Assembly: GCA_026625165.1 (NCBI GenBank)
Contig: CP112999.1
Span: forward strand, 1,639,288-1,703,287
From: Methanoregula sp.
Lineage (GTDB): Archaea; Halobacteriota; Methanomicrobia; Methanomicrobiales; Methanospirillaceae
Reading direction: 5' to 3'
DNA length: 64,000 nt
In this document: in pieces, positions 1-64,000 of the stretch
Position numbering within the stretch: position 1 is the stretch's first letter
Layout: every line of letters begins with the position of its first letter
Program-made: the position numbers and the translations under genes
Notes under the pieces: generated by a model
What the model saw: the letters and a program-made list of their open reading frames with translations, nothing else
The model's database searches: none
Told to the model about the DNA's origin: nothing

Positions 1-621
1 CGCCTGTGTCATCTGGTTCAGCTCGATGATCTCCTGGATCAGGTTCGCTTCAAGAGCATGCCTGCCCTGCGTGTCAACGATGATGACTTCCAGTTCCTTA
101 AATGCGGCCAGTCCCTGCCGGGTAATTGCACGTGCATCTTTCTCCTGCGGGTTGCCAAAGCAGGGCACATTAATCTTTGCACAGAGAGTTGCGAGCTGGT
201 CGTATGCACCGGGCCGGAACGTGTCTGCACATATGACACCCACCTTAAGCCCCTTTTTCTGGAAGTACCGGGCGAGCTTGGCGGTTGTGGTCGTCTTTCC
301 GCTGCCCTGAAGTCCTGCCATCAGGATCGTCTGGGGTTCAAGTTTCACATCGGTAGATGCCCAGATGAGCCGGACAAGCTCCTGGTATACGATGCGCAAC
401 ACATGCTCGCGAACCCCAATTGCTTTTAGCGGGGGCTCATCCAGTGAACGGGTGCGGATCGCTCTTGAAAGCTCCATGACCAGCTTTACGTTCACGTCCG
501 CAGAAAGGAGCGCTCTCTGCAGGTCTTTGACCAGTTCGTCGACCGCTGCTCGGTCTACAACAGTCTTTCCTGCCAGCTTCTTGATGGCGTCTTTTAATGA
601 ACTGGAGAGAATGTCAAGCAT
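1..621 (-). CDS. srp54: Signal recognition particle protein SRP54, N-terminal 207 codons; the C-terminus runs off the window
   Basis: Manual minus-strand translation from the ATG at 621-619 gives MLDILSSSLKDAIKKLAGK...LMAGLQGSGKTTTTAKLA...DTQGRH (N domain plus G-domain P-loop). It is absent from the ORF track because it is truncated. The start overlaps the ftsY stop as TAATG. Confidence 0.85.
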   Translation of the reverse strand, partial: MLDILSSSLKDAIKKLAGKTVVDRAAVDELVKDLQRALLSADVNVKLVMELSRAIRTRSLDEPPLKAIGVREHVLRIVYQELVRLIWASTDVKLEPQTILMAGLQGSGKTTTTAKLARYFQKKGLKVGVICADTFRPGAYDQLATLCAKINVPCFGNPQEKDARAITRQGLAAFKELEVIIVDTQGRHALEANLIQEIIELNQMTQA

Positions 622-1667
622 TACACATCACCCAGCAGTTCCTCGACCATCCCTTCAGGAGAGAATGTCACGATATCATCATATGCCTGCCCGGTGCCCA
701 GAAACATGAGCGGTTTTCCAATGGTGTGGGCGATCGAGATCGCTGCACCACCACGGGAATCCATGTCAGCCTTGGTGAGCACAACGGCATCCGCCCCCAC
801 AGTCCGGTCAAACTCATATGCCCTCACCACTGCATCGTTTCCTGCGACGGCTTCATCCACATAGACCACAAGATCGGGCTTCATCACCCGTCGGATCTTA
901 TCAAGCTGGCTCATCAGGTTCGACTTGGTGTGAAATCTACCTGCCGTATCAGCGAGCACAACATCGATCTTGTGCGACGCAGCATACTGGACAGCATCAA
1001 AGAGCACAGCCGAGGGATCGGCACCCTGCTGGTGCTGGATGATCTTGATGCCGATCCGTTCGGAATGGACCTCGATCTGCTCGATCGCACCGGCACGGTA
1101 CGTATCTCCCGCTCCGATTACAACCGAAAAACCCTTCTGTTTTAAAAAAAAGCCGATCTTCGCGACGGTTGTTGTCTTGCCCGTGCCATTAACACCGGTG
1201 AATAGTATCTTGACCGGGCGCTCGTGGGTCCTGATATATTTTTCAAGGTCAAATCCTTTGCCCAGCACGTTGAGCAGTGCCGCTTTTAATGTTCCGACCA
1301 CAAGAGAATCCACTGACTGCCCGATACGCCGGTGTTTGCCGATGAGGTCTTTTTTTACATGGGTGATGACCGCATCGGTGACAGGAAGCGCCACATCACT
1401 TTCCAAGAGCGTGATCTCAAGTTCATCGAGTGCACCGGCGAGCTCTTTTTCTGTGATGATCAGCTCGCGGTCGATAATGAAGGTCCGGACTTTATTGACA
1501 AAAGTAGGATCTGAGGGGGAGTTGGGCTGACCGGGCAGGCCCAAAAAAGCAGCCGGTTGCGGAGAGGGATCCCTGTTTTTATCCGAACCGTCCGCAACAG
1601 CAGTCTGGATACTCCCGGCAAGCCTCGCACGTGCAGCCTGCAATCGTTCGCGAAGCCCCCCGAACAT
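621..1667 (-). CDS. ftsY: Signal recognition particle receptor FtsY
   Basis: 348 aa with SRP-GTPase motifs GVNGTGKTTT, DTAGR and TKADMD. It sits in the conserved archaeal position downstream of prefoldin alpha. Confidence 0.9.
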   Translation of the reverse strand: MFGGLRERLQAARARLAGSIQTAVADGSDKNRDPSPQPAAFLGLPGQPNSPSDPTFVNKVRTFIIDRELIITEKELAGALDELEITLLESDVALPVTDAVITHVKKDLIGKHRRIGQSVDSLVVGTLKAALLNVLGKGFDLEKYIRTHERPVKILFTGVNGTGKTTTVAKIGFFLKQKGFSVVIGAGDTYRAGAIEQIEVHSERIGIKIIQHQQGADPSAVLFDAVQYAASHKIDVVLADTAGRFHTKSNLMSQLDKIRRVMKPDLVVYVDEAVAGNDAVVRAYEFDRTVGADAVVLTKADMDSRGGAAISIAHTIGKPLMFLGTGQAYDDIVTFSPEGMVEELLGDV

Positions 1668-1681
1668 GCACGCCGTCCTGC

Positions 1682-2158
1682 CTATTCGTCCTGTTCGCCC
1701 AAAGCAGCTGGCTGTGCCATCCGTTCAGACTGGACCGTCTGCTGGTATCCCTGTTCGAGCCGTTTTGCGATCTCGTTCATCTGGGACCGGAGCCGGTTGA
1801 GTGCCTCAGCCACTTTCTTTTCCGAGGCTTCCATCTCAGTGACACGGTCTTTTAAAAATTCAACCGTGTCCTTATTCGTCCTTTCTACGATAACATCAGC
1901 CCCGATATTAAGAAGGATTGTATCAGGATCCGGCACCTTTACCCGAACACTCGCACCTCCGCCGATCTGGAGCAGCACCGTGCCATCCTCAGCACCGGCT
2001 ATACCCTGGAGCGCTTCAACTGCGGTAAGCGCCTCCATCCTCCCGTTCTCCATAAGTTCCAGTTGGCCTGCAAAAATTTCCGCCTGCTGGCCGTACTCCT
2101 TAAGGTAATGCTCGAGAGTCAGCAGTTCCCGCTGATCCATCTGTTCCACTTTATACAC
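1682..2158 (-). CDS. pfdA: Prefoldin alpha subunit
   Basis: 158-aa coiled-coil protein in the conserved LX-pfdA-ftsY order. The track start is a GTG that overlaps the LX stop. The ATG at 2140 (MDQRELL...) is an alternative start. Confidence 0.8.
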   Translation of the reverse strand: MYKVEQMDQRELLTLEHYLKEYGQQAEIFAGQLELMENGRMEALTAVEALQGIAGAEDGTVLLQIGGGASVRVKVPDPDTILLNIGADVIVERTNKDTVEFLKDRVTEMEASEKKVAEALNRLRSQMNEIAKRLEQGYQQTVQSERMAQPAALGEQDE

Positions 2159-2342
2159 CCTTAATCAGGGTTACGCCATCGATTTTGATATACCTTCGCT
2201 TAAGGTTGTGTTTGCTGCCGATAACCGCAAACGTGCGCTCCTGTGCCTGCTTCTCATTGGGCGCCAAGATCACCTTTGTATACGGTTTCCAGTCTTCGCC
2301 CATCATAAACGTGCCTTTAACTTCATACTGCTTGTCTTCCAT
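2151..2342 (-). CDS. rplX: 50S ribosomal protein LX (eL20/L18Ae family)
   Basis: 63-aa basic protein (MEDKQYEVKGTF...RRYIKI) at the conserved position between aIF6 and prefoldin alpha. Confidence 0.75.
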   Translation of the reverse strand: MEDKQYEVKGTFMMGEDWKPYTKVILAPNEKQAQERTFAVIGSKHNLKRRYIKIDGVTLIKGV

Positions 2343-2376
2343 GAAAACTCACTCCAAAATTCCAATTTTTTCTCAT

Positions 2377-3039
2377 TTATTCGATAAAGCCAAATACATC
2401 CTCAATCCTGCCAAGTTCAAACCCGCTTGTCTGGGCACCCGCAAGGTACCCCCGGGTGTTCACGAGAAGGCCGGTGCCGATAAGCCCGGAACCCATGTTG
2501 ATGGTCCCGGTACCGATAGGGATCCCGCAGAATACCTCGAGGCGTGCAATCTCCTGCTCAGTTGACCGGGGGAGCACGATCACGCCCTTGTTGGTGGCTG
2601 CGCCTGCCATCCCGACAGTCTTGACTCCTCCAAGGGATTTCTGCAGCACTTCAACCCCGAGGAACTCCCCGATCTCCTGTGCCATCTCCGTCTCCATTTC
2701 CGGGTGGATTATTGCAATTTTGTCATTTGCCAGGATCACGTTGCCGGCGGCATTCATCGTGCCGGTCAGGAGCATGACCTCGCGGTAATCGGAAAGTGCC
2801 GCGATCTCTTCTGGTGTCGCAAGCCCGCTTACGACGAAACCCCTGCTATTGCCTGCAAGAAGCGATCCGATAATGGTACTTCCCTGTACGAGCGTCTCGA
2901 CCAGATCGACATTGAGTGCAGCGCGGACTGCCTCTTTAAACTCCCCTGGAGCTTCCGGCGGGACGATTGCGATATCGTCAAAAACACGGCAGAATACACC
3001 GATATTCGGGTCGCCGGCGAATGTAGATGTCCTTTCCAT
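2377..3039 (-). CDS. eif6: Translation initiation factor 6 (aIF6)
   Basis: 220 aa with the pentein-repeat pattern (IGVFCRV..., [16 protein letters not shown]) typical of eIF6. It lies between L31e and LX. Confidence 0.9.
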
Positions 3040-3043
3040 ATCC

Positions 3044-3310
3044 TTACGATTCCTCAGCGAGCTCGGCCTGGACCTGCCCGTCTTCCATCTTCATGGCGCG
3101 GATACGGATCTTTGTGGGTGGCTTGGTGCTCCCCCGCTCCCAGACCTTCTCGTTGATACCTTTATCGAGCTTGACATCCTCGCTCTTCATATGCTTTGCG
3201 AGGTATTTCCTGATGTCCTTGATCGCGGCATTGCTGCGCTTCCACCGCGGTGCCCTGCGGGCGTCCCTTAAGGGAATGATATAGATATGCTCCTGCAACT
3301 TCTCTGCCAT
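3044..3310 (-). CDS. rpl31e: 50S ribosomal protein L31e
   Basis: 88 aa ([27 protein letters not shown]...) with conserved synteny. Confidence 0.9.
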
Positions 3311-3313
3311 TGC

Positions 3314-3466
3314 TTACACCTTTAAAGTGCTTTTACGCCAGTTGCGCCTTTTTGGATGCGCAACAACCGTGCGCTTTGTTCTGACCATAACCCACTGGGG
3401 CACGCGCCGGTTCTGGTCGCATGCCTTTGCAAGACGAATTTTTCTTCCTTTACTCAGTTTGCTCAT
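3314..3466 (-). CDS. rpl39e: 50S ribosomal protein L39e
   Basis: Below the track's size cutoff. Manual translation gives 50 aa, [50 protein letters not shown], a clear L39e pattern directly upstream of L31e. Confidence 0.8.
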
Positions 3467-3478
3467 ATCGGTCACCTG

Positions 3479-4075
3479 TTAATTACTACCTGCCTTTTTC
3501 CCCACGACCAGGGACTGGTCATGGCGGGGTGGAAACAGCGCTGCGGGATCAATGCCCCTGTTCTGGCATGCTTCCCGGATCTCTGCTTCATAGTCCCCGT
3601 TCTCGATTGTCCCCGTTTCACCATACCGGACAACAAGAAAACGCCCGACAAGCCGGTCAATTTCGGGTTTTGTGTACCCCAAGAGAGGGCGGACGTACGA
3701 ACATTTCATTCGGCCCTCGAGGCTCTGCACCTCCGACTGTGTCAGCATCGGTACGCGGTCATTAAACCTTGTACCGTCAGCAACGATTTTGTACTCGCTG
3801 CAGAGAGATTCAACAGCGGTGCGGTGAACAGCATTGATCGCATCGTTGGGAAACCCACGCTGTATCACCAGATCCACCGCCTCGTTCAATAATCCTTCAC
3901 GAAATATTCTTTTTTTTATAGGATAACCCAGTGCTTTTGCCGCAGCCTCAATGGACGGGATGGCTCGGGCGGAATCGAAAACGAACGTGTTGAGTTCGAT
4001 CTCATAATACGTACCCAGCATCAGTGATGCAAGGGAACTGTCCTTTCCACCGCTATATAGTACTCCCGCTCTCAT
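3479..4075 (-). CDS. PP-loop (adenine nucleotide alpha-hydrolase) family ATP pyrophosphatase
   Basis: 198 aa with an N-terminal SGGKDS PP-loop motif ([16 protein letters not shown]). The start overlaps the upstream stop by 1 nt (TAATG). Confidence 0.55.
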   Translation of the reverse strand: MRAGVLYSGGKDSSLASLMLGTYYEIELNTFVFDSARAIPSIEAAAKALGYPIKKRIFREGLLNEAVDLVIQRGFPNDAINAVHRTAVESLCSEYKIVADGTRFNDRVPMLTQSEVQSLEGRMKCSYVRPLLGYTKPEIDRLVGRFLVVRYGETGTIENGDYEAEIREACQNRGIDPAALFPPRHDQSLVVGKKAGSN

Positions 4076-4413
4076 TATTTGCGCGTTATTGAGTAATCCC
4101 TCTTGGCCGGTGCAAGCTGCCGGAGTAACTCCTTAAGCTGTGCATCGGTGATCTTCTGGCGAAGCCTGCCGTTCTGGGCGAGCATGACCAGCTGCTGCTC
4201 GACCGCACCGGCAAAATCCGGCTTGGTCAGCCGGATGGTGTTCAGGCGCTCCCGTGCATCCGGTTCCAGGATCTGCATGAGCACCATCTGTAACTGGGCT
4301 TTCTGTCGCTGCTGACGTTCGAGCTCCTCCTGCATACCCTGCTGGTCTGCTGACTGCTGCTGCAGTTGCGCCATCCTCCTCTTCCGGATTTCAGCCAGCT
4401 CGTCGTCTCCCAT
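4075..4413 (-). CDS. PDCD5/TFAR19-like DNA-binding protein
   Basis: 112 aa, helical and Gln/Arg-rich ([14 protein letters not shown]...[10 protein letters not shown]...KPDFA), typical of archaeal PDCD5 homologues. Confidence 0.7.
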
Positions 4414-4437
4414 ACACGATCACGTCACTCTTTCTTT

Positions 4438-5031
4438 TTAGGATTTCTTTGCTTCCTTTCCCTCGGCCTTCTTATGTTCGGCCTTTGGCGCGTCAGATTT
4501 CTCCGGTTTCTTTGGCTCTGATTTCTTGCCTGACGCTTTCTTCTCATGTTTGCCGGTTTCGGCTTTCTTTGGCTCTGCCTTGTGCGGCTGTAACTTCTTA
4601 AGGACCGGCGGCGGAGGGTTTTTCACCGTATCCAGTGCCATTGCATCCATAAACGACTGCCCGTCCGGGGAGACGCGCCGCCCGGTCTTGTCATGCACAA
4701 TAAATTTGCACGCCTCGAGCTGCTGGAGCGCCTTGCGCAGGATGGAGCCGCTGCCTTTGCGGAATGCGTTTGGCTTGGAGCCACGGTTCTTTTTCCCACC
4801 GTAGAAGCTGCGCATCCGCTGGACTCCCAATGGACCGTCCACGTAGACGCGCCTCAATACTGCCGCCGCGCGGACATACCACCAGTCCGGATCTTCGGGC
4901 GGCATCTCTTTATGGACACCGGTCTTTGCAAAAGATGCCCATGCCGGCGGCTTGATTTCCTGCCGAGATTTGAGCGCTTCTGCGACCTTTCGGATAAGAA
5001 GGTCAGCCGGTACATCGTACACGGTTGTCAT
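4438..5031 (-). CDS. rps19e: 30S ribosomal protein S19e with a lysine-rich C-terminal tail
   Basis: The N-terminal ~140 aa match the S19e pattern (VYDVPADLLI..., PDWWYVRAA..LRRVY, GGSILRKALQQLE). A ~55-aa K/E/P/A-rich extension follows. Confidence 0.85.
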   Translation of the reverse strand: MTTVYDVPADLLIRKVAEALKSRQEIKPPAWASFAKTGVHKEMPPEDPDWWYVRAAAVLRRVYVDGPLGVQRMRSFYGGKKNRGSKPNAFRKGSGSILRKALQQLEACKFIVHDKTGRRVSPDGQSFMDAMALDTVKNPPPPVLKKLQPHKAEPKKAETGKHEKKASGKKSEPKKPEKSDAPKAEHKKAEGKEAKKS

Positions 5032-5137
5032 ATCTGGACCTCACTGTTGCTATAATAAATAACAGTCTTATCTTATTTGCGAAGTAAGTTCATATATATT
5101 TCGAGCGAAAAAAAGACGGCGGTTCCGATTGATGTAA

Positions 5138-5395
5138 TTATGGAGCACGCCCTGTTTTTTTGCGCCGGGCAAGCACTAGAGTCCTCCCCCTGACCCCGAT
5201 GAGGTCTGATCCTGTCCGGTGTGCAATTGCCTCCGGGTCGATATCGGTGTTATGCAGCCATTTGACCTTGATGAGCGTGCGCTTTTTAAGCTGGGCTTTG
5301 ATCTCATCGATCATCGTATCGGTGCAGCCGGACTTTCCAATCCAGACGGTCGGCTTTAAGTCCTGCATCGACCGGTCATTTTCCATTTTCAGCAT
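5138..5395 (-). CDS. YhbY/CRM-domain RNA-binding protein
   Basis: 85 aa with the pattern LKPTVWIGKSGCTDTMIDEIKAQLKKRTLIKVK. The true start may be an internal ATG (5386 or 5368), because the track start overlaps rnp4. Confidence 0.7.
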   Translation of the reverse strand: MLKMENDRSMQDLKPTVWIGKSGCTDTMIDEIKAQLKKRTLIKVKWLHNTDIDPEAIAHRTGSDLIGVRGRTLVLARRKKTGRAP

Positions 5396-5702
5396 CCCTC
5401 CCTACCGGGTACCGCCGTTTTTTTTTGCAGGCCAGACAGGTGACCACCACATTGCCACCGCTGATCCGCACCCGCGAGGTTCTTCCCGGTACGAGAAACG
5501 AGGAGCAGTTCCGGCAGAACTGCCGCCTGAGGTCACGGTCGATCCGGATCCGCTGGCGCATTGCTATCCTCCGTGCAATCTCTACATACCGGCTGCTCAA
5601 TTTTGGCTGCGTGGAAAATCCTGCTTCTGCTTGTGAAAAGAGCACCGCTATTCGCTCGCGGGCGATCTTTTTGGTCTGCGGGGTGCGGGAACGCTCTTTC
5701 AT
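5376..5702 (-). CDS. rnp4: Ribonuclease P protein component 4 (Rpr2/Rpp21)
   Basis: 108 aa with a helical N-terminus plus a zinc ribbon (CRNCSSFLVPG...VVVTCLACKKKRRYP). Confidence 0.8.
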   Translation of the reverse strand: MKERSRTPQTKKIARERIAVLFSQAEAGFSTQPKLSSRYVEIARRIAMRQRIRIDRDLRRQFCRNCSSFLVPGRTSRVRISGGNVVVTCLACKKKRRYPVGRDAENGK

Positions 5703-5768
5703 GGGAAGTCCCTTTAATCTCGCATACGTATCGGTGTCTGATGTAAAAAAGGAAGGGGCTTCCAGAAT

Positions 5769-6374
5769 TTAATGGATACGGACCTGACGCCCCTCGATCA
5801 CGAGCCGGTCCTCACAGAAAAGGCGGATCGCTTCGGGCAGGCAGCGGTGCTCGTTTTCGAGGATTCTGGCAGCGAGCCGGTCCTCATCATCATTTTCGAG
5901 AACGGGGACGCATTGCTGGAGGATGATCGGGCCGCCATCAAGGTTTTCATCAACGAAATGTACGGTGCACCCCGAGATTTTAACGCCATGCCGGATTGCC
6001 TGCTGCTGCCCGTGCAGCCCGGGAAACGAGGGGAGCAATGCCGGGTGAATGTTGATCATCCGTCCGGCAAATGCCTGCACGATCTCTCTTCCAACAATCC
6101 TCATGTAGCCGGCAAGCACGAACAAATCGGCATTGCAGTCCTGCATGGCATGCAGCAGCGCCCGCTCATAGACATCCCGGGACGGGAATGATGTGTAATC
6201 GACAACGGTAAACGGTATACCGGCCGTTTTTGCCCGCTCAATCGCATATGCCTTGGGATTATCGGTGATGAGCCGGACACACGATGCAGGCACCTTTCCG
6301 TCCCGTATGGCATCGATCACTGCCTGAAAATTCGACCCCCTTCCCGATGCCAGTACAGCAACCCGTTTTGTCAT
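5769..6374 (-). CDS. purN: Phosphoribosylglycinamide formyltransferase
   Basis: 201 aa with motifs VLASGRGSNFQA, LAGYMRI, INIHPALLP and GCTVHFVDE..DGGPII. Confidence 0.9.
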   Translation of the reverse strand: MTKRVAVLASGRGSNFQAVIDAIRDGKVPASCVRLITDNPKAYAIERAKTAGIPFTVVDYTSFPSRDVYERALLHAMQDCNADLFVLAGYMRIVGREIVQAFAGRMINIHPALLPSFPGLHGQQQAIRHGVKISGCTVHFVDENLDGGPIILQQCVPVLENDDEDRLAARILENEHRCLPEAIRLFCEDRLVIEGRQVRIH

Positions 6375-6393
6375 GGCAGGCTACCTTTCCGGC

Positions 6394-7680
6394 TCATACC
6401 GGCCTTCCTTCACGGCCGCTATCGTCCTGCATCTGGTGTACGACAACCTTCACCTTCACAATCCTGCGCCCGCGCATCTGCATGACCATAAGCGTAAGCC
6501 TGCCTTCATCGATTTCCACCTTTTCTCCCGGGTGTTGGGGGATATGCCCAACGCGGTCAAGTAACAACCCCCCAATCGTTTCATATGATTCATCCACCGG
6601 AAGGCTGATGCCCAATTGTTCGTTGAGATCGTCGACCCACATCTGTGCGTCCACGACATACACGCCATCGCTTAGCTTCTGGACTTCAGGTTCTTCCTTA
6701 TCAAATTCGTCCTGTATATCGCCTACGAGCTCCTCGAGAATATCTTCGACAGTAACAATCCCGACAAAACTGCTGTATTCATCGATCACGACCGCGATCT
6801 GCACACGTCGCATCTGAAGCTCCTTTAACAGGTCGTCAATCTTTTTTGTTTCCGGTACAAAGGTGGGGTCGTACATGATCTCCGTAATTGAGGCATCTTT
6901 CCGGCGGGTGACCATGGCGGAAAAAACGTCCTTTACATTCAGGATGCCGGTGATGTTATCAATCCTGTCATGGAACACAGGGATCCGGGAGAATCCTGTC
7001 TCGTTGAAGATCCGTATCGCTTCCTCAAACGTCGCAGTGTCTTCCATCAGGATCACATCAACGCGGGGCGTCATGATCTCCCGCGTTGTCGTATCACCGA
7101 ACTCAAGTACCGAGTAGAGCATGTCCTGCTCCTCCTGCTCAATGGTTCCTTCCTCGGTCCCTACATCGATCCACTCCTTGATTTCATCTTCGGTCACTGA
7201 TGCTTCCAAGGGGTTGCGGTGAAGGCGTAGTGAACGGGTTACACGGTCAACTACCCAGATCGCAGGCGAAAGGAGATACGAGAGCCAGAGGATCGGCCTT
7301 GCTACAGTAAGGGCAAAACCTTCCGATGCCCGTGCTGCGTATACCTTGGGCCCGATCTCTCCGAAAACGAGCATGATCAGTACCACAAACCCGGTAGCGA
7401 TGCCTACTCCGATATTTCCAAAGATCTGGATGGCAATTGCTGTTGCAATGGCTGCAGCACCGACGTTGACGATATTATTGCCGATAAGGATCGTAGTGAG
7501 CAGGTGGTTGGGGGACTCCTTGAGAAGGGCAAGTGCCTCGGCACCGCTCCTCTTTTCGTTGACGAGCATCCGGACTTTTGCACGGGTGATCGAGATAAGA
7601 GCTACTTCAGAACCCGAAAAAAACGCCGAGAGGAGCACACAGGAGATGAAAAGAGCGATATTGAGGGGATCGATGATCAT
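6394..7680 (-). CDS. CNNM/HlyC/CorC-family transporter (DUF21 membrane domain, CBS pair, CorC_HlyC domain)
   Basis: Transmembrane N-terminus (FFSGSEVAL), a CBS pair (IMTPRVDV...), and a C-terminal transporter-associated domain. The start is set at the ATG at 7680, because the track start is a TTG 8 codons upstream. Confidence 0.85.
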   Translation of the reverse strand: MIIDPLNIALFISCVLLSAFFSGSEVALISITRAKVRMLVNEKRSGAEALALLKESPNHLLTTILIGNNIVNVGAAAIATAIAIQIFGNIGVGIATGFVVLIMLVFGEIGPKVYAARASEGFALTVARPILWLSYLLSPAIWVVDRVTRSLRLHRNPLEASVTEDEIKEWIDVGTEEGTIEQEEQDMLYSVLEFGDTTTREIMTPRVDVILMEDTATFEEAIRIFNETGFSRIPVFHDRIDNITGILNVKDVFSAMVTRRKDASITEIMYDPTFVPETKKIDDLLKELQMRRVQIAVVIDEYSSFVGIVTVEDILEELVGDIQDEFDKEEPEVQKLSDGVYVVDAQMWVDDLNEQLGISLPVDESYETIGGLLLDRVGHIPQHPGEKVEIDEGRLTLMVMQMRGRRIVKVKVVVHQMQDDSGREGRPV

Positions 7681-7766
7681 ATAATCCCCGCCGCAGCACG
7701 GCAATAATAAAGACGGATTTTCATAGAGCAGGTAACAATACTCATAAGGCGGGAAATAAGATAAAA

Positions 7767-8609
7767 TTAGCGGACTTCAGAAGTGCACAGCTCCAAAAAA
7801 ATTCGATCGGATATGAGGATCGCGATCTTCTCCTGTGCGGTGAGCGGGTGGGAAAAGTTCAGGTCCTCGATCTCAAGAGTGAGCGGACCTGTATACCCGC
7901 AATCCCTTATCGCTCCGACAACCCGTTCCATGTCAGGATGGTAGTCAAGCGGGAGGTGAAGGTGCTTATTCTCAACCCTGCTAAGGTGTACATTTGCGAG
8001 ACGATCACCGCAAAGCTCAATGTAGGTGAACAGATCATCCGGCCGGCGGGACATCGCATGCGATACATCAAGAGTAAAGTAGAGCCATGGCTCGGCATCG
8101 AGCAACTCGCGCATTCGTTCCGGAGTGCAGAGCAGGGAGTTAACAAGCGGTTCCATGTTCTCCATGCTGATCATGATACCCGTCTTTCCTGCTTTTTCAC
8201 GGAGGATAGAGATATAACGGTCGAACCGGATAAAATCCGCATCAGATGGCGGGCGTTTTGCAGTTCGCCTGCCCGGGTGCACTGTCAGGACACCTGCACC
8301 CAGGCACTCCGCAAGCCGGATTGACCGTACGATGTAATCAATGGACACTGCTGCAACCGTTGGGTTAATTGAGCAGGGGTTCAGGTCCAGGATTGGGGCA
8401 TGCACCGTCACTGACGGGATTTCCGGATGGTTCTTTATGCATCCATTCATCTCATCAACCGGGCAGTTCCGGAGCCAGAAATCGGGGGTTTCGATCCAGA
8501 CTTCTATCCCGGTTAACCCTGATGCACTTACATACGAGAAAATCTCTTCGCACGCATACTCGTGGAAAAACATGCTGGAGACGGCGAAAACAGGCATGAT
8601 AATACTCAT
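7767..8609 (-). CDS. Sugar phosphate isomerase/epimerase (xylose isomerase-like TIM barrel)
   Basis: 280 aa with patterns GIEVW, VHAP, LTVHPG and ENME characteristic of the AP-endonuclease-2/xylose-isomerase-like fold. Confidence 0.65.
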   Translation of the reverse strand: MSIIMPVFAVSSMFFHEYACEEIFSYVSASGLTGIEVWIETPDFWLRNCPVDEMNGCIKNHPEIPSVTVHAPILDLNPCSINPTVAAVSIDYIVRSIRLAECLGAGVLTVHPGRRTAKRPPSDADFIRFDRYISILREKAGKTGIMISMENMEPLVNSLLCTPERMRELLDAEPWLYFTLDVSHAMSRRPDDLFTYIELCGDRLANVHLSRVENKHLHLPLDYHPDMERVVGAIRDCGYTGPLTLEIEDLNFSHPLTAQEKIAILISDRIFLELCTSEVR

Positions 8610-8639
8610 TAATATCTATTTTGCGCATAATAGTTGTTG

Positions 8640-9920
8640 ATGGACTGGTTTTACAGCACAGATAACACGCTGGCGGAAAAACCGGGAGAGAGACACACGG
8701 TTGATGGAAAGACTGCTCCGCTGAGGGTATCGGAAGTCTCGGCAATTATAGAGAGTCTGCTTGACGATGAGCGCCTGCAGGAGATCTGGGTAAGAGGAGA
8801 AATCACCAAGTACACCCGCAGTTCCCGGGGGCACTGTTATTTCACCCTTGCCGAAGGTAAGGGGGCAAATATCTTGGCGGTGATCTCGTGCGTCATGTGG
8901 CGATCCGATGCCGACCGGCTGTCCTTTACCCCTTCTGATGGCATGGAGGTCATCGTATCCGGCTCGGTCGCCGCTTATGCCCCGCAGGGCAGATACCAGC
9001 TCAAGGTGCACGAGATTCTCCAGGCAGGGATTGGGGAAAAGTACCTTCTCATCGAGCAATGGAAAAAGGAGCTGGCTGCCGAGGGCTGTTTTGCAGGAGA
9101 ACGAAAACGCCCGCTGCCACCATTTCCCTTAAAAGTCGGTGTCGTAACATCAGAGACCGGAGCTGTGGTCCATGATATCAGGACCGTCATCTCCCGACGC
9201 TTTGCGGTCGAGATCATCATATCTCCGACTCTGGTGCAGGGAGAAGATGCGCACCGCCAGATTGCACAGGCAATCCACCGTCTCAAAGACTCGGTGGATG
9301 TTGTGATCATCGCCCGGGGTGGTGGAAGTTTCGAGGACCTGTTCCCTTTCAACCACCCGGATGTTGTCAGGGCGATCGCGGCCTGCCCGGTTCCGGTGGT
9401 CTCGGCAATCGGACATGAAGTGGATGTGACCCTTGCCGATCTCGCCTCAGATATCCGGGCAGCTACGCCATCCGCTGCTGCAGAACTTGTTGTCCCCGAT
9501 AAAAAAGTTCTGCAGGTACAGATAACAGAGATATGGTGTCATCTAGGTACCCTGTTGATTGACCGGATCTCGCAGGCAAAAACGGCAGTAAGCGATCTCA
9601 GGGACAGACTCCGTCCCCAGCGTTTTACAAAAAAGATTGATGAGAAACAACAGGTGTGTGCCGATCTTGCAGACCGGCTCGAGCGGGCGTTTGCAACAAG
9701 GATCGAACGCGAATGGCTCCTGCTATCGGAAATGACAACATCGCTTGTCGCAAGAAATCCGCTTGCTGTGCTTGCCCGGGGGTTCTGTGTAGCAGAAAAG
9801 GACGGTATGCTCGTAAAGAGTGTGGATACGGTGGTTCAGGGGGACCGGCTCAGGATCCGGTTTTATAATGGCAGGAGCCATGTAATCGTGGAGCGTGTGG
9901 AGCATGACGGAAACATATGA
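8640..9920 (+). CDS. xseA: Exodeoxyribonuclease VII large subunit
   Basis: N-terminal OB fold (VRGEITKYTRSSRGHCYFTL), a catalytic core (GVVTSETGAVVHD, IIARGGGS.EDL.PFN) and a coiled-coil tail. The ATG at 8640 is preferred over the TTG at 8634. Confidence 0.85.
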   Translation: MDWFYSTDNTLAEKPGERHTVDGKTAPLRVSEVSAIIESLLDDERLQEIWVRGEITKYTRSSRGHCYFTLAEGKGANILAVISCVMWRSDADRLSFTPSDGMEVIVSGSVAAYAPQGRYQLKVHEILQAGIGEKYLLIEQWKKELAAEGCFAGERKRPLPPFPLKVGVVTSETGAVVHDIRTVISRRFAVEIIISPTLVQGEDAHRQIAQAIHRLKDSVDVVIIARGGGSFEDLFPFNHPDVVRAIAACPVPVVSAIGHEVDVTLADLASDIRAATPSAAAELVVPDKKVLQVQITEIWCHLGTLLIDRISQAKTAVSDLRDRLRPQRFTKKIDEKQQVCADLADRLERAFATRIEREWLLLSEMTTSLVARNPLAVLARGFCVAEKDGMLVKSVDTVVQGDRLRIRFYNGRSHVIVERVEHDGNI

Positions 9921-10089
9921 GCAGAAAATTGAGAGATTAAAACAGATAATCGAAAAGATTGAAGACGGAAGCACAAGCCTTGACGAGAGCATCCGGCTCT
10001 ATGAACAGGGAGCGGCGCTGGTGAAGCAATGCGAGACGCTCCTTTCCGAAGCACAGGTAAAGATCACCACGCTCAGCCGGGACCCCTGA
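9904..10089 (+). CDS. xseB: Exodeoxyribonuclease VII small subunit
   Basis: 61 aa (YEQKIERLKQIIEKIEDGSTSLDESIRLYEQGAALVKQC), a typical XseB helix hairpin. It overlaps the xseA 3' end by 17 nt. Confidence 0.75.
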   Translation: MTETYEQKIERLKQIIEKIEDGSTSLDESIRLYEQGAALVKQCETLLSEAQVKITTLSRDP

Positions 10090-10501
10090 CGGTCATTGTC
10101 ACAACCATTGGCCGTCCTGCCTTCAGGTGAGTGATAATGGTTATGGGGAGCGTCGCTGCAACATGGTCCGAATGGATACCAATGGTCCTGCCGCAGACAA
10201 ACGAACTTTTTCTCCACACACAATCAGTCCTGTGATCGAGTACCATCGCGGCACTCCCTTCTGACTGCACCTCGATAATAAAACCTTCACAGGCGAGGGT
10301 TGTTGTAAGCTTTGCACCATCACGACAGAGGATATCCCTGAATTCTGTTGAGAGCCCAGCTGCTCCTTTATCCGCTCCCACACCGATGATACAGTGCCCG
10401 TTTTCCGATAGCTCCTCTTCCATGGTCACTTCAAATGTTGTCGGGTGGCTCGCTGATACGAGCGGGTGACCCCGGCAGCGGATGATTTCGGTTGCCTCCA
10501 T
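10073..10501 (-). CDS. DUF371-like conserved archaeal protein
   Basis: 142 aa whose N-terminus (IRCRGHPLVSASHPTTFEVT) is recalled as typical of DUF371. The assignment is by memory only. Confidence 0.5.
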   Translation of the reverse strand: MEATEIIRCRGHPLVSASHPTTFEVTMEEELSENGHCIIGVGADKGAAGLSTEFRDILCRDGAKLTTTLACEGFIIEVQSEGSAAMVLDHRTDCVWRKSSFVCGRTIGIHSDHVAATLPITIITHLKAGRPMVVTMTVRGPG

Positions 10502-10534
10502 GCTTTATTAGGTGAGGGTCGCTATTGATAATCA

Positions 10535-11110
10535 ATGTTTATTACCGGCTACTGCCCTGAATGCAAGGAGGAGTGCGAACACGAGGTTATTGCAGATGCC
10601 CGGGACAGGCTGGTCCGGTGCACGACCTGCAACCATGTCCAGCGGCTTAAACAGGAGAGAACTTCCGAACCCATAACCGTCAAGGCGATCGTTTCCCGCG
10701 AAGATAGTTCGATAGTATGTGGGATTGACCTTATGCCGGACGACGAATGCTCGATCGATGATCACCTTGTGGCGGAATGTGGCGATGACGCCTTTGGCGT
10801 CGAGATCACGGGAATCGAGACTGGTGAACGGCGGGTCCAGCGTGCCCGTGCAAAGGCGATAACATCCCTCTGGACAAGGGTGATCGAACAGGTGGTCGTC
10901 AAGATCTCGGTCCATGACGGCAGAAAAACCATCCCGTTGTATAAGGAATGTGAGGGGGAGGATACGTTTGTCGTCGGGGAAATCTATACGGTTCAGCAAA
11001 AACGTTTCAAGATAACCCAACTCAAACTGCGGGACGGCCCCCTTATGCGAAAAGAGGGCTGGAAAACTGTTGCGCACCGGATCAAACGGGTTTACGGATA
11101 CCGGTTATAG
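10535..11110 (+). CDS. Zinc-finger protein (N-terminal CPxC...CxxC ribbon; HVO_0476-like)
   Basis: 191 aa beginning MFITGYCPECKEECEHEVI...VRCTTCNHV. The family name is from memory. Confidence 0.5.
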   Translation: MFITGYCPECKEECEHEVIADARDRLVRCTTCNHVQRLKQERTSEPITVKAIVSREDSSIVCGIDLMPDDECSIDDHLVAECGDDAFGVEITGIETGERRVQRARAKAITSLWTRVIEQVVVKISVHDGRKTIPLYKECEGEDTFVVGEIYTVQQKRFKITQLKLRDGPLMRKEGWKTVAHRIKRVYGYRL

Positions 11111-11365
11111 GTATTTTTTTATCGCGCCTTCGAGCTGCTCGCGTTGCACCATACCCTCGAACCGCTCTTTTTGTATCCCATCCTTTTCGATTACAATGGT
11201 AGGTGTCACCTTGAGGGAATATTTTTTAATATATTCCGGCGCTTTCACTGCATCGATCTCATCAATAGTGACCTGAAGAGCCTGTGATACTTCGCGGTTG
11301 ATCGGGCTCTGTTCCATGCAGCCCATGCAGCCGGGCTGGAAAAAACAAATGATGCTAACTGCCAT
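11105..11365 (-). CDS. Small thioredoxin-fold protein (CxxC)
   Basis: 86 aa from the ATG at 11365, with FFQPGCMGC followed by VTPTIVIEKDG, a thioredoxin/glutaredoxin-like pattern. The longer TTG-initiated track ORF would overlap the neighbouring gene. Confidence 0.6.
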   Translation of the reverse strand: MAVSIICFFQPGCMGCMEQSPINREVSQALQVTIDEIDAVKAPEYIKKYSLKVTPTIVIEKDGIQKERFEGMVQREQLEGAIKKYL

Positions 11366-11414
11366 AGGTAAAGGAATGCACCAACGGAAATAAAAAGGAT
11401 GTGGTGGGTTGAAT

Positions 11415-12104
11415 TTAGCGGTTGCTGATAGAAACAACCCGTACATCAATCGTGGGATAACCAAAGTTGATGACGACCCCGTCAGCCGATTTTTTTGTCA
11501 CTTCCCCGATCCGTATCGAGTACGTGGATGCAGTCGAATTTTTTTCAAGTTCCGGGGAATCGGAGACTCCCATGGCAATCATATCCCCGGTCTGGATCTC
11601 GGTCAAGTTCACTCCATTACTCTTCAGCTGGGCGGCAGACCAGGTCTGGGTCATCGAGTCCCGGAAGGGGATACTGATAGATTTTTGTTCATTTGTTTTC
11701 ATACCTACAATACCCTGACTGATAGCATCGGATTCACTGCCGAAAAGCGCGAAGGTTTTTGTCCATCCACTATCAAGTGAATACACAGGTATCGGGATAA
11801 CCGCTTTTATCGAGCTCTGGTTTGCCTGGATGGCGAGTTGTTTTGAAAAAAATATTCCCTGACCTGTACCGGCCACCTGTTGGTAAAGTTGCTGGTCCGT
11901 GGTGACCAGAGGGGACCCCTGAGCATCACGTATGGTGTAATCTATCGTTACGATCTCGCCCGGCTGTATACCGTGGAGCGAGGTGATCCACCCGGAACCC
12001 ATGGATGAGACCACCATGAGTACCACAAACAATACGCACCCAACGACAGCGAGCACCTTGTATATATTCCTGACCTGCTCCTGTTTTTTCTTTTTTTCAC
12101 CCAT
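11415..12104 (-). CDS. Membrane-anchored FKBP-type peptidyl-prolyl isomerase-like protein
   Basis: An N-terminal transmembrane helix (VLAVVGCVLFVVLMVV) is followed by FKBP-like strands (GEIVTIDYTIRDAQG...GIVGMKTNEQKSISIP). Confidence 0.45.
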   Translation of the reverse strand: MGEKKKKQEQVRNIYKVLAVVGCVLFVVLMVVSSMGSGWITSLHGIQPGEIVTIDYTIRDAQGSPLVTTDQQLYQQVAGTGQGIFFSKQLAIQANQSSIKAVIPIPVYSLDSGWTKTFALFGSESDAISQGIVGMKTNEQKSISIPFRDSMTQTWSAAQLKSNGVNLTEIQTGDMIAMGVSDSPELEKNSTASTYSIRIGEVTKKSADGVVINFGYPTIDVRVVSISNR

Positions 12105-12215
12105 GGGAAAAATCCTCCTTCTTAGTACATCCTCCTGTTGAGATAAACCATTCTGATTTGGTTTAAAAAAGGGATTGGTTCTGCCAGAGAAATTATGTAT
12201 ATTACTGGAATAAGA

Positions 12216-12233
12216 AAATTAATTATAAAAAAA
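12216..12233 (+). promoter_or_regulatory. Putative TATA/BRE promoter element of hsp20
   Basis: The AT-rich box aaaattaattataaaaaaa lies ~65-80 nt upstream of the ATG at 12298. A Shine-Dalgarno-like gggaggg sits at 12284-12290. Confidence 0.3.
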
Positions 12234-12297
12234 CTTACCAAAAGTTATCCCAAACGGTGCAGACTGTGGGGAATAATCGTACAGGGAGGGATACATA

Positions 12298-12771
12298 ATG
12301 GTATGGAGACGATATCCGTTTGAAACGATGAGACGGGACATGGAGGAGATGAGAGCTGAACTGGAGAACATTATCCATCAGACATATGCAGAAGGAAAAC
12401 TGCTCCCGCCGGGTGGTGTTGGTGACCGGATGCTCCCTGCACTCCGGGGCGAATTCCGGGTTGATGTCAGGGAACATGACGATGAAGTGGTTGTTGTTGC
12501 CGATTTGCCAGGTGTCGGGAAGGAGAATGTATCAATACAGCTCTTAAACCCGCGGGCGCTGGAGATTGCCTGCGAACACAAAGGGGAGAAAGAGGAGAAA
12601 TCCGAGGGTTATTATATGCGGGAACGTATCTATGGTTCGATGCGACGTATTGTTGCGATGCCTGCTGACGTCACCGAACATGCCTCAAATGCAAGCTTCA
12701 AAAATGGGGTGCTCGAAATCCGGCTCCGGAAAGCAACAATCCAGCCCGGGTCACGCATACAGATCGAATAA
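12298..12771 (+). CDS. hsp20: Small heat-shock protein, Hsp20/alpha-crystallin family
   Basis: 157 aa with an alpha-crystallin domain (DVREHDDEVVVVADLPGV...SFKNGVLEIRLRK). Confidence 0.9.
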   Translation: MVWRRYPFETMRRDMEEMRAELENIIHQTYAEGKLLPPGGVGDRMLPALRGEFRVDVREHDDEVVVVADLPGVGKENVSIQLLNPRALEIACEHKGEKEEKSEGYYMRERIYGSMRRIVAMPADVTEHASNASFKNGVLEIRLRKATIQPGSRIQIE

Positions 12772-12775
12772 ATCG

Positions 12776-12785
12776 TTTTTTTTTT
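12776..12785 (+). terminator. Oligo-T archaeal terminator after hsp20
   Basis: A T10 run begins 5 nt after the hsp20 stop codon. Confidence 0.4.
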
Positions 12786-12822
12786 CGATGAATTCAAGTA
12801 ATCTGCGCCGCAAGCTGTAGTG

Positions 12823-13608
12823 ATGGATAAGAAAAAGGTCAGAGACTACATGACCTACGATGTCGTGTGCGTCGATCTCGACGGCACGGCCCATGATGTC
12901 ATGGAAAAGATCCAGACCACGCACCACGATGGATTCCCGGTTGTTTCTGGAGATGAGGTCGTCGGTTATATTTCAGCACGGGACCTTCTGTTTGTCCAGC
13001 CCCAGACCCCTGTTGAAAAGGTAATGTCCGGCAACCTGATTGTCGCAGATCCCGATATGAGCATCAGTGATGCAGCTCGGGTGATCTTCAGGTCAGGGAT
13101 CCAGAAGCTGCCGGTGGTTGACGAGAAAAACCACCTCTTGGGGATCATCTCAAACTCCGATGTTATCCGTTCCCAGATCGAACGGGTTTCCCCGGAAAAG
13201 GTCTTCAATTTTATTACAACATTAAAAAAACTGTATGGCGTCGACCCTGCACTCAACCGGGGCACCGTGCCGATTTCCGATCTTCTCCCCACTCAGTCAA
13301 AGATTTATGAAGACGAACTTGAGGGAAGGATTTACGAGATCAAAAAAGGGCTCGCCGAACCGATTATTGTGGTAAAGCGCCCGAACCGCATCATCCTTGT
13401 CGACGGGCACCACCGGGCTGTTGCCGCAAAAAAACTTGGGATTACCGCACTTGATGCTTATATAATCGAGATTTCAGAAGATGTGGAACTGGGGATGGAA
13501 CGGACTGCAATCTCGATGAACCTGCACACACTTGACGATATACAGGTTCTCGACTATGCCCGCCATCCGCTTGTCGCGCTCACGCACCGGCTTGGGAAGA
13601 AAAGTTAG
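12823..13608 (+). CDS. CBS-pair / ParB-like nuclease (sulfiredoxin-fold) fusion protein
   Basis: The N-terminus has two CBS motifs (VRDYMTYDVVCV..., KVMSGNLIVADP...). The C-terminus has a ParB/Srx motif (ILVDGHHRAVAAKKLG). Confidence 0.7.
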   Translation: MDKKKVRDYMTYDVVCVDLDGTAHDVMEKIQTTHHDGFPVVSGDEVVGYISARDLLFVQPQTPVEKVMSGNLIVADPDMSISDAARVIFRSGIQKLPVVDEKNHLLGIISNSDVIRSQIERVSPEKVFNFITTLKKLYGVDPALNRGTVPISDLLPTQSKIYEDELEGRIYEIKKGLAEPIIVVKRPNRIILVDGHHRAVAAKKLGITALDAYIIEISEDVELGMERTAISMNLHTLDDIQVLDYARHPLVALTHRLGKKS

Positions 13609-14783
13609 GAGCCCTCATATCTGAGGTCGAATTTTTCATTCAGCACGTGCTCTTTGACAATACTCCCATCCGGAATGATCACTTCTGGCCAGATCCGGGT
13701 CTTTGAATGCACAACAACATTGTCCCGGAGCACCACGCGTGGCCCGATCACCGTGTCGTTCTCGATGCTGCAATCCCCACCGATATGGGTGTCGATATCG
13801 ATGATACTACCGGAGATAGTGGAATTCGCACCGACGATCACCCTGTTATAGAGGGATGATGAAAAGATCTTGACATTATTTCTCAGGATGCATTTTTCCC
13901 CGATTGTCGTATAGGGCCCGATAAGAACATCATCCCCTACAGTTGTTCCGGCACCGATTGCAACCGGACCTATGATGCGGGAGTTCCGGCCAAGTGTAAT
14001 TGCATCGCCAAGCTCAACAGGGCCCTGCACATGCGCTCCCCGCATGGAGAGGTCCCCGTTGATCGTGGTCGACGCCATATCAGCAAGCTTCCAGCGTTCT
14101 GCCTGACGCAGCGACTGCGGGCTCCCGACATCAGTCCAGTTCCCCCGGGCAAGCCACCCTTTGAGGGGGTGCCCCTCCTCCATGATCCGGGGGAACAGAT
14201 CCCGGGCAAAATCAAACTTTTTTCCAGCAGGGATATGGTCAAAGACTTCAGGAGAGCAGACATACATCCCGGTACTTGCGAGGTTTGAAAATATTTCCCC
14301 GGGAGCGGGTTTCTCTTTGAACCTTTTAATATCGTAACTGACATCGATCTCAGCGATACCATATTCACCCGGGTCATCGATGGATATCAATCCGATAGAT
14401 ACTGCTGCTTTTTCAGTTTTGTGGGCACGGTAAAATTCCAGTACATTCAGGTCGGTGACATGATCCCCGCCCACAACAAGGAAATCCTGCCCGTCCAGAT
14501 ATTTCTGGGCATTTTTCACGCTCCCTGCCGTACCAAGCTTAGTCTTCTCGCGAACATATGTGATTGTGGTATTAAATAACGAGCCGTCGCCAAGTGCTTC
14601 TTCAATTGCCGTCCCAAGATATCCGAGAGTGATGACAATATCACGGAACCCAAGGTTGGAAAGGTGTGTGACCAGATGTTCAATAGATGGTCGGTTGACA
14701 ATCGGGATGCAGGGTTTTGGCCGTTCGAACGTGAGGGGGCGCAGCCGCGTTCCCTCTCCCCCGCACATAATACACACCTTCAT
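13605..14783 (-). CDS. NDP-sugar pyrophosphorylase (nucleotidyltransferase plus left-handed beta-helix)
   Basis: 392 aa with an N-terminal CGGEGTRLRPLT..PKPCIPI motif and C-terminal hexapeptide repeats. Sugar specificity cannot be determined from sequence. Confidence 0.8.
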   Translation of the reverse strand: MKVCIMCGGEGTRLRPLTFERPKPCIPIVNRPSIEHLVTHLSNLGFRDIVITLGYLGTAIEEALGDGSLFNTTITYVREKTKLGTAGSVKNAQKYLDGQDFLVVGGDHVTDLNVLEFYRAHKTEKAAVSIGLISIDDPGEYGIAEIDVSYDIKRFKEKPAPGEIFSNLASTGMYVCSPEVFDHIPAGKKFDFARDLFPRIMEEGHPLKGWLARGNWTDVGSPQSLRQAERWKLADMASTTINGDLSMRGAHVQGPVELGDAITLGRNSRIIGPVAIGAGTTVGDDVLIGPYTTIGEKCILRNNVKIFSSSLYNRVIVGANSTISGSIIDIDTHIGGDCSIENDTVIGPRVVLRDNVVVHSKTRIWPEVIIPDGSIVKEHVLNEKFDLRYEGS

Positions 14784-14965
14784 ACCAGTGTTTTTTGTGC
14801 TGAATTGTTTTAATTATAGTGTTGAACATAACATCCATGACCAGTCGCAGCCTCAAAAGAGGCCAAAATTGGTCTGTATAGGAGTTGGTTGTGTTAACAT
14901 TAAGGTAGAAAACCCAGAGTTTTCGACCAAATACTGATGTCTGATTATTACAGGGAAGATCAGGG

Positions 14966-15232
14966 ATGAAAGATAACCTGTACCGGATAATTCCGGTAAA
15001 GAACGGGAAGGTGCAGTGCCTTGAAAAAAAAGAAGAACCGGTCGATCATTGCCGGTTCTGCATACATGCACGGGAATTTTGTATCGATGGGAGATTTGTA
15101 AAATCCCCCTCGCTTGCCTATTGCACAAAATGCCATGTGACAGATGAAGTCGATTTAAAAAAAGCCGAGTCCGTAAATTGTGCTGACCGTCAGGGCGAGG
15201 GTTTTCACAGCATCGCCAATATTATCGGTTAA
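14966..15232 (+). CDS. Hypothetical small Cys-rich protein (possible zinc ribbon)
   Basis: 88 aa with HCRFC...YCTKCH pairs, lying in an otherwise non-coding 480-nt gap. There is no family recognition. Confidence 0.3.
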   Translation: MKDNLYRIIPVKNGKVQCLEKKEEPVDHCRFCIHAREFCIDGRFVKSPSLAYCTKCHVTDEVDLKKAESVNCADRQGEGFHSIANIIG

Positions 15233-15264
15233 CCTTTAGTGAGAGTAATCTCTGCTTTTTACCA

Positions 15265-16719
15265 TTATTTATTATAATTTTCCGTTGTCAGCCTGACGAT
15301 CTCATCTACATCGACATATCTTTCATAGATTTCAGCAAGTTCGTCATAGGGGTCTTTTTTCCGCGCACTTATTGGTGTATACTTCTCTTTTTTCTTCACA
15401 GAGAGATATGAAAGGAGTGCATTTGCTGCAGACAGGTTCTGGAACAACCCGTGCATATATGTCCCAAACACCAGACCATCTGCACTCACCCTGCCGTCTC
15501 CGGCAAATGCTTCACGGTTGCTGCCCGGATCGGTTTCACCCATATGGATTTCATAACCGGTGACTTCACCCATCCCCGAAAGAATGGGGGGAACATTACG
15601 TGCACAGCGGGTGACCTGCCGTGTGGTCTTGTTATAGGAGATAAACCGGGTTACACCATCGAGCAGACCCAGACCCGCGTATGTCCCTTTTTTCGATTCG
15701 AACCCATCATCAATAAGCGTTTTTCCAAGCATCTGGTACCCGCCGCAAATCCCGATAACCGGAACGCCACGCGACCGGGCATAAAGGATCCTTTTATCCA
15801 TCCCGCTTTTTTTCAGGTCATGCATATCTTCAATGGTATTCTTTGTCCCGGGAATGATAATGCAATCATAACCTTCAAGCGAAGCCCCCAACGGCACATA
15901 CTCAACCGCTGCATACTGTTCGAGCAGCTCGAAATCCGTGAAGTTGGAGATCCGGGGGAGCCTCAAGACTGCAATCCGGATACCAGCATGCCCCGCTTCC
16001 TTGTCGTTGATGGAAAGCGAGTCCTCGCTGGGGAGAGGTAAATCAAAGTACGGGACGACCCCGAGTACCGGGATCCCTGCCCGCTGCTCAATCAATGAGA
16101 TCCCCTGTTCAAAGATCAAGGGATCTCCCCGGAACTTGTTGATAATAATCCCCTTGACCAGTTGTCTGATATCGTCTGGCAAAAGATCGAGTGTCCCGAG
16201 AATCTGGGCAAAGATTCCCCCACGTTCGATATCGGCGACGAGGACCATTGGGATCTTCAGCGCCCGTGCCAATCTTACATTTGCGATATCCCGGTCATAG
16301 AGATTAAGTTCGGCTGCACCTCCAGCACCCTCGACAATGACCTGCCCACATGTTGCGAGGAGCCGTCTGTACGCTCCCACGGCCTGATCCAGCAGATTAT
16401 CAGTCTCCCGGTAGTAGTCCGAGATCGGCACATCCTTATACGGGCGGCCGAAAAGGACAATCTGTGAAACACAGTCCCCTTTAGGTTTGAGAAGGACTGG
16501 GTTCATGTCCGTGTGCGGGAGTATTTTTGCCGCTTGTGCCTGCATTGCCTGCGCCATGCCAATCTCCCCCCCTTCATCAGTCACAAAGGAATTCAGGCTC
16601 ATGTTCTGGGACTTGAACGGAGCCACAGCAATTCCCCGGTTCACGAAGCATCGGCAGATAGCAGCAGCGGTCACACTTTTTCCCACATGTGAGGCGGTAC
16701 CGATCACAAACAATGACAT
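15265..16719 (-). CDS. cobQ: Cobyric acid synthase
   Basis: 484 aa with an N-terminal CobQ/CobB/MinD-type domain (GTASHVGKSV) and a C-terminal GATase-3 domain (GICGGYQMLG...YEIHMG). Confidence 0.9.
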   Translation of the reverse strand: MSLFVIGTASHVGKSVTAAAICRCFVNRGIAVAPFKSQNMSLNSFVTDEGGEIGMAQAMQAQAAKILPHTDMNPVLLKPKGDCVSQIVLFGRPYKDVPISDYYRETDNLLDQAVGAYRRLLATCGQVIVEGAGGAAELNLYDRDIANVRLARALKIPMVLVADIERGGIFAQILGTLDLLPDDIRQLVKGIIINKFRGDPLIFEQGISLIEQRAGIPVLGVVPYFDLPLPSEDSLSINDKEAGHAGIRIAVLRLPRISNFTDFELLEQYAAVEYVPLGASLEGYDCIIIPGTKNTIEDMHDLKKSGMDKRILYARSRGVPVIGICGGYQMLGKTLIDDGFESKKGTYAGLGLLDGVTRFISYNKTTRQVTRCARNVPPILSGMGEVTGYEIHMGETDPGSNREAFAGDGRVSADGLVFGTYMHGLFQNLSAANALLSYLSVKKKEKYTPISARKKDPYDELAEIYERYVDVDEIVRLTTENYNK

Positions 16720-16849
16720 TTATCAAAATATACTTGAGCCGGGCGGTGTAAAAAGGCACCAGTCCGGCCTTATACACAAAGAAACAAAGAGAAGAACTGT
16801 CAGGCAATGCCAAGGAATAAATAAGCAGAAAAGATAAAAAGTAGTCATA

Positions 16850-17155
16850 ATGATTGGTGGGATTTGCCCGACGTGTGGTCTACCGAAAGAACTTTGTATT
16901 TGTGAGGAGGTAGCAAAAGAACAGCAAAGGATCAATGTAAAGGTCAATAAACGCCGGTACGGGAAAGAAGTCACCGTAATCGAAGGGCTCGACCCGACCG
17001 ATATTGACCTTGAAGACCTCTCAAAATTCATGAAAAGCAAGCTTGCCTGCGGGGGAACTGTCAAGGGAAACTCGATCGAACTGCAGGGCAATCACCGGGA
17101 CCGTGTCAAGGAACTGCTCACCGTAAAGGGCTATTCTGTCGATAATATTTCCTGA
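16850..17155 (+). CDS. sui1: Translation initiation factor SUI1 (aSUI1/eIF1)
   Basis: 101 aa with an N-terminal Cys cluster ([13 protein letters not shown]) followed by the SUI1 fold ([14 protein letters not shown]...LACGGTV). Confidence 0.9.
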
Positions 17156-17360
17156 TGATTTTATATTTTTTCTTCTAAAAAATTGTTTTTATTATTTACT
17201 GTCCCTTATTTTGGGACGGGTTTATCGCATTTTTATGGGATGTCTCATTTGGGCTTCCACAAATAAGACTGACACTGGCAGTACGGTAACATAACCTGCG
17301 GAATCTTTCTTCAATAGGAAAAGATTGTGAAACAGGGAATGATTGAAGTCCCGAAAAAAA

Positions 17361-18398
17361 TTAAATGAAGAACCGGAACGTCACCCATGCGATGATGAGC
17401 ATTATAGCAGAATATTTAAGTCCGGCAATAATCCTTCCTTCGCCCATTACCCCTGCCATGAACCCGGAACAGAACCCTTGGATCATCGCTCCATGGGAAA
17501 AGAGCCTCTTGTAGGTTGCAATATTAACGCCGCCCATAAACGATCCCCCGGCACCGGATTTGGCGGCTGCTTCACCGGCGGTTGCCATCGTTGTAAGGAA
17601 TGTACTGACAAGGATTGCGATAACAAACAGGAACACAGCAAATGAGACCAGGACGATGACTACATAGATCATCATGTTGTTGCGCCGTTCCTGGGCAAGG
17701 TTAACAACTTCAAAAAGGTCGTTTGCCGCAGCCCGCAATACCTCGCTCACATCGCCCCCTGCTTTGCTTGCCTTTGCTATAAGATCCACGCTGCGATCGG
17801 CAAGTTTGGTGCCAAGACCACTCCCGAAATGATGGAGCGCCTCGACAAAACCAACACCCCATGACATCTCGTTGTCCAGTTTCTTGATGTGCGGGGTTAG
17901 TGTCCCGTACTCGGCTCCTGCGACAAGGTGAACGGCATTGGGGAGCGTCATACCGGAATCGTTCATTCCGGCAAGATCACGGAAGAAGTTGGGTAACGAT
18001 TCCTCGAGTCTTTTTACACGGAAGTCCTCTTTCAAATCGAGCAATGCAAGGGGTACAATTGCAATCAGGATTGCAAACACAAGAAAATCATCAATGATAG
18101 TGGTGTCAAAGAGTACGGAAATCCCGTATGTCCGAACTTCTGTAATAAAACCCCCGAAAAAGACGATTATCGATAGAGGGATACACACAATCAGAATATT
18201 AACCGGTTTTTCAGTCAATACCTTGACCGGGTGTTTGAAAAACCGCCCGATACCCTCGCGGGTTTTGTGTTCCTGATCGATTTTTTTGGTGATCTCGTGG
18301 ACTTCTTCCTTGACCTTTACAAGATCCTTATCAGGGAGTTTTGTCCCTTTGAACTTCCCGCGGTTGAGCAGGTTATTAATAGTCTCCTTCATTCCCAT
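17361..18398 (-). CDS. Type II secretion system F (TadC/FlaJ-like) membrane platform protein, second half-gene
   Basis: 345 aa, polytopic, with one T2SSF-like cytoplasmic helical domain (GMTLPNAVHLVAG...VEALHHF). It starts 1 nt after the previous gene ends. Confidence 0.75.
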   Translation of the reverse strand: MGMKETINNLLNRGKFKGTKLPDKDLVKVKEEVHEITKKIDQEHKTREGIGRFFKHPVKVLTEKPVNILIVCIPLSIIVFFGGFITEVRTYGISVLFDTTIIDDFLVFAILIAIVPLALLDLKEDFRVKRLEESLPNFFRDLAGMNDSGMTLPNAVHLVAGAEYGTLTPHIKKLDNEMSWGVGFVEALHHFGSGLGTKLADRSVDLIAKASKAGGDVSEVLRAAANDLFEVVNLAQERRNNMMIYVVIVLVSFAVFLFVIAILVSTFLTTMATAGEAAAKSGAGGSFMGGVNIATYKRLFSHGAMIQGFCSGFMAGVMGEGRIIAGLKYSAIMLIIAWVTFRFFI

Positions 18399-18399
18399 G

Positions 18400-19329
18400 T
18401 TATGTCTCCGGGGTCATGGAGTCGATCATAATCACAAACATCATCGTGCCAAACGGGATCATCAGGTAAATGACTGCATATAGCATCAGCGGGGTCTTTT
18501 CTCCACCGAGCACCGACATGATCGACTGGAGGATGATCAAAAACAGCATGCCGGCAACAATTGCCGTCACATAGGATTCTGCAATCAGCCCAAGCGTGTC
18601 CAGAAACTGTTTCTGGGACTGGCGGTTCTCAAGTGCGTACTGTTTTGCCTTTGTCCGGAAATACTCGGTGAGGTTTCCGCCCGATGAGATGCTCGCCATT
18701 GCTCCCTGAAGGAACTCTTTCATCCGCGGGCTTGGGGTGCTTGCGGATACAAGACGCAGGGCGTCAATAAGATCCCTCCCGAATATATCAATCTCCCGGG
18801 CTATATACCGGGCTTCTACGGCACTCTCGCCATAGATAGGGCTGTCCCCAAGCAACCTGAAAACTTCTGCCGGGGTGATACCGGCTGTGGACATAGAGGT
18901 AATATAATTGATCGCATACGGGATGCTTGAATCTATGCTTCTTCTTCGGTTCCCTGCGGTAATATTCGGGTAGATCAGGAAAGCGATATAGGTAAAACCC
19001 CCGAAAAAGGCGAGCGAAAATATGACGGCAAAAAGGGTTCCAAGGATAAGGCTGTATGCTGAAAGTCCAAAAATAACATCTGGGACCTGTCCCTTGTACA
19101 TTTTGGCGATTAATGTTGGGAGGTCAAGCAGGTACGTCACTGAACCGAGCACCACCGCCATGCCGATTCCCACGATAAAGGAACTCACCAGTGCAGTGGA
19201 TAGGTAGACTTCGAACGGTGTTTTGGAACGGGAGGACAAGAGATCGTTTCTCAGGCTCGCGTACTGTTCCCGCTGTGCCTTCATCCTTTTGCCTAACAGG
19301 TTAAAGCAGAACCGCTCGTAACTATTCAT
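18400..19329 (-). CDS. Type II secretion system F (TadB/FlaJ-like) membrane platform protein, first half-gene
   Basis: 309 aa, polytopic, with a T2SSF-like domain (GITPAEVFRLLGDS...LIDALRLV). It overlaps the ATPase gene by 8 nt. Confidence 0.75.
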   Translation of the reverse strand: MNSYERFCFNLLGKRMKAQREQYASLRNDLLSSRSKTPFEVYLSTALVSSFIVGIGMAVVLGSVTYLLDLPTLIAKMYKGQVPDVIFGLSAYSLILGTLFAVIFSLAFFGGFTYIAFLIYPNITAGNRRRSIDSSIPYAINYITSMSTAGITPAEVFRLLGDSPIYGESAVEARYIAREIDIFGRDLIDALRLVSASTPSPRMKEFLQGAMASISSGGNLTEYFRTKAKQYALENRQSQKQFLDTLGLIAESYVTAIVAGMLFLIILQSIMSVLGGEKTPLMLYAVIYLMIPFGTMMFVIMIDSMTPET

Positions 19330-21730
19330 AGAGGTCTTTCCTCACCTTTTCAATGACCGCTTCCGGATCCCGGTGGTACGAGATCAGGATCTTTGCCACG
19401 TCCTTGTAGTGCCGGATTTTCTTGATCCGCATCCATTCCAGTACTTCCTGCCTCCGTTTGAGCTCCTCACGCATCCGGTTTTCGCTCCAGCCTTTCGCCT
19501 CCATGATCTCTTCGAGGAGGTAGGATTTTCCTGAATAGTTGATCTCATCAGTAGCCGACCGCCATTTGAAGACCTCGTTCGTGATCAGTTCGTTCGTCCT
19601 CGGATCGATATCAAGAATTTCGACGATCTGCTTATTCCTCCTTATCCGTTTGCCGCCGACCCGCGCCTGCACCTGGATACAGATGAAATCAAGGGCGGAC
19701 AACATGTTCCTCGGGACGTCCATCGGCGGGTTTTCGAAACGGTGCACAACACTTGAAACCGAGTCCGCATGCGTGGTAGAATAGGTAGTATGGCCGGTAC
19801 TCATCGCCTGGAAGAGTGTCTGGCATTCCTTGCCACGAACCTCACCCACGATGATGTATTCAGGACGCTGTCGCATTGCTGCTCGCAGGAGTTCGTACAT
19901 GTTGATCTCCCCCCGTCCCGCCGCATCGAATGAGTCCCGTGTGACGCTTGGTATCCAGTTGGGATGGGGGAGTTTGATTTCACGGGTATCTTCCAGCGAA
20001 ACGATTTTCGCCATCGGGGGGATGAAGAGTGCGATAGCATTGAGCGATGTGGTCTTCCCTGATGCGGTTCCACCCGCAAAGATGGCAGACTTCCCGTGTT
20101 CAACACAGAGCCATATATATGCAATCGACAGCGGGGCAAATGTATGCCATTCAATGAGATCGGTGGGCGTGATAGGTTCATCCTTGAACTTACGGATAGT
20201 GAACGTCGAGCCATGAGCGGTGACTTCCTGCCCCAAGGTCATCTGGATACGGGAACCGTCGCTCATTGTTGCATCAAGGATCGGTTCCGCAATAGAGATG
20301 TATTTTCCTGCCCGCTGTGCGAGTTTTGTAACAAATGAGTCCAGTTCCTCAGCATTATGGTATGAGAGGGTTGTTTTCATCGATTCGTAGCTGGCATGGT
20401 ATGCAAAGATCACGCTGTTCACACCGTCGCACGAAATATCTTCGATATATTTGTCGTGCATGATCGCATCGATCAGCCCGTCGCCGATAAAATCCTTGGA
20501 CATGTTATAGAAAATTTTTTCGCGCTGTATCGGGGATAGCTTGAGCCCGTAATCATGTATGATATCGTCGGTGACGGCACGAAGACGGTTCCGGGCGTCA
20601 TCTTTGGAAATATCCTTGGTATTGATATCAAGGGTTTCAAACAGACGTTCCTTGAGCTCTTTTAACAGGTCTTTTTCAGGTTCGGTAAGAAGCGGTTCGA
20701 GCACCATGTAGGTATATTCATGGGTGGCATGGTCATAGATAATCCGGACATACGCATAGGGTTCGTTAACAGGGTAGACCTCAATCTCCTCTAATCCGGG
20801 TTTCGGCTGGAACGCAAGATCAACCAGAGGACCATGAATCTTGGCATTATACTGCTCCTGGTCTGATTTAATGCCTTTAAAAAGGCTCGAGAGACCGAAC
20901 TTTTTAAAAGGAGTGATCCCTGATGGTTTTTCCGAGATGACATCCCCTTCAAAATCGATATCCTTAAAGCCCGAACTTGAGAATTCACGCTGCCAGATCT
21001 CGTTGATCTCGGGGGGGAGTGATCCGGTGCCTTTGCCTTCAAAGACATTGACACGCCCGTGGAGTTTGAGTTCTTCGATCTTGAACGTAGCTCCTTTGGG
21101 GAGGATCAGCCCTGACAGATCTGAAATCTGGTCAACCGATATGATCTTTTCATCGCTTTCAGTCTTTGGTGCGGTGCCCATGGCTCCGGCCACTTTTCCT
21201 GCCGGGGGAGTGGTATCGGGTTGAGCCCGGGGGGGCTGAAGGATTTTTTCAGGCTCATCAAAAATGTCGAATTCTACAGGAGGGGGAGAGGGGGAAGGCT
21301 TTTCACCGGGAACAGGCTCCGGTGAACCAATTTCTGCCATGATCTTTCCCATAGAATCGCGAACATCCTGTACACTCAATTCCTTGACGCTTCCGGTAGT
21401 ACTATTACCTTTAGTGCCATCCTTTGAAAGGGGAACAGTATCAGGAGCGGCCTCCGGTGACATGGGTTGTGAGGTACTCTGAAGGTGGGATTCTGTGCCA
21501 AGGGGGACTTTCTCCGGAGAGTGAGTTGTCGCTGACTGCAGGTCCTGTTGTCTTGACTCGTTTATCTTTTTGATAAGGTCGCTCAAGTCGCCGGTACCTG
21601 AACCAGCAGTCTCTTGTGCAAACCCGGCAGGTTTTTCCTGTTCAGCCTTCTTTTCTGGTTCCTTTGGCTTTTTTAAAGCGCCAAGGATCTTCATCAGCGA
21701 TGAGTCCTCTGGTTCTTCCTGATCTGTCAT
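19322..21730 (-). CDS. Type II/IV secretion system ATPase (archaeal FlaI/PilB/TadA-like) with a ~300-aa low-complexity N-terminal extension
   Basis: 802 aa. The FlaI-type N-domain begins near EIEVYPVNEPYAYVRIIY. Walker A (GGTASGKTT) is at 20048-20074, and the Asp/His boxes are EVRGKE and STGHTTYSTTHA. Residues 1-310 are rich in P/E/K/S/T. Confidence 0.85.
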   Translation of the reverse strand: MTDQEEPEDSSLMKILGALKKPKEPEKKAEQEKPAGFAQETAGSGTGDLSDLIKKINESRQQDLQSATTHSPEKVPLGTESHLQSTSQPMSPEAAPDTVPLSKDGTKGNSTTGSVKELSVQDVRDSMGKIMAEIGSPEPVPGEKPSPSPPPVEFDIFDEPEKILQPPRAQPDTTPPAGKVAGAMGTAPKTESDEKIISVDQISDLSGLILPKGATFKIEELKLHGRVNVFEGKGTGSLPPEINEIWQREFSSSGFKDIDFEGDVISEKPSGITPFKKFGLSSLFKGIKSDQEQYNAKIHGPLVDLAFQPKPGLEEIEVYPVNEPYAYVRIIYDHATHEYTYMVLEPLLTEPEKDLLKELKERLFETLDINTKDISKDDARNRLRAVTDDIIHDYGLKLSPIQREKIFYNMSKDFIGDGLIDAIMHDKYIEDISCDGVNSVIFAYHASYESMKTTLSYHNAEELDSFVTKLAQRAGKYISIAEPILDATMSDGSRIQMTLGQEVTAHGSTFTIRKFKDEPITPTDLIEWHTFAPLSIAYIWLCVEHGKSAIFAGGTASGKTTSLNAIALFIPPMAKIVSLEDTREIKLPHPNWIPSVTRDSFDAAGRGEINMYELLRAAMRQRPEYIIVGEVRGKECQTLFQAMSTGHTTYSTTHADSVSSVVHRFENPPMDVPRNMLSALDFICIQVQARVGGKRIRRNKQIVEILDIDPRTNELITNEVFKWRSATDEINYSGKSYLLEEIMEAKGWSENRMREELKRRQEVLEWMRIKKIRHYKDVAKILISYHRDPEAVIEKVRKDLYE

Positions 21731-21908
21731 ACTTTATTCCCCCCGTTAATCGCAACTGGTAATGAATAATCTGCCTAATTGATAAATCTCCATTTTAGTA
21801 TATCTATTCTCTGGAAGTAACCGGATTTTTGTTTTTTGCATATTCTTTTGATAAAAAAATATTCATCAAGCATCATGTCTTTTGGATGCATAACCTTAAA
21901 GCCAGAAT

Positions 21909-22610
21909 TCAGGCTACTCCCCCAAGATCCGACTGGAGATTTTTTATCGCCACCCGGACCAGCCCTAGCTGAGCGTCGTTATGGGTAAACACACATAAAA
22001 ACAGGTCACCACATGGCGCAATGATGATCTTGTTTGTGGCAGTCTCAAGGATAAGCTGGTCAAGCTCGCCCATATCCATCTCCCTGGTGATCTTGAACCC
22101 TGCACGCAGCAGGTCTTCTGCGAGTGCAGCAACATGCTCGAAATCTGCTTCTCCCAGCGACTGGACTGAAAAACCCTCAAAAAACGCTGATATGGCGATA
22201 ACCCCGGGAAGGGTCAGCATCTTTTTGAGTTTTGTTTCGTCAAGTAGATGCGGGAGGTGCGCCACCGGTTCTTTTTTTTGTATTCCAAGCATCAGTCCTT
22301 CGTTGTCGCATACTTCAACCGCTTTCTGGAATTCGTCTTCACTATACAAGCGGAGCTTGAATGTCTGATGATATCCTGCCTCATCGGATTGGACGGAACC
22401 CATGTGGTCGAGGGCTGATTTTCCCTTAAACGAACCACTCATATCCTTAAAATATGCAGCAATCAGGGTACCGTGATTGGTGAGCAGGAAGCCCTGCCCC
22501 AGCTGCGTATCGATCTCAACTGCTCCCCTGAATCCCATCAGCTGCTGGTTTGCTTCCTCACCCTGCGGGTCTGTAATAACCCCGCCATCGGTCCCTGCTG
22601 GAAGTTTCAT
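21909..22610 (-). CDS. Fusion protein: PATAN/DUF4388-like N-terminal module plus Roadblock/LC7-like C-terminal domain
   Basis: 233 aa. The N-terminus (GFRGAVEIDTQLGQGFLLTNHGTLIAAYF...GKSALDHM) parallels the two paralogues at 23187 and 26635. The C-terminus (LPGVIAISAFFEGFSV...IIIAPCGDLFLCVFT...LGLVRV) has a Roadblock pattern. Confidence 0.55.
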   Translation of the reverse strand: MKLPAGTDGGVITDPQGEEANQQLMGFRGAVEIDTQLGQGFLLTNHGTLIAAYFKDMSGSFKGKSALDHMGSVQSDEAGYHQTFKLRLYSEDEFQKAVEVCDNEGLMLGIQKKEPVAHLPHLLDETKLKKMLTLPGVIAISAFFEGFSVQSLGEADFEHVAALAEDLLRAGFKITREMDMGELDQLILETATNKIIIAPCGDLFLCVFTHNDAQLGLVRVAIKNLQSDLGGVA

Positions 22611-22612
22611 GA

Positions 22613-22960
22613 TTATAGGGCAGCGATAATCCGTTCCTTATTTTTCTTTAATTCGTACCGGATCCTGCCAATATTGGAGGAGCTGTCAGCAACTATCGCA
22701 ATCAGTTCATCTGCGGAGAGTGGTGAAAGGATGATTGGACCTTTTTCCAGCTCAACGAGCATCTGGGATAGTTCTCCTTTCCCAAGCGTTGTGCCCATTG
22801 CTTCCGATGTGCCAAGACCCGTCGATGCCATGGCGCCAAGTGCTTCTATATCGACCTTTCCCGAGACCGCACTCTCAATAACAAACCCATCCCTTCCAAC
22901 AACCACTGCTGCTGATACTCCTTCAACTTTCAAAAATTCCTCGAGTAACGGCTTTAACAT
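22613..22960 (-). CDS. Roadblock/LC7 (MglB-like) domain protein
   Basis: 115 aa with VEGVSAAVVVGRDGFVIES...GPIILSPLSADELIAIVADSSSNIGRIRYEL, the canonical Roadblock pattern. A 2-nt gap separates it from the next gene. Confidence 0.8.
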   Translation of the reverse strand: MLKPLLEEFLKVEGVSAAVVVGRDGFVIESAVSGKVDIEALGAMASTGLGTSEAMGTTLGKGELSQMLVELEKGPIILSPLSADELIAIVADSSSNIGRIRYELKKNKERIIAAL

Positions 22961-23186
22961 CGTATCACCACTGATAATTGAATTGTTCTCGTCTTGTTCT
23001 ATTAATACTTTAGGCTAAACGATGAAATGCAGGATTTATTTTAAAAAAAGAAGGAAAATCTGCACGGTTTTCCTGGTTTCAATAAATTGGCTGCTAATTA
23101 GGTCTCTTTAAAAAAAGATTTTTTCCGGCATTTTTTAAAAAAAACTCATAAGATTTAAACCCAAAAACGATGACAATAGAGTGACT

Positions 23187-23822
23187 ATGCAGCTCCCACG
23201 CGGAAAATTCCGCTCAATAAAAAAAGAAGTCCCTTTGGGAGAGATCCTTAATGAGATGGCAACATCAGGTTTTTCCGGCATCTGTTCGTTTTCATCAAAC
23301 ACGGTCAATGGCACTATGGTATTCAAAGGAGGGGCAATAATCCTTGCAAAAGTCCAGGAGCAGTATGGTGACCCTGCGATCGATGAGGCTCGGTCGATTG
23401 TGGATCAGGTGATTGATGCAGTGCTTTCCGATCTCGATGGTACACAGATGCAGCTGGCACTTGATTTCAATAAACATGCCTATGTGCGGAAGGGAGGGTG
23501 GCAGGGAGCCATTCAAAAACCTGAACCGGAAAGCAGGACGGTGCCAAAAGAAAAGAATTTCATGAAGACCCTGCCCGTAGCACCGCCCGGTGCACCAGTG
23601 CCTGCAAAACCTGGTAAAAATCTGACAACAGGTAATTCATCGGATGCCCAAAAACAAATCCGGGAGGAACAGGGCACGTCGCAAGAACCTCCGCTCACAT
23701 CAGCGGAGAAGGAGTTCGAAACCTTCGACTCCATGGACATCGAGGACGTTACACAAAAAATCCGAAGGGATTCTAAAGTTATTCTTAAACAGCTCGAGCT
23801 CGACCACCTGATGGAAAAATAA
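23187..23822 (+). CDS. PATAN/DUF4388-like domain protein with a disordered Pro/charged C-terminus
   Basis: The N-terminus (LGEILNEMATSGFSGICSFSSNTVNGTMVFKGGAIILAKVQ..YGDPAIDE) fits the DUF4388-type pattern. The C-terminal ~100 aa are low complexity. Confidence 0.5.
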   Translation: MQLPRGKFRSIKKEVPLGEILNEMATSGFSGICSFSSNTVNGTMVFKGGAIILAKVQEQYGDPAIDEARSIVDQVIDAVLSDLDGTQMQLALDFNKHAYVRKGGWQGAIQKPEPESRTVPKEKNFMKTLPVAPPGAPVPAKPGKNLTTGNSSDAQKQIREEQGTSQEPPLTSAEKEFETFDSMDIEDVTQKIRRDSKVILKQLELDHLMEK

Positions 23823-24012
23823 AACCTTGTGAGGGATTTTTATCGAATTCAACATTCTCGAGATTACCGATATCATCACCATAATCATTGTCTGTATCAT
23901 CATCGCGCTTACCATACTCATTGCATGGTTCCAGATAAAAAAATTCAAAAAACAGCGTGAACAGGTTATTGAAGCGCCTCCTGCAGACGAGATCTTTAAA
24001 CTTGTATCAAAA

Positions 24013-24435
24013 GTGAAATATCCCGCAAGTGATACGGCAAAATTCAGTCAGGCACCGGAAAATCCGGTAAAACCCGTGCTCCAGGAACCTGAAAAAAACC
24101 GGAAAAAAATCGAACTTTTAAAAAACCGCGTTAATATCACAGACAGCCTGCGGGCACTTGCTGAAAAATATTCGATTCTTGAAATTACTCTTGCTTCTGA
24201 TGACGGACTTGTCATTGCATCTTCCACTGACCGCGATGTTCAGGCAGATGCCGCACGATACAGCCAAATCGTCAAACACCAGGAAGCAACCGGTGAGTCC
24301 GGGGTCAGCCTGTTTGAACTCTATCACAAGAAGGCGCATATAATCGGGATCATCCGAGAGGAACAGGATCTGCCTCAAACCTGGAAAAAAGAAATACGGG
24401 AAGATACAAAAGGTATTTTACAGTGGTGGTTATAA
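24013..24435 (+). CDS. Roadblock/LC7-like protein; the true start is possibly upstream, adding a transmembrane anchor
   Basis: The core ILEITLASDDGLVIASSTDRDVQADAARYSQI resembles Roadblock. The track start is a GTG. Sixty upstream in-frame codons are open and encode a hydrophobic helix (see findings). Confidence 0.45.
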   Translation: MKYPASDTAKFSQAPENPVKPVLQEPEKNRKKIELLKNRVNITDSLRALAEKYSILEITLASDDGLVIASSTDRDVQADAARYSQIVKHQEATGESGVSLFELYHKKAHIIGIIREEQDLPQTWKKEIREDTKGILQWWL

Positions 24436-24509
24436 CTGAATTATGAAGATAAATTGGATAATCTTATATAAATCTGGCATAAAATCACACATAATCATAC
24501 AGGTGCTGA

Positions 24510-25295
24510 ATGGTCAAGGTATACACAATTGCATCCGGTAAAGGAGGTACTGGGAAGACAACTGTTTCAGTCAATCTTGGAACGATACTCTCGCAACTCG
24601 GGAAAGAGACGTTCCTGATGGACGCGGACATCGGGATGGCAAATGTCGGCCTGATCCTTGGCCTCCAGGATGCACCGGTTACCCTCCATGAGATACTTGC
24701 CGGCAAGGGCACGTTGAACGAAGCGATTTATGAAGGGCCTGCAGGACTGAAAGTTATCCCGAGCGGGCTCTCATTGCAGGGGTTCCAGCAGGCAGATCCC
24801 GAACGGATCCGGGATGTGATGGCAGATATTATCAAACGGTGTGAGTTTTTAATCATCGATGCTCCTGCCGGCATCAGTAAGGATGGTGTGGTCCCCCTTG
24901 CTGTTGCTGATGAAGTCATCCTTGTCGTGAACCCAGAACTCTCATCAATTGTCGACGCCCTCAAGACCAAGATTCTCACCGAAGTCGTCGGGGGGCAGGT
25001 GCTCGGGTCCATCATCAACCGGGTTGACCAGGACAAGATCGATGTCATCACCAAGAAGATGGAGAAAGTCCTTGGCGTAAAAGTGATCGGGATTATTCCC
25101 GAAGACTCCAATGTGCGCAGGGCGTCAGCGGCAAAGACACCCATCGTCCTCAAATTTCCTACCTCCCCTGCGAGCCTCGCATTCAAGCGGATCGCTTCGG
25201 AACTAATCGGGGTCGCATACAAGGAAGAAAAAAGCGCCATTCCGAGGGAAGGGTTTATCGACCGGTTTTCAAAAGCCCTGTTTAAGAGAAAATAG
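24510..25295 (+). CDS. minD: MinD/ParA-family P-loop ATPase
   Basis: 261 aa with a deviant Walker A (ASGKGGTGKTT), switch regions (DADIGMAN, IIDAPAG) and a Shine-Dalgarno-like aggtg 5 nt upstream. Confidence 0.85.
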   Translation: MVKVYTIASGKGGTGKTTVSVNLGTILSQLGKETFLMDADIGMANVGLILGLQDAPVTLHEILAGKGTLNEAIYEGPAGLKVIPSGLSLQGFQQADPERIRDVMADIIKRCEFLIIDAPAGISKDGVVPLAVADEVILVVNPELSSIVDALKTKILTEVVGGQVLGSIINRVDQDKIDVITKKMEKVLGVKVIGIIPEDSNVRRASAAKTPIVLKFPTSPASLAFKRIASELIGVAYKEEKSAIPREGFIDRFSKALFKRK

Positions 25296-25413
25296 ATACC
25301 AGTATTATTTTTTATTGATTTTCACGGATAGAGGTTCTTTTTATTATCTGACAATATTGTAATTTCCAATCTATTTTGAAAAAATAAGGGGCTCTAAAAA
25401 TTTTTAATAGAGA

Positions 25414-26541
25414 TTATTGGGGATTTTCGGGTTTATTGGTGATGGTAAAAACACAGTGTTCATCGCCTTTGGACCGGCACTTTATCTCCCGCGCCTGAAC
25501 TTTTATACCGAACGAACCTTCGATGATGCCCGCAAGAAGCCCGGCTGTACAGAAGCAGACATTTTTGCCGATACTGCCAAACGCTTCGGACTCAACCGTA
25601 TGCGAAAGCGTCATCGTTTTGGTTTTTGCCGCTTCATTCCATTCCGTTTTGATGATACTGAACCACCCCATCTGGGAGTAGAAGGCAAATGCCATGTCGG
25701 AGAGGATATTGGGTTTATCGATTCCCATCTTCTTGTAGTGCCCAACGTTTTCCTTACCCATATCCATATATGCACGGTAGTTGACCCCACCCGCCGGCAT
25801 CTCACCCATCGTCTTTTTTAACGAGTTCATCATGGATGTGAAGATGAAGCGTGGCATCATGACGACAGGGTCATCAATCAGCTTGATTTTGCCTTCAAGG
25901 GGTTTGTGCTCGATATATTCTGTTATGGCGGAGTCGCCTTTCACGATTGCCTGCGCCTTGAACTTCCAGCTGGATTCGACCTGATCGGCAACAAACTCAC
26001 ACGCATCGTCGCCTTGTGCGTGGCATTTGGTCTCAAGACAGAACCAGTTTTTGCCGGTAACTGCACTCAGGACCCCCTCAATCCAGCCCCGGTGAAGGCC
26101 ACATACCGGCATGTTCCAGTCTTTCATGACCTGTGATTCAAAGGTCTGTTTTGTGCGTAGTTTGATCCGTTTGTCACTTTGCTCAACAAGTTCAAACGGG
26201 GCACCCCATCCCTGCTGGTGCTGGAGCTTGAACACGAGTATCAGAAATTCAGCCGGTTTGAGATCCATGCCAAGTTTTTTTAGCAGATTGTCGAGTCCGA
26301 CAGATCCCATGCCAACAGACCTGAAGAGCTTTCGGACTGCCTGAACTGCAAGTTTTCTGCCGAGGTTGGCTTCATACATTTCATAGATTGCCTTAACAAG
26401 ATAATTCGGGTTGCTTGCTGTTTTAACACCAAAAACAGAATATGAACCGGTGACAGGATTCAACTCGATGTATGGTGTGATGTCTTTTTCACCTTTAAGA
26501 AGGGCTTCAAAATCCTCACGCCCGATCTTCTTTTTTTCCAT
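25414..26541 (-). CDS. Double V4R-domain protein
   Basis: 375 aa with two V4R-type Cys signatures: PVCGLHRGWIEGVL...ETKCHAQGDDACEFV and CFCTAGLLAGIIEG...EIKCRSKGDEHCVFTI. Confidence 0.7.
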   Translation of the reverse strand: MEKKKIGREDFEALLKGEKDITPYIELNPVTGSYSVFGVKTASNPNYLVKAIYEMYEANLGRKLAVQAVRKLFRSVGMGSVGLDNLLKKLGMDLKPAEFLILVFKLQHQQGWGAPFELVEQSDKRIKLRTKQTFESQVMKDWNMPVCGLHRGWIEGVLSAVTGKNWFCLETKCHAQGDDACEFVADQVESSWKFKAQAIVKGDSAITEYIEHKPLEGKIKLIDDPVVMMPRFIFTSMMNSLKKTMGEMPAGGVNYRAYMDMGKENVGHYKKMGIDKPNILSDMAFAFYSQMGWFSIIKTEWNEAAKTKTMTLSHTVESEAFGSIGKNVCFCTAGLLAGIIEGSFGIKVQAREIKCRSKGDEHCVFTITNKPENPQ

Positions 26542-26634
26542 GGTGCATAGCTCTGCAGTCCAGTTACTAAAGGATTTCGTCTTGAAATTTTAAAAAAAAT
26601 AAGGGAGAAGAATTAGAATCGGAAGATTAAAAAA

Positions 26635-27246
26635 TCACATCGTAAGCGGGACGGATGCATGGGATGCGTCAAACTCAATCCGGTATTTTGTGACCATCTG
26701 GGCTTTGTCCTGTACGATGCAGTCATAGATCCCAAATGCGATCCTGAACCTTACGGTACCATCACTTGTCGTGATATCGCTTCCCAGAATCCTACCGTCC
26801 TTTCTTATCGAGACGCGGATCCCATTCTGCGGGACACCTTCTTTCTTCACCGTGATCGAGAGTACCCCGATACCACCTGCGGGCCCCCCGATTTCAGGTA
26901 TATTGTACGAAATGCTCTTTTTCAACCGGTTTTTATCGAAGATTCTGCTCCCCATGACAAGTTCTTCGACAACATCCGGCCTGTTTTCTGTAAGTACGAA
27001 TTTTTCCTTTGGCTGTACCATCAGCACTGCCTTGTCCCCGAACAGCACCCCTTTCTCATCGGTGTAGATCGCTCCCTCAGCTTCGCCTGCAATGAACGCG
27101 AGGTACATGTCCCGTCCATTACCCTTTGCAACTGCGATGCCATTGATGCTGCGTGCTGATGCATACTGCATCAATTCCAGCAGGTCAAATGTCCCGAGAT
27201 ATTGCGATCCTTTCAGGATGTTTTCCAGCAATTCCTGAATTTTCAT
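26635..27246 (-). CDS. PATAN/DUF4388-like N-terminal module plus a C-terminal beta-sandwich (carboxypeptidase-regulatory-like) domain
   Basis: The N-terminus (GTFDLLELMQYASARSINGIAVAKGNGRDMYLAFIAGEAEGAIY..GVLFGDKAV) fits the DUF4388-type pattern. The C-terminus (GVLSITVKKEGVPQNGIRVSIRKDGRILGSDITTSDGTVRFRI) looks like a beta-sandwich. Confidence 0.5.
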   Translation of the reverse strand: MKIQELLENILKGSQYLGTFDLLELMQYASARSINGIAVAKGNGRDMYLAFIAGEAEGAIYTDEKGVLFGDKAVLMVQPKEKFVLTENRPDVVEELVMGSRIFDKNRLKKSISYNIPEIGGPAGGIGVLSITVKKEGVPQNGIRVSIRKDGRILGSDITTSDGTVRFRIAFGIYDCIVQDKAQMVTKYRIEFDASHASVPLTM

Positions 27247-27463
27247 GGGAAGCCTTCACACTTTACCTGAACCGAACCGGGGAAAATAACCGGTTTGTGT
27301 TTACGGAATATACGACACTTGCATCATATTAATTTGTGGATTCCTTTTTTTATTATACCAGCAAAAACCCATAATTTACGACAATGCGTTGGATTAGCAG
27401 AAAAAATCATGGAATGCATCGCCAACCATAAGTGTTACCGGAAGAAAATGATTGAACACAGGT

Positions 27464-28654
27464 ATGATTGTCATCGAGATGCTGGTATCTTCGCTCGCGG
27501 TTCTTGCCACTTTAGGTTATGCTTCGTATCTCGATATCAGGGATCGACGCGTGCCTTTCGTGTATTGGATGCCGATGCTGTGCGTAGGTATCCCCTGCAC
27601 GGGATACCTGCTCTGGGAAAAGACTGGTAACGGGAGCCTTGTCGCAGGGTACCTCTCGCTCATCGCGACGTTCCTGTATGCCGATTACCTTGACAACCGG
27701 GGAAGGACGGACTCGATTGGTCTGGTATGGTATTACCGGAAATCCGCGGTCTTTATATATCTCACGATCGTCCTCGTCCTGCCGGTCCTCGCGTGGTTTG
27801 TCCTCGCCGGCAATGCAAATGTCCAGATTCTCCCATGGTACGCAATGTTTGCCGGGATCATCTCCTATGTCACATACCTGGTTTACCAACAGGGCCGGGG
27901 TGGGGAGGGGAATCCGAAACGGAAGCGGGCTGCACCGAAGCCTGAGACTGGCACTGCTGAAGCGATCCGCCGCTGGTATTTCGTTCTGCTTATCATGATC
28001 TTTATGATAACCTCCGGTCTTTTATTCTACGGCGCCTGGGGGATGCCGGCGCTTTCTATCCTCTTCCTCTCAGTCTTCTGCGGGGTATTCTATATTTTCG
28101 GAAGGTTGCACTTCTTTGGGGGGGCTGATGCGTGGGCCCTCATATTCATCTCGTTCTGTATCCCGGTGTTTCCGGTAACCCCGCTCCTCGGAGTCCCGCC
28201 GCTTGGTTTCCTCGCGTTCTCCGTCCTGATCAATGCCCTCATCCTCAACCTTGTCGCCCCGATCGGGATCTTCCTGATCAATATCATCCATGGAAATCGG
28301 GCCCCGCTGATGTACCTGTTCTTCGGATTTCCGGTTAAGGGTGACGAGATCCAGAAATCGTGGGGCTTCGTGATGGAGGATTTCAAGGATAGAAATGGCG
28401 AGGTGGAACGGAAATTCATCGGGTTCTTCGATGCGATACGCAGGATGTATACCGGGGAGGGGAGGGTCTATACCAAGGATCTTCGCGAACACCCCGAAGA
28501 GTACGCTGCACAGCTGGCGATGTACCGTAAAGCGGGTCTGGTCTGGATTTCGTATGCAGTGCCGTTCATCATCCCGATCACTGCGGGTCTGGTCAGTGCG
28601 ATTGTATTCGGCGATTTCCTCTTTACGATTATGAGAATTGTAAGTGGTGCGTAA
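27464..28654 (+). CDS. A24-family prepilin/preflagellin peptidase (FlaK/PibD/EppA-like), enlarged
   Basis: Polytopic membrane protein. The first catalytic Asp context is [11 protein letters not shown] and the second is [10 protein letters not shown] (GxGD-type). At 396 aa it has a charged loop and a ~100-aa soluble insertion. Confidence 0.75.
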
Positions 28655-28655
28655 A

Positions 28656-29030
28656 ATGATTCCCTTGAAATTTGCTGATGGGTTGATTCCTGTTGTGGTC
28701 AAGGATACAAGGACTTGCGAGGTACTGATGGTTGCATATGCGGATGAACGGGCTGTCGATCTTACCCGGTCAACCGGGTTTGCCCATTACTACAGCAGGA
28801 GCAGGAATAAGATCTGGAAGAAGGGAGAGGAGAGCGGGCATGTCCAGAAGGTTGTGCGGATCCTCGTTGACTGTGACGGAGACTGCCTGATCTACGAAGT
28901 GAAACAGACCGGTGCCGCATGCCATACCGGCTATCCAAGCTGTTTTTACCGCACCCTTGAAGGTGAAGTTATTTCTGAACCAGTATTTGATCCCGATAAG
29001 GTATACGTCAAAAAACCTGGGAAAAACTGA
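28656..29030 (+). CDS. hisI: Phosphoribosyl-AMP cyclohydrolase
   Basis: The pattern [20 protein letters not shown]...[19 protein letters not shown]...I..DCDGD is typical HisI. The ATG lies 1 nt after the peptidase stop. Confidence 0.85.
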
Positions 29031-29179
29031 TTTTCCACTCGATTATCGGCCGATGCAATTCAGTCGCCTTTTTTTTTCAACAATTTTTCCCGTGTATTAC
29101 TGGCCGGCTGCAATTTTAAATGATACAATTATATAGTTATTTTTTCCAGATATCTCAACATAAATTGAGGAGAGATGGC

Positions 29180-29458
29180 ATGGTTTTTGTCCCTGATCTG
29201 GTATCCATGATCAATACGATTCTCTGCGTGATCATAGTTATCCTCGGTATTCTTGTCTACACACGTAATGGTGAGATGAGTGCCCTGCTCATTGGTATTG
29301 CATTCGGACTTTTTGGTATCTCCCATATCTATACCATCCTTGGCTTTGGAATCAGTTGGGAAGGCGCCCTGATCACAGCCCGCACATGCGGTTATATCCT
29401 TGTTATTGCGGCGCTATACCTGTTCCTGACCAGTGGGAATAAAAAAGACTATGGCTGA
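29180..29458 (+). CDS. Hypothetical small membrane protein (3 predicted transmembrane helices)
   Basis: 92 aa from the ATG at 29180, with a gaggag Shine-Dalgarno-like sequence 8 nt upstream. It is hydrophobic throughout, with no family recognition. Confidence 0.4.
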   Translation: MVFVPDLVSMINTILCVIIVILGILVYTRNGEMSALLIGIAFGLFGISHIYTILGFGISWEGALITARTCGYILVIAALYLFLTSGNKKDYG

Positions 29459-29632
29459 ATCATCTCATGATATCCTGCAGGTGAAAATAATATCCGAACC
29501 AGAATCATATACCCGTTATAGATCGATTATAAATCAATTTATTCAGGATTAAAAGATTTTTATTAAGATTACATTTTTATGAAATCATTAAGACATGAAA
29601 CTGAAATGGATTGTATCCGTGCCCGGTCCTGA

Positions 29633-30061
29633 TCATTTTCGCATGTATGCTTTTACATCACGGTATGCCGGCTTGCTGGGCATAATTGGGTAATGGGTAG
29701 ATTCAAGTTTGAAGAACCGGTTCTGTTCCATATATTTTTCGTGGATCCGCTGTTCGATCGCTTGTAAAAAGACCTGATAATACCGTTCATCACCGTCAAT
29801 TTCATCAAGACCGATCCGGTCCATGAGTGGACCCAGCAGGTTCTCCATAGCCTCTTTTGAGAAGATCTGCCCTAATCCGTTCCTGTCATATTCCCGGGCA
29901 ATAAGGATCAGATCGTCGAATACCAAGGCTGCCTGCTCGCGGATTGCATTATCAAACTGAATCCTCTGGCTTTCAGAATAGTGTCTTTCCCGTTCTTTTG
30001 GGGACATGCCAAGGTATTCCCGCCGCTGTTCTGTCAGGAAGCCAGACCTTTTTACTGCCAT
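29633..30061 (-). CDS. Hypothetical protein
   Basis: 142-aa helical, charged ORF in an AT-rich islet. There is no family recognition. Confidence 0.4.
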   Translation of the reverse strand: MAVKRSGFLTEQRREYLGMSPKERERHYSESQRIQFDNAIREQAALVFDDLILIAREYDRNGLGQIFSKEAMENLLGPLMDRIGLDEIDGDERYYQVFLQAIEQRIHEKYMEQNRFFKLESTHYPIMPSKPAYRDVKAYMRK

Positions 30062-30231
30062 ATTTGTATCCGGTGAGATATCAGATTATGGTTTATATTA
30101 AATATTGCATCTTTTGCCACGGGATCATGAACAAATTGGAGGGAACGGTCCCTACAGATCCGAAAAACGGTATGGATTGCTCAAATCATTTCCCGTATTT
30201 ATATAAATGTTTGTGCACATACCAATACCAC

Positions 30232-30252
30232 ATCAACGATTTTGTATCGTTG
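30232..30252 (+). promoter_or_regulatory. Perfect 8-bp inverted repeat (TCAACGAT-5 nt-ATCGTTGA) in the leader of the PIN-ATPase gene
   Basis: The repeat lies ~25-45 nt downstream of a TATA-like atttatataaat (30196-30207) and ~60 nt upstream of the ATG at 30314. Confidence 0.25.
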
Positions 30253-30313
30253 AACCCGAGGAATAGAATAGTGACCAATACACAAGGAATAGCAATAAAG
30301 GAGCGGACTTTTT

Positions 30314-32260
30314 ATGAGAATGGTACCGGATACAAGCGTCCTTATCGACGGGCGCATCACCTCGATGATAAAAACCGGGGATTATAATGGTTCAACAATA
30401 ATCATTCCTGAAGCTGTTGTCGCGGAACTCGAAGCGCAGGCAAATCAGGGACGGGAGATCGGATTTTCAGGATTGAACGAGCTCCAGTCGCTCTGCAGGC
30501 TGGCAGAGGAAAAAGTAATCGAGCTCAAATTCTCCGGAGAACGCCCTTCCTTGGAACAGGTGAAACTGGCAAGCGGCGGAGAGATCGATGCCATGATCCG
30601 CCAGATCGCGATCGAGAATGCAGCACAATTCATTACAAGCGACAGTGTGCAGGCGGAAGTAGCACGGGCAAAAGGGCTGAACGTCACGTACCTCAAACCG
30701 CAGATTACGGATTTTGTCCCGCTGGGCATCGACCAGTTCTTTGACGAACACACGATCGCCATATACCTCAAAGAACGCGTCTGTCCTGTCGCAAAGAAGG
30801 GGACGATCAGCGCGATGAAACTCGTCCAGATACGAGATCAGCCGACCACTGAATACGAACTCCGGGCACTGGCGCAGGAGATCCTTGAGCGGGCAAAGCG
30901 GAACCCCGATGGTTTCATTGAGGTGGAAAAGCGCGGAATCACCGTCGTTCAGATCGGGTCAATGCGGATCGCGATCGCCCGCCGCCCCTTTTCTGACGGC
31001 ATGGAGATCACCGCAGTACGCCCTATCGTGGATGTAACCCTCAACGATTACTCAAAGGCAGATGTGATCAAAAAACGACTTTCCGGCGAGAAACGCGGGA
31101 TGATCATTGCAGGTGCACCAGGGTCGGGAAAGACGACACTTGCGCAGAGTGTTGCGACTTACCTGTGCGACAGCGGGTTTGTGGTTAAGACAATGGAAGC
31201 CCCCAGGGAACTTCAGGTGCCTGACCAGATTACGCAGTACACCATGCTTGACGGGAGCATGCAGAACACCGCCGATGTACTCATGCTCATCCGCCCCGAT
31301 TTTGTTATCTTTGACGAGCTGCGCAAAAACGAGGACTTCAGGACGTTTGCTGACATGCGTCTTGCTGGTATGGGGATGGTCGGCGTTGTCCATGCCACAG
31401 ATGTCAGGGATGCCCTCCAGAGGTTCTCGGATCGCGTTGACTATGGTGTCCTCTCGCAGATTATCAATACCATCATCTTTGTCAAAGAGGGTGTTATCAC
31501 CAAGATCTATGATGTCGGGTTTACCGTCAAGGTGCCGGAGGGGATGACAAACGAGATGTATATCCGCCCCGTCACGACCGTAACTGAGTACGAGTCCAAG
31601 GAGCTTGCCTATGACGTATTCCGGTACGATGGCGAGACCATCATCATACCGGTAACCCATGCGGCTGAACTGAAAGATGCGCCCGCAAAAGCGTTACTGC
31701 GGACAAGCCCCCCCGCGCCGTTGGACCCGGTTGTCCCACAGGTCCGGACCCCTGCAACGGAACCAGTACCACGGGAGGAGAGCGAGAAACGAACTGGATG
31801 GAAGCTCTCTGAAAAGGAGATACAGCGTGAGATCGGGAGATACACTGACGGTGAAGTAGATGTGCAGATGATCAGTGACACCAAAGCGGTCGTGTATATC
31901 GATGACAAGGATGTGCCAGCCGCAATCGGGAAGGGCGGCAAGAACATATCTGCCATTGTCAACAAGATTGGTATAGGAATCGATATCAAACCGAGGAATG
32001 AACTGGAAAAGCAGAAAAAAGAGGAGGAGGAGTTCAACCTTGGCGGCGGTGTCAGGATCCATATCGATAAAAAACAGTTAACGATTGTCGCCCCTGAGCA
32101 TAATGGCAAGATCGTAGATGTCTTTGCGGGTAAGGAATACCTCTTCACTGCTACGGTGAATGAAAACGGTGAGATCCACCTTGCCAAGAACTCAAGTATA
32201 GCCCAGGAGATGATCCGGCGTCATTCTTCAGGAGAAGTCATCAAACTTCGGCCGGTATGA
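30314..32260 (+). CDS. PIN domain / PilT-like ATPase / KH domain protein (COG1855-type)
   Basis: 648 aa with an N-terminal PIN domain (MVPDTSVLIDGRI), Walker A (AGAPGSGKTTLAQ) and a C-terminal KH domain (IGKGGKNISAIVNKIG). Confidence 0.8.
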   Translation: MRMVPDTSVLIDGRITSMIKTGDYNGSTIIIPEAVVAELEAQANQGREIGFSGLNELQSLCRLAEEKVIELKFSGERPSLEQVKLASGGEIDAMIRQIAIENAAQFITSDSVQAEVARAKGLNVTYLKPQITDFVPLGIDQFFDEHTIAIYLKERVCPVAKKGTISAMKLVQIRDQPTTEYELRALAQEILERAKRNPDGFIEVEKRGITVVQIGSMRIAIARRPFSDGMEITAVRPIVDVTLNDYSKADVIKKRLSGEKRGMIIAGAPGSGKTTLAQSVATYLCDSGFVVKTMEAPRELQVPDQITQYTMLDGSMQNTADVLMLIRPDFVIFDELRKNEDFRTFADMRLAGMGMVGVVHATDVRDALQRFSDRVDYGVLSQIINTIIFVKEGVITKIYDVGFTVKVPEGMTNEMYIRPVTTVTEYESKELAYDVFRYDGETIIIPVTHAAELKDAPAKALLRTSPPAPLDPVVPQVRTPATEPVPREESEKRTGWKLSEKEIQREIGRYTDGEVDVQMISDTKAVVYIDDKDVPAAIGKGGKNISAIVNKIGIGIDIKPRNELEKQKKEEEEFNLGGGVRIHIDKKQLTIVAPEHNGKIVDVFAGKEYLFTATVNENGEIHLAKNSSIAQEMIRRHSSGEVIKLRPV

Positions 32261-32303
32261 TCGGTGAACATTGACTGGTCTTAATAAAGAAGGTGACACA
32301 AAA

Positions 32304-35084
32304 TTGAACGGATTGGATCTTGGCGGGTTTGAAAAGAAAGCACAGGAGCGATGGACCCATGCATTTGAACCGGACCCTTCCGACAAGGAGAAATATTACC
32401 TGACGGTTGCGTACCCTTACCCGAGCGGCGCCATGCATGTCGGGCATGGGAGAACGTATATTGTTCCCGATGTGATCGCACGGTTCTGGCGGATGCGGGG
32501 GCGACAGGTTCTCTACCCGATGGCGTTCCATGTCACCGGGGCACCGGTAATCGGGATCTCAAAACGGATCGCGAGAAATGATGAAAAGACCATCAGGCTT
32601 TACCGTGATCTCTACAAGGTCCCGCCGGACGTCCTCGCAAAATTCAATGAACCCCTGACAATTGTCAAACACTTTTCTGATGAATACCAGCGCGTTATGA
32701 CTGCCTGTGGCCTTTCCATTGACTGGCGGCGCCGGTTTACCACGGTCGACCCGACCTATTCGAAGTTTATCGAATGGCAGTGGAAACATCTCTACGGGGC
32801 AGGACATGTGACCAAAGGGGCACATCCTGTACGATACTGTACGTATGATGACAACCCGGTCGGCGACCATGACCTTCTGGAAGGCGACAACGCAGAAGTG
32901 ATCAAATTTACGCTGGTTATGTTCCGGTTCGGCGATGCGATGATTCCGACCGCAACCCTGCGCCCTGAGACAATTCATGGCGTCACCAACCTCTGGGTGA
33001 ATCCGGCAGTGACCTATGTGCGGGCACGTGTCGATAACAAAACCTGGGTGATCTCTCATGAAGCTGCAGAAAAGCTAAATTTGCAGGATCATGCAGTCAT
33101 TGTTGAGAAAGAGATCTCCGGTAAAGACCTGATCGATAAAAGTGTCTCCCACCCGCTCTGTGGGGAAGTCCCAATCCTTCCGGCAGACTTTGTCGACCCG
33201 GATATGGCATCAGGCATGGTAATGAGCGTACCGGCTCACGCACCGTTCGATTACATTGCATTGCGCGACCTCCAAAGACAGGGCAGATATACGGGTATCA
33301 TGCCTGTGCCGCTGATAAAAGTCGAAGGATACGGTGAAATTCCGGCGCAGGACGCAATCGAAAAGGCAGGCATCGCCAATCAGCTCGATACCCGTATGGA
33401 TGCGATAACGCATGAGGTCTACTCTGCGGAGTTTGCTAAAGGCAAGCTCTTCGAAAAGTATGGCGGAAAACCAGTCCGGGTGGCACGCGATGAGGTTGCT
33501 GCGCTCATGACTGAGAAGTACGGGTCGGTGGTCATGTACGAGTTTGACAACAGACCCGTGGTCTGCCGGTGCGGAAACCGGGTTAAGGTGAAGATCCTGC
33601 ATGACCAGTGGTTCCTGAAATACAGTGACCCGGCATGGAAGAAGCAGGTATCCGGCCATCTCGAGGATATGGCGCTTGTCCCTCCCGAGGTCCGTGTTGA
33701 GTTTGACCGGACTGTGGACTGGCTCAAGGACTGGGCGTGTACCCGCCGGGTCGGACTTGGTACACGTTTCCCGTGGGACACCACCCAGCTCATCGAACCG
33801 TTATCCGATTCGACCATCTATATGGCGTATTACACCATCGCCCACCGGATCAGGACTATGGACCCCCAAGTCCTTACACCAGACGTCTTTGACTATATAT
33901 TCCTTGGAAAAGAGTCTCCCCACCTGCCGGAGCGAGAAAAACTGGATGCCATGCGAAAGGAGTTCCTGTACTGGTACCCGTACAATTTCCGGTTCTCTGC
34001 AAAGGACCTCATCTCCAACCACCTCACCTTTCAGCTATTTCATCATGTGACTATCTTCCCAAAAGACAAGTTGCCCAAAGGAATGGTTGTCTTTGGGATG
34101 GGCTTGTTGAACGGCGCGAAAATGTCCTCGTCCAAGGGCAATGTCTTTTTGCTTGAGGATGCGGTCAGGGAATTCGGTGCCGATACAGTGCGGATGTTCC
34201 TGATGGGGAGCGCCGAGCCATGGCAGGACTTTGACTGGAGAAACGAACTGGTCATTTCCACAAAAAAGCAGATCGAACGGTTCTATAATGCCGTTCACGA
34301 GATGAAGGATGAGAGAGGGGAGCCAAAAGACATCGATCTCTGGCTTTCGAGCCGGCTGCAGGATCATATCGAAAAAACCACTGCAGCTCTCGATAATTTC
34401 CAGACCCGGCAGGCGCTGCAGGAATCATATTTCGGGATTGAAAACGACCTGAAGTGGTACCGCCGCCGGTTGCCGGAAGGCTGCGACGGCAGCAGGATGC
34501 TCCGATTGCTCTGCTCTGCATGGGTCCGCCTGCTCGCCCCGTTCATCCCCTTCACATGTGAGAAACTCTGGGATGATATCGGGGGCCAGGGCCTTGTATC
34601 GTTTGCAGAATGGCCGGTTGCAGATGAAAAACTCAAAAACCGCCGGATCGAACTTGCCGAGGAACTGCTCCTGCGAACAGTCGTGGATATTGAATCGATC
34701 GAAAAACTCATCCAGATCATCCCCCGGTCAATCACTATCGCATTGGCGCCTGCCTGGAAACATGATATCTTCAATACGATTGCCCGTGCACCTGACAAGA
34801 ACCTCGTTATACGCGAGGTCATGAAGGATGAGGCGATGCGGAGGCGGGGTAAAGAGGCGACCGATACGGCAAAGCAGTGCACCACCCTTATCCACCGCCT
34901 GCCACCGCAGATCGTGGAATTGATTGCAACCGACGGTGTCAATGAGCATTCGGTCTTTGAACAGGCACAGGCATTCCTTGAAAAAGAGTTCGGGGTGCCT
35001 GTCCACATCACGGATGCGGAGAGTGCCACTCACGTGAAAGCAGCAACATCCCTGCCATTCAAACCGGCGATTGTAATCGAGTAA
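32304..35084 (+). CDS. leuS: Leucine--tRNA ligase
   Basis: Class I motifs are present: HVGHG (HIGH) and KMSSSKGN (KMSKS). There is no in-frame ATG before the HIGH region. The TTG at 32304 is preceded by gaaggtga at a 7-nt spacing; TTG at 32271 and 32313 are alternatives. Confidence 0.9.
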
Positions 35085-35339
35085 ATTTTCCTTTTAAAAA
35101 AACCTGATCCTCACGCTGCCTGCGGAGGAAAAGCCGGATGGCAGTTACATCTTTTTACAACAGACCGGTTTAAAGATACCGTGAACCATCCATCCACACC
35201 GGTCAAAACCCCGGATTTCCCCTTAAATTATATCAACAACGAGGATGAATTCAGGGTATTTGAGAGCCCCCATTCCCACTTCTTTGAATTTAAGACCAGG
35301 TGCCGTGATTCCCTTCATTTGGGATTACACGGTTGGGAG

Positions 35340-35774
35340 CTAAACCAGCTGTTGATTTACCGGGACCCCGCATACCCCGCAGAATTTTTCCGTTCCGGAC
35401 AGGGGACTTCCACAGGAAGAGCAGACAGTTGGGATTACCGCTGCAGACACAGGCTGGGTGGCGACAGGATCAGGTACAGGAACGGAGGGTATGGTCACGA
35501 TTGGGGAGCCGCAGGAACCACAGAACTTCCTGTCAGGGTTCAGCGGTGCACCGCACATGGAACAACGTGGCGTCTGATCCTGAACCGGTGCAGAGGGCAT
35601 CGGTTGCGGAGGAGGCGGGGGGGTAAAGGGGGGTGGTGGCGGAGGGGGTTGCGAGACGATGGGAAATGGAGCCTGAGGTTCCGGTTGAGACGCATCAAGT
35701 TGGGGCGCTCCGCAGTTCCTGCAGAATTTCGCGTTTGGCTTGACACTCTTACCACATTCAGAGCAAAAAGGCAT
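35340..35774 (-). CDS. Triple zinc-ribbon protein with proline-rich linkers
   Basis: 144 aa containing three copies of C-x2-CG-x(8-10)-KFC-x2-CG, separated by PPPPP-rich spacers. Confidence 0.6.
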   Translation of the reverse strand: MPFCSECGKSVKPNAKFCRNCGAPQLDASQPEPQAPFPIVSQPPPPPPPFTPPPPPQPMPSAPVQDQTPRCSMCGAPLNPDRKFCGSCGSPIVTIPSVPVPDPVATQPVSAAVIPTVCSSCGSPLSGTEKFCGVCGVPVNQQLV

Positions 35775-35871
35775 GACAGATCACATACAAACTGGTTGTC
35801 TGCCGTCAATAAAGAGCATTTCGTCTGTCATGTATGCCCCGCCACCCTGCAGATTTTTTATACTCTCGGGG

Positions 35872-36189
35872 TCACTCCTCCCCGGGGCTTTTTGCCCGCT
35901 TCACCCGCTCTTTTGTCGAGAAGCCCGTCACGGCATCAAGGTACTTCCGGAACCGCTTGTTTGTATCGATAATCACATCATCGGTTACCGTCATATCCGA
36001 TTCAGTATCGATGATGACGGTCTTATTTCCGTCACCCGCCTTTACATCAAGCCTTTTTAAAGCGCCATACCTGATCCGGAACGTCCCGTCTGATTCGGTC
36101 GGTTCGACTCCGAAACAGTTCTTCATCTCTGTGGTCATCCGCACGATAAGATCTTTGTTTAGTCCCCGTTTCACCGGATATTCCTGCAT
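35872..36189 (-). CDS. Conserved hypothetical protein (DUF5611-like, from memory)
   Basis: 105-aa ORF with a plausible start and normal coding bias. The family assignment is uncertain. Confidence 0.4.
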   Translation of the reverse strand: MQEYPVKRGLNKDLIVRMTTEMKNCFGVEPTESDGTFRIRYGALKRLDVKAGDGNKTVIIDTESDMTVTDDVIIDTNKRFRKYLDAVTGFSTKERVKRAKSPGEE

Positions 36190-36203
36190 AATACTTTTTT
36201 AGC

Positions 36204-37016
36204 ATGTGCGTATATGTTAATCTAATGACCCCGGATTACAATGAAGATATCAAAAATATAATGAATAGACTTGGAGAAATCCATAAATCTGTTGAAGCGT
36301 TAAAAAGAGACGAGATTAAAATCTTATCAAAACCACTCCCTTCACCGGATACCTCTGTCCTTGTAGGATTCCCGGGGAGCGGTCTTGTCGGCAGCATCGC
36401 GCTCCAGTATCTGGTTGACCAGCTGGAGTTTGATCTTATCGGCACGATGACCTCAAAATTTTTCCCTCCCCTTGCGATGATGAATAAAGGGGTAATCAAT
36501 GACCCGGTCCGTATTTATGCAAAGGACAATATCGCTGCAATCGTTGCCGATATCCCGATCCACCCGATGATCTGCTATGAGGTTTCGAATGGGATTATGG
36601 ACTGGCTCGCACCGTTCAAACCCAAGGAGGTGGTGACGATCGCCGGCATCATCACAAACGAACCGGAAAAAAGGGTCTTTGGTGTAGCGACAACTCCCGA
36701 TGCCTTACAGCGGATCGCAGATCATACACTCATCCTGCCGATCGGAAGCATCTCTGGAATTGCATCGAGCCTCCTTACCGAATGCAAGATCCGTGGAATC
36801 CCTGCGTACGGCCTGCTGGGCGAGACGGTTAATGCACCGGATCCCCGTTCATCAGCAGTGACAATTGACGTGCTAAACAAGATGTATAACCTGAATCTCG
36901 ATACACGTCCGCTCCTTGAACAGGCAGTGGAGATCGAACAGAGCATGCACAAGCTCTCCGAAGAAGTGCAGTCCGCAGAGCAGGCGCCGAAAAAAGACCT
37001 GCCTATGTACGGGTGA
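36204..37016 (+). CDS. Proteasome assembly chaperone (PAC2) family protein
   Basis: VLVGFPGSGLVGSIALQYLVDQLEF...GVINDPVRIY is typical of archaeal PAC2/PbaB-like proteins. The start could be an internal ATG (36225 or 36261). Confidence 0.7.
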   Translation: MCVYVNLMTPDYNEDIKNIMNRLGEIHKSVEALKRDEIKILSKPLPSPDTSVLVGFPGSGLVGSIALQYLVDQLEFDLIGTMTSKFFPPLAMMNKGVINDPVRIYAKDNIAAIVADIPIHPMICYEVSNGIMDWLAPFKPKEVVTIAGIITNEPEKRVFGVATTPDALQRIADHTLILPIGSISGIASSLLTECKIRGIPAYGLLGETVNAPDPRSSAVTIDVLNKMYNLNLDTRPLLEQAVEIEQSMHKLSEEVQSAEQAPKKDLPMYG

Positions 37017-37021
37017 TTGCC

Positions 37022-37420
37022 ATGAAATGTCCCGCACTAACCAGTATCTCTCCTGATATCCTCAAGGAGATCCGGGCAGGACGCCCCCGCACGCTTGAGC
37101 TCCAGAGCACTCATAATATCGTCACGGTCGCAAATATCATTCCAGGTCCAGAGACCCATCTCTTTATGACCTCTATTGACATGGAAGACCTTGCCCCAGG
37201 GGATACCGGGATATGCGTGTATGTGCTCTCGGTCAATATCACGATGAAACGAATTGTGGAGTTTGTGCACGGCCTGCATTATGAGGAGAGGGAAAGGACA
37301 TCTGCACGTGTTCAGGTAAAATATTGCGCTTCATCGGTCGTCAAGGAAGTGTATCATGAGGGGATATGCCAGGCAACCGAGGTTGAGGTGCTCAAGTCCT
37401 CATGTTATCATGCCGGATAA
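37022..37420 (+). CDS. Hypothetical protein
   Basis: 132-aa ORF that abuts the PAC2 gene stop. There is no family recognition. Confidence 0.35.
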   Translation: MKCPALTSISPDILKEIRAGRPRTLELQSTHNIVTVANIIPGPETHLFMTSIDMEDLAPGDTGICVYVLSVNITMKRIVEFVHGLHYEERERTSARVQVKYCASSVVKEVYHEGICQATEVEVLKSSCYHAG

Positions 37421-37476
37421 GGCAGAATCTCATCTTTGAGAGATTTCAGGCTATAAAAGACAGGGTTGTGAGTGCC

Positions 37477-37770
37477 ATGACAGAAAAATCAACAGAAAAA
37501 AAAGCAAAAGACGGGGACGACTTGTTTACAAAATTGCTGATACTGAGTATAATGTTGTTTGGGTGTTGCCTTGCCCTTTACAGTGTATATATGGTCGTGA
37601 GGCATGTCGATAATTTTTATTACATCGTCCTCAATCTGATTATGTTCGGGTTCGGCTTTGCTGCAATCTGGTTCGGGATCTCGCATTTTGATATCAAGAG
37701 AACAGAAGATAAAATCCAGAAAATTCACGAGAAAGCAGACAGGATCAACAGGATTCTCCAACGCAAGTAA
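37477..37770 (+). CDS. Hypothetical small membrane protein (2 transmembrane helices plus a C-terminal helix)
   Basis: 97 aa from the ATG at 37477, with hydrophobic segments LLILSIMLFGCCLALYSVYMVV and IVLNLIMFGFGFAAIWFGI. Confidence 0.4.
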   Translation: MTEKSTEKKAKDGDDLFTKLLILSIMLFGCCLALYSVYMVVRHVDNFYYIVLNLIMFGFGFAAIWFGISHFDIKRTEDKIQKIHEKADRINRILQRK

Positions 37771-37874
37771 TCCCTTTCTTCCCCCATTATCGCTTCATGA
37801 TACAATATCGTAACAGGACAAGGCATCCCATGACACATATTAATTATCCTGCAGTACGTATGTAATAGGCGTCG

Positions 37875-37949
37875 GGGCTTGTGGCTTAGCTTGGACATAG
37901 CGCCGGGCTTCTAACCCGGATGTCGGGGGTTCAAATCCCCCCAGGCCCG
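37875..37949 (+). tRNA. tRNA-Arg (anticodon UCU)
   Basis: Hand-folded cloverleaf: acceptor GGGCTTG/CAGGCCC, anticodon stem CCGGG/CCCGG with loop CTTCTAA, T arm GGGGG-TTCAAAT-CCCCC, discriminator G. No CCA is encoded. Confidence 0.9.
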
Positions 37950-37952
37950 CTC

Positions 37953-37959
37953 TTTTTTT
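37953..37959 (+). terminator. Oligo-T terminator after tRNA-Arg
   Basis: A T7 run begins 4 nt after the tRNA 3' end. Confidence 0.4.
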
Positions 37960-38134
37960 CTCTGACAAAGAGAGTTGCGTTTCTTTTACTATAATTACTT
38001 TTTAGAACATCTCCCCGGGAGGGAAAAACCGACAAGAAGTGATATCACAAATATGATGTCGCAAATACAGCTGCAAATAATGACAATGGTTGAGGAGATC
38101 TATTATTGCGAAATAATGAAAATTATTAAAAAAA

Positions 38135-38599
38135 TTACTGGGCAGCCTGCTCTTCCATCATAGGCTTCTGCAGGATCTGCACGTCCATGATGTTGTGCTG
38201 GCGCAATGCGAGCTTTTTTGCTTTGAAAATATTTTTTCCGTCCTTGCCAATCGCAATACCCCGGTCCTCGTCCCGGACATTGACCTGGACGGTCTGCTCC
38301 CCGGGTTCGCCTTCAAACATCATAGAAGTGACCTGTGCCGGTAAGAAGCAGTTTTTAATGAACTGCTCGGGATTGCTGTTGTATTCGACAACCTCAATCT
38401 TCTTCCCCATCACTTCTGAAGCTTTCTTGATGCTGGTGCCTTTCTTCCCTATCGCAAGCCCCATGTCCCCGGGGTTGACGACGAAAATTAACCTGCCGTT
38501 GCGTTCATCTATGACGCAGTCCCGGCTTCCTGCACCTGTCAGGCTCTCGAACTGGGAGATCAGGCGCATGCTGTCTTCGGTAAGTTTTACTTCAGGCAT
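38135..38599 (-). CDS. nusA: Archaeal NusA-like transcription termination/antitermination factor (two KH domains)
   Basis: 154 aa with GLAIGKKGTSIKK and GIAIGKDGKNIFK KH motifs. It sits at the conserved position after L30e. Confidence 0.85.
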   Translation of the reverse strand: MPEVKLTEDSMRLISQFESLTGAGSRDCVIDERNGRLIFVVNPGDMGLAIGKKGTSIKKASEVMGKKIEVVEYNSNPEQFIKNCFLPAQVTSMMFEGEPGEQTVQVNVRDEDRGIAIGKDGKNIFKAKKLALRQHNIMDVQILQKPMMEEQAAQ

Positions 38600-38600
38600 A

Positions 38601-38891
38601 TCATGCCCTCTTGAGGGAAAGAATATCTGACTCTCCCGGGTCCACGACAGCGAGCGTACTTACCATGAAGGGCTTGCCGCATGCTTTACCGAGCGCGACA
38701 CTCGTACCCTCAAACGTGTGGATGAAAATGTTTTCGTAACTTTTCAGCTGGGTTCTGAATTTCTCCGGGCAGTTCTGTGCGACGACAATGATCTGCGCTT
38801 TGCCATCCTGGATGCATTTCTGGGTTTTATCCTGGCCTAATATGACGTTTCCGGTTTTTATCGCTCTGCGTAATGAAGCATTAAAATCCAT
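38601..38891 (-). CDS. rpl30e: 50S ribosomal protein L30e
   Basis: 96 aa (LRRAIKTGNVILG...IIVAQNCP) at the conserved position after rpoA2. Confidence 0.85.
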   Translation of the reverse strand: MDFNASLRRAIKTGNVILGQDKTQKCIQDGKAQIIVVAQNCPEKFRTQLKSYENIFIHTFEGTSVALGKACGKPFMVSTLAVVDPGESDILSLKRA

Positions 38892-38902
38892 TTGTAATTC
38901 AC

Positions 38903-42711
<3,809 letters not shown>

Positions 42712-42724
42712 GGCACACCTCGTT

Positions 42725-44539
42725 TCAGACAACGTCCTCAAGTTTCAGTCGTGGGGCGATCCCCATGCTCTTCATCTCGTCAAGCAGGAGCTTGAACGCA
42801 TAGCTCATCTCTACAGGATAGATATCGGTCTCATTGCCGCACGCAAGGCATCGGGTCATGTTGCGCTTGCGATCAAGCATTGCAACCATCCCGCAGTGTG
42901 CGCAGACATACTCCATCACCTTGTCGGACTCGTCAAGCAGGCGCTCTTTTAGCGCCATTGCTGCACCATGTCCGATCATGACATCCCGTTCCATTTCACC
43001 GAACCTCAGGCCCCCTTCTCGTGCCCTGCCCTCCGTGGGCTGGCGGGTGAGCACCTGCACCGGCCCGCGGGAGCGTGCATGCATCTTGGAGGATACCATG
43101 TGGTACAGTTTCTGGTAATAGATTACTCCGATGTAGATATCAGCGGAGAATGGTTTTCCGGTGATGCCGTCATACATCACCTCTCTCCCGGTATGGGAGA
43201 ACCCGATCTTTTTAAGCGACTGCCGGATTGTCCCCTCCAGCTCGCCGCCGAAAGCGGTCCCGTTGATCCGACGCCCCTCGAGCGCCCCTACCTTGCCGCC
43301 AAGCATCTCGAGCATATGCCCGATTGTCATCCGGCTCGGGATCGCATGGGGGTTGATGATCAGGTCGGGTACCATGCCACTCTCGGTAAAGGGCATGTCT
43401 TCCTGCTGGGAGATCAGGCCTACCACGCCTTTCTGCCCGTGCCGGGAGGCAAACTTGTCCCCGACTTCGGGCACACGAAGGTCACGGGTCCGGACTTTCA
43501 CGAGGCGCGAGCTGTTCTCGCCTTCAGTGATAATGACCGTGTCAACGATGCCGTGCTCGTTGCTGCGCATCGTTACCGAGGTGTCACGGCGTTTTTCTAC
43601 CGTGATCAGGTCGCTTGTGGGCTCTTCGAGAAACCGTGGTGGGGAAGTCTTGCCGATAAGTACATCCTTTTCTGCAACGATGGTCTCGGGGTTGATCACA
43701 CCGTCCTCATCGAGATTCTTGTAAGCCTCGGAGCCATGTGCGCCGCTTACGTCCTCATCGGGGATCTGGATCCGGTCTACCTGCCCGCCGGGATACCGGC
43801 GCTCCTCGCCCTCGTAGGTGCGGAAGAAGTGCGAGCGGCCAAGACCGCGGTCAATTGAAGCCTTATTGAAGATCAACGCATCCTCTATATTGAAACCCTC
43901 GTAGCTTAAGATCGCCACCACAAAGTTCTGCCCGCCAGGACGGTCATCGGACCCGATCAGCTCCGAAGTCTGGGTATGGGTGAGCGGCTTTTGCACGTAA
44001 TGGAGCAGGTGCCCCCTAGTGTCAGGGCGGAGCTTCATGTTCGAGGCGCCAAAACCCAGCGCCTGCTTGACCATGCCTGCACCCATTGTGACACGGGGGC
44101 TTGCATTGTGTTCGGGAAAGGGCACGTGTGCCGCACCGATACCAAGTATGAGGGAAGGATCGATCTCAAGGTGGGTGTGTTCGGGCGTGACGTTCTCGGG
44201 ATTCATCGCGATAAAAAGGTCTTCTTCCTCTTCTGCATCGATAAACTCAAGCATCCCGTGCCGGACAAAGTGGTCGAATTCAATTTCATGGTTTGAGAGC
44301 TTTTCCAGTTCACCTGCGGTCATCTGGGGTTTGCCGTTTTTTAAGACAATAAGCGGGCGGCGGGCCCGGCCCCGGTCAGTCAGGATCACGACATCGCCGT
44401 TATATTCCTTGAACGAGACATTCACTTCCGTCGAGAGGACCCCCTGCCGGCGCATACCCCGTATATTTTCGACAAGCCCCTTTCCGTCTTCGGCGAGCCC
44501 GATCAGCGCACCGTCAACAAATACGCGCGACTTTTTCAT
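42725..44539 (-). CDS. rpoB1: DNA-directed RNA polymerase subunit B'
   Basis: 604 aa with the C-terminal half of the beta-like subunit ([23 protein letters not shown]) and a C-terminal zinc ribbon (CAHCG...CLACG). Confidence 0.95.
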
Positions 44540-46101
44540 CGGACTTCACCCCGTATTTTTTCAACACCAAGGGAGTGGAGTATCCGCATCACTTCTTCTT
44601 CGTGGTCAATGCCCTTGCTTATCTCAACCATCTGGGCAAAGTTTTTCACAAGACCACAATTCGGCCCTTCAGGAGTCTCGCTCGGGCAGATCCTGCCCCA
44701 CTGGGTCGGGTGCAGGTCACGCGCCTCGAAATGCGGCTGAGAACGCGACAGCGGGGAGATGACACGGCGCAGGTGGGAAAGCACGCTCATATGGTCAACG
44801 CGGTCGAGCAGCTGGGAGACCCCGGTCCTCCCTCCAACCCAGTTGCCGGTAGCCAGAGGGTGAAGCAGGCGCTCGGTCAGCACATCAGCTCGTACGGCTG
44901 TAGCAATTGAAAGGTCACGGTGGCGCATGCTTGCCCGTTCAAGCTGGTATTTGATGTCCCGGGTCAGCCGGTTTAATGAAATTCTGAACAGGTCCTCCAT
45001 CAGGTCACCCGCAAGCTTCAGGCGCTTGTTGGAGTAATGGTCCTTGTCATCGATCCGGCGCTTATTGAGAACAAGGTCAAAGCAGGCTTCCGCCATGCGT
45101 CCGAGGAAATGCCCTTTTGCAAGCCGTTCGCTTAAGATCGCTTCGATGTATCCTTCATCTCCCTCTTTGAGGCTTCCATGCTGGTAGTTAAGGTGAGGCA
45201 GCAGGTAATTGTCCAGGACAAATTCAGCCCGCTTGCGCTGGTAGTCCTTGGTCTGGTTCGGGGCGAGTTTCTTTCCTACGTACATGATGCCGCCGTCTAC
45301 TGAATCACACTCGCTCTCCTCGAGGTTCTGCATCATGAACGTGAGTATCTCCTCATCCGTGGAGACTGCGTTCACGACAGCCTGGTCGTTTGTCATTCCA
45401 AGTGCCCTCATGAGGTCGACAAATTTCAGGTGCCCGGCAACCGAAGGGAATGAGACTTCGAGCAGGTTCTTTTTGTTCCGCTCGACTACAACGAGGGCCC
45501 GGTACCCGCGGAACTGGGAGAACACCTTTGCCACGTAGATGCGTTCGTTGTACCGCTCTGTGAACTCGGTCATGATCTTGTTGGAGGCGAGATCCTCAAG
45601 CGTCATTAACACCCGCTCGGTCCCGTTTACGATGAAATAACCACCGGGATCAAACGCGTCCTCTCCGTGGATTATCCGCTCATTATCGTTCATGCCATAG
45701 AGGTTACAGGATGCCGAGCCAACCATGATCGGCAACTGACCGATGGTGGTGATGACCGGTTCCTGCCGGTCACTGCCGTGGACAAGGGTGAGACCGAGCT
45801 GTATTGGCGCAGCGTATGTCAGGTTCCGGAGCCGGGCCTCGCTCGGGTACAGTTCCCCCTGCGATCCATCCGCTTCCCGGACAAGAGGTTTTTTCACCTC
45901 GATTGTGCCAAGCTCAACCCATACCGGCTCATTGTTTTTGCCGCGGTTCTCGATATCCGTCTCGATGACCCGCTGTTCATCCACGACCTTCTGGAGATTG
46001 TGGGTTAAGAAATGATTATAGGAGTCAAGCTGGTGCCGCGCAACATGCTCCCGTGAAAAATATGCCCGTGATAAAATGCTTCTTTCAATCAGAACGATCA
46101 A
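44536..46101 (-). CDS. rpoB2: DNA-directed RNA polymerase subunit B''
   Basis: 521 aa with the N-terminal half of the beta-like subunit ([34 protein letters not shown]). It appears to start at a TTG, with no nearby in-frame ATG, and overlaps rpoB1 by 4 nt. Confidence 0.95.
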
Positions 46102-46108
46102 CCCTGAA

Positions 46109-46360
46109 TTACTTTTTCGGTCTTCTGGTCACAAGACGGTACGATTCCGCCCTGCCCGCCGTGTGGCTGATTCTCACAATTCGGATGACGTCGTCAACTT
46201 GTGCGCCAATGGCTTTTACTGCAGGATCGTCATGGAAAATTTTTGGTAATTGTTCAGTTGTTATGGAGTAGTGGGAGAGCAGCTTTTTGACTTCCTCCTC
46301 ACTCATTATGATATGATCAGGCACCATGATATGGTTCAACACATTCAGTTTGGTGCTCAT
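46109..46360 (-). CDS. rpoH: DNA-directed RNA polymerase subunit H
   Basis: 83 aa ([20 protein letters not shown]...LPKI...DPAVK.IGA..GDVIRI.R.S.TAG), the first gene of the rpo operon. Confidence 0.9.
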
Positions 46361-46410
46361 AAAAAGACCCCCGTATCGATCATGTTTCCTCTCAAGACTG
46401 CATCACTTTG

Positions 46411-46434
46411 AAAAACCCCACGATTTATTCGTGG
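46411..46434 (-). terminator. Hairpin plus T5 downstream of tRNA-Lys
   Basis: On the minus strand, CCACGA-aataa-TCGTGG is followed by GGTTTTT immediately 3' of the tRNA. Confidence 0.35.
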
Positions 46435-46437
46435 CAA

Positions 46438-46511
46438 CGGGCCCGGAGGGATTTGAACCCCCGACCACCTGGTTAAAAGCCAGGCGCTCTACCGGACTGA
46501 GCTACGAGCCC
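46438..46511 (-). tRNA. tRNA-Lys (anticodon UUU)
   Basis: Hand-folded: GGGCTCG TA GCTC AGTCCGGT AGAGC G CCTGG CTTTTAA CCAGG TGGTC GGGGG TTCAAAT CCCTC CGGGCCC G. Confidence 0.9.
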
Positions 46512-46606
46512 CCAAGGTAAGACGTACAGCATTATTACAACGCAGGAAAAGTATATAAACGTTCTTCAAATAAATACAATAATTTAAGCAAAAGTAACGG
46601 GCAGGT

Positions 46607-47383
46607 TCAGAGATTGCTCGTGAACTGTTCGTTGATCGCTTTTAACCGTGCCTCGCTAATATCGACCTTTTCTTCGAGTTTTGCGATAGCGGCGCGGTCA
46701 GATTCAGAGACCTCTTTTCCCGGCACATCCATGCCGCTTGATGCACGAAGGACAGTGAGCAGGTTCTTGTCCACCTCAATATTTTTCCGGAGTGCGGAAT
46801 ATTCCTCAAGAGTCTTTTGGTCAAGCCCCGCATCCTTGCCAAGCAGCATTTCCATCGCGACGTCCTTGCGCCGTTCAAAGATATTTTCGATAGATTCGAG
46901 TAGTTGGGCAGGATTTACCGGTTTTGAGACAAAGTCATCGATGCTTAAGGAGTGCTCCTGTGCCTCATCTGCCGTGATCTTCTTCGCCGAGAACATGAGC
47001 ACGGGAATATTCTGGGTGGCAGGATTTTCTTTGATATGATCAAGCGTTTCCCAACCATCCATGGGTTCCATCATGATGTCAAGCAGGATAAGATCAGGTT
47101 TTGTTGTTTCAAGGAGGGCGAGGCACTCATCGCCACCATGGGCGGGAACCGGCAGGTAGCCCTTTCGCTTGAGGAGGGCAACAAGCCCATCAACAATATA
47201 GGGGCTGTCGTCTACGATCATGATGGAATTGTTCACCTGGATCTCCCTCTCGAGGTTTCCGGATTTCCGGAACAGCACCGCCACGCCATTGAAAATATTA
47301 CTAAGTACCGGCCACCGCAGCCTTGACCGTCCGCCATTTTTTCTATTATTAGGTGTTGTTGCAACAATTTCAACCTGTTGCAT
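46607..47383 (-). CDS. Response regulator (receiver domain plus helical HalX-like C-terminal domain), paralogue 2
   Basis: Receiver motifs are IVDDSP, DLILLDIMMEPMDG and SKP. The real start is probably nearer 47236 (GTG) or 47221 (ATG), because the receiver begins at ...SIMIVDD. Confidence 0.75.
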   Translation of the reverse strand: MQQVEIVATTPNNRKNGGRSRLRWPVLSNIFNGVAVLFRKSGNLEREIQVNNSIMIVDDSPYIVDGLVALLKRKGYLPVPAHGGDECLALLETTKPDLILLDIMMEPMDGWETLDHIKENPATQNIPVLMFSAKKITADEAQEHSLSIDDFVSKPVNPAQLLESIENIFERRKDVAMEMLLGKDAGLDQKTLEEYSALRKNIEVDKNLLTVLRASSGMDVPGKEVSESDRAAIAKLEEKVDISEARLKAINEQFTSNL

Positions 47384-48017
47384 CCTTGGACAGGGTGCCT
47401 GATAACTCGTCCTTTATCTGCTGGAGCCGGCTCTCCTGGAACTTGATATTGGTCTCCATGCTCTTGATCGCGCGGGATATCTCATCAGACACGCGCATTT
47501 TCACGTCATTGATATTATAAGTCGTTTCAAGGATCTTCAATAACCGTTTGTTCACATCAATGCCTTTACTCAGCCGAGCATATTCACTGACAACCTGGTC
47601 ATCAAACCCTGACTGGCGTGCAATATCCACATCTGACTTGATCCCTTGCCGTCGGTTGAGGACATGTTCGATCGCATCGTAGAGTTCACGGTGGGTGATG
47701 GGTTTTAACACGTAATCTTCAATATAGATACCGTACTCCTGCGCTTCTGCAGGGGTAAGCTGTTTTGCCGTAAGCATCAGGACGGGTATCTCCTTTGTTG
47801 AAGGGCTCTCCTTGATATGCTCAAGGGTCTCCCAGCCGTCCATGGGTTCCATCATGATATCCAGCAGGATGAGATCGGGGGTAACCGTTTTAAGGATTTC
47901 AAGGCACTCTTCCCCCCCATATGCAGCCACAGTTCGGTAACCGCCCCGCTCAAGCATCGTGACAAATACATCGACAATGAACGGGCTGTCGTCGACAACA
48001 AGAATCGTGTACATCAC
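47370..48017 (-). CDS. Response regulator (receiver domain plus helical HalX-like C-terminal domain), paralogue 1
   Basis: 215 aa with VVDDSP, DLILLDIMMEPMDG and LKP, followed by a C-terminal ~90-aa coiled/helical region. It overlaps the Roadblock gene by 4 nt. Confidence 0.8.
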   Translation of the reverse strand: MMYTILVVDDSPFIVDVFVTMLERGGYRTVAAYGGEECLEILKTVTPDLILLDIMMEPMDGWETLEHIKESPSTKEIPVLMLTAKQLTPAEAQEYGIYIEDYVLKPITHRELYDAIEHVLNRRQGIKSDVDIARQSGFDDQVVSEYARLSKGIDVNKRLLKILETTYNINDVKMRVSDEISRAIKSMETNIKFQESRLQQIKDELSGTLSKDATG

Positions 48018-48388
48018 ATCACCTCTCCAATATTCTTTGCTATCTTCAGGATCTGCTCATGAACTTTTGATGGATCTGCCCGGTTTGCGAGAATTACAGC
48101 GACAAGGAAGTTTTCCCCGGAACCCATCACCATAATGGACGAATCGGTTCCCCGGATTGTCACCGATTCCATTGTGTGCATTTTGATGATGTTTGCCGCA
48201 GATTCTGCAGATGCAAGGATGGTTGCGGTAAGTGCGCCAAACCATGGTTCGTTGAGATCACGATCGAACACTTTCCCTGCAACAATCCCATCCCTTGAGA
48301 CTACAGCACATGCCGCTACGCCATCGACCGCACGGATTTTGTCAATAAAACCGGAAATCTTGTCTTTCAACATGGCATCTGCACCCAA
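48014..48388 (-). CDS. Roadblock/LC7 (MglB-like) domain protein
   Basis: 124 aa with VDGVAACAVVSRDGIVAG...SVTIRGTDSSIMVMGSGENFLVAVIL, the Roadblock pattern. Confidence 0.8.
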   Translation of the reverse strand: MGADAMLKDKISGFIDKIRAVDGVAACAVVSRDGIVAGKVFDRDLNEPWFGALTATILASAESAANIIKMHTMESVTIRGTDSSIMVMGSGENFLVAVILANRADPSKVHEQILKIAKNIGEVM

Positions 48389-48732
48389 TAGATCATCCTT
48401 TGGTAATTGATAATAACTGTGGGAACCTTATATACATATCTTTTTAAACGGCGGCATTTTGAGGGGATTTTTTATAATCTTTTCAAAAAATGACGTTACA
48501 ACTAAAAAGATACGCTCTGTATTCGATAGCATGAAAAACCGACTGCGTATCCCCACCGGATAAGGATACTTCGTTAGTCCCGCTTATTTCTTATGGATTT
48601 TCTTAAAAGAAGGGTTTGAATATCATTAAATATTATTCAGATGACAGATTGTAAATTGCATCAGGATAAAATGGGCAGGGCAGGTTACGGTGGCAGGCTG
48701 GAACGGGTTGTACAGGATATCCCGGTGAGATC

Positions 48733-48948
48733 ATGGCGTATGAATCGTATATCCTCGTAATTTTCGGGATCGCGATATTTTTCCAGCAGTTCATCATGTA
48801 CCTGATGTACGTGAGGATCAAACAACTGCTGCTGGAACTGGATACTATAGAAGGGAAGATAAAGGTCAATGATAATGAACTGGAAAACCTGATGCAGCGG
48901 GTCGAGGAATTCAAAAACATCAATTACGGGGACGAATGGCAGAGATAA
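48733..48948 (+). CDS. Hypothetical small membrane/coiled-coil protein
   Basis: 71 aa with an N-terminal transmembrane helix (YILVIFGIAIFFQQFIMYLMYV) followed by a charged helix. There is no family recognition. Confidence 0.35.
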   Translation: MAYESYILVIFGIAIFFQQFIMYLMYVRIKQLLLELDTIEGKIKVNDNELENLMQRVEEFKNINYGDEWQR

Positions 48949-49011
48949 CCCTTAATAAAAACGCTATTCATGATAAGATACATAAGCATTCTGCACGAAT
49001 AGTATGAGAGC

Positions 49012-49085
49012 GGGGCCATAGGGTAGCCTGGCCATCCTAGGAGACTGGGGGTCTTCTGACCTGCGTTCAAATCGCAGTGGCCCCA
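49012..49085 (+). tRNA. tRNA-Pro (anticodon GGG)
   Basis: Hand-folded: acceptor GGGGCCA/TGGCCCC, anticodon stem GGAGA/TCTTC with loop CTGGGGG, T arm CTGCG-TTCAAAT-CGCAG, discriminator A. The variable loop appears to be 4 nt. Confidence 0.85.
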
Positions 49086-49088
49086 TCA

Positions 49089-49095
49089 TTTTTTT
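49089..49095 (+). terminator. Oligo-T terminator after tRNA-Pro
   Basis: A T7 run begins 4 nt after the tRNA 3' end. Confidence 0.4.
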
Positions 49096-49110
49096 CTATT
49101 GCGGGGGAAT

Positions 49111-49971
49111 ATGAGACTCACCGATATATGCATCGATTGCCTTCTTTCCCGGGTGCAGATGGAGTGTTCGCTTGCCGGGGCTTCACCCGAACTTTCGTCC
49201 GGGATCCGGAACGAATGCAGGCAGATCCTCTCTGACCTCCGGCATTCCGGGCTCCTGCATCCCCAGATCGCCAGCTGCATCCACCGGCATGCCTGCCGGA
49301 GGGTGGGAAATACAGACCCGTTCCTCATGCTCAAGGCAGAGGGCAACCGGCAGGCGCTTGAAGTCTGCCGCGCGAAACGGGCAAATCTTCTGTCGTTCCG
49401 AGACCGGGTCATTGCCAGTGTGATCTCAAACACCTTCGATTACGGTGTGCACGGGCATGAGGTCAGCAGGAATTTTCCGGCATTCTTTGACCGTGAATTT
49501 CCAAAAGGCCTCGCAGTCGATGATACCGACCGTATCCTTCCCATGGCAGAACGGGTTGTATACATAACTGACAACTGCGGCGAGATCGTGTTCGACCGGC
49601 TCGTGGTGGAATACCTGCATGAGCACGGCTCCCACATCACGCTCGCTGTCCGGGACGCCCCGATCCTCAACGACGCCACAATGGAGGATGCACTCGCACT
49701 GAAGTTCGACCGGATCGTGGACTGCCTGACGACCACGGGCGGCGGGGCAGAGATCGGGCTCGACCGGTACAAGATGCCCGCTGTTCTTATGGATGCCATC
49801 GACCGATGCACCATCATCATCGCGAAAGGGATGGCAAACTATGAGTCCCTGTCGATGTACAATGATCTTCCCCCCATCGCCTACCTGATGGCAGTGAAAT
49901 GCAAGCCGGTTGCAGACGATGTGGGGCTGCATGTCGGGGCGAAAATTGCCATGCTGCGAAATCAGCATTAA
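49111..49971 (+). CDS. DUF89 / ARMT1-like damage-control phosphatase family protein
   Basis: The motifs ITDNCGEIVFD and IIAKGMANYESL are typical of DUF89. The ATG at 49111 is preferred over the TTG at 49099. Confidence 0.8.
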   Translation: MRLTDICIDCLLSRVQMECSLAGASPELSSGIRNECRQILSDLRHSGLLHPQIASCIHRHACRRVGNTDPFLMLKAEGNRQALEVCRAKRANLLSFRDRVIASVISNTFDYGVHGHEVSRNFPAFFDREFPKGLAVDDTDRILPMAERVVYITDNCGEIVFDRLVVEYLHEHGSHITLAVRDAPILNDATMEDALALKFDRIVDCLTTTGGGAEIGLDRYKMPAVLMDAIDRCTIIIAKGMANYESLSMYNDLPPIAYLMAVKCKPVADDVGLHVGAKIAMLRNQH

Positions 49972-50139
49972 TAAAATTTTTTTGAACCCTCAGCTGGTCT
50001 GCCTGATTAATCGCGGTAAGACAAAGAAACGGGTGTTTTTCCCTTCCCTTTTAATAATATCTCCCTGCACAGCAACCTGTTCTCTATCCCCTGCTGTTTT
50101 ATCCCATATCCTTTTGAGCAGAAAGACAAATCTGTGATC

Positions 50140-50598
50140 ATGATACCGCTTGATGGAATGGCGCTCGGGTGGCTGCTCATAGTCATGGGCGCCGTACTCC
50201 TCTTAATCGAGGTGCACAGCCCGGGCTTTTTTGCCACAGTGCCGGCGACCGTGATGATTGCGCTCGGCATCATGGTCCTTTTAGGGATCGATATCTACAA
50301 CTCCGGCTGGGGTGCAATTGCCGGAGTTACCGCTGCAATCGTTGCCGGGGCGGTTACGGTCTATGCTTACGGCAGGATGACTCCCAACGAAAGCCCGACG
50401 ACCGTCAGCCGAGACTCCCTCGTCGGCAGGGAGGGGATCGTGATAAAAGAGGTCGATCCGAAAAGCCTGAACGGCAAGGTCACGGTCAGCAGTGCTGACT
50501 GGAGCGCCCACTCAACCGGTGCAACCATCCTGAAAGGTAAAAAAGTGCGGGTCGTCAGTTCCGAAGGTGTTCATATCGTAGTAGAGGAGGTTACATAA
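50140..50598 (+). CDS. nfeD: NfeD-family membrane protein
   Basis: Transmembrane helices are followed by a C-terminal OB-fold (GREGIVIKEV...GKVTVSSADWSA...KVRVVSSEGVHIVVEEV). It abuts the SPFH gene. Confidence 0.8.
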   Translation: MIPLDGMALGWLLIVMGAVLLLIEVHSPGFFATVPATVMIALGIMVLLGIDIYNSGWGAIAGVTAAIVAGAVTVYAYGRMTPNESPTTVSRDSLVGREGIVIKEVDPKSLNGKVTVSSADWSAHSTGATILKGKKVRVVSSEGVHIVVEEVT

Positions 50599-51692
50599 TG
50601 GCATTTATTGAAACGTTAATCACCATTTTTTTAATCCTTGTCATCGTCGCTATCTTTGCCCGCGGCGTTGTTATCGTCCAGCCTTATGAGCAGGGGTTGC
50701 AGATCCGGCTCGGGAAATATGTCGGGCGGCTGAACCCCGGATTCCGGTGGATTGTGCCGTTCGTGAGTGAAGTGATCAAACTCGACCTGCGGACGCAGGT
50801 GATGGACGTTCCCAGCCAGGAAGTGATCACCAAGGATAACTCGCCGACGAACGTCGACGCGATTGTCTACGTCAGGGTGATCGACCCTGAAAAGGCGTTC
50901 TTTGAGGTCTCCAACTACCGGCTGGCAACGGTCGCACTTGCCCAGACAAGCCTGCGTGGTATTATCGGCGACATGGAACTTGATGAGGTCCTGTATAACC
51001 GTGATGTAATCAACACCAAGCTCCGCGACATCCTTGACCGCGAGACCGACCAGTGGGGAGTCAAGGTCGAGCGTGTCGAGATTAAAGAGGTGGACCCGGT
51101 CGAGGCTGTCAAGAACGCGATGACCGAACAGACTGCCGCGGAACGGGCGCGGCGGGCAGCCATCCTGCGGGCAGACGGCGAGAAACGCTCTGCAATCCTC
51201 AAGGCAGAGGGCCTGAGGCAGAGCATGATCCTTGAAGCTGAAGGGGAGCGGCAGAGCAAGGTGCTCCGTGCCGAAGGTGAAAGACTCTCCCGGATCCTGC
51301 AGGCACAGGGCGAAGCGCAGGGGCTGCGCATCCTCTCGGTCGGTGCTGCACCGCTTGACAAGCGGGCGATCACGGTGCTCTCACTTGACGCGCTCAAGCA
51401 GATGGCAAACGGTCAGGCAACCAAGATCATCTTCCCGTTCGAGATCTCACAGTTGATCCGGCAGGGTGCGAAGTTCCTTGGCGCAACCGAAGAAACTGCA
51501 GAAGAGGTAGTCGGCCGCCCGGTGATGGACGACAGCATTCTGGGGGACATTCCGAGGCAGGAGGCAGTCGACGCAATCTTAAAAGAGATACAGGATGCAG
51601 TGCCACATGTCTCTGAAGATGAACTCAAGGACACAAGCAAGCGCAGGTTGCCGGTTGAAAAATTAAAAGACGAAACACTGCCGCCTGCCTGA
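50598..51692 (+). CDS. SPFH/Band 7 (stomatin/prohibitin-like) protein
   Basis: 364 aa with an N-terminal transmembrane helix, an SPFH core (VIVQPYEQGLQIRLGKY...TKDNSPTNVDAIVYVRV) and AERARRAAIL repeats. Confidence 0.9.
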   Translation: MAFIETLITIFLILVIVAIFARGVVIVQPYEQGLQIRLGKYVGRLNPGFRWIVPFVSEVIKLDLRTQVMDVPSQEVITKDNSPTNVDAIVYVRVIDPEKAFFEVSNYRLATVALAQTSLRGIIGDMELDEVLYNRDVINTKLRDILDRETDQWGVKVERVEIKEVDPVEAVKNAMTEQTAAERARRAAILRADGEKRSAILKAEGLRQSMILEAEGERQSKVLRAEGERLSRILQAQGEAQGLRILSVGAAPLDKRAITVLSLDALKQMANGQATKIIFPFEISQLIRQGAKFLGATEETAEEVVGRPVMDDSILGDIPRQEAVDAILKEIQDAVPHVSEDELKDTSKRRLPVEKLKDETLPPA

Positions 51693-51800
51693 CCCCAATT
51701 TTTTTTAAATTTTTCCATGATGATTAAAAAAAATTTTATTGCATTATTTTTCCGTTTGAAAAAAGTGCCATTATCAGGAAATGGTTGTCCGGGTAACTCA

Positions 51801-53975
51801 TCATTTTGCTTTTTCAAATTCCACCGCTTTCCTGAACGCAGGCGCATATCCCCGATTCACATATTCCTTCACCATCCTCTTAGCTGAAAACCTCGGAGCA
51901 TTACTCTTGATCGATTCTTTCATCTTCCTGACCCACATGTGGGGGATACCGTCATCAGAGCGGGTATAATACATCGGCACTACCTCACGCCGGATCAGGT
52001 CATAGAACTGGTCGGCGTCATGCCTGTCTCGATTGGTTGTGGCTGACGGATTACCAAATGCCCAGCCGTTTTTGATATTGTACCCTTCGATCCACCAGCC
52101 ATCAAGGATGCTCATATGGATTCCCCCGTTGATTGATGCTTTCATCCCGCTCGTCCCGCAGGCTTCCATCGGAGGAAGGGGGTTGTTAAGCCAGACATCA
52201 ACACCATGTACGAGATACTGTGCCATCTGCTCCCCGTAATCCTCCACAAAAGCGATCCTGCCGCCAAACTCCGGCTGGTGGGTATACTGGTACACCCGCT
52301 GTATAATCCTTTTCCCCTCGTCATCTGCGGGATGCGCCTTACCCGCAAAAATGATCTGCACCGGTTTCCACCGGTCATTAACAATCTGTTTGAGTTGTTC
52401 CGGATCTGAGAAGATAAGGTCGGCGCGTTTATAGGTTGAGAATCGTCGGGCAAACCCGATTGTCAGGGCAGTAGGATCAAGCAGCGCACCGCCACCCACT
52501 ACATTAACCGGGTCCGCTCCCTCGCGCTCCCATTTCCGCCGCTTATGCTCACGGATCCGGTTGAGGAGTTTCTGTTTCAGCCTGAGGTGGACCTTCCATA
52601 ACTCTTCATCCGGGATTTCATCGATGAGATCCCAAATAATCGGGTTATCATGCTCATCCAGCCAGTTAGGACATGAGGGGGAGAAATACTGGTTGAAAAG
52701 CAATTCAATATTCGGGTTGAGCCAGGTCGGTATGTGAATGCCGTTTGTAATATATTCTATTGGTGTTTTTTCCGGGGGGATTTCCGGCCACAGGCTGCGC
52801 CACATCTCCCGGGCAACCTCCCCGTGTCGCTGGCTTACTGCATTGGTAAATGAACATGTTCTGAGCGCAAAAGCTGTCATATTGAAGAGGCCGGGGGGAT
52901 CCCGCGGGTGATATCCCAGGCGCAGGAACGTCTCCCGGTCAATCCCGAGGAGGGAGTAATAATTACTGAAGTATCGGTCCATCAGGGTGTGCGGGAAGGC
53001 ATCATGTCCCGCAGGAACAGGTGTGTGCGTTGTGAAAATTGACGTTTCCCGCACCTGCTGGAATGCCTCCCTGAATGGATAACCATCTGTAACCTTATCC
53101 CGGATCCGTTCCAGGAGCGCGAAAGCAGGATGTCCTTCATTCAAATGGATCACCGAATGCCGGATTCCAAGGATGTCCAGCACATAATTTCCTCCAATTC
53201 CAAGGACAATCTCCTGGCGCAGACGCTGTTCGAGGTCGCCGGTATAGAGCCGGAAGGAGATGCTCCTGCTGGCTGGATCATTCTGAGGGATATCAGTATC
53301 AAGAAGATAGAGAGGTATATTTCCGACATCGACTTTCCAGACGGCAATGTGGATCGGGGGGTCAATAAAAGGAACCTGAACTACCAGCTGGTCAGTGTGG
53401 TTGTACATCACCCGGGTAATCGGCGCGGCATCCCGGTTCAGGACCTCCTTGATGTTCTCCTGCCACCCGTCCGGCCCTATATGCTGGTGGAGGTACCCTT
53501 CAGAGTACATAAACCCGACAGCAACCAGAGGGATGCCAAGATCACTGCACTCCTTGAGGTGGTCTCCTGCAAGAAAGCCAAGGCCGCCTGCATAAAACGG
53601 CAGGGAGTGCTGAAGCCCGTACTCTGCTGAGAAATAGGCAATGGAGAGATCACTCTGGTTGACAAAATGTTCACGGAACCATGAGGTTGACTTGTTCAGC
53701 TCGCGCCGGTACCACCGGGACATGACAATATCGTAATGGTGGAGATAGTGAGGATTTTTTGCAGCTGCAGCAAGGGTTTCTTCGGGCATCTCTTTTAGCA
53801 TCTTTACCGGGTTATGGATACTCTCTGCCCATATGATGGGATTGAGCCGTTTGAAAACCATTTTTACATCGGGATTCCAGCTCCACCAGAGATTGTAAGC
53901 GAGGTCGACGAGGCCGGAGATCCGTTCGGGAACGTGGGGGAACTCAGTTGCCAGCCGGTTATATTGATCGGCCAT
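51801..53975 (-). CDS. glgP: Alpha-glucan (glycogen/maltodextrin) phosphorylase, GT35
   Basis: 724 aa with GGLGFLAGDHLK, the GKAHPADDEGK block and the PLP-lysine context EACGTSGMKA. Confidence 0.85.
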   Translation of the reverse strand: MADQYNRLATEFPHVPERISGLVDLAYNLWWSWNPDVKMVFKRLNPIIWAESIHNPVKMLKEMPEETLAAAAKNPHYLHHYDIVMSRWYRRELNKSTSWFREHFVNQSDLSIAYFSAEYGLQHSLPFYAGGLGFLAGDHLKECSDLGIPLVAVGFMYSEGYLHQHIGPDGWQENIKEVLNRDAAPITRVMYNHTDQLVVQVPFIDPPIHIAVWKVDVGNIPLYLLDTDIPQNDPASRSISFRLYTGDLEQRLRQEIVLGIGGNYVLDILGIRHSVIHLNEGHPAFALLERIRDKVTDGYPFREAFQQVRETSIFTTHTPVPAGHDAFPHTLMDRYFSNYYSLLGIDRETFLRLGYHPRDPPGLFNMTAFALRTCSFTNAVSQRHGEVAREMWRSLWPEIPPEKTPIEYITNGIHIPTWLNPNIELLFNQYFSPSCPNWLDEHDNPIIWDLIDEIPDEELWKVHLRLKQKLLNRIREHKRRKWEREGADPVNVVGGGALLDPTALTIGFARRFSTYKRADLIFSDPEQLKQIVNDRWKPVQIIFAGKAHPADDEGKRIIQRVYQYTHQPEFGGRIAFVEDYGEQMAQYLVHGVDVWLNNPLPPMEACGTSGMKASINGGIHMSILDGWWIEGYNIKNGWAFGNPSATTNRDRHDADQFYDLIRREVVPMYYTRSDDGIPHMWVRKMKESIKSNAPRFSAKRMVKEYVNRGYAPAFRKAVEFEKAK

Positions 53976-54113
53976 TTTGACTCGCCTCAGTAATTCTACT
54001 GTACATGCAGTCGGGTTTAATAATATTGGGGAAATCCGGGAGGGGACGGGAATGCGTTAGAAATCATACGGCAAAATTATAGTATATGTAATTCCCATCT
54101 GACGTGCAGAAGG

Positions 54114-55379
54114 GTGAACGCATTGAAGAGTGCAGGAATCTGGGAGGATCTGTACCATTCAGTATGGATACCGCAGATAAATCCGGTGTTAACCGGGTTC
54201 AATGCAAATATCGATCGGATTATTCCGGTGGATACCGGGACGATGAGATCCTTTAAGCGGAACACCGGGCCGGCATTCGATGCCGTTTTTGACCGGCTGA
54301 TACATTCCATGCGTTACTGCTCAGCTGATGAAGTGTTCATCAGCGAACCATCAGTGTATAATACCCTTGTAGATATTTTTTCCAAATCAGGTACTCTCAT
54401 GATCGGGGGGCAGGCAGGAATCGCAGCGGTTCACCTTCGAAAATTTGGGATTCATTCAGTGACCTGTGCTGTGCCCGGTGCCGGTCCGCTGACCTGCGAT
54501 ATGTTGCAGGGTGCTGGTGTTATTCCCCTGGCATTCGGATCGGCCGCGGAAAATCGGTCCGATACCATCCACCTGATTTTTGAATATCCTCCACACCTGG
54601 TGCCGGTAGCTGACGGGGTTGTGCCCCGGAGCAACCGGTTCATCGTGTCTCCTGTCCATCCTCCTTCAACAGTTCTGATTCCCGATGATGCACAGGATGC
54701 TTTTTTTAACCGGACTGCTTCCTGCCAGCGTGCATTCCTTTCCGGGTACCAGTACCTGAGAACAGAACAGGAGTTTATCAGTGCTGCCCGGCAGCTTCAG
54801 CAGATACGCAACACCAATCCCCTGATGCGGACACATCTCGAATGCGTTTCGTTTGCAGACAGGTTTGTGCTGACCATGATGCTGCGGCATACCATCCCAC
54901 ATGTCGACAGTATCGGGTTAAATGAGTATGAACTTAAATTGCTCATGAATACCCTGAGGGGAATGGATAACGAACCTGCAGGCTCCCTGCCATTATCCCC
55001 TGTTGCCTGTGTTCGTGAAACGATTGCCCTTGCGGATGCCACCGGGGTGCCCCGGGTCCATCTCCATACATTCGGGTATTATATCCTCATCATCAAACCC
55101 GGAATCCTGCAGCCCGAATTTTCCCGCAATGCCCTCCTCCTTGCTGCCCGGGTGACAGCAGATGCAGCTGGCGGGAATGAACAAATCCTGTCACAGGATG
55201 GGCTGTCAGCGTACTCTGCGGTCCGCACTGCACTTGGCACGGATCAAACGACAGGAATATTCGGGGTGGGCGATCGGCAGGTGGTTCTCGTTCCCACATT
55301 CATTTCACAAAATATAAATAAGACAACGGGGCTTGGTGACATTCTTTCATCCACCGCGTTTGTTGCAGATCAGTTCTGA
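54114..55379 (+). CDS. ADP-dependent sugar kinase (ADP-glucokinase/phosphofructokinase family)
   Basis: It has GFNANIDRI near the N-terminus, an NEYE motif (GLNEYELKLL) and a C-terminal TTGLGDILSS motif. The start is a GTG at 54114 or a TTG at 54123 (aagggtga 6 nt upstream). Confidence 0.8.
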   Translation: MNALKSAGIWEDLYHSVWIPQINPVLTGFNANIDRIIPVDTGTMRSFKRNTGPAFDAVFDRLIHSMRYCSADEVFISEPSVYNTLVDIFSKSGTLMIGGQAGIAAVHLRKFGIHSVTCAVPGAGPLTCDMLQGAGVIPLAFGSAAENRSDTIHLIFEYPPHLVPVADGVVPRSNRFIVSPVHPPSTVLIPDDAQDAFFNRTASCQRAFLSGYQYLRTEQEFISAARQLQQIRNTNPLMRTHLECVSFADRFVLTMMLRHTIPHVDSIGLNEYELKLLMNTLRGMDNEPAGSLPLSPVACVRETIALADATGVPRVHLHTFGYYILIIKPGILQPEFSRNALLLAARVTADAAGGNEQILSQDGLSAYSAVRTALGTDQTTGIFGVGDRQVVLVPTFISQNINKTTGLGDILSSTAFVADQF

Positions 55380-55713
55380 TCAGGAATTCGTCCAATCCTT
55401 TGAAATTTTTCAGATTTAAACCTTTTTTGTTCTTAAAATAAACCCGTAATCCTGATAAAAAAAATTACCCATTCCGTTCATCTTTATATATTGCCTCACA
55501 TAGGCGGACTATATCAAGGGGAAAACTTTAAGTATTTTCTCTGGTATTTTCAATATGGCTGAAAAACAGGGTACTATCCACCCGGAATTCTGGTGCTGAT
55601 TACCCCTCTGATTTTATTCATGATACCAGAGTCATAAAGGAGAGGAGGGTATCAAAGGGGGTTCTGCTGGATGGCTTCCCGGCCAGTATTGAAAAGGAGG
55701 ATTGAATGAAGAT

Positions 55714-57168
55714 ATGCCCGCATTATCGATTGGATTTGAGGTGCACCAGCCATACAGACTGAACAGGCACTTTGTTCCGGATCCAAAAATAAAGAAAAAA
55801 GATCTGTTGAATCTGTATTTTGACGAGGTCAACCGCGACATATTGCTCCGTGTTGCAGAAAAATGCTACATTCCCGCCACAACACAGGTCCTGGAAATGT
55901 TGGATGAGGGGTTCTCCTGTGCTTTTTCCTTTTCCGGCACCCTCATCGAACAGGTTGAAAAGTGGAGCCCGGATTCACTGGCCCTGTTCGAGCAGGTTGC
56001 CGCCCACCGGAATGCAGAGATCCTCGCCCAGACGTATTACCACAGCATCGCCAGCTGCTTTCACGACAAAACCGAATTTGCCGAGCAGGTACGGATGCAT
56101 GCCAGCCTGATGCATGACCTGTTCCAGGCAGACCCTGCGATCTTTGAAAACACGGAATTTACGTTCAATAACGAGATAGCAACCGTCATTAAGGATATGG
56201 GATTTACCGGGATTTTCACGGAGGGGGTGGATCGCGTCCTTGGCTGGAGGAGCCCCAATTACCTTTATACCTGCAGGGACATGCCGGTCCTTCTCAGGAA
56301 CACCCAGTTGTCAGATGATATTGCGTTCCGGTTCACCAACCGGTCCTGGGATATGTATCCCCTGACTGCCGATACATATGCAAAATGGGTGACGCAATCT
56401 CCCGGTGATGTCGTGAATGTCTTTTTGGATTACGAATCCTTCGGGGAACATTTGTGGTCGGACACCGGTATCTTCGATTTTCTCCGGCATCTTCCGGACG
56501 AACTTTCAGCGCAGGGCGTCCCTACGATCCTGCCGTCAAAAGCACTTTCGGATTATTCACCGGTTGGGACGATTGATGTAACCGAGACGATCTCATGGGC
56601 TGATATCGAAAAAGATACATCCGCATGGATGGGGAATGACCGGCAGCGGGCGGCATTCCATGCCCTTGAATCGGCCCGCGCCTATGCGAAGGATAAGCAG
56701 GTCTGGAGATACCTCCAGACGAGCGATCATTTCTACTATATGGCGTCCAAGTATGGTTCCTGCGGAGAAGTGCACTCGTATTTCTGCTATCTTGAAGGCG
56801 ATGATGCGTTCAAGACATACATGAAAATCCTTGCAGACTACGAGGAGCGCAATACCCGTGGCATGAAGAATCGTAAGGCTGCAAAGGCATTGCGGGCGCT
56901 GTCTGCGGAAAACGCGTTCCATTTCGCATCTCCTGCCGGTTATATCGGGTATACGGCATACAACCTGGACCAGTTCTGCGAGCTGTTACATGTCGTGCCC
57001 AAAGACACCATTCAGCACCATCTGGAGAGGGGGGACTTTGCATGCTGGATTAAGGATGTCATTGGTGACACAAACCTCGCTGACAATGTCAAAAACTGCA
57101 CGGAACGACAGAAAATTACCAGCCTTGTTTGTGAATGGAGGGAACGATTATGGAGTCACTTAAAATAG
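55714..57168 (+). CDS. Glycoside hydrolase family 57 (alpha-amylase-like)
   Basis: The N-terminus (LSIGFEVHQPYRLN), YESFGEH and the overall length fit GH57. The ATG at 55714 is preferred over the TTG at 55702. Confidence 0.8.
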   Translation: MPALSIGFEVHQPYRLNRHFVPDPKIKKKDLLNLYFDEVNRDILLRVAEKCYIPATTQVLEMLDEGFSCAFSFSGTLIEQVEKWSPDSLALFEQVAAHRNAEILAQTYYHSIASCFHDKTEFAEQVRMHASLMHDLFQADPAIFENTEFTFNNEIATVIKDMGFTGIFTEGVDRVLGWRSPNYLYTCRDMPVLLRNTQLSDDIAFRFTNRSWDMYPLTADTYAKWVTQSPGDVVNVFLDYESFGEHLWSDTGIFDFLRHLPDELSAQGVPTILPSKALSDYSPVGTIDVTETISWADIEKDTSAWMGNDRQRAAFHALESARAYAKDKQVWRYLQTSDHFYYMASKYGSCGEVHSYFCYLEGDDAFKTYMKILADYEERNTRGMKNRKAAKALRALSAENAFHFASPAGYIGYTAYNLDQFCELLHVVPKDTIQHHLERGDFACWIKDVIGDTNLADNVKNCTERQKITSLVCEWRERLWSHLK

Positions 57169-58289
57169 CGATTTTCTGCTGGGAATCCCTCTATGCAGAA
57201 CGTGTAGGCGGACTTGCAAATGCGGCGACCCATATCGCCGAGACTCTGGCAAAGAACCACGAGGTGCACTACTTCACCCGTGGCTGGATCCAGGACCAGA
57301 CAATCAAAGGAGTTCACTACCATTACTGCCAGCCACACGGAAACAACATTGTGGAGTATTGTGATAGTATGAGCAGGGGGATGGTCGAGAATTTCTATAA
57401 GTTTGACCAGCCCCGGAAATTTGATTTCCTCCATTTTAATGACTGGCACCCAGTGCAGGCGCTTCATATCCTTCAGGATCGGAACACCATTCTTACCTAT
57501 CACTCGACGGAATACGGCAGGAACGGCAACCAGTTCGGCGACTGGTGGGAGTTTAAAGAGATTTCGGGGAAGGAGTGGTACGGGGGACTGATTGCAAAGC
57601 GGGTGACGGCAGTTTCTGCCACCCTGAAAAACGAGATCATGCAACTCTATAACGTGCCTGACTGGAAGTGTGACGTGGTCCCCAATGGCGTGGTGCCCCG
57701 TCAGTTCCGCGCGGAGATCGATGCAGGCAAAGTTAAACAGGCATACGGCATCCACCCGTTTGCCCCCCTCATCCTGTTTATCGGCAGGCTGGTCTACCAG
57801 AAAGGTCCGGACCTGCTGATCGAGGCAGTGAGAAAGGTGTGCCAGCGCCACTGGGATGCGAAGGTGATTGTTGCCGGAACCGGGGATATGCGCCAGTATC
57901 TGGCGGAACGGGCAAAGGATCTCCCGGTTAATTTCATAGGCTATATTCCCGATTCGGAATACGTTCGTCTCTTAAACGCCTGCGATCTCGTGGTCATCCC
58001 CAGCCGGAATGAACCGTTCGGGCTCGTGCTGCTGGAGGCGTGGAGTGCAGAGAGAGGTGTTGTTGCGTCCAATGTCGGCGGGCTCTCTGAAAATATTGAT
58101 TCCTTCGTGGACGGGGTGAAGGTCGATCCCGAACCGGATTCGCTGGCATGGGGGATCAACAGCGTGATGGATGATCCGGATACTGCGATAGCTCTTGGAA
58201 AACGGGGCAGGAAAAAAGTTGATCGGATGTTCCTGTGGGGACCGATAGGGAGGAAAATTACAGACACGTATTCCCGTGTGATCGCATGA
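57150..58289 (+). CDS. Glycogen synthase-like glycosyltransferase (GT-B fold)
   Basis: The N-terminus (IFCWESLYAERVGGLANA) has a GGL motif, and the C-terminus has EPFGLVLLEA (E-x7-E). ggaggg lies 6 nt upstream of the ATG at 57150. Confidence 0.75.
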   Translation: MESLKIAIFCWESLYAERVGGLANAATHIAETLAKNHEVHYFTRGWIQDQTIKGVHYHYCQPHGNNIVEYCDSMSRGMVENFYKFDQPRKFDFLHFNDWHPVQALHILQDRNTILTYHSTEYGRNGNQFGDWWEFKEISGKEWYGGLIAKRVTAVSATLKNEIMQLYNVPDWKCDVVPNGVVPRQFRAEIDAGKVKQAYGIHPFAPLILFIGRLVYQKGPDLLIEAVRKVCQRHWDAKVIVAGTGDMRQYLAERAKDLPVNFIGYIPDSEYVRLLNACDLVVIPSRNEPFGLVLLEAWSAERGVVASNVGGLSENIDSFVDGVKVDPEPDSLAWGINSVMDDPDTAIALGKRGRKKVDRMFLWGPIGRKITDTYSRVIA

Positions 58290-59533
58290 AGATCGCCTAT
58301 TTCGTTGATGAATTTCCCCCTTTTTTCCGTGGCGGTCTGGGCACGTATGCTACTGAAATCACAAAGCAGTTTATTACTAAGGGACATTCTGTATCGGTCT
58401 TCTCATTAAATACGGGAGACGATCCCACTTTCGATACATGGGAGGGCATAGAGGTTTACCGTCCGAGGCTCATGAGGTTTGTCGATATACTCACAATTGT
58501 CAATCCGACAGAAATGAGGACATGGGACACCAACGGGCAGGAATTTTTTACAGATACTCTTCTGTACAATATCCTTTCCGCATCAAAGCTGGTCAATAAC
58601 CTTGTCGGCAAGGATCATGGTCATTTTGATATTCTGGTCTCGCATGACTGGCTTGCCGCGCTCGCAGGTATCATTGCAAAACGGAATCTCGGCATGCCAT
58701 TTGTCATTCACTTCCACTCTGCAGAGCAGGGAAGAAATCCCTCAGGATCCGCTACTGTCAATGATATTGAACGCCTCGCGGCCACAATTGCAGACCGCAT
58801 CGTAACGGTCAGCTATGCGATGCGGGACGAACTCGTGAAATACGGGTATCCTGAAAACAAAATACGGGTAATCCATAATGGTGTGGATGCAGGGAAATAT
58901 GATGCCACCCGGTTTTCAGCCCGGCAGGTGGAGGCATTCAGGGAACAGATCGGGATCGGATCATCCCCGATGATCTTTTTCATCGGCCGGCTCACATGGG
59001 TGAAAGGGATCGACTCGCTCGTTCTGGCGATGCCCTGGATCCTAAAAAAGATCCCGGATGCAAAACTCGTCATCGTAGGCATCGGGGAAATGGATAAGAT
59101 GATCAGCCAGATGGTCCGCGATCTCCATCTGGAGGAGAACGTACTGCTGCATTTCAGGATGGTGCCGGAGGAAGAGCGGATCCTGTTCTATGCAGCGTGT
59201 GATATCGCCGTCTTTCCCTCAAAGTACGAACCGTTCGGGATCGTCTGTACTGAAGCGATGTCGATGGGTAAACCGGTAGTGGTTGGTGCCCGTGGGACAT
59301 CCGGCTTCCGCGAGCAGGTGATCCCATCCGGTGACGGTATTTGCGGGTTCCATATCAATCCTCAGGATCCACAGGATATCGCAAAATATGTTGTAAAAAT
59401 CCTAAAGGATCCGGATCTTTCGGCAACTATGGGTAAGAACGGCCGGGAACGGGTGCTGGACCACTTCACATGGGAGATTGCCTCTGAAAAGACCATCGGG
59501 GTGTACCAGGATCTGGCAGACGGCAAAAAATAA
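58286..59533 (+). CDS. Glycosyltransferase, GT4/GT5-like (second glycogen synthase-like gene)
   Basis: The N-terminus is FFRGGLGTYATE and the C-terminus has EPFGIVCTEAM. The start overlaps the upstream stop as ATGA. Confidence 0.75.
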   Translation: MKIAYFVDEFPPFFRGGLGTYATEITKQFITKGHSVSVFSLNTGDDPTFDTWEGIEVYRPRLMRFVDILTIVNPTEMRTWDTNGQEFFTDTLLYNILSASKLVNNLVGKDHGHFDILVSHDWLAALAGIIAKRNLGMPFVIHFHSAEQGRNPSGSATVNDIERLAATIADRIVTVSYAMRDELVKYGYPENKIRVIHNGVDAGKYDATRFSARQVEAFREQIGIGSSPMIFFIGRLTWVKGIDSLVLAMPWILKKIPDAKLVIVGIGEMDKMISQMVRDLHLEENVLLHFRMVPEEERILFYAACDIAVFPSKYEPFGIVCTEAMSMGKPVVVGARGTSGFREQVIPSGDGICGFHINPQDPQDIAKYVVKILKDPDLSATMGKNGRERVLDHFTWEIASEKTIGVYQDLADGKK

Positions 59534-59546
59534 AGGGAAGGTGCTG

Positions 59547-61238
59547 ATGGCATTTAAGTACGGTCGGGAAATTCAAAAACCGGCTGCCGCCCGAAGGCTT
59601 GAATTTCTGATGGCGGCGGATCATGCCTACTGCTCATCATCTGTAGGTGGGAATACCAGAAAATATCACGGACTTTTTGTAGACCACGGACGCCTGCAGC
59701 TGGCCGGACTTGATGAGATCGTAAACGGGGTTCGTATCTCCGCACAGCAGTATCAGGATGGATCTGATGACGCAGGGCTTTTGAACCTCCATGCATTCTC
59801 GGCTTACCCGCCCCGCTGGACCTATATGGTGGGTGATGTCACTGTCCAGAAGACTGTCTCCTTTGACGGGAACCTTTCAATAACGTATGATATTATCGGT
59901 AATGCGGAGCTCCGTGTCCGTCCTCTCATTACCGACCGGTCGGTCAATGAGGTTGTCCGTATCCCTTGTCCCCCGAGTGTCAGTGAACCTAACGGTGTAC
60001 GCTGGGGTGAACTCTTCTTTGAAAGCGACCTCCCCTTTGATCCTGATCCCGTCACGTACTGGAATGTCTGGTACGAGCAGGAGCACGAGAGGGGTTACGA
60101 GCCTGTTGAAGATCTCTATTCGCCCGGTTTTTTCTCTGGTCCTTTGAGAAATGGCAAGGTCACGTTCCAATGCACACGTAATGGGCACGATCCGGTGGAA
60201 AAAAACCGTATTCTTTCCCCTCAATCCCCCCTTCAATGGATGGACCGGGCATCCGATGCGTTCTGTCACGGGGACGAGATCTTTGCCGGCTACCACTGGT
60301 TCTGCGAGTCATGGGGCAGGGATTCTGCGATCAGCATCACCGGACTGCTGATTGAACGAGACCAGAAGGCTGCTGCACAGGCGGTGCTCCGGCGGCTGGC
60401 ATCTGGGATGAAAGATGGTATAATCCCCAACCGGTTCCCGGATAATTATCATACAAGTGACGCTTCCCTCTGGTTCATCCATGCACTCGTGCGATACAGG
60501 CGACGCTGGGGGGATGACCGCTTTATCGGGCAGATGAGACCGGTAATTAGTGATATCCTTAACAACTACGTTTCATCACCGGTTGCTTCAATTGATGGAA
60601 GTCTTATCTCGGTTGTGCCAAAGAGCACCTGGATGGATACCGGGTTCACACCCCGTGAAGGGAAACCAGTCGAGATCAATGCATTATGGGTCAATGCGCT
60701 GACAGAATCCGAGGCAATGGGAATCGATATACCCGTAACTGTTGATTCTGCGCAGGAAGCGTTCAAAAGATTCTGGAACAAAGAAACACAATGCCTTTTT
60801 GATCGCATCGATCCGGTTGATCCTTCCATCCGCCCGAACCAGGTAGTCGCTCTCGCGCTCGGTCTTGTTGACCAGGACCATGCAGCAAAAGCCCTCGATG
60901 CCATCAATAAAAATCTCCTGACCCCATACGGGCTTCGGACCCTCTCGCCCCGGGACCCTCATTATGAGGGACGTTATTCCGGCGATCGCAGCTACCATAA
61001 CGGATGTGTCTGGCCATGGCTGACCGGTTGGTATGTCGATGCACTCATAAGAAACGGAGTCCGGGGTGATAAGATCCAGCCACTGCTCATTCCAATCCTC
61101 CACCATCTCAGGGAAGCCGGTATGGGTTACATATCTGAAATATTCGATGGCGATCCCCCATACATTCCGAGAGGGTGCATCGCCCAGGCATGGAGCGTTG
61201 CAGAGATCTCCAGAGCCTGCAGAATGGTTTTTTATTGA
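59547..61238 (+). CDS. Amylo-alpha-1,6-glucosidase / archaeal-type glycogen debranching enzyme (GDE_C)
   Basis: Motifs are AGYHWFCESWGRDSAISITGL, DASLWFIHAL, TWMD and YHNGCVWPWL. The ATG at 59547 has agggaaggtg upstream. Confidence 0.8.
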   Translation: MAFKYGREIQKPAAARRLEFLMAADHAYCSSSVGGNTRKYHGLFVDHGRLQLAGLDEIVNGVRISAQQYQDGSDDAGLLNLHAFSAYPPRWTYMVGDVTVQKTVSFDGNLSITYDIIGNAELRVRPLITDRSVNEVVRIPCPPSVSEPNGVRWGELFFESDLPFDPDPVTYWNVWYEQEHERGYEPVEDLYSPGFFSGPLRNGKVTFQCTRNGHDPVEKNRILSPQSPLQWMDRASDAFCHGDEIFAGYHWFCESWGRDSAISITGLLIERDQKAAAQAVLRRLASGMKDGIIPNRFPDNYHTSDASLWFIHALVRYRRRWGDDRFIGQMRPVISDILNNYVSSPVASIDGSLISVVPKSTWMDTGFTPREGKPVEINALWVNALTESEAMGIDIPVTVDSAQEAFKRFWNKETQCLFDRIDPVDPSIRPNQVVALALGLVDQDHAAKALDAINKNLLTPYGLRTLSPRDPHYEGRYSGDRSYHNGCVWPWLTGWYVDALIRNGVRGDKIQPLLIPILHHLREAGMGYISEIFDGDPPYIPRGCIAQAWSVAEISRACRMVFY

Positions 61239-61268
61239 AACGCCATACCATGCAGTACTGAACCCCCC

Positions 61269-62225
61269 ATGCACCATCCAAATTTCAAGGACACTATCGC
61301 AGCTTCTCCGTTCATCTTTATTATCGGTGTTGCCGGTGACAGCGGGTCAGGAAAGACCACGTTTACCCAGGGGATCCGGAGCATCTTCGGGGACGATCTG
61401 GTCTCTACCATCACGCTGGACGATTACCACAGTCTTGACAGGAAAAACCGTAAAGAACTGGGGGTCACGCCCCTCAATCCCCGGGCAAACAATCTCGATT
61501 TGCTTGAAAAGGATATTGCACAGCTCAGGCGCGGTGTCCCCATAGAAAAATCCGTCTACAACCATGATACCGGGACCTTTGGCCCACCTGTAATTTTTCG
61601 CCCGAAAAAGATCCTGATCCTTGAAGGGCTCCACCCGTTATTCACTCCGGCCCTTCGCCGCTATCTCGATTTCTCGCTCTTTGTGGACCCGGTACAGGAA
61701 GTAAAGTATGACTGGAAGATACGGCGGGATACGGGAAAACGGGGGTATTCGCACGAGCAGGTGATCAGAGAGATCGCCGAAAGGGAACAGGATTATAAAA
61801 ACTATATTGCACCCCAGAAAGAATTTGCCGAAGCAGTAATTGGCATCGATTACTCTGAATACGGTCGGCAGCTCGGCATTGATCGGAATGTCTACCGGAT
61901 CACCCTTTCCCAGAGCAGGTTGAAACACAGCATTGAAAATATCGATCTGTCGCTGGACCTCTATTCAATCCTCTCAATATCCCAGAGGAATTTCTCGCTT
62001 AAATTCGGGACATGCGAGCATGACGGTCACAGGATGGGTGAGCTTGTCATGGACGGTGAACTGAGCGGGCACGTCGTAGAAAAGCTCGAGCACAGCATTG
62101 AGAACCAGACACGGGTCCACCCGATCTCAATTTTTCAAAACCGGGCGTACGTGACTGCCGGTGACCTCGCCCAGCTGATCCTGTGCTGGAGGATCATCCA
62201 CCGCCGTATCTTCATGGAGAACTGA
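61269..62225 (+). CDS. prk: Phosphoribulokinase (archaeal PRK)
   Basis: 318 aa with a P-loop (GVAGDSGSGKTTF). LDDYHSLDRKNRKELGVTPLNPRANNLDLL closely parallels cyanobacterial/plant PRK. Confidence 0.85.
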   Translation: MHHPNFKDTIAASPFIFIIGVAGDSGSGKTTFTQGIRSIFGDDLVSTITLDDYHSLDRKNRKELGVTPLNPRANNLDLLEKDIAQLRRGVPIEKSVYNHDTGTFGPPVIFRPKKILILEGLHPLFTPALRRYLDFSLFVDPVQEVKYDWKIRRDTGKRGYSHEQVIREIAEREQDYKNYIAPQKEFAEAVIGIDYSEYGRQLGIDRNVYRITLSQSRLKHSIENIDLSLDLYSILSISQRNFSLKFGTCEHDGHRMGELVMDGELSGHVVEKLEHSIENQTRVHPISIFQNRAYVTAGDLAQLILCWRIIHRRIFMEN

Positions 62226-62316
62226 CGCAGAACAACTCCCGATCGGTATCCTGGGAGGGGACGAAGGTCATGGTCTTTGACCTTTCCTCCTGTTTCTTTT
62301 TAAAAAGATTCGGGTT

Positions 62317-63606
62317 TCACATATGAAGCAGGTACGGCAGCAGGATCAGTGACATCAGCATGACCAGCATGACATAACTGACCGTGCTTACCACCCGTGC
62401 AGAATATTTCAGGAGCCCGCGCCGGTCAAGCAACCGGTCGACTCCTTCTTTTAAGATATATCCCCCGTCAAGGGGAACCATCGGGATCGCATTGAAGATC
62501 CCGACATTGATGTTGATCCAGCCACACCAGAAGAGCAGGTGCACAATCCCCCAGTACGAAGCAAAAGGTACCTGGTAGTACTGCTCGTCGGGGGAATCGA
62601 ATGCAAGGATCCGCAGGAACTGGGCGTTTGAGGAGGTATCGAACGGGATAACAAGGAACTGGAGCACGCCTAACGGCGAGAGCATGCTGCCAATCGCTTC
62701 CTTGATCGACGCCCCGTCATAGTACTGGACACCCATGAACCCGCCCGGGCGGCTGAGCTCTGCCGGCCACGGCGCAAGAGTAAAGTAGTACTCAGAGACA
62801 ATTGCATCCTTTTCTACTTTCAGGGCGATGGGATCGCCGGGTCGGGTGGAGTTAAGGATTCCTGCGACCTCGTCCCGCGTGGCAACCGAGACCCCGTTGA
62901 CTGCCTTGACCACCGAACCCTGCGGGACGCCTGCAAGATCGGCGGGGTAGTCCTTGTAGATCCCATGGATGACCGGCGCTGTTGCCGGTACTGCGGTGCC
63001 GACAAGCAGGATGAGCAGGACAAAACAAAAAAAACCCACGACAAGGTTGTTGGTGATGCCGGCACCAAACATCCGCATCTTGGGCATCCCTTTTGTCTTT
63101 TCCAGCTCGTCCTCGTCAGGTTCGACAAAAAAACCGATGGGGATGACCGCGAGGATGACGCCCATGCCTTTGACAGTGATGTTCTCGACCCGGCACAGGA
63201 ACCCGTGCCCGAACTCGTGGACTGCGATTGTGATGATGAACGCGAGCCAGACGGCGAGGGTTGACGGGACATATTCGTTGATGCCTGGCAGGAGCAGGAT
63301 GTTCTGGGGTTTGTAGATACCGGTGGGTTCCGGCTGCAGGACGAGAGTGTACCTGACAGAGATGACGAGCATCACCGTGATGAAGACCGAGACCAGCACG
63401 ACCATGAGGACGCCGAACGTACCATACAGCCGCAGGAAGGTCCGGATGGCGCTGAACCGGTCGAAAAACCCGACCCGGTTTGTCTTGATCGCCATGATCG
63501 GGCCGTAGAACATGACATGATCCGGGAATAATTTTTTAGAGTGGATATAGTATGCCACGACTGCGTAAATCGTGACCAGAAGGAGGACAAAAAAGACCCA
63601 GCTCAT
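62317..63606 (-). CDS. Site-2 protease (M50 family) with a PDZ domain
   Basis: It has an HEFGHGF zinc motif in a transmembrane helix, a PDZ-like segment (GSVVKAVNGVSVATRDEV) and a distal NAIPMVPLDGG motif. The start is set at the ATG at 63606. Confidence 0.8.
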   Translation of the reverse strand: MSWVFFVLLLVTIYAVVAYYIHSKKLFPDHVMFYGPIMAIKTNRVGFFDRFSAIRTFLRLYGTFGVLMVVLVSVFITVMLVISVRYTLVLQPEPTGIYKPQNILLLPGINEYVPSTLAVWLAFIITIAVHEFGHGFLCRVENITVKGMGVILAVIPIGFFVEPDEDELEKTKGMPKMRMFGAGITNNLVVGFFCFVLLILLVGTAVPATAPVIHGIYKDYPADLAGVPQGSVVKAVNGVSVATRDEVAGILNSTRPGDPIALKVEKDAIVSEYYFTLAPWPAELSRPGGFMGVQYYDGASIKEAIGSMLSPLGVLQFLVIPFDTSSNAQFLRILAFDSPDEQYYQVPFASYWGIVHLLFWCGWININVGIFNAIPMVPLDGGYILKEGVDRLLDRRGLLKYSARVVSTVSYVMLVMLMSLILLPYLLHM

Positions 63607-63776
63607 GTGGTGTACCGGTGAGGCAACATGATAGATAAAATGGTAGTCTGTTGCCAGTTCTGAAAAGATTCGTAATATGGAATTGCTCGATGAGTCAATT
63701 GCTTGTATCAGGTAGAGAGTATGAGAATACGACAATCCAGCCAGCACAGAAACCCGCCATTATAACCGATATCGGC

Positions 63777-63893
63777 ATGTTCGCATGGCTGCTCGGCATT
63801 ATGGAACAGAACCCTGTTGTCGTAGTCATTGTGGTTGCCATCATTGCAGCCCTGATGTATTTTGGCTGGTATAAACGACGACAATACTTCTAG
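63777..63893 (+). CDS. Hypothetical very small membrane protein
   Basis: 38 aa (MFAWLLGIMEQNPVVVVIVVAIIAALMYFGWYKRRQYF). It is weakly supported and the upstream part of the track ORF overlaps the M50 gene. Confidence 0.25.
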   Translation: MFAWLLGIMEQNPVVVVIVVAIIAALMYFGWYKRRQYF

Positions 63894-64000
63894 AGAACGG
63901 AAATGAAAAGCAGAGCCTTTCAGGCACGTCCGACAAAAAAACAAGCCGGACGGGGATGAGAATCGGATGTTTTCATTGCAAGTTTGATGAAAAATTCAGG

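Follow-up and report, generated by a model that had tools for sequence, protein, structure and literature searches.

A conserved Roadblock, PATAN-like and MinD gene set beside a PilB3-type pilus motor locus in Methanomicrobiales

Clade-2 loci for archaeal type IV pili (T4P) contain two tadC genes, lack pilin genes and are expected to contain minD (Makarova et al., 2016). The PilB3-type loci of Haloferax and Halobacterium are required for pili despite the absence of pilin genes, and pilins are supplied in trans (PMC4858521). In at least one archaeal subclade (4D), pilins have never been found in the loci (Makarova et al.). Roadblock proteins of arCOG02603 are frequent in archaeal T4P loci, and genes for MglB homologues are often located close to genes for PATAN proteins. 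In Synechocystis, binding of PATAN domains to PilB1 and PilC has been demonstrated experimentally (bioRxiv 10.1101/2021.06.11.447907), and in Haloferax, MinD4 and MinD2 position motility machinery.

The locus described here is from a Methanoregula MAG. Eleven ORFs of the cluster were analyzed, with positions given relative to the window, i.e., the whole 64-kb stretch of DNA (Table 1). The ORFs, strands and spacings given in the initial annotation of this stretch all match exactly. On the minus strand, the 115-aa gene is followed after 2 nt by the 233-aa fusion gene, which is separated by 178 nt from the ATPase gene; the latter overlaps the 309-aa T2SSF gene by 8 nt, and a gap of 1 nt precedes the 345-aa T2SSF gene. 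A plus-strand trio of genes is divergent from this operon, the V4R and 203-aa genes are convergent on the trio, and the peptidase gene is divergent again. Profile searches placed eight of the proposed domain labels above curated cut-offs: the two T2SSF proteins, the T2SSE/PilB3-type ATPase, the two Roadblock domains, archaeal MinD, the double V4R and the A24/Arc_PepC_II peptidase.

Table 1. Features of the cluster, with positions in the 64-kb window.
Feature	Position	Strand	Length and assignment
TadC/PilC-type platform protein, C-terminal half	17361..18398	-	345 aa, one T2SSF, ~4 TM helices
TadC/PilC-type platform protein, N-terminal half	18400..19329	-	309 aa, one T2SSF
PilB3-type (FlaI/VirB11-family) pilus assembly ATPase	19322..21730	-	802 aa; T2SSE + PilB3_C
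Fusion, PATAN-like N-domain + Roadblock/LC7 C-domain	21909..22610	-	233 aa; Robl_LC7
Stand-alone Roadblock/LC7 protein	22613..22960	-	115 aa; Robl_LC7
PATAN-like protein	23187..23822	+	211 aa from ATG 23187 (213-aa version from 23181)
Membrane-anchored protein, cytoplasmic alpha/beta domain	23842..24435	+	called 24013-24435 (140 aa); probably ~197 aa
Archaeal MinD-family ATPase	24510..25295	+	261 aa; TIGR01969
Tandem double V4R-type protein	25414..26541	-	375 aa; V4R, two stretches
PATAN-like N-domain + beta-sandwich tail	26635..27246	-	203 aa; profile-profile homology of N-domain
Enlarged A24 prepilin/preflagellin-type peptidase	27452..28654	+	396-400 aa; Arc_PepC_II

The motor is of a familiar type. 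Both platform proteins match Pfam T2SSF (1e-17 for the 345-aa protein and 8e-16 for the 309-aa protein), and in NCBIfam the 309-aa protein matches ArlJ positions 32-249 and the 345-aa protein positions 280-541; on these alignments, the two genes are the N- and C-terminal halves of one ArlJ/TadC-type protein. The N-terminal half has 62-85% identity across 72 loci, and orthologues of the C-terminal half (58-79% identity) are encoded by the last gene of the operon in every case. In Pfam, the 802-aa ATPase matches T2SSE (2e-30) and PilB3_C (6e-7), with PilB3_N below threshold. Its Walker A motif (GGTASGKT) is located at residue 553, and among solved structures A. fulgidus GspE is the best relative (2OAP; 2.9e-129 over residues 312-798), with FlaI ranking behind it. 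According to the conservation profile, residues 1-190 are poorly conserved and disordered-looking, a conserved region is present at residues ~195-260, and the catalytic core extends from ~310 onward. Judged by sequence, the machine is a euryarchaeal clade-2 (PilB3/PilC3-type) T4P motor, ordinary for archaea, and the earlier label "Tad-like" is wrong.

Scanning the 64 kb with a FlaFind-like method and for the DUF1628 motif revealed no ORF with a class III signal peptide. The description of the machine as pilin-less thus holds across the window, but the trait is not peculiar to it, as it is shared by the PilB3-type loci of Haloferax and Halobacterium. Because no pilin was found, the filament is assumed. 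The reported lack of a Ras-like GTPase was also borne out for the 64 kb by inspection of the P-loop ORFs, which are those for the pilus ATPase, MinD, a PINA-like ATPase, CobQ, a probable SRP-type GTPase and ORF 61269-62225. The A24 peptidase (Arc_PepC_II, 4.5e-22; Peptidase_A24 sub-threshold at 23.7 bits) has both catalytic Asp motifs (D28 in LDIRDRRVP and D226 in FGGADAW) and, in a conservative hydropathy scan, at least seven TM helices. It is indeed enlarged, its orthologues in Methanofollis and Methanogenium being 264-265 aa long; the surplus of ~135 aa sits between the Asp motifs, and within it the TM1-Asp segment recurs in degenerate form. The constant neighbor of the peptidase gene is hisI, not the pilus operon.

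The 115-aa Roadblock protein (Robl_LC7, 2e-16 in Pfam) is among the best-conserved proteins of the cluster, with 79-100% identity among Methanoregulaceae; in distant loci its identity is 73-83%, against 59-67% for the ATPase. Its constant partner is the fusion protein, which consists of a PATAN-like domain (residues ~1-105) and a Roadblock/LC7 domain (~125-229; Robl_LC7, 3e-8 over residues 149-207). The AlphaFold2 model of the fusion (pLDDT 85.4) has two domains, and its top Foldseek matches are Asgard Roadblock, LAMTOR and MglB (TM 0.75-0.83), which confirms the Roadblock fold at the level of the model. The fusion-protein family is narrow (130 representatives among 1.84 billion proteins). Because a paralogous cassette (HAMP – Roadblock – fusion-like) occurs without pilus genes, the Roadblock/PATAN-like pair is a portable signaling unit rather than a dedicated pilus part.

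Profile-profile comparison shows that the three PATAN-like N-domains are mutually homologous: hhalign gave 95.4% (E 2e-8) for the fusion N-domain versus the 213-aa protein and 87.6% (E 3.5e-6) for the N-domain of the 203-aa protein versus that of the fusion. This part of the PATAN-like labeling stands, but DUF4388/PATAN itself is reached only below the Pfam cut-off (19.9 bits against 25 for the 211/213-aa protein). The sub-threshold match recurs in 7 of 25 orthologues of that protein, and DUF4388 is the sole recurrent match of this kind for the 211-aa family, whereas for the fusion N-domain it ties with DUF2226. In the 211-aa protein, a variable linker rich in Pro connects the N-domain (~105 aa) to a C-terminal helix that is conserved (FDSMD..KIR.D.K..LKQL.LDHL). 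In both Methanoculleus and Methanolacinia, its orthologues are located upstream of the MinD trio, and in Methanofollis the protein is reduced to the C-terminal helix part, directly upstream of minD. The tail of the 203-aa protein matches CarboxypepD_reg weakly in 7 of 30 orthologues. In Methanomicrobiaceae, orthologues of the 203-aa protein (31-35% identity) are encoded immediately upstream of the pilus ATPase in three loci; two of these (L084, L088) have an 8-nt overlap with the ATPase start, and in the third (L085) the gene lies 10 nt upstream. The PATAN-like gene is translationally coupled to the ATPase in this family.

The PATAN-like, membrane-anchored and MinD proteins form a second conserved unit. 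The 140-aa ORF in its middle had been labeled Roadblock-like, which was not recovered: Roadblock profiles gave no match and hhalign against Roadblock gave 6.7%. A low-confidence single-sequence model (pLDDT 55) yielded non-significant matches only, enriched in Roadblock-fold proteins such as Gtr1/2, EGOC and MglB, and the cytoplasmic alpha/beta domain of this membrane-anchored protein may have a Roadblock fold. The called start of the ORF is probably wrong, and the gene is predicted to encode ~197 aa from a conserved ATC at 23842. Upstream and in frame, a conserved TM helix shows no indels, and its substitutions fall mostly at third codon positions; an SD-like GGAGG/GGGGGA followed after 5-6 nt by ATC is kept before the gene in nine species, and ATG-starting orthologues bear the same TM helix. 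MinD (TIGR01969, 314 bits against a cut-off of 202) is closest in structure to A. fulgidus MinD-1 (1HYQ, 1.4e-73) and has 58-64% identity in Methanofollis, Methanoculleus and Methanolacinia. It has a deviant Walker A motif and, in all orthologues inspected, the C-terminal amphipathic motif GFIDRFSKALFKRK, which resembles the membrane-targeting sequence of bacterial MinD.

The 375-aa protein matches V4R (1e-28) in two stretches, which arose by internal duplication (hhalign 98.3%), and is similar to the C-terminus of MsvR; it is a candidate small-molecule or redox sensor. The double V4R assignment was sustained, but the protein does not belong to the conserved set: at this position it is specific to Methanoregulaceae (53 of 55 loci with room for the gene) and is absent from the six Methanomicrobiaceae-type loci (L084, L085, L088, L090, L091, L093) and from L092.

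A core of five genes on a single strand, Roadblock – (PATAN-like–)Roadblock – ATPase – TadC – TadC, is colinear in every Methanoregulaceae locus with sufficient room (66 of 66), and occurs in four remoter loci with rearranged or different flanks (Methanofollis, Methanogenium, JGI contig L088 and Logan contig L092). This conserved order bears out the proposal that the Roadblock/PATAN-like genes are linked to the ATPase/TadC genes beyond chance neighborhood. In Methanofollis, a single strand carries Roadblock, fusion, the 211-aa remnant, MinD, the 203-aa orthologue, ATPase and both TadC genes. In L092, the Roadblock partner has no PATAN-like domain, and the downstream flank consists of a PAS histidine kinase and a polysaccharide synthase. 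The housekeeping flanks (LeuRS, PINA-like ATPase, HisI, SUI1 and CobQ) are also syntenic across the order, so that conservation is partly plain genome stability. In Methanoculleus, Methanolacinia and MAG L093, pilus ATPase/TadC genes are absent within 10 kb of the Roadblock pair and MinD trio, which there flank an Mvh/Vhu-like hydrogenase; this neighborhood in Methanoculleus and Methanolacinia weakens the exclusivity of the pilus link. The Roadblock, PATAN-like and MinD genes are nonetheless a real, uncharacterized accessory set beside a known motor type.

These proteins could instead form a general polarity or cargo-positioning module, with the archaellum, chemosensory arrays, division or another complex as cargo and the pilus operon adjacent by chance in a stable region. 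We consider this unlikely, though deserving of attention: the LeuRS-to-CobQ region is wholly syntenic across Methanomicrobiales, so that synteny on its own is less telling than it appears, L090, L091 and L093 retain the pair and trio with no pilus genes beside them, HAMP-linked paralogous cassettes exist, and in the only organism studied archaeal MinD paralogues place archaella and chemosensory arrays, not pili. Chance adjacency is countered by the survival of the core through the Methanofollis rearrangement, in which MinD lies inside the co-directional operon, and through the change of downstream flank in L092, as well as by the translational coupling of one PATAN-like paralogue to the ATPase and the binding of cyanobacterial PATAN domains to the pilus motor. 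A further idea is that the Roadblock proteins act as MglB-type GAP/GEF subunits on a small Ras-like GTPase whose gene lies elsewhere in the genome, which would make the system an MglA/MglB-like polarity switch and not a GTPase-free one. The known sorting of PilB and PilT by MglA/MglB in Myxococcus, the proximity of the fold to MglB and LAMTOR, a weak NCBIfam match to MglB, and the fact that orphan MglB can stem from separation from mglA are consistent with it; even so, it appears improbable, given that no Ras-like GTPase is present in the 64 kb or called in ~90 related loci inspected, and that 328 orphan MglB homologues are known, which makes orphan status common. MinD or the secretion ATPase, suggested in the initial annotation as the NTPase with which the Roadblock proteins work, would be a candidate partner.

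That the Roadblock pair, MinD and a V4R-superfamily protein serve a cytoplasmic Mvh-like [NiFe] hydrogenase (e.g., in assembly, localization or H2/redox signaling), with a secondary pilus link, seems more doubtful still. Its basis is that, in six Methanomicrobiaceae-type loci, the Roadblock gene begins 0-27 nt past the co-directional hydrogenase large-subunit gene; three of these loci also have the MinD trio and a hydrogenase maturation protease upstream on that strand. The subunits are VhuA/VhuG-like, and a 187-aa gene in the hydrogenase cluster weakly matches ATC_hydrolase, a family reported as a V4R relative (PMC5847659). However, the 187-aa protein has no significant similarity to the V4R protein, and Methanoregulaceae (80 species) and L092 hold the pair and the pilus genes with no hydrogenase at the locus. 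Least credible is a non-pilus function of the ATPase/TadC machine, such as secretion, bindosome-like assembly or DNA transfer. Such a function would account for the missing pilins of the window and has a parallel in the pilin-free loci of subclade 4D, but the Haloferax and Halobacterium loci are needed for pili without encoding pilins, a conserved A24 peptidase lies close by, and the ATPase carries PilB3-type terminal domains.

On balance, we lean towards a motor coupled to a Roadblock/PATAN-like/MinD accessory complex, the proteins of which probably decide where or when the pilus is built. The motor would consist of a hexameric FlaI/VirB11-family ATPase and a TadC/PilC membrane platform split over two genes, and would use pilins from genes elsewhere in the genome, probably matured by the neighboring A24 peptidase. 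The accessory complex would be cytoplasmic and Methanomicrobiales-specific, with a core scaffold formed by a Roadblock heterodimer in which the 115-aa protein pairs with the Roadblock domain of the fusion. By analogy with the cyanobacterial PATAN domains on PilB1 and PilC, the PATAN-like domains of the fusion, 203-aa and 211-aa proteins may attach the scaffold to the ATPase, to the cytoplasmic side of TadC or to both. A second unit, comprising the 211-aa protein with its C-terminal helix, the anchored alpha/beta protein and MinD with its membrane-targeting helix, would give a membrane-bound spatial or temporal cue; in Methanoregulaceae, a small-molecule or redox signal may also enter through the double V4R protein. 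What the system controls would be the place or time of pilus assembly. In this scheme the domain identities, the conserved gene order and the homology of the N-domains are shown, whereas the contacts between proteins, the part played by MinD, the sensory input and the pilus as product are inferred.

Pilin-free loci of the PilB3/PilC3 type, and the associations of Roadblock and MinD with archaeal T4P loci, were already known (2016). New relative to these systems is the conserved content: the five-gene core, the coupling of the 203-aa PATAN-like protein to the ATPase, and the PATAN-like/anchored/MinD trio.

The pilus motor of the cluster is an already known type of system, and the interest of the locus lies in the proteins encoded around it. 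The eleven ORFs of the initial annotation have exactly the strands, gaps, and overlaps given there, and eight of its domain labels exceed curated profile thresholds (T2SSF twice, T2SSE, Robl_LC7 twice, archaeal MinD, V4R, and A24/Arc_PepC_II). The 802-aa ATPase matches T2SSE (1.8e-30) and afGspE (2OAP; 2.9e-129) and has the Walker A motif GGTASGKT. Its PilB3_C match (30 bits) exceeds the cut-off of 27, and PilB3_N scores 19 bits in the window protein, under the cut-off of 27, and stands unmarked among the precomputed matches for this exact ATPase and its orthologues. The two T2SSF genes lie directly downstream of the ATPase gene (an 8-nt overlap, then a 1-nt gap), and their products match by profile the N-terminal and the C-terminal half, respectively, of an ArlJ/TadC-type protein. 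At the N-terminus of the ATPase, residues 1 to ~190 are probably disordered and poorly conserved apart from three short islands (about 8–20, 45–58, and 121–135), and the ~65 residues at 195–260, ahead of the PilB3_N region, are well conserved and have no domain assignment.

Judged by predicted domains and gene content, the motor fits type IV pili (T4P) of euryarchaeal clade 2, the PilB3/PilC3 type, and the label "Tad-like" is a misnomer. Clade-2 loci encode an ATPase and TadC (often as two genes), receive pilins in trans, and are expected to include MinD (PMC4858521); the tables in that paper include several clade-2 ATPases of Methanoregula. Class III signal-peptide pilins (PilA/DUF1628 type), reported missing from the cluster region, were not found anywhere in the 64-kb window. 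Because clade-2 PilB3/PilC3 loci have no pilins and pilB3 deletion abolishes pili in Haloferax, being "pilin-less" is ordinary for such a locus rather than a peculiarity. Two pilin candidates were ruled out: a small protein flagged by a loose class III signal-peptide pattern has three TM segments (92–112 aa; conserved only in the closest relatives), and the product of a second ORF has a multi-TM NfeD-like N-terminus and lacks pilin features. A second secretion-ATPase-fold gene in the window is separate from the pilus system: it encodes a PIN–ATPase–KH protein (PRK13764, 831 bits), a PINA-like Holliday-junction ATPase that is also T2SSE-related, and is a conserved neighbor across Methanomicrobiales in the order LeuRS – PINA-like – HisI – A24.

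Robl_LC7 is matched by the 115-aa protein (60 bits) and by the C-half of the 233-aa fusion (33.9 bits), both above the cut-off of 23. The AlphaFold2 model of the fusion (pLDDT 85.4) has two domains, of which the C-domain shows the alpha-beta-beta-alpha-beta-beta-beta-alpha Roadblock fold and aligns with Asgard Roadblock, LAMTOR, and MglB proteins (Foldseek TM 0.75–0.83); matches to the whole model are exclusively Roadblock proteins. A Ras-like GTPase, noted as absent from the cluster, has no candidate in the whole 64 kb, and none is called in the related loci. Roadblock proteins of arCOG02603 are described in one sentence as often encoded in T4P loci (PMC4858521); the accessible text of this paper, by Makarova, Koonin and Albers, makes no mention of PATAN or V4R, and arCOG02603, Roadblock, and V4R do not occur in the accessible portions of its supplements. 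The window also contains a second, unrelated Roadblock gene (Robl_LC7, 2e-10), which overlaps the first of two REC-MetOD2 response-regulator genes by 4 nt and forms with them a further Roadblock signaling cassette, here tied to two-component output.

The N-domain of the fusion belongs to a family that is PATAN-like. The 213-aa protein, which probably starts at ATG 23187, matches DUF4388/PATAN with a best score of 19.9 bits, under the Pfam gathering threshold of 25; sub-threshold matches recur in 7/25 of its orthologues, which share no other recurrent match, and occur in 4/79 members of the fusion N-domain family. The 203-aa family has no DUF4388 match, and the 203-aa protein gave nothing significant with Pfam, NCBIfam, and PDB-sequence profiles or in per-orthologue scans. 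When ortholog alignments were compared by hhalign, the fusion N-domain was linked to that of the 213-aa protein (95.4%) and to that of the 203-aa protein (87.6%). The latter link needed added Methanomicrobiaceae orthologues and a broad fusion-protein alignment, the initial shallow Methanoregulaceae-only alignments having left the 203-aa N-domain unlinked, and direct similarity between the 203-aa and 213-aa proteins was undetected by hhalign. The two links place the three proteins in one PATAN-like family that is not demonstrably PATAN. In three related loci (L084, Methanofollis; L085, Methanogenium; L088, a JGI contig), the 203-aa orthologue overlaps or abuts the start of the ATPase gene.

The 213-aa protein is encoded with a membrane-anchored protein and MinD. 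MinD exceeds the TIGR01969 cut-off (314 bits vs. 202) and has a deviant Walker A motif (GKGGTGKT at residue 10) and a conserved, bacterial-type C-terminal amphipathic motif, GFIDRFSKALFKRK. What remains of the 213-aa protein in Methanofollis is its C-terminal helix part, encoded immediately ahead of minD, which hints that this helix is the portion relevant to MinD. The 140-aa ORF between the two genes had been described as Roadblock-like, and no profile recovers this assignment: Roadblock and other profiles (Pfam, NCBIfam, PDB-sequence, and per-orthologue scans) gave nothing significant. Its single-sequence AlphaFold2 model is poor (pLDDT 55), and the Foldseek matches, enriched in Roadblock-fold proteins, are below significance; for these reasons it is not called Roadblock. 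The true start of this ORF probably lies upstream of the called one, as the 60 in-frame codons upstream encode a TM helix, are indel-free across six species, and vary mostly at third codon positions. ATG, GTG, and TTG are all absent from this stretch. In nine species, a conserved ATC (23842) follows 5–6 nt after a Shine-Dalgarno-like GGAGG/GGGGGA motif, which makes this Ile codon a candidate start. Two other explanations, read-through of the stop codon of the upstream gene and a frameshift at GTG 23829, were rejected: the reading frames of the two genes differ in the window, and the Shine-Dalgarno-like motif with ATC explains all nine species.

The V4R protein matches its profile over two stretches (99.4 bits vs. 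a cut-off of 31) and is a tandem duplication (hhalign, 98.3%); V4R occurs at this position only in Methanoregulaceae. The A24 peptidase matches Arc_PepC_II (78.9 bits vs. 29.9) and, below threshold, Peptidase_A24 (23.7 vs. 26.5), and both catalytic Asp motifs can be read in its sequence, at D28 (LDIRDRRVP) and D226 (GGAD). It is ~135 aa longer than the 264–265-aa orthologues of Methanofollis and Methanogenium, the insertion being missing from orthologues outside Methanoregulaceae. The inserted segment contains a degenerate second TM-plus-Asp segment, in which residues 62–85 resemble residues 6–35, and a basic loop.

Coordinates of features in the window and in related loci
Feature	Sequence	Position	Strand
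ATPase	window	19322-21730	-
140-aa ORF with the 60 upstream codons	window	23833-24435	+
140-aa ORF	window	24013-24435	+
Double V4R protein	window	25414-26541	-
203-aa PATAN-like protein	window	26635-27246	-
A24 peptidase	window	27452-28654	+
Rejected pilin candidate, small membrane protein	window	29120-29458	+
PINA-like ATPase	window	30314-32260	+
Second Roadblock signaling cassette	window	46607-48388	-
REC-MetOD2 response regulator	window	46607-47383	-
REC-MetOD2 response regulator (overlaps Roadblock gene)	window	47370-48017	-
Second Roadblock gene	window	48014-48388	-
Rejected pilin candidate, NfeD-like	window	50134-50598	
Hydrogenase	L084 (Methanofollis)	6458-9640	
Hydrogenase	L085 (Methanogenium)	6496-9628	
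Hydrogenase	L088 (JGI contig)	6504-9654	
Hydrogenase	L090 (Methanoculleus)	6542-9638	
Hydrogenase	L091 (Methanolacinia)	6521-9630	
Hydrogenase	L093 (related MAG)	6514-9630	
Paralogous HAMP cassette	L086	9506-10723	
Paralogous HAMP cassette	L087	9054-10828	
Paralogous HAMP cassette	L089	7653-10867	

Among 1.84 billion proteins, the narrow fusion family counts 130 representatives, and all informative source names are Methanomicrobiales with the exception of one MAG labeled Syntrophales (61% identity), which is probably mis-binned. Methanoregulaceae sequences filled the results of a contig scan and of two protein searches, and more distant loci were reached only by searching representatives first and then with a profile. 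Across 80 Methanoregulaceae species the set is colinear as a whole: all 66 loci with room for it have the core Roadblock–fusion–ATPase–TadC–TadC, and the counts for the other units are 70/70 for the 213-aa protein with MinD and 53/55 for V4R with the 203-aa protein and A24. Taken alone, this colinearity is weak evidence because HisI, SUI1, and CobQ are syntenic as well. In L084, L085, and L088, the order LeuRS – PINA-like ATPase – HisI – A24 is kept and followed by a four-gene Mvh/Vhu-like hydrogenase and then, on one strand, by Roadblock – fusion – (MinD, in L084) – 203-aa orthologue – ATPase – TadC – TadC. In L092 (a Logan contig) the downstream flank differs, the Roadblock protein is 83% identical, and the counterpart of the fusion is Roadblock-only (55% identity to the fusion C-domain) and is followed by ATPase – TadC – TadC. 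The five-gene core therefore survives both rearrangement and a change of flank. In Methanoculleus, Methanolacinia, and the related MAG, the order is HycI – 213-aa orthologue – anchored-protein orthologue – MinD – hydrogenase – Roadblock – fusion, and no pilus gene lies within 10 kb.

The hydrogenase of these sister genera is of the Mvh/Vhu-like [NiFe] type and, in six Methanomicrobiaceae-type loci, shares the strand of the Roadblock gene, which starts 0–27 nt after the hydrogenase genes end. Its four genes encode a small 2x[4Fe-4S] ferredoxin, a 187-aa protein, and VhuG-like and VhuA-like subunits. The 187-aa protein has a weak match to the ATC_hydrolase family, for which a relationship to V4R has been reported; since its similarity to the V4R protein is non-significant, a V4R-like reading depends solely on this match. 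Away from pilus genes, a paralogous cassette encodes a small HAMP membrane protein, a Roadblock protein (117–132 aa), and a fusion-like protein (232–288 aa); it is tandemly duplicated in L089, and its Roadblock gene is uncalled in L086.

The most likely reading is a pilus motor with a docked Roadblock scaffold, and its closest functional precedent is cyanobacterial. In Synechocystis, binding of the PATAN-type domain to the T4P extension ATPase PilB1 and to the cytoplasmic domain of PilC has been demonstrated (10.1101/2021.06.11.447907). Genes for MglB-type Roadblock proteins are known to neighbor PATAN genes, and in Myxococcus the polar sorting of T4P ATPases depends on MglA/MglB. By analogy, a Roadblock heterodimer would act as a scaffold for the pilus motor, to which the PATAN-like domains may dock it. 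A second unit would consist of the PATAN-like protein with the conserved C-terminal helix, the membrane-anchored alpha/beta protein, and MinD, which has the conserved amphipathic C-terminus and would provide membrane-bound positional or temporal information. We infer all of these protein contacts.

The most serious alternative, though an unlikely one, is that the set is a general positioning module that happens to lie in a stable chromosomal region; the syntenic HisI, SUI1, and CobQ genes and the sets lying apart from pilus genes are consistent with it, and the persistence of the core in L092 argues for a tie to the motor. A classical MglAB switch with its GTPase encoded elsewhere would suit the closeness of the Roadblock fold to MglB, and is rather improbable given the result of the GTPase search over the window and related loci. 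A functional tie to the Mvh-like hydrogenase is very unlikely: the Roadblock gene does begin 0–27 nt after the large-subunit gene in the six loci, and the hydrogenase does not figure in the Methanoregulaceae set. Least probable is a non-pilus role for the ATPase; the window contains no pilin, as is usual for clade-2 loci, and the PilB3_C match points to a pilus. A further and rather improbable reading is a GTPase-free polarity or timing switch in which Roadblock heterodimers and PATAN-like adaptors would couple a membrane-bound MinD to the pilus motor, with input from a V4R-superfamily sensor that in sister lineages would include the Mvh-like hydrogenase. If so, H2 or redox state would govern where or when hydrogenotrophic methanogens put up adhesion pili, for instance to attach to syntrophic partners.

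The accessory set, as far as sequence can tell, varies known regulatory themes in a way not described before: it combines three paralogous PATAN-like proteins (one of them fused to Roadblock), a stand-alone Roadblock of high conservation, an anchored partner, and MinD, lacks a GTPase, and is limited to Methanomicrobiales, which are hard to manipulate. The locus bears on where and when archaea assemble T4P, the positioning ATPases studied (MinD4, MinD2) acting on archaella, and on the function of hundreds of orphan prokaryotic Roadblock/MglB proteins, for which it offers a compact, conserved, testable set that is physically linked with a single pilus motor and lacks a small GTPase. Docking of the PATAN-like domains on the ATPase or TadC, if real, would extend the cyanobacterial link between PATAN and the pilus motor to archaea, and Roadblock proteins would acquire a non-GTPase partner. 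The hydrogenase neighbors in sister genera hint that adhesion of syntrophic methanogens may be under the control of H2.

Among known systems, Haloferax volcanii PilB3/PilC3 likewise has a FlaI/VirB11-family ATPase directly followed by TadC/PilC at a locus without pilins, which are supplied there in trans, and of its PilB3-type terminal domains the C-terminal one is recovered here above threshold and the N-terminal one below it; MinD is expected, and two tadC genes are common in the clade. It differs from the present ATPase, which has the ~190-aa seemingly disordered extension and the ~65-aa conserved region, and from the present operon, whose Roadblock and PATAN-like genes are undescribed for the haloarchaeal locus in the literature found. 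The clade-1 Epd pili of Methanococcus maripaludis share two TadC, MinD, and a dedicated enlarged A24 peptidase (there EppA) in or near the locus; clade-1 loci have several pilin and minor-pilin genes, in contrast to this locus, and the peptidase here owes its size to an insertion that is specific to Methanoregulaceae and interrupts an Arc_PepC_II-type enzyme of 264 aa. Haloferax MinD4/MinD2 and bacterial FlhG/FleN resemble the present MinD in the deviant Walker A motif, the C-terminal amphipathic helix, and the motility or surface-structure gene context, but the known archaeal cargo is archaella and chemosensory arrays, not pili, and MinD here is in a fixed trio with a PATAN-like and a membrane-anchored protein. 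Myxococcus xanthus MglA/MglB (with MglC and RomR) is resembled in having two Roadblock paralogues and by Foldseek matches to MglB and MglC, whereas the 64 kb and the related loci have no MglA-like GTPase and one of the Roadblock domains here is joined to a PATAN-like domain. The PATAN-REC proteins PixE/PixG of Synechocystis control where pili are active, and a PatA-type PATAN domain binds PilB1, is membrane-localized, and is enough to reverse phototaxis, the general role of PATAN with T4P machines being left open by the authors (10.1101/2021.06.11.447907). As in Synechocystis, a PATAN-type domain is encoded here with a T4P ATPase and PilC; the host is an archaeon, a chemotaxis-type kinase is absent from the locus, and the domains are PATAN-like only and are joined to a Roadblock domain, a beta-sandwich, or a linker plus helix instead of a receiver.
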